Shown: piece after piece, positions 1 to 17,040 of the stretch
How positions within the stretch are numbered: position 1 is the stretch's first letter
Layout of the letters: every line of letters begins with the position of its first letter
Assembly (NCBI GenBank): GCA_050015395.1
Contig: JBEKBM010000038.1
Location: forward strand, 1-17,040
Direction of reading: 5' to 3'
Source of the DNA: Candidatus Bathyarchaeia archaeon
GTDB lineage: Archaea > Thermoproteota > Bathyarchaeia > Bathyarchaeales > Bathycorpusculaceae
DNA: 17,040 nt
Translations under genes and position numbers: made by a program
Notes under the pieces: generated by a model
Databases searched by the model: none
Told to the model about the DNA's origin: nothing
The model's input: the letters and a program-made list of their open reading frames with translations, nothing else

Positions 1-382
1 TGATTATTTTGTGTCCGTTGCCAATTATGGTTGCTCCGTCACCGGCGATTTTAGCGTTAATTTTATTGGACACCAAAACGTCCCCGCTTAAAGTGTAAGT
101 TCCAGGGTTAAGGTAAACTGAGTTTCCCTTAGCGAACGCCGTATTAATAGCGGATGAAGCGCTCCCCGATACGCTTGTTGTGGAACCCGTTACCATGTTT
201 TTTAATTGGTAATTGTTGCCGTTTTGAGAAACAACAAAATCGTAACTTACAGCACTGGAACCGGCAGGAGTGCTGGGTCGTTCAAAAATCATGTAAGTGT
301 TAAATGCGGACAGCGCAAGCAAAGCTACAAGGAGAAGAACGATAACGCGTTTAGAGATAGTTATCTTTGAGTTTGCTTTCAT
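1..382 (-). CDS. Secreted/membrane-anchored protein, probable right-handed beta-helix (pectate-lyase-like) fold; partial, runs off the left edge
   Basis: Not in the ORF track. Manual translation from ATG at 382-380 is open to the edge: MKANSKITISKRVIVLLLVALLALSAFNTYMIFERPSTPAGSSAVSYDFVVSQNGNNYQLKNMVTGSTTSVSGSASSAINTAFAKGNSVYLNPGTYTLSGDVLVSNKINAKIAGDGATIIGNGHKII. It has a basic N-terminus plus hydrophobic helix, and 'AINTA..GNSVYLNPGTY' resembles the N-cap of beta-helix proteins. Confidence 0.75.
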   Translation of the reverse strand, partial: MKANSKITISKRVIVLLLVALLALSAFNTYMIFERPSTPAGSSAVSYDFVVSQNGNNYQLKNMVTGSTTSVSGSASSAINTAFAKGNSVYLNPGTYTLSGDVLVSNKINAKIAGDGATIIGNGHKII

Positions 383-544
383 CTTTGAGGGCTCATGCAA
401 TTTTGAAGTACATGTATGAATCATCGTTAATTAAATTTTATGATAATACGCTGCATATAAGCGAGACAATACAAAAAAAATTGTTGCATATAGACTACCA
501 TAAACGTATTAATTATCCATTCTCTAGTTCAATACGGTGCCCAA

Positions 545-1693
545 GTGGAATACCGTTCTTTTGGAAAACTCGACTGGAAAGTTTCAGCACTCGGATTCGG
601 TACCATGCGTTTGCCAATCATCGGGGAAGACCAAGCAAAAGTCAACGAGTCTAAAACCATAAAACTAATCCGATACGCGATAGATCAAGGCGTTAACTAC
701 GTTGACTCAGCCTTCACCTACCACGATGGCAACAGCGAAGTAACCGTTGGCAAAGCGCTAGCAGGAAAATACCGCAAACAAGCAAAAATAGCAACGAAAA
801 TGCCCGTTTTCTCAGTGAAAAGCAAAGAAGACTTGGATAAGATTCTGAATTTGCAACTGAAACGATTAAACACAAACCATATTGATTTTTACCTGTTCCA
901 CAGTCTCAACAAGACGTTATGGAACAAGGTTTTGGAGTTAAACATGATTGAGTGGGCAGAGAAGCAGGTTGCTAAGGGAAGACTCGGCTACTTGGGTTTC
1001 AGCTTCCATGACGAATTGGAAGTTTTCAAGGAAATAGTCGACAGCTATGACAAATGGACGCTTAGCCAAATACAATACAACTACTTAGACGAAAAATATC
1101 AGGCTGGAAAAGCCGGTTTAAAATACGCAGCGTCAAAAGGCTTAGCTGTTGTGGTGATGGAGCCTCTATCAGGTGGCATGTTAGCTGTTAATCCGCCCGC
1201 AGAAATACAAAAGGAATGGAAAAAAGCAGACATTAGAAGGTCAGCGGCAGATTGGGCTTTGCAGTGGGTTTGGAATCAACCAGAAGTTTCAGTTGCCCTA
1301 AGCGGCATGAACGCAATGCAGCAAGTCATAGAAAACGTCGAAAGCGCAAACAAATCTGGCTCAAACACGCTAAACTCAACGGAAATCAAATTATTATCAA
1401 ACGCACGAGAGCTGTACCTTAAATGCGGGTACATAGGCTGCACAAAATGCAGGTATTGCAGCCATTGCCCACAAAGCATTGATATTCCTGTAACCTTAGC
1501 CTTTCTAAACCAGTATTCAACAATGCGCAAAGGCCCAGCAACGCAGTCAACAATAAAAAAAGAATATGCCAAAGCTGTACCTTCAGCTAGAAGGGCAAGC
1601 AACTGTATCCATTGTGGGCAATGTGAAGCAATTTGCCCCCAGCATCTGCCAGTACGCAAACTACTCTCAGAGGCAACCGCCTGTTTAGAATAA
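545..1693 (+). CDS. Aldo/keto reductase with C-terminal 4Fe-4S dicluster domain (COG1453-like)
   Basis: GTG start. LGFGTMRLP; catalytic D/Y/K/H in YVDSAFTY, ATKMP and LFHSL; VMEPLSGG; C-terminal CTKCRYCSHCP and CIHCGQCEAICP. Confidence 0.92.
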   Translation: MEYRSFGKLDWKVSALGFGTMRLPIIGEDQAKVNESKTIKLIRYAIDQGVNYVDSAFTYHDGNSEVTVGKALAGKYRKQAKIATKMPVFSVKSKEDLDKILNLQLKRLNTNHIDFYLFHSLNKTLWNKVLELNMIEWAEKQVAKGRLGYLGFSFHDELEVFKEIVDSYDKWTLSQIQYNYLDEKYQAGKAGLKYAASKGLAVVVMEPLSGGMLAVNPPAEIQKEWKKADIRRSAADWALQWVWNQPEVSVALSGMNAMQQVIENVESANKSGSNTLNSTEIKLLSNARELYLKCGYIGCTKCRYCSHCPQSIDIPVTLAFLNQYSTMRKGPATQSTIKKEYAKAVPSARRASNCIHCGQCEAICPQHLPVRKLLSEATACLE

Positions 1694-1949
1694 TTCAGGC
1701 AAAACAAGAATTTGTAGTTACATAGGGATGTAACAAGTGCTTATATAACGTTTTTAATTCATTAATTGGTAGAGGCTGTTTTGTTTTAAAAGCGCTTGTT
1801 TGTTAGATGTTTCCGTTAAAGAGGTTGATGATTCAAAAATTGAGTTTAATGCAAACTAGAACATAGCAGAACGTCAGTAGCTCTGAGCATTACTTGGGCC
1901 ATAATTTCTATCCTTAAAACAATTTCAGCTTCTTCTTGAGGAGAATTGA

Positions 1950-2711
1950 ATGATAATATTTGTTCATCAACCGGAATATATGCCGTGGCTTGGTTTCTTC
2001 GATAAACTTGCGAGATGTGATACTTTTGTTATCTATGATGATGCACAATTTCAACACGGCGGATTCCATAACAGAAACAAAATTAGAACCCTGAAAGGAT
2101 GGGAATGGCTAACTGTACCCATTATCCATGGGCACCCACAAACTATTAAGGACGTAAAAATATCTGGAACCCAATGGAAAAACAAACATTTAAACGCAAT
2201 AATTCATAATTACGAAAAGGCGCCTTATTTTAAAGAATATTTTCCCTTAATCAAAGAAGCCATAGATTCCGATCATGAACTACTGATAGGCTTAAACCTG
2301 CATCTAATAAGAAAATTCGCCGAAATCTTATCAATAAAAGCAAATATCGTTCGTTCATCCGAATTTCCTTATTGCGGGAAAGAGAAAAACGAAAAACTTG
2401 TGTCAATGTGTAAATTTATTGGAGCCGATACGTATCTGTCAGGTTCTGGCGGAAAAGCCTACATTAACGAAAAATTGTTTTCAAAAGCCAATATCCAGAT
2501 TAAATGGCATAACTACGAGCATCCAATTTACGAACAAAGATATGAAATTTTTCAACCTAACATGTCAATTATAGACTTGCTCTTCAATACTGGTCCCCAA
2601 GCCAAAGAAACAATTCTACGAGGCGGCACTATAAACGCAAGCAACACTTTAGATAAGTCGGCGCTTCCTAAAACTTTCATTGTTGAACAAATAAAAAAAG
2701 CAGCAATCTAA
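1950..2711 (+). CDS. WbqC-family protein
   Basis: HQPEYMPWLGFFDK, YDDAQF, NRNKI, WLTVP, YLSGSGGKAY and SIIDLLFNTG motifs typical of WbqC-like proteins; SD-like GAGGAG upstream of ATG. Confidence 0.9.
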   Translation: MIIFVHQPEYMPWLGFFDKLARCDTFVIYDDAQFQHGGFHNRNKIRTLKGWEWLTVPIIHGHPQTIKDVKISGTQWKNKHLNAIIHNYEKAPYFKEYFPLIKEAIDSDHELLIGLNLHLIRKFAEILSIKANIVRSSEFPYCGKEKNEKLVSMCKFIGADTYLSGSGGKAYINEKLFSKANIQIKWHNYEHPIYEQRYEIFQPNMSIIDLLFNTGPQAKETILRGGTINASNTLDKSALPKTFIVEQIKKAAI

Positions 2712-3008
2712 TTAGAATTTTACTATTTGGGCGTGAGGTATGCCTTCAATTTTTATCACGGCGTCGGGATGCACATAGCCTTCTGCTATGGCTTTTTCAA
2801 CACAGCATTTGCCTACAAGGTTCACTATGGTTGAATTATCAATCATTCCCATGGCTTCTTCAACACTTGCTTTTCGGCCATTATAAAATTCGTCTTTAAT
2901 ATGAAAGACAATTTTGCCTTCACGAAGCGTCCTGCCGAGTAATTCACAGTCGCAAACAGCTAATAGCACGTTTCTGCCCGCTTGCTTGAGGTTTACGTAG
3001 GCTTCCAA
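2712..3008 (-). CDS. DUF424 family protein
   Basis: TTG start. LLAVCDCELLG, FY.G, NLVG..CV..AI..G and IPHAQ motifs; lies directly downstream of aIF2-beta, as is common in archaea. Confidence 0.85.
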   Translation of the reverse strand: MEAYVNLKQAGRNVLLAVCDCELLGRTLREGKIVFHIKDEFYNGRKASVEEAMGMIDNSTIVNLVGKCCVEKAIAEGYVHPDAVIKIEGIPHAQIVKF

Positions 3009-3020
3009 TTTTTAGCTCGC

Positions 3021-3431
3021 CTACAACTGTTTAATAGCTGATTTTGCACCGCAAGCGTTGCATACTAGAAAAGATAATCGTTTTTCCTTAACAATTCTGG
3101 TATCAGGACGCTTGCAAATGGGGCAAACTACGTAACTATCTAAATACCGCTGCAATAAGCGTTCAAAACTTTCGCGGCGAAATTTTCCTTGAAAGATCGC
3201 TCTTGAATCTTGAAAGGTCGCTGCGGTAGCCATTTCCCGAGTCAAGAACTTCAAAATATGCTGAGGATCACGATCCAATGCATCAGCCGCTTCCTTGAAA
3301 TTAGAAATAATTGTTCGCATGCCAACTGTATTAACCATCAGTCTTGGCAGTTCCAAGCGCTCATGCTTTAAGGAAACTTCTGGCATCTGAGCGTACGCCT
3401 TCTTCAGTAGGTCATCATAATTAAACGACAT
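3021..3431 (-). CDS. eif2b: Translation initiation factor aIF-2 beta subunit
   Basis: YDDLL..AY, TIISNF, RDPQH..KFL.REMAT, and C4 zinc ribbon CPICKRPDT...CNACGA. Confidence 0.95.
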   Translation of the reverse strand: MSFNYDDLLKKAYAQMPEVSLKHERLELPRLMVNTVGMRTIISNFKEAADALDRDPQHILKFLTREMATAATFQDSRAIFQGKFRRESFERLLQRYLDSYVVCPICKRPDTRIVKEKRLSFLVCNACGAKSAIKQL

Positions 3432-3593
3432 AACTCTACCATCTCACCAAACCATTGTGCCACCCTATATTTAAAAATTATAATCTAAAGGCGGCTGTTT
3501 ACCATGTCAAACTACATATTTTGTACAGAAAATCATTATAAATGCTTACGCACCAATGCTCATTAGCTTCAACAGTACTAGAGGCTAACGCAC
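3432..3593. promoter_or_regulatory. Divergent promoter region with TATA-like boxes
   Basis: TTTAAATA on the minus strand around 3467-3475 upstream of aIF2-beta; TTATAAA at about 3536-3542 upstream of the coiled-coil gene; GGTGAG and GAGG SD-like motifs near the starts. Confidence 0.5.
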
Positions 3594-4523
3594 ATGTCAG
3601 AGCAACAAAAACCCATTAAAATAGAAGACATAAATCAGCAAATTGAAAAACTAAGAGACCAAGCTAATACAGCAGACGCTCAAATCAAAAAGCATATCGA
3701 ACAGAGAAACCAGTTGAACGACCAAGTAAAGAAAACCCACCAAGAAATTGACGAGTTGAAAACCGAGCGCGACAGTATAAATGAAAAAGTTAAGATGCTA
3801 AAACAGCAAAGAGACGACATCAGAGCTAAAACTACACCAATCACCGAGGAAATAAACGCCATAAAAGAAAAAATCTCTGAACTCAAAAAGAAAGTACCAC
3901 GCGAGAGGCAGCAGGACTTGCAAGAAGAGCTTGAAGCCATTGAATGGAAGATTCAGACAACTTCTCTTGATTTGCAAGAGGAAAAAGGGCTAATTGAGAA
4001 CGTCAAGCAGCTTGAAATTCTACTTAGCAGTTACAAAAAAATAGACCTTAAATACAAAAAAATCAAGGACTTACTAACCCAACGCCAAACCCTTGAAGCT
4101 CAAGCTGACATCTTTCATAAGGAATTAACTGATTTAGTCAAAAAAAGCCAAGAAATACATTCACAAATGATTGAAAAAGTAAACGCCGCGAAAATAACCA
4201 AAGCTCAAGCTGATAGCCTACATCAAGCTTACATTAAAACAAAGGAGGACATTCTTCTTTTTCAAGTGAAAATCGCGGAATTGACCGGGCAATTACGAGG
4301 TTTAAGAGCTTCCATGAGAGAAGAAGATAAAGTTAGGAGAATGGCGGCTCAGCAGGCTTTTAAAGAAAAAGAGCACGCTGATAAAGAAAAACAGCAGGCT
4401 ATTAAAGATAAGCTTGGAGCTGAAGCGAGGGATAAGCTGCAGAAGGGCGAAAAATTAAGTTGGAATGAGTTTCAACTTGTCATGGGCGGCGACACTGAAG
4501 ATGATGAGCAAGCGCAAGATTAA
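3594..4523 (+). CDS. Archaeal coiled-coil protein (COG1340-like)
   Basis: K/E/Q-rich heptad sequence with 'IEWKIQTTSL..EEK.LIE' and C-terminal 'KLQKGEKLSWNEF'; directly upstream of DUF373. Confidence 0.8.
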   Translation: MSEQQKPIKIEDINQQIEKLRDQANTADAQIKKHIEQRNQLNDQVKKTHQEIDELKTERDSINEKVKMLKQQRDDIRAKTTPITEEINAIKEKISELKKKVPRERQQDLQEELEAIEWKIQTTSLDLQEEKGLIENVKQLEILLSSYKKIDLKYKKIKDLLTQRQTLEAQADIFHKELTDLVKKSQEIHSQMIEKVNAAKITKAQADSLHQAYIKTKEDILLFQVKIAELTGQLRGLRASMREEDKVRRMAAQQAFKEKEHADKEKQQAIKDKLGAEARDKLQKGEKLSWNEFQLVMGGDTEDDEQAQD

Positions 4524-4558
4524 AGTTAAATGGCGGTATTAAGGGAATAGAGATGTAG

Positions 4559-5794
4559 ATGGCTAAAAAGGAAACGCAAGAACAAACGCAAAAGCGTATC
4601 CTAATCCTATGCGTCGATAGAGATGGCGATATAGAAGTAAAGACAGGAATAAAAACGCCTCTTCTTGGAAGAACCGCAAACTTAGACGGCGCAGTTTCCT
4701 TAGCCTTAAAAGACCCTGAAGAACCAGATGCAAACGCCATGTTCGAAGCTGTCCGGCTTTATGACAGGTTACAAAACGAAAAGCAACCGCAGGAAATTTT
4801 TGAAGTCGCTACGATATCGGGTTCTGAGTTGGGCGGCGTTAGCGCTGACAGAAAATTGGTTGCTGAATTAAATAATTTACTCGATACTTTTAATGCAAAC
4901 GAAGTGATTCTGGTTAGTGATGGTTATTCTGACGAGGCAATTTTACCTCTTATTGAATCCAGAGTGCCCGTGTCATCGGTCAGACGGATAGTAATAAAGC
5001 ATAGTGAATCAATCGAAGAGACTGCTGCCCTCTTCACAAAATACATTCGATTATTAATAGATAATCCAAGGTACGCGCGAATGGCGTTAGGTTTGCCTGG
5101 ATTACTAGTTTTTATTTTCGGTGTTCTTTGGGCTATCAACAATTATGTTTACCGAGGCGCCATTGACTTTTACGGAATTGCCATTGTAATTGTTCTAGGC
5201 GGTTTCTTACTTATCAAGGGCTTTGGCGTTGACAGGTCAGCTAAAGACTTCTATAAGTGGATAAAAGAATATTCTCCGCCGCCTATGCCGATGCAAATCT
5301 CAAATTACACGGTTTTAGCCGGAATCTTGTGCGTCGCCGTCAGCGTTTACCTCGGAATAGCAAACGTCAATATTAACGTGGTACCATACCCCACTGCCTT
5401 TGCTGGGTGGCTAGCTGTCACTCCCAAGATAGTTACTTTCTTTATTAAGGGTGTCGAAGACCTTCTGGTGGTGGGTATAATCATCGTTCTTTTCGGGCGA
5501 AGCGTACGTTTATACTTTGAAAGAGACTCAAGATTACTTCGGAATGTTGCTTTGATAGTTACAGTTGCATGGTTCCGTTGGATTCTTGAAGCAACAGCAA
5601 ACGTAATTTACGACACATACCGCCCAGGAGGGCAACCAATAGTTGGTTTTAATAGCAATGATTTTTCGGTGTTCATTTTTACAATATTGGTAGGTATTCT
5701 AATTGGCATTGCTTCTGTGCTACTAATTTTAATTGTCAGTAGGTCAACTAAAGGCTTCTTCAAAAAACCCGATAAGAACCAAGTTTCAGAATAA
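4559..5794 (+). CDS. DUF373 family membrane protein
   Basis: LILCVDRDGD, ALKDPEEPDANAMF, LVSDGYSDE and RRIVIKHSESIE, followed by several hydrophobic helices. Confidence 0.88.
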   Translation: MAKKETQEQTQKRILILCVDRDGDIEVKTGIKTPLLGRTANLDGAVSLALKDPEEPDANAMFEAVRLYDRLQNEKQPQEIFEVATISGSELGGVSADRKLVAELNNLLDTFNANEVILVSDGYSDEAILPLIESRVPVSSVRRIVIKHSESIEETAALFTKYIRLLIDNPRYARMALGLPGLLVFIFGVLWAINNYVYRGAIDFYGIAIVIVLGGFLLIKGFGVDRSAKDFYKWIKEYSPPPMPMQISNYTVLAGILCVAVSVYLGIANVNINVVPYPTAFAGWLAVTPKIVTFFIKGVEDLLVVGIIIVLFGRSVRLYFERDSRLLRNVALIVTVAWFRWILEATANVIYDTYRPGGQPIVGFNSNDFSVFIFTILVGILIGIASVLLILIVSRSTKGFFKKPDKNQVSE

Positions 5795-5921
5795 AATTTT
5801 TGCCAGTATTTTAATCTGGAATTGGGGCAAGATTTAATTGAAACAGTCAAAGCTTTAATTATAATGTAAAGTTGAAAAGAAAAATCCCTTGAAGAATGTT
5901 TAACATGCGAGGTCACGTTTA

Positions 5922-6719
5922 GTGCTTAAAAAAATGCTTTCTGCCATTGGCGCATACAAACTGTATGAGAAATGGATATGGCTGCAGGTTAGAGACGGAG
6001 TAAAACCTGAGCATATCGCCATAATTTTAGACGGCAACAGGCGGTGGGCAAACGAGCAGGAAAAAGACCCTTGGCTGCTGCAGGATAAGTGGGGTCACAA
6101 GAATGGTGCTGATACAGTTGAGCTGCTTTTAGATTGGTGCCATATGCTTGATGTCAAATATGTAACACTCTATACTTTTTCAACAGAGAACTTTTCTAGG
6201 AAATCGGATGAAGTACAAAAGATTATGCAGATTGCTGAGGAAAGATTCCGCAAGCTGCTAAAAGATGAGCGTATACATCGAGATAAGGTTCATGTGAAAG
6301 TTATCGGCAGAGTTAACCTTCTGCCTAAAAGTTTACAGGAAAGCATTGAAGATGTGGAGAAAGCAACGGCAAGCTATGATAGATATTTCTGGAACTTTGC
6401 CTTCGCTTACGGGGGCAGAGCCGAAATCGTTGATGCTGCTAAGGCTATTGCTGAGAAAGTTAAAAGCGGCGAGTTAGAGTTAGCTGATGTGACCGAAAAC
6501 ACCTTTGAAAAGTACCTATACACTGCACATATGGATAAGCAGGATCCTGACATGATTATACGCACTTCAGGCGAAGAACGCTTAAGCGGATTCTTGCTTT
6601 GGCAAGCCGCCTACAGTGAACTTCTCTTCTTAGATGTTAACTGGCCCGATTTTCGACTTATCGACTTGTTAAGAGCCATTAGAACCTTCCAGGACCGAAA
6701 ACGCCGCTTCGGCACATAA
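5922..6719 (+). CDS. uppS: cis-prenyltransferase (polyprenyl/undecaprenyl diphosphate synthase)
   Basis: HIAIILDGNRRWA, LYTFSTENFSR, AYGGRAEI, PDMIIRTSGEERLSGFLLWQ and C-terminal RRFG; GTG start with GAGGT upstream. Confidence 0.96.
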   Translation: MLKKMLSAIGAYKLYEKWIWLQVRDGVKPEHIAIILDGNRRWANEQEKDPWLLQDKWGHKNGADTVELLLDWCHMLDVKYVTLYTFSTENFSRKSDEVQKIMQIAEERFRKLLKDERIHRDKVHVKVIGRVNLLPKSLQESIEDVEKATASYDRYFWNFAFAYGGRAEIVDAAKAIAEKVKSGELELADVTENTFEKYLYTAHMDKQDPDMIIRTSGEERLSGFLLWQAAYSELLFLDVNWPDFRLIDLLRAIRTFQDRKRRFGT

Positions 6720-6753
6720 AAACTAAAAAAATAAAAAGCGAAAAAGGGATAGA
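6720..6753 (-). terminator. Oligo-T/pyrimidine terminator downstream of ychF
   Basis: The minus strand reads TCCCTTTTTCGCTTTTTATTTTTTTAG right after the stop codon, between convergent genes. Confidence 0.55.
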
Positions 6754-7977
6754 TTAGGCGCGTTTTTTGGCACTTACGATGCTTATGACGTCTCTGTCTT
6801 TGAGGATGGCGTCTTCGCCGATTCTTCTTTTGTCTCGAGCATCGATGGCGTAGATGAAGCTTTCTCCAAGTTCTGTGTGGATTAAGTAAGCGAACTGATG
6901 CGCGGTTGTTCCTTTTGGAATGAGGTAAGCGTCAGGCAAGACTCTGCCGTTATGGTCAGAGAGGTGCTCTAAATCTTCCACAGGATAAACGGTTATCATG
7001 TTGAGAAGTTTAAAGTAAGCCATGTTAATGGCGTCTTGGATGCCTGTTGAGCCTTTTTTTTGGAGCACTTTTTCACGTATAGCTTCCAAAGCCTTAATCT
7101 GGACTTGGGATAGTTTTTCCGGCTGTGTTATCTTAAAGTTGCAGTCGCCTGGCTTATAATCGATTAATTGTTTTTCAGCAGCACGCCTAAGTGCAAGTTC
7201 AGCTTCTGCCGAACATGGAATAACCATGTAATCAAGTTCCTTCATCCTCTCCAAATTCGCTTCGGCGGTTGGCAGGTCAATTTTGTTTGCCACTATCAGC
7301 ATTGGCTTAGAAATTTGCCTTAGAACATCAACGAATTTTAAGAAGTCATCGTCACTCCAGCCGGTTGGTTTATCAGCGTTCAAGCCAGTTCGTTTTGTTG
7401 CTTCAAAAATGTGGCTGCGTTTTATGCCTAAGCCGCTAAGTCGTTCTTCAAGGGGACCAAAGATGCCTTTTTTGTCTGCTTCAGCTGTTCTCGCGATTTT
7501 TGTCCAGTCCTTTTTAAGTATGCTCGCCATCCACATGGTTATTTCGTGCTCAAGAAACTTGACGTCCTCAAGCGGGTCATGTTCCCCAGGTTTGCATACG
7601 CGCCCTTCGCAGTCTGTTCCGCCTGAAGCGTCAACTATGTGGATAAGCGCGTCTGCTCTACGTATTTCGTCTAGGAACTGGTTTCCTAAGCCGCGTCCTT
7701 CCCAAGCGCCTGGAACAATGCCTGCAATGTCGATTAATTCTACAGGAACAAGCCTTACGCCATCTAGGCATAATGAGTTTTTAGGGTTATCTTTCACTTT
7801 GAATTCTTCATGAACGCAAGGCGTGCGTACGTAGCCAACTCCCCTGTTAGGCTTAATTGTGGTGAAAGGATAATTGGCTATTTCTGCCGCTACCAAAGTT
7901 GCTGCGCTGAAAAACGTGGATTTTCCCGTGTTCGGTTTTCCAACGACCCCGAGTAATCGTGAATAAGACCTTTGCAT
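6754..7977 (-). CDS. ychF: OBG-family translation-associated GTPase (archaeal YchF/Ygr210-like) with C-terminal TGS domain
   Basis: G1 GKPNTGKST, G2 YPFTT, G3 DIAG, GRGLGNQFL, G4 NKID, and TGS-like 'AYLIHTELG'. Confidence 0.92.
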   Translation of the reverse strand: MQRSYSRLLGVVGKPNTGKSTFFSAATLVAAEIANYPFTTIKPNRGVGYVRTPCVHEEFKVKDNPKNSLCLDGVRLVPVELIDIAGIVPGAWEGRGLGNQFLDEIRRADALIHIVDASGGTDCEGRVCKPGEHDPLEDVKFLEHEITMWMASILKKDWTKIARTAEADKKGIFGPLEERLSGLGIKRSHIFEATKRTGLNADKPTGWSDDDFLKFVDVLRQISKPMLIVANKIDLPTAEANLERMKELDYMVIPCSAEAELALRRAAEKQLIDYKPGDCNFKITQPEKLSQVQIKALEAIREKVLQKKGSTGIQDAINMAYFKLLNMITVYPVEDLEHLSDHNGRVLPDAYLIPKGTTAHQFAYLIHTELGESFIYAIDARDKRRIGEDAILKDRDVISIVSAKKRA

Positions 7978-8183
7978 ATGTTACTTCACGCAGTACTGTT
8001 GCTATCTGTAGTGCTATATTATTTGTGCTTATAAACAATGAAAAAAGCTGTGATTTTTAGCTTGATGATAATCAAATCAAGTGCGGTTGTTTTTTCTTGA
8101 GCGTGCGACGTTGGAAAAGCCGCTCGTGCAACCAAAAGGCATGTTCTAAGCATCATTTCCGCTTCCTGAACTTTTGGCTATTC

Positions 8184-8468
8184 CTAAGCAGATAGATTGA
8201 TAATCCGATTATTGCCGTTACGAGGCGGAGATAATGGCGTACTTAGTCCAGAGGTGACGGGCAATAAAGTATTATGTGCATGGTTAAAATCACCTGATGT
8301 ATCTACTGTCTGTGCATATACAGAGTGGAAGCAGGCGACAAGAATTAGAAGACATGAAATGAGAATCGCCAATTCTAGAAGTCGAGATATCCGTTGCCTA
8401 CCCCCAAATTTCTTTGTAGTTTTAATTTTGTTAGCTTGACACCTGAGCTTGTTCGCATTCGATCTCAT
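8184..8468 (-). CDS. Small hypothetical exported/membrane protein (possibly a gene remnant)
   Basis: ATG preceded by GAGG and an upstream TTATTTAAA box; basic region, hydrophobic helix LLELAILISCLLILVACF and a VYA|Q signal-peptidase-like site. Confidence 0.45.
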   Translation of the reverse strand: MRSNANKLRCQANKIKTTKKFGGRQRISRLLELAILISCLLILVACFHSVYAQTVDTSGDFNHAHNTLLPVTSGLSTPLSPPRNGNNRIINLSA

Positions 8469-8669
8469 GGTTCCTCAAGCCCCTCACTGCTTTAGGACTT
8501 GTTTGATAATGAATAACTCAATTTAAATAACCTTGTGCGCATGCTGAGGCGACCCTTTCGTTTGCGGTTAAATGCAAAAGAAAAGCGTAAAGGAACGCTA
8601 GCAATCAATCGCTTACTTGTGATACATTTTTAAGCCATAGTAATTTATTTTGTGTTAGGAGTGTTTAGT

Positions 8670-9335
8670 GTGAAAATTGTCGAAGGAATCCATCATGTGG
8701 AAGGAATAAACGCCAATGTCTACCTCGTTGAAGACGGAGATAAGTTGATTTTAATTGATACGGGTTTACCTCGAAACGACAAAAAAATAATAAATTATAT
8801 TGAAGGTTTAGGTCGCAAGCCAACAGATGTCTCAACTATAGTGTTAACTCATTTTCACATAGACCATGTTGGAAGCGCCAAGAAGATGAAGGAATTAACA
8901 AATGCGAAGGTAGCGGTTCATGAACTTGATGCGGATTACGTTGCTGGAAAGAAAGCGCCGCCTAAACCCAAGAATTTAATGTTTAAGGCTCTTGGCTCAG
9001 TTTTTAAGGCTGCGCCAGTTGAGCCTGAGTTGCTGCTGAAAGACAATGATAAAGTCGGCAGGTTGATTGTTATTCATACTCCTGAGCATTCTGAAGGAAG
9101 CATTTCACTGTTAGATGCCGAAAGAAAAGTTATGTTTGCCGGGGACGCGATTAGGTTTATGGATGGCAAGATTACGGGTTCGCCTGAACAGTTCACGTTG
9201 GACATGGATAAAGCAAAGGATTCGATTAGGAGAATATCAACGTTTGATTTTGACATTTTGCTCAGCGGGCATGGCCAACCTTTAATGCCTGATGCCTCGC
9301 AAAAAGTGAAGGATTACGTTGTTACGTTGAAGTAG
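8670..9335 (+). CDS. Metallo-beta-lactamase fold hydrolase
   Basis: LIDTG, THFHIDHVG (HxHxDH), HTPEH, FAGDA and SGHG. Probable start is GTG at 8670, behind AGGAG, rather than 8652. Confidence 0.92.
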   Translation: MKIVEGIHHVEGINANVYLVEDGDKLILIDTGLPRNDKKIINYIEGLGRKPTDVSTIVLTHFHIDHVGSAKKMKELTNAKVAVHELDADYVAGKKAPPKPKNLMFKALGSVFKAAPVEPELLLKDNDKVGRLIVIHTPEHSEGSISLLDAERKVMFAGDAIRFMDGKITGSPEQFTLDMDKAKDSIRRISTFDFDILLSGHGQPLMPDASQKVKDYVVTLK

Positions 9336-9401
9336 TTTTGGCTTCAGCTTTCTCTTTTAAACCATTTTCCTCTGAACAGCTGTATTTTTTGCCTCTTAAT
9401 C

Positions 9402-10196
9402 TTAAACTGAAGCGTTCTCGGAGTTTTTGGACTGCAATAATGCTTGCAAAGTTTTATGGCATTTGCTGCATTCGAACATTGAGTTCCCGCATGAAGGACA
9501 AAACAATTCTTGCTTAAGCATACGCTCCAAAAGCGTCAACAATTCCGCTTTATTCTGCAAGTCACGTGGACTCTCTTGTTTTAGAACTGGTTGCTCAGCA
9601 ACGTCTTTTTTCATTTGCGTGTTTCCGCTTGAGGCGATTTCTTGGTAAACTTTGGCGATGCTAGCCTTCCCTTCACGCAGCCTCTGCTTATCATCTTCAC
9701 TTGCTTTCTCCAGTATTTTTTTTCCTCTTTCAAAGGTTCGGGTTGAAACGCCCGCTTTCTTGGCTACTAATTCAGTTGCTTTAGCTTTAAACTCGGGCTC
9801 AGCGTCATCTGGCACTAACCCTAACTGCTGGTTTCGCCCGTTTTTACCGCCCTTTGCCTGCCGTTTCTTTGCAAGTGCTTTCTCAATCTCAAGCAGCGGC
9901 ACTGCTAACTCTACGAGCTGAAAATTGTTCAGGTGGCGACGCCTAAGGTTTACTTCGATAACGAATTTTTTTTCAAGCAGTTTATCTTCAAACTTGCGCA
10001 CTTCAAAATCTGGTTCAATGCCAAGTTCGGTGCATGCGCGGTACCTGTGGTGTCCATCTAAAATTTCTAAGTCCTCGTTTACTATTATCGGGTAATGTTG
10101 GCCTTCCGCCTGCATGGATGCTTTGAGCTCGGCAAACTCTTCCTCAGACATTTTCGGCAGCAATTTTTGGTATTCAGGGTTTAAGCGTAAGCTCAT
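9402..10196 (-). CDS. ParB/Sulfiredoxin N-terminal domain protein with HTH and C-terminal Cys4 zinc ribbon
   Basis: PIIVNEDLEILDGHHRYRAC (GxxRxxA), NLRRRHL, HTH-like TELVAKKAGVSTRTFERGKKI and CPSC-x6-CSKC; AGGCGA SD-like motif and TTATATA box upstream. Confidence 0.85.
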   Translation of the reverse strand: MSLRLNPEYQKLLPKMSEEEFAELKASMQAEGQHYPIIVNEDLEILDGHHRYRACTELGIEPDFEVRKFEDKLLEKKFVIEVNLRRRHLNNFQLVELAVPLLEIEKALAKKRQAKGGKNGRNQQLGLVPDDAEPEFKAKATELVAKKAGVSTRTFERGKKILEKASEDDKQRLREGKASIAKVYQEIASSGNTQMKKDVAEQPVLKQESPRDLQNKAELLTLLERMLKQELFCPSCGNSMFECSKCHKTLQALLQSKNSENASV

Positions 10197-10500
10197 GTCA
10201 GTCGCCTTAGTCTGAGTATCTACCTTTTGTTGGTATTATTATATAAGGTGAAGGGTTAAGTCCTAAAAGGGGCAGGCTAGTTTTTGGCTAGTGAAAATGG
10301 GTCTAAAAACTTTAAGGAGAGGGAGGGGAAGGGGGATACTTTTAGCTTGGCATTTTTGTCAGCAAAACGAGGGACAAGCGCTTCTATACGGCATTCTGCT
10401 TAAAGCTAAGCGCCTGAAATGTGGGCTCCATGATGCAACAACATATTCTTTTATTTTCTCCTGAGTTTGATACGTATGCGTATGAAAACCCGCGCAGTTC

Positions 10501-10605
10501 GTTTGGCGGATCATCAGTTAACCGAAAAATGCGACCCATTCTCTCTCCTCCTCTTCCTGAATAATTTTAGTTTGCCGCATTGGTTAAGATGACGATTCGC
10601 CAAAC
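10501..10605. repeat. Imperfect inverted repeat with ~30 bp arms
   Basis: Left arm GTTTGGCGGATCATCAGTTAACCGAAAAATGCG (10501-10533); reverse complement of the right arm (10576-10605) is GTTTGGCGAATCGTCATCTTAACCAATGCG. Confidence 0.75.
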
Positions 10606-10641
10606 CAAACTTTTCCGTTATTAATTGGCGATGCCTGCAGA

Positions 10642-10833
10642 TTATGTTTTTCTTAAACGGGATTTTTCTATTACCTTGCGTATTTCACTCTCTGCATCGG
10701 CGAATGAATACTTTAAGGCAACATTTCTTTTTCTGAGTTCATCCAGAAAACTCCAAAGCGAAACTCCAGCTATCTCGGAAGATTTCTCTAAGGATGTCTT
10801 CCCCTTCACGTAATTGTCAACTGCAATTTCCAT
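10642..10833 (-). pseudogene. UPF0175-family HTH (antitoxin-like) protein, probably 5'-truncated
   Basis: AVDNYVKGKTSLEKSSEIAGVSLWSFLDELRKRNV matches the UPF0175 'Y..G.ISL.KAAE.AG.S..EF...L' pattern. An in-frame TAA lies three codons upstream, so no N-terminal segment is encoded. Confidence 0.65.
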
Positions 10834-10906
10834 CTTTACTTACAGCTCTTTAAGCCGAGAGAGTTAATACCGTTACCTGCATATTATTGTTCCGTAAGTG
10901 GTTGGC

Positions 10907-11203
10907 ATGGTTGAAAACGAGGCAATCGTTGAGAGACTTTCCAAGGTTTTGGGTGTTCCACCGAAAGAACTAGTAAGAAAGGGATTAGAAGAGTTGCTTG
11001 AGGCGCAGTTGAGGGCTTGTTTTGCTGACATCGCTGAAATAAAGACGCGGTATGAGGTTAAAAGTGCTGCAGAACTGGAAAAGAAGATTGAGAAAGGAAC
11101 TATTGATGAGCACCCAGCATGGGAAGACCTAATCGTCTTGGAAAACTTAGAGGAACGCGCCAAGAAGATTAAAAAAGAGTTAGTGGCTCTCAAACATGCC
11201 TAA
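10907..11203 (+). CDS. Putative antitoxin (TumA-like) of a type II TA pair
   Basis: Small charged helical protein with 'RYEVKSAAELEKKIEKG.IDEHPAWEDLI.LE'; overlaps the downstream DUF6516-like gene by 8 nt. Alternative start GTG at 10898. Confidence 0.7.
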   Translation: MVENEAIVERLSKVLGVPPKELVRKGLEELLEAQLRACFADIAEIKTRYEVKSAAELEKKIEKGTIDEHPAWEDLIVLENLEERAKKIKKELVALKHA

Positions 11204-11597
11204 CGATTCAAATTTGGAAGCGCTGTTCAATCGGATTATTGACCTTATTTATGCCGTGTTTTCTGATATAGTTATTGACGTTCATCTTCGTTTTAGTCCC
11301 TCAGGCTCAATTGAAAGGCTTCGAGTTTTCTTGATTGATGACACTTTTATCGATGTTTGGCTGTCAGCATCTGGAAAGTATTCTTACCACTGGGAGCAGA
11401 GACATGTACGGGGAATTATACATCGTCATGATAACGTACCACATAGCAAATGGAAAAAGATCAAAACATTCCCTAAACACTTCCACGATAGAACAGCAGT
11501 TTTCTTGCAACCAACGAAGTCGTTACAAGAATCCCTTGACCAGAAAACTTTCCAAAAAATGGAATTGTTTGGTGTGGCTTCACGCTCAGAAGGATAA
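11196..11597 (+). CDS. DUF6516/TumE-family putative toxin
   Basis: LRVFLIDDTFIDVW, YSYHW and RHDNVPH...TFPKHFH match the DUF6516 R-x-D-N-x-P-H...TFP-x-H-x-H signature. Confidence 0.78.
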   Translation: MPNDSNLEALFNRIIDLIYAVFSDIVIDVHLRFSPSGSIERLRVFLIDDTFIDVWLSASGKYSYHWEQRHVRGIIHRHDNVPHSKWKKIKTFPKHFHDRTAVFLQPTKSLQESLDQKTFQKMELFGVASRSEG

Positions 11598-11850
11598 TCA
11601 AAAAGAGAATAATTCTCAGCCGTAACAATCACTTGAAAAATTTCAGGCTGAAAAAATAGGAAAAACAAAAAAAGAAAAAGGGGAATGAAGGCGCGGGATA
11701 CATATCCAGAATACGATAATTATATTAAATAGAATGCGCCTAAATTGTATCAAACTAATAAAGAATTAAAAAATCTCATCATTGCGGGAAACACTCGCTC
11801 TAATGTGATTTACATAATCAAATAAACTTACAAATAGGAAGTGCATATTT

Positions 11851-13011
11851 ACGGGAACATCCCAAACATTTACGATAAAGTACGTTATATCCGCCAGATT
11901 TGAAATTGAAGGTGTAGTAGAAAAACCCGATGTGATAGGCGCAGTTTTCGGTCAAACAGAAGGACTTTTTGGACCTGAACTTGACTTAAGAGAACTACAG
12001 AAAACAGGCCGCATCGGAAGAATCGAAATCGACCTACACTCAAAAAATGACAAAACCACTGGATCAATAACTATTCCAACTAGTTTAGATAGGGTTTCAA
12101 CAGCGCTGATTGCCGCAAGTATAGAAAGCATCAACCGTGTCGGTCCATGCTCAGCCAAAGTTAGCTTAGAAAAAATCGAAGACATTCGTGAAGCACGTAG
12201 AAAAATAATCATTGACCGAGCAAAAGAAATCCTGCATAAATGGACTATTGAGTCACTGCCAAGCATAGATGAAGTTTACAAAGAAATCTCTGATACAATG
12301 AAAATCGGCAAAGTCGAAAAGTACGGTCCAGAGGACTTGCCCGCTGGTCCAGGCTTAGAAAGCGCTAAAGAAATCATTGTCGTTGAAGGACGCGCTGACA
12401 TAATCAATCTAATGCGCTGCGGAATTTTCAATACTGTTGCCCTTGAAGGCGCCAAAGTTCCTGAATCAATAAAGAAGCTATCTAAAGAGAAAACAGCAAC
12501 TGCCTTGCTTGACGGCGACCGAGGCGGCGACCTAATACTAAAAGAGTTACAGCAAGTTACAAATGTCAAGTTTGTTGGTCGTGCTCCAAGAGGCAAAGAA
12601 ATCGAGGAATGCAACTGCAAAGAAGTCGCTGAAGCCCTGGAAGCAAAGGTTCCAATCGCCGAGGCATCAGGTAAACCTCCTAAAAAGCCTGAGCCGCAGC
12701 ACATCGCAGTTGAAGTTCCAGAGCCCATAAGCCACGCTGCAAAAGCGTTGCTGGGCACACTTGAAGCAGTTTTGCTGAATGACAAGTTCGAGTTGATTGA
12801 GCGTTTGCCAGTAAGCCAATTAGCAGAAAAGCTACAGCAAGTAAGCGGCGTTGACACAGTGGTTTTTGACGGCATCATCACGCAGAGAATCGTTGATATC
12901 GCAGGCGAGAAAAACATTAGACGCATAGTTGCTTCGCGAATTTCAGAAGCGGTAAAGCCAGCCCTAAACGTTGAATTGGTAACTTTCCAAGACGCAATCG
13001 CTCAAGCCTAA
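11851..13011 (+). CDS. dnaG: Archaeal DnaG (TOPRIM primase-like, exosome-associated protein)
   Basis: KYVISARFEIEGVVEKPDVIGAVFGQTEGL, LRELQKTGRIGRI, TOPRIM VVEGRAD and DGDRGG, and FDGIITQR. The conserved frame extends upstream of the ORF-track start at 11932; the start at ACG 11851 is inferred. Confidence 0.95.
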   Translation, partial: TGTSQTFTIKYVISARFEIEGVVEKPDVIGAVFGQTEGLFGPELDLRELQKTGRIGRIEIDLHSKNDKTTGSITIPTSLDRVSTALIAASIESINRVGPCSAKVSLEKIEDIREARRKIIIDRAKEILHKWTIESLPSIDEVYKEISDTMKIGKVEKYGPEDLPAGPGLESAKEIIVVEGRADIINLMRCGIFNTVALEGAKVPESIKKLSKEKTATALLDGDRGGDLILKELQQVTNVKFVGRAPRGKEIEECNCKEVAEALEAKVPIAEASGKPPKKPEPQHIAVEVPEPISHAAKALLGTLEAVLLNDKFELIERLPVSQLAEKLQQVSGVDTVVFDGIITQRIVDIAGEKNIRRIVASRISEAVKPALNVELVTFQDAIAQA

Positions 13012-15392
13012 AGGTAATCAGTCAGGCTTCTGACTTCTTCACTTTCTTTCTTTTCACTTATTAGTTCTTTTTCCGTTACGCCGAAAAAGCCTAGTATTCT
13101 TGCTGCTGCAGGAACCACTTGATTGGTTACGTAGTAGTCAGCGTCTACTTCATCGTACTTGGCGAAAACGTAAGGTTTCACGCGGTTGTAAAATCGTCCT
13201 TTACCTGCCAGTATGACAAAGCCTACTTTGTCGCCGCCTGTTAGGCGCCAGCCCTTTTCTATTAGCATTTTTGCCGCTTCCACATGCGGAGCCTTAATAG
13301 CGTACTGTTCCGGCGGCTTTGTTAGTGTTTTCCAAATTATTAGGTCGCGGAACGGGACTTTCCTTTGCTTTAGCTCTTCTATCACGGTGCGCACGTAGTC
13401 AATTGCCTTCGCAGGCGACTGCTCTTTTAGAATTATTTCGAGAACGTGTTCTTGCACTTTTTTAGCTACTTCAGCCCAATCCCCTCGAATCACTTCTAAC
13501 CCGACAATGTCTAAGGTGCCGTCAAGCCTCAGTCCTGCATACCGTTTTTTTGCTTCTGTGAAGAAAATGTGTTTGTAGACCTCGCCGACTTCTACTTCTA
13601 AGCCTAAATTCTCTTTAATCTCAGCTTTGAGCTCAACCAGTTTCTTTTCGTCGTTGGTTAAGAAGAGGCTGTCAGTGTCACCGTAAATAATCGTTAAGCC
13701 TTTGTCTTCAGCTAAACGGGTAGCGGTTAAAATGGTGTGTCTACCCCAAGCGGAAGCTGCTTCAGCTACTGGTTTAATGTACCATCTTGCGCCGACCCAG
13801 CCAGCGTACCCATAGGCAGCGTTTGTTATGACTTTTACCGCTTTTTGCCTTGCATCTAAAATGCTGTATTCAACCGTGCTGGGGCTTAAAGCCTTCATTT
13901 CTAAGCGTATTTTGTTTCTTACTTCTATTAGGTAGGTTAATGCTTCCTTGTAGAATCCGGGCGGTGCTTTGCGGAATCGGTGCTTTACTTCGGGCGCTTC
14001 GTAAACTCCGCTTGGCGGTTCAGGCTCATCGGGTGCAACGTAGGTGTCAGGCGACAGGTTGTATCGTATCATGATGTTGGGGTACATTGATTTGAAGTCT
14101 AAAACCGCAATGTTATCGTGCAATCCAGGTTTTGGTTTAAGCACTAACCCACCAGCGTAAGGCCGATACGGCTGCTCTACCCGTCTGGGAATGAGTTCAC
14201 CGAGTTTGCGTGTCTGCTTAATAAGAAACCATTCGACCCTAAAGCCCACCGCTGCAGTCATAACATGGTCCAACGGTAAGCTAACTAGACTGGATAGCTG
14301 CATTGCGAAATCCAACAGCAACTTTGCCGAGCCTTGGATTTTGCGAGCATTGTTTAGGCTGAATTGTTTAAGCGCTTCTCTTTTCTGCTGGTTTTCCCAG
14401 TAATCGGCGAATTCAACATCCTCAATTTCAATGCCTGATGCGTTTTTCATTATGCCTAAGTAGTAAGCTAAGTTGGAAAGTGTCTTAACCTTCACTTCTG
14501 GAAAAACATCCATAAAATCGGCAAGGTCCACGTTAGCCATGCCCGTAAACGACACGTGACCGTAAATGCTGGTATGCGGCTCCTTTCTTCCCCGGTCAAC
14601 ATCAAACGTTCTTTCAAGCCTGTGGCTTCTCTTTATTAAGTAATCCCAATCTCGAGTGTTAGCGCCGAAGCTAACGATGATATCAGGGTCAAACTGGCAA
14701 ACGTACGCAACAAACTGTTGAAGGATAGGCTTATCATTTTTGTCGTCGTCTGCAAGGAACTGCTTTTCTTCGCCGGTGCTTGCAACAGTGGATATTATTA
14801 CTACAGGATTTCTGTCCGGTTTAGGTGAGCCTTCCCGACTATAACTAATCATTGAGAAACTAAGGATTCTAAGCGGAGGCTTATCTACGCTACCGAGTTG
14901 TTTTGGAATAGACCTTGCAGCATAAACCTTATCCGCCCTTACGCCTAATCTGTTTTCTTCTTCCTCAGCCTCCACTTCGTGCCATGCGCAGGGAGCCACG
15001 TTATTGTCGATTAGGTACCGCATTGAAATGCGAATATCATCTTCGAGGCATTCTTTGACCCCTTCGAGCCCTCGAAGCGCCTTTGCAAGCTTCCCTGTTT
15101 CGATTGCAACTTTACAGTAAACTTTTATTGCCTGCACAGGTTTGCCGAAGAACCTGCGCTCTACAACTTCCAAGTTCACTATTGATGACGGGTAAGCGCT
15201 CATGATTTCCTTTGCAGTTTTCGACGGGTCAAATCCTTCTTTGACCACAGCGTAAAAATAAGCAGTAAAGTTTCTGTCAATAACGAGCACTCGGTTTCCC
15301 TTTGAATCAATTCCCCAAAGCCACAAGTCAGCTGTACCATTTTCTATTTTGGGGTTAATGTCTAGGAGCCAAAAAGTAATTTTCACAGGCAA
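13008..15392 (-). CDS. polB: Family B DNA polymerase (PolB3-like) with degenerate 3'-5' exonuclease motifs
   Basis: Motif A LDFKSMYPNIM, motif B RQKAVKVITNAAYGY, motif C YGDTDSLF, KKRYAG and GLEVIRGDW. The start may be GTG at 15386 (AGGCGA just upstream). Stop overlaps the dnaG stop by 4 nt. Confidence 0.96.
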   Translation of the reverse strand: MPVKITFWLLDINPKIENGTADLWLWGIDSKGNRVLVIDRNFTAYFYAVVKEGFDPSKTAKEIMSAYPSSIVNLEVVERRFFGKPVQAIKVYCKVAIETGKLAKALRGLEGVKECLEDDIRISMRYLIDNNVAPCAWHEVEAEEEENRLGVRADKVYAARSIPKQLGSVDKPPLRILSFSMISYSREGSPKPDRNPVVIISTVASTGEEKQFLADDDKNDKPILQQFVAYVCQFDPDIIVSFGANTRDWDYLIKRSHRLERTFDVDRGRKEPHTSIYGHVSFTGMANVDLADFMDVFPEVKVKTLSNLAYYLGIMKNASGIEIEDVEFADYWENQQKREALKQFSLNNARKIQGSAKLLLDFAMQLSSLVSLPLDHVMTAAVGFRVEWFLIKQTRKLGELIPRRVEQPYRPYAGGLVLKPKPGLHDNIAVLDFKSMYPNIMIRYNLSPDTYVAPDEPEPPSGVYEAPEVKHRFRKAPPGFYKEALTYLIEVRNKIRLEMKALSPSTVEYSILDARQKAVKVITNAAYGYAGWVGARWYIKPVAEAASAWGRHTILTATRLAEDKGLTIIYGDTDSLFLTNDEKKLVELKAEIKENLGLEVEVGEVYKHIFFTEAKKRYAGLRLDGTLDIVGLEVIRGDWAEVAKKVQEHVLEIILKEQSPAKAIDYVRTVIEELKQRKVPFRDLIIWKTLTKPPEQYAIKAPHVEAAKMLIEKGWRLTGGDKVGFVILAGKGRFYNRVKPYVFAKYDEVDADYYVTNQVVPAAARILGFFGVTEKELISEKKESEEVRSLTDYL

Positions 15393-15419
15393 TCGCCTAT
15401 TGTAGCTTAAGGCAAATTC

Positions 15420-15447
15420 GCCTTTAAACCTTTAAACCAGTTTTTTC
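15420..15447 (-). promoter_or_regulatory. Putative BRE/TATA promoter of polB
   Basis: The minus strand reads AAAAAACTGGTTTAAAGGTTTAAAGG, two TTTAAA boxes about 30-40 nt upstream of the start. Confidence 0.45.
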
Positions 15448-15520
15448 AAGGTTTTGCTATATATGGAAAAGCGGTTCTAAACGGCAACCTTAGAGGTTGT
15501 AGATATTGATAATTTTAAAC

Positions 15521-15548
15521 TTTTTGCAATAGGGTTTTTTGCAATAGG
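15521..15548. repeat. 13-bp direct repeat, 15-nt period
   Basis: TTTTTGCAATAGG at 15521-15533 and 15536-15548. Confidence 0.8.
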
Positions 15549-15625
15549 ATTGAAAAAAAAGTATGTTGTGTTGCTTATAAAAATGTGGCAAGCATGTACT
15601 TCTTACTTGAAGGTCCATTTACCGT

Positions 15626-17040
15626 TTAATTATTTGGGGGCAAACTCAAGATAAATTTTGTTCCTTTTCCTTCTTGGCTTTCAAAAGTTATGGTTCCGCC
15701 TAGTGCCTCAATTAGACGTTTAGTTACTGCTAATCCTAAGCCTTGTCCTTTCGATTTAGTAGTAAATAAAGGCGTGAAAAGTTTGGGTTTGATTTCTTCA
15801 GGTATGCCTTTACCAGTATCTGCTACTGTTATTATTACTTGGTTTTCTTTTTCCAACGCTGCTATTTCTACTTTTCCTCCATCAGGCATTGCTTGCAGAG
15901 CATTGTTAGTTAAATTCGTTAATACACGCCTGATCAAGGTTGGGTCAGTTTTTATTTTTGGAAAGCTTTTAGCGTCTATTTTTAGGTCTATTTTGTCTGG
16001 AATATTAATTGTTAAAAGAACACTAGTAATCAAATCAGACAAGTCAACTTCAGTAATCTCAGGTCTTAATGGTCTAGAGTAATCTTGTAAATCAGAAACT
16101 ATTTTGCTAATATAATCGGTTTGTTCTTCAATTAAACCAAGACTTTCAAGTTTTTCCTTTTTATTTTTCTCAGCAGTCGCATTAGTAATGGTTTCTTTAA
16201 CTATGAATATTTCATTAGTAATAGCCTGCAGTGGATTACGAATATCATGCCCAACCATGCCTGCGATTTGACCAATAGTTGCAAGGCGTTCTTTATCTTG
16301 AAGCTGCCTAGTTCGCTCTTCAACTAACTTCTCTAAATTCTTAGAGTATTCTTCAAGCTTAACTTGTGCATTTGTGAGCTGCTTAGTTTTTTCTTCAACT
16401 AAACCCTCAAGATTCTTAGAGTATTCTTCAAGCTTAGCTTGCATTTCTTTGTACTGGGTAATATCTTGCATACCACCAATAATGCGCACACGTTTTCCTG
16501 TCGTATCCTTTATAATTTTTGCTATGCCCCGAACAACAATATAGTTGCCTTTTTTATGGCGAATATGATACTCATTTACGATGTTATCCAAGTTTTTTTT
16601 TGTAGGGTAGAATTGTTCTATAGCTTTAGGAACATCTTCAGGTAAGATTTGGTTTATCCACCAATCAACACTATATTGTACCTCTTCAGGTAAGTATCCA
16701 AGAAGTCCTTCTAAGCCACGGACGATGAAAATTTTGTTGGTTTTAGGATCAATTTCATATATCATCATTCCAGAAGCTTCAATTGCATAGTTTAGTCGCT
16801 GATTGCTTTCAACTAGCCAATCTGCTACGTTTACTCTATCGGTAATATCACGCATTATAGACATTAAGCCAACTTTGTTGCCTGATTTGTCTTTAAGCAC
16901 AGTAACAACAGATTCAATAACAGCCTTTTGGCCTTTGGGTCTAACGTGAACGTTAGTGCCTTGATAGAAGCCTTTCTCTTTTAAAGACAAAGCAGCTTCC
17001 TGTTCAGCGTCGGGCGTAAACCATAACTGTCGATATAGGG
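15626..17040 (-). CDS. PAS-domain sensor histidine kinase; 5'-partial (starts beyond the right edge)
   Basis: The frame is open past 16990 to the edge (LYRQLWFTPDAEQEAALSLK...). It has two PAS/PAC ends (RDIT, QDIT), H-box GHDIRNPL, N-box NNALQA, G1 DTGKGI, F-box LFTPLFTTK and G2 GQGLGL. Confidence 0.93.
   Translation of the reverse strand, partial: LYRQLWFTPDAEQEAALSLKEKGFYQGTNVHVRPKGQKAVIESVVTVLKDKSGNKVGLMSIMRDITDRVNVADWLVESNQRLNYAIEASGMMIYEIDPKTNKIFIVRGLEGLLGYLPEEVQYSVDWWINQILPEDVPKAIEQFYPTKKNLDNIVNEYHIRHKKGNYIVVRGIAKIIKDTTGKRVRIIGGMQDITQYKEMQAKLEEYSKNLEGLVEEKTKQLTNAQVKLEEYSKNLEKLVEERTRQLQDKERLATIGQIAGMVGHDIRNPLQAITNEIFIVKETITNATAEKNKKEKLESLGLIEEQTDYISKIVSDLQDYSRPLRPEITEVDLSDLITSVLLTINIPDKIDLKIDAKSFPKIKTDPTLIRRVLTNLTNNALQAMPDGGKVEIAALEKENQVIITVADTGKGIPEEIKPKLFTPLFTTKSKGQGLGLAVTKRLIEALGGTITFESQEGKGTKFILSLPPNN

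Follow-up and report, generated by a model that had tools for sequence, protein, structure and literature searches.

A PolB3-group DNA polymerase of Bathyarchaeia with an intact polymerase site and a degenerate proofreading site

A 17,040-nucleotide stretch of DNA from a Candidatus Bathyarchaeia archaeon (GCA_050015395.1, contig JBEKBM010000038.1, positions 1–17,040; hereafter the window) carries the Bathyarchaeia orthologue of archaeal PolB3, a family B DNA polymerase. We consider it likely, at a probability of roughly 0.78 and judging from sequence, that this enzyme has kept its polymerase activity, that its lineage lost proofreading once and that it now plays an accessory, non-proofreading role, with accurate replication carried out by other enzymes.

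Archaeal PolB3 is generally regarded as a proofreading, high-fidelity enzyme, and family B polymerases with an inactivated exonuclease domain are familiar. No account of an exonuclease-dead PolB3 clade emerged from a literature search, nor is one given in the available portions of PMC4104785, PMC2669801, PMC3914693, PMC3984812, PMC12680538, PMC7785828, PMC7544198 and PMC13136892; the supplementary motif logos and distribution tables of PMC7544198 could bear on this point.

Gene identity and domain architecture

The gene lies on the minus strand at positions 13008–15392, where an open reading frame beginning with TTG encodes 794 amino acids and ends in a stop codon at 13008–13010. Translation probably starts at the GTG at position 15386, two codons past the TTG, to give 792 amino acids, because identical database proteins have this length and begin with VKITFW. 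The interval originally assigned to the polymerase, 14341–14880, does hold the exonuclease motifs but falls well short of the whole gene.

The protein has a family B architecture, with matches past the respective cut-offs to the Pfam families DNA_pol_B_exo1 (PF03104, aa 117–294, E = 5.7e-17) and DNA_pol_B (PF00136, E = 3.5e-62). It passes none of the NCBIfam equivalog cut-offs, and NCBIfam-based naming leaves such proteins with a generic name only. By sequence (HMMER, E = 9.6e-215) as well as by fold (Foldseek TM 0.89/0.92), its best match in the PDB is 5mdn, a family B polymerase of Pyrobaculum calidifontis that is named PolB3 in the available part of PMC7544198. Alignment to 5mdn delimits an N-terminal domain (aa 1–130; 15003–15392, minus strand; pLDDT 92–98), followed by a folded but catalytically degenerate 3′–5′ exonuclease-fold domain (aa 131–372; 14277–15002, minus strand; pLDDT mostly 90–98) and by the polymerase domain with the DNA_pol_B match (aa 373–767; 13092–14276, minus strand); the model as a whole reaches a pLDDT of 94.1. 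Identity to the PolB1-like and PolB2-like proteins of the same genome is only 27–29% and is confined to the polymerase domain.

With the PolB3 enzymes of Thermoprotei, represented by 5mdn, the protein shares its domain order, fold, motifs A, B and C, major tree branch and a convergent DnaG-like neighbour. The latter is a Toprim-domain (archaeal DnaG-like) gene on the plus strand (11932–13011; Pfam Toprim_4, E = 8.4e-07), the end of which overlaps the stop codon of the polymerase gene. Such a gene adjoins PolB3 in 76 of 109 loci, including those of Thermoprotei and one Archaeoglobales locus, and is best seen as context that supports positional orthology rather than as part of the enzyme.

The polymerase site and the C-terminal tail

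Family B polymerases carry a motif A resembling DxxSLYPS, a motif B resembling KxxxNSxYG and a motif C reading YGDTDS. The corresponding sequences in the query are DFKSMYPNI from aa 432 (14073–14099), KVITNAAYGY from aa 520 (13806–13835) and YGDTDS from aa 570 (13668–13685), all encoded on the minus strand and conserved in each of 48 orthologues from the class. Residues D432, K520, D572, T573 and D574 are invariant among 131 aligned sequences. By these sequence features, all three motifs are canonical and the polymerase active site is intact.

Motif C also separates the protein from PolB2 (Dpo2), a paralogue within family B whose exonuclease motifs are likewise degenerate and which serves as an accessory or translesion polymerase (PMC7544198, PMC8764526, each as far as available). 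In PolB2, motif C retains a single conserved Asp together with a conserved His, and ExoIII is missing (PMC7544198, available part), whereas YGDTDS and a recognisable, alignable ExoIII helix are both found in the query. PolB2 membership is ruled out by this motif and by a separate PolB2-like gene with HGIVDS in the same genome; together with the grouping of the query with PolB3, this upholds the distinction from PolB2 drawn in the initial annotation.

At its very C terminus, the protein ends in VRSLTDYL (13011–13034, minus strand), a conserved tail that is predicted to be disordered—model pLDDT falls below 50 at residues 782–788 and 792–794—and that may constitute a PCNA-interaction (PIP) motif. 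PIP boxes follow a C-terminal pattern of the type Qxx[LIM]xx[FYW][FYWL], of which the tail has the hydrophobic and aromatic positions and lacks the Gln. Among 121 close homologues, L at position −5 and Y or F at position −2 are each found in 119.

A degenerate exonuclease site in a conserved fold

Proofreading exonucleases of the DEDDy type use D and E of ExoI, D of ExoII and Y and D of ExoIII, and bind two metals. Four of these five residues are replaced in the query. At the ExoI position, LRILSFSMISYS (from aa 174; 14838–14873, minus strand) has S180 in place of the catalytic D and I182 in place of the catalytic E. The ExoII position, SFGANTRDW (from aa 241; 14646–14672, minus strand), has exchanged N for G243 and keeps the catalytic D248 as the only remaining residue of the set, and in LKQFSLNNA at the ExoIII position (from aa 341; 14346–14372, minus strand) Y has become F344 and the catalytic D has become N348. 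All of the motif strings on which the initial annotation had based its claim of degenerate proofreading motifs occur in the protein, and the HMMER alignment to 5mdn concurs with MAFFT alignments that ExoI has lost its D and E, ExoII its N and ExoIII its Y and D, and that the D of ExoII is retained. In the HMMER alignment, FSMISY, FGANTRDW and FSLNNA of the query face FDIEVY, YNSNGFDW and YVLDDV of 5mdn, respectively. In this the query differs from its counterparts in Thermoprotei and elsewhere: 5mdn and all 41 other PolB3 rows of the comparison retain the catalytic carboxylates (FDIE, NxxxFD and YxxxD), whereas the query has FSMI, GxNxRD and FxxxN.

Judged by its residues, a proofreading site left with one of four metal-binding carboxylates (D248) and without the catalytic Tyr should not hold two catalytic metals. 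In the PolB of Thermococcus kodakarensis, changing the same two ExoI residues by D141A/E143A compromises the exonuclease (PMC13136892, available part). Engineered Thermococcales enzymes of this kind resemble the query in that the same ExoI carboxylates are removed next to an intact polymerase site (PMC13136892, available part). Unlike the engineered exonuclease-minus enzymes, however, the query carries a change that is natural, ancient and clade-wide, and the Tyr and Asp of ExoIII and the Asn of ExoII are gone as well.

The domain itself has been retained. Its dN/dS of 0.08–0.16, set against 0.046–0.09 for the polymerase domain, is a rough figure with dS near saturation (0.9–1.6; one pair could not be computed). 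Divided by the identity of the polymerase domain, that of the exonuclease domain gives 0.88 among core Bathyarchaeia rows and 0.86 among intact PolB3. These comparisons indicate that the exonuclease fold is under purifying selection, and it appears to persist as a folded, selected, non-catalytic module.

Conservation of the loss and phylogeny

The replacements are shared widely. All 121 homologues with at least 72% identity are without the ExoI D and E and carry DFKSMYP and YGDTDS, and none of the 48 class-level orthologues has the ExoI D and E pair, with motifs A, B and C kept in every one. The class survey rests on 57 genomes with a match besides that of the window, of which 49 were fetched and 48 were readable; it omits L119, which had no suitable frame, as well as G027, G032, G035, G038, G050, G054, G064 and G084. 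Together with the intact polymerase site and the low dN/dS of the exonuclease domain, this distribution bears out the earlier proposal of a selected loss as opposed to a sequencing error.

None of the catalytic D, E, D and D residues is lost in any of the 41 other PolB3 rows, of which 40 read DEDYD and one reads DEDHD. At the three catalytic acidic positions that are replaced in the query, these 41 rows uniformly have D, E and D, versus acidic residues in just 1, 0 and 2 of 33 degenerate rows. The 33 rows form one clade, with SH-aLRT support of 100 for full-length sequences and 95 for the polymerase domain alone, comprising Bathyarchaeia, a korarchaeon, one member of the Methanomethylicia and two other TACK MAGs. 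Because this clade nests among intact Thermoprotei and euryarchaeal PolB3 rows, with PolB1 as the outgroup, the degenerate state reads as a loss, and the grouping of the degenerate sequences in one clade implies that this loss was ancient and happened once. The trait, which had been suggested to be lineage-wide, is thus even broader than guessed and extends past Bathyarchaeia. The tree and motif table cover 73 of 80 loci, a frame outside 700–870 aa having excluded L026, L029, L034, L068, L073, L081 and L086; the trees stem from quick searches with SH-aLRT as the only support measure, contain several long branches, use PolB1 as the sole outgroup and do not include B2 or groups B4–B10.

Sequences from the environment match the gene as well. 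In one peat metatranscriptome run, a fraction of 0.06 of the gene's sampled words was present, and five contigs of 209–363 nt match the gene at 90–96% identity, an identity that points to a relative as their source. These contigs come from an RNA library and do not demonstrate transcription of the query gene.

Other polymerases and their distribution

Where proofreading is missing from PolB3, the genome of origin has other polymerases equipped for it, as the initial annotation had supposed. Its PolB1 satisfies NF004417, and the exonuclease site of this protein is intact (DIE / NGDDFD / YxxxD); its PolD consists of DP2 and an intact DP1 with phosphoesterase motifs; a PolB2-like protein and PolY are also encoded. 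The exonuclease motifs are likewise intact in 10 of 10 further PolB1-like proteins from related genomes, such that 11 of 11 genomes examined have a PolB1-like gene with an intact exonuclease site. The idea that the degenerate protein is a paralogue accompanying an intact PolB3 was rejected: the genome of origin and five others each contain a single PolB3-like gene together with one that is PolB1-like, and in some cases a PolB2-like gene too.

Within Bathyarchaeia, the degenerate PolB3 orthologue was detected in 58 of 81 genomes and not found in the other 23 at E ≤ 1e-100. Five genomes of 86–99% completeness without the orthologue showed PolB1-like and PolB2-like genes only. DP2 is present in 73 of the 81 genomes and, by hand cross-tabulation, in 52 of the 58 PolB3 holders, with no DP2 match in the remaining six. 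Outside Bathyarchaeia, DP2 occurs in two of four genomes with degenerate PolB3 and was not found in the single Methanomethylicia genome with an intact PolB3, a pattern that is no more than suggestive of an association between degenerate PolB3 and PolD. Strict co-occurrence with PolD was looked for and is not borne out: the six holders and two genomes outside Bathyarchaeia gave no DP2 match, which means either a looser pairing or gaps in these MAGs.

A possible accessory role and its alternatives

Under the reading we favour, proofreading would have been lost a single time, in the common ancestor of a group of PolB3 proteins found in Bathyarchaeia and in some members of the Korarchaeia, Methanomethylicia and other TACK MAGs. 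The resulting enzyme would be a non-proofreading polymerase, tethered to PCNA via its putative C-terminal PIP tail, and might perform accessory synthesis such as filling gaps, displacing strands as Okazaki fragments mature and/or extension as part of damage tolerance. PolD, with the exonuclease of its DP1 subunit, and/or the exonuclease-proficient PolB1 of the same genome would take care of accurate bulk replication. We infer both the exonuclease loss and this role from sequence.

The polymerase could instead be the main replicase, with proofreading supplied in trans by DP1 of PolD or by another nuclease. Its perfectly conserved polymerase site, its PIP-like tail, its wide distribution in 58 of the 81 class genomes and the six holders without a DP2 match would all suit such an enzyme. 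We nevertheless regard this as unlikely: the gene was not found in 23 of 81 genomes, among them five of 86–99% completeness that showed PolB1-like and PolB2-like genes only, and exonuclease-intact PolB1-like genes (11 of 11 genomes checked) and DP2 (73 of 81) are at hand. Moreover, no conserved exonuclease gene was seen next to PolB3 among the loci compared, the sole conserved neighbour being the DnaG-like gene, which is common to exonuclease-intact lineages.

It is less probable still that the exonuclease remains active through a rebuilt site made of D248 and clade-specific acidic residues. Such a site would account for the purifying selection on the domain; D248 is kept in 27 of the 33 clade members, and, at the level of sequence, E187, D266, E324/D325 and D361 are acidic and conserved in the degenerate clade and not in intact PolB3. 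However, these residues vary in deeper members of the clade, and an alignment of 17 sequences contains no invariant acidic columns in the exonuclease domain beyond shared structural ones. In the model, D361 lies 13 residues past position 348 on the same helix and should be too far away by helix geometry. The positions of the lost residues are occupied by the non-acidic S, I, F and N, and loss of the ExoI pair—here accompanied by that of the ExoIII Asp and Tyr—is by itself enough to compromise the exonuclease of an archaeal PolB (PMC13136892, available part). Hardly credible, finally, is an inert scaffold, a decaying pseudogene or an assembly or sequencing artefact. The failure at every NCBIfam equivalog cut-off might hint at one, and PolB2 was long held to be an inactivated polymerase (PMC4104785, available part), but motifs A, B and C in all 48 orthologues, the low dN/dS of the polymerase domain and the high-confidence predicted fold speak against it. 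Sequencing error and pseudogene were rejected outright given the intact frame and the 99–100% identical proteins recorded from many independent contigs.

For the favoured accessory role, the closest functional parallels are eukaryotic Pol alpha and Pol zeta, which are active family B polymerases that have kept an inactivated exonuclease domain and work beside proofreading polymerases (PMC7544198, available part). They differ from the query in belonging to a Delta-like clade and in having Zn-binding C-terminal domains and accessory subunits; a Zn-binding C-terminal domain of the Pol alpha/zeta type is absent from the query. The analogy is functional and makes no claim of descent. As for the kind of synthesis involved, the PolB of T. 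kodakarensis, a member of the PolB3 group, acts on the lagging strand and far outdoes PolD in strand displacement, especially at lower temperature (PMC13136892, available part). A more specific and tentative proposal, which we hold to be possible though doubtful, is that the one ancient loss turned the PolB3 of PolD-keeping TACK archaea, namely Bathyarchaeia, Korarchaeia, part of the Methanomethylicia and relatives, into a dedicated exonuclease-less polymerase—a natural counterpart of Pol alpha and Pol zeta—for strand displacement and Okazaki maturation or for mismatch or lesion extension. If true, moderate temperatures, at which PolD is a poor strand displacer, would be where this role counts most, and a three-way division of labour between PolD, PolB1 and an exonuclease-dead PolB3 would have arisen in archaea independently of eukaryotes.

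Implications

An ancient and environmentally abundant branch of archaea thus appears to possess a PolB3 that is naturally exonuclease-dead yet strongly conserved. Surveys that score PolB3 as present would wrongly presume a proofreading replicase in these organisms. The hosts of this clade range from mesophilic to thermophilic, and it may also serve as a source of family B polymerases that would naturally lack exonuclease activity. More broadly, it offers a concrete case for work-sharing among archaeal PolD, PolB1, PolB2, PolB3 and PolY, in which the loss of proofreading parallels that of eukaryotic Pol alpha and Pol zeta.

A family B polymerase with replaced exonuclease residues

Within the window (G+C ~41%), the minus-strand ORF 13008..15392 encodes a family B DNA polymerase of 794 aa when read from TTG. 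As identical database proteins comprise 792 aa and begin with VKITFW, the start codon is probably the GTG at 15386. Pfam detects both DNA_pol_B_exo1 (aa 117-294, E 5.7e-17) and DNA_pol_B (aa 373-767, E 3.5e-62), and polymerase motifs A, B and C read DFKSMYPNI, KVITNAAYGY and YGDTDS, respectively. On the same strand, the translation contains LRILSFSMISYS at ExoI (14838-14873), SFGANTRDW at ExoII (14646-14672) and LKQFSLNNA at ExoIII (14346-14372), i.e. every motif string from which the initial annotation had deduced an intact polymerase site and a loss of proofreading. The closest solved structure is that of the Pyrobaculum calidifontis family B polymerase (5mdn, E 9.6e-215), whose FDIEVY, YNSNGFDW and YVLDDV align with FSMISY, FGANTRDW and FSLNNA. 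Only the ExoII aspartate (D248) of the five DEDDy residues is kept, the remaining positions being S180, I182, F344 and N348. The usual route to an exonuclease-deficient Thermococcus PolB is to substitute just the ExoI carboxylate pair (D141A/E143A; PMC13136892).

The 2.59 Mb genome (42 contigs, 98.9% complete) carries two further family B genes. A 920-aa protein with AIDIEVYS, TFNGDDFDL, YCLRDS and YGDTDS is read as PolB1, scoring 1079.8 bits with the NCBIfam equivalog NF004417 ("DNA-directed DNA polymerase I"), above its cut-off of 780; the other, of 766 aa with HGIVDS at motif C, is PolB2-like. Both share 27-29% identity with the polymerase in the window, over the polymerase domain only. An AlphaFold2 model built from a 131-sequence alignment (pLDDT 94.1, pTM 0.90), confident in the exonuclease domain as well, has 5mdn as its top Foldseek match (TM 0.89/0.92), a structure termed PolB3 in PMC7544198. 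The enzyme is hence a PolB3 rather than a PolB1 or PolB2, and the separate PolB2-like gene agrees with the earlier proposal that it is distinct from PolB2. It scores below every NCBIfam equivalog cut-off (TIGR00592 comes closest, with 231.7 bits vs 239.95), which explains why close homologues in Bathyarchaeia MAGs are generically named "DNA polymerase domain-containing protein" by NCBI.

Genomic neighbourhood

A Toprim gene encoding an archaeal DnaG-like protein, identified by family search, lies convergent to the polymerase at 11932-13011 (+). Among the 109 loci screened (L007-L086, L100-L128), 76 carry such a homologue next to the polymerase, and the tail-to-tail arrangement occurs in Bathyarchaeia, many Thermoprotei orders, Methanomethylicia and one Archaeoglobales MAG. 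PolB3-DnaG is a deeply conserved gene pair and, because Thermoprotei and Archaeoglobales loci share this neighbour, the degenerate enzyme occupies the canonical PolB3 position.

The PAS-domain histidine kinase gene upstream (15626-16990, -) is not a conserved neighbour, since L031 is the sole further locus where it adjoins the polymerase. The 133-aa product of the ORF at 11196-11597 (+) matches the Pfam TumE toxin domain (E 2e-13), and a 101-aa ORF (10898-11203, +) precedes and overlaps it; the two may form a toxin-antitoxin pair, and searches of the related loci yielded no counterpart. Bathyarchaeia-type PolB3 was also seen under bacterial labels (L008, L024, L069, P0093 and P0104; Limnocylindrales, Acidoferrum, Acidobacteriota, Binatia and Chloroflexi), with the DnaG-like neighbour at L008 and L024; archaeal contigs assigned to the wrong bins are the most likely explanation.

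Probable single origin and spread of the loss

Trees were calculated from 73 of 80 named species-representative loci (700-870-aa frame), the polymerase in the window and its own-genome PolB1; the 80 loci are the best matches to the query alignment and not an even sample. In the maximum-likelihood tree rooted on PolB1, the 33 rows with replaced catalytic residues (all Bathyarchaeia-type rows, one Methanomethylicia, the korarchaeial Methanodesulfokora, a "Thaumarchaeota" MAG and a Geothermarchaeota MAG) form one clade (SH-aLRT 100), nested in a group with Thermofilales, Thermoproteales and the one intact Methanomethylicia row. The 42 intact rows comprise PolB1, every sampled Thermoprotei order, another Methanomethylicia, Methanocellales, Archaeoglobi and Methanohalarchaeum. 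With the polymerase domain alone, degenerate and intact rows separate in the same way (SH-aLRT 95), which shows that the clustering does not depend on the exonuclease domain. Both trees come from rapid searches without bootstrapping, and five members (L064, L067, L069, L072 and L083) have long branches. Since every adjacent branch and the outgroup are intact, the change can be read as one loss.

Both ExoI carboxylates are absent, and DFKSMYP and YGDTDS kept, in 121/121 proteins at no less than 72% identity (the query and 120 matches); the substituted string FSM[IV]SYS is itself conserved among close relatives. Among the best 150 of 12,994 matches to 50%-identity representatives, ExoI is degenerate in many of the closest full-length clusters, which are interleaved with intact FDIE clusters. 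An orthologue (E <= 1e-100) occurs in 58 of 81 Bathyarchaeia genomes sampled at a completeness of 80% or more. In the 48 read of the 57 outside the own genome, neither the ExoI carboxylate pair (0/48) nor the full DEDYD set (0/48) occurs and motifs A, B and C are always kept (48/48), bearing out the suggestion of a lineage-wide trait. The orthologue at L125 (G056:C38) has one in-frame TGA and an ExoI with Asp and without Glu.

At the same threshold, no orthologue was found in 23 of the 81 genomes, and whole families are without one (0/3 and 0/2). That G017, G052, G057, G074 and G076 show only PolB1-like and PolB2-like genes suggests repeated loss of the gene.

The degenerate exonuclease domain is still maintained. 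Its mean pairwise identity, expressed as a ratio to that of the polymerase domain, amounts to 0.88 among the 26 core Bathyarchaeia rows and to 0.86 among the 41 intact rows; close orthologues give a Nei-Gojobori dN/dS of 0.08-0.16 (0.046-0.09 in the polymerase domain), at a near-saturated dS of 0.9-1.6 and with one pair not computable. Acidic residues conserved specifically in the degenerate clade are E187, D266, E324/D325 and D361, the last standing where 41/41 intact rows have Pro.

Other polymerases of the class

Completing the inventory proposed in the initial annotation, the genome encodes PolD (DP2 and DP1) and a Y-family polymerase besides PolB1 and the PolB2-like protein. The 519-aa DP1 contains DLH, GDVVD, GNHD and GHIH, which presumably represent the phosphoesterase motif pattern. 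At L006 (G000:C18), the DP1 gene adjoins an oppositely oriented ORF of 412 aa, read from its sequence as a putative AAA+ Cdc6/Orc1-like protein, an arrangement common near replication origins.

DP2 is present in 73/81 genomes of the class and in 52/58 holders of the degenerate PolB3; in one holder, G019 (98% complete, ~30 contigs), a search with the DP2 N-terminal domain gave no candidate. In ten other genomes, the exonuclease motifs of the PolB1-like protein are intact without exception (10/10). Five genomes in which this PolB3 was not found (completeness 86-99%, one of them a single contig) have PolB1-like genes only, plus PolB2-like genes in two. Given these genomes and the distribution of DP2, the degenerate PolB3 appears dispensable within the class, with PolB1 and PolD as the constants. 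Anecdotally, of two Methanomethylicia genomes, G001 (L033) combines a degenerate PolB3 with DP2 and G002 (L044) an intact PolB3 with no DP2 match.

Implications for replication and repair

Inactivated family B exonuclease domains are already known from Pol alpha, Pol zeta, the C-terminal half of Pol epsilon and PolB2 (PMC7544198, PMC4104785). A PolB3 subclade with a dead exonuclease is apparently undescribed, at least in the passages covered by a full-text literature search.

The enzyme would combine an active polymerase site with a dead exonuclease site. Its extreme C-terminal tail, [RK]SL[MT]DY[LV], is conserved in 119/121 homologues, predicted to be disordered and looks like a PIP motif. 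Together, these features point to a PCNA-tethered, non-proofreading accessory polymerase. A polymerase that has lost proofreading displaces strands and extends mismatches more readily. In Thermococcus kodakarensis, PolB, of the PolB3 group, acts on the lagging strand and surpasses PolD by far in displacing strands and maturing Okazaki fragments, PolD failing in strand displacement at lower temperature (PMC13136892). Sulfolobus PolB3 is described as non-essential and, together with PolB2, contributes to damage tolerance (PMC7785828). On these grounds, we favour a role of the degenerate PolB3 in gap-filling and strand-displacement synthesis and/or in extension during damage tolerance, while bulk accurate synthesis would fall to PolD and/or PolB1.
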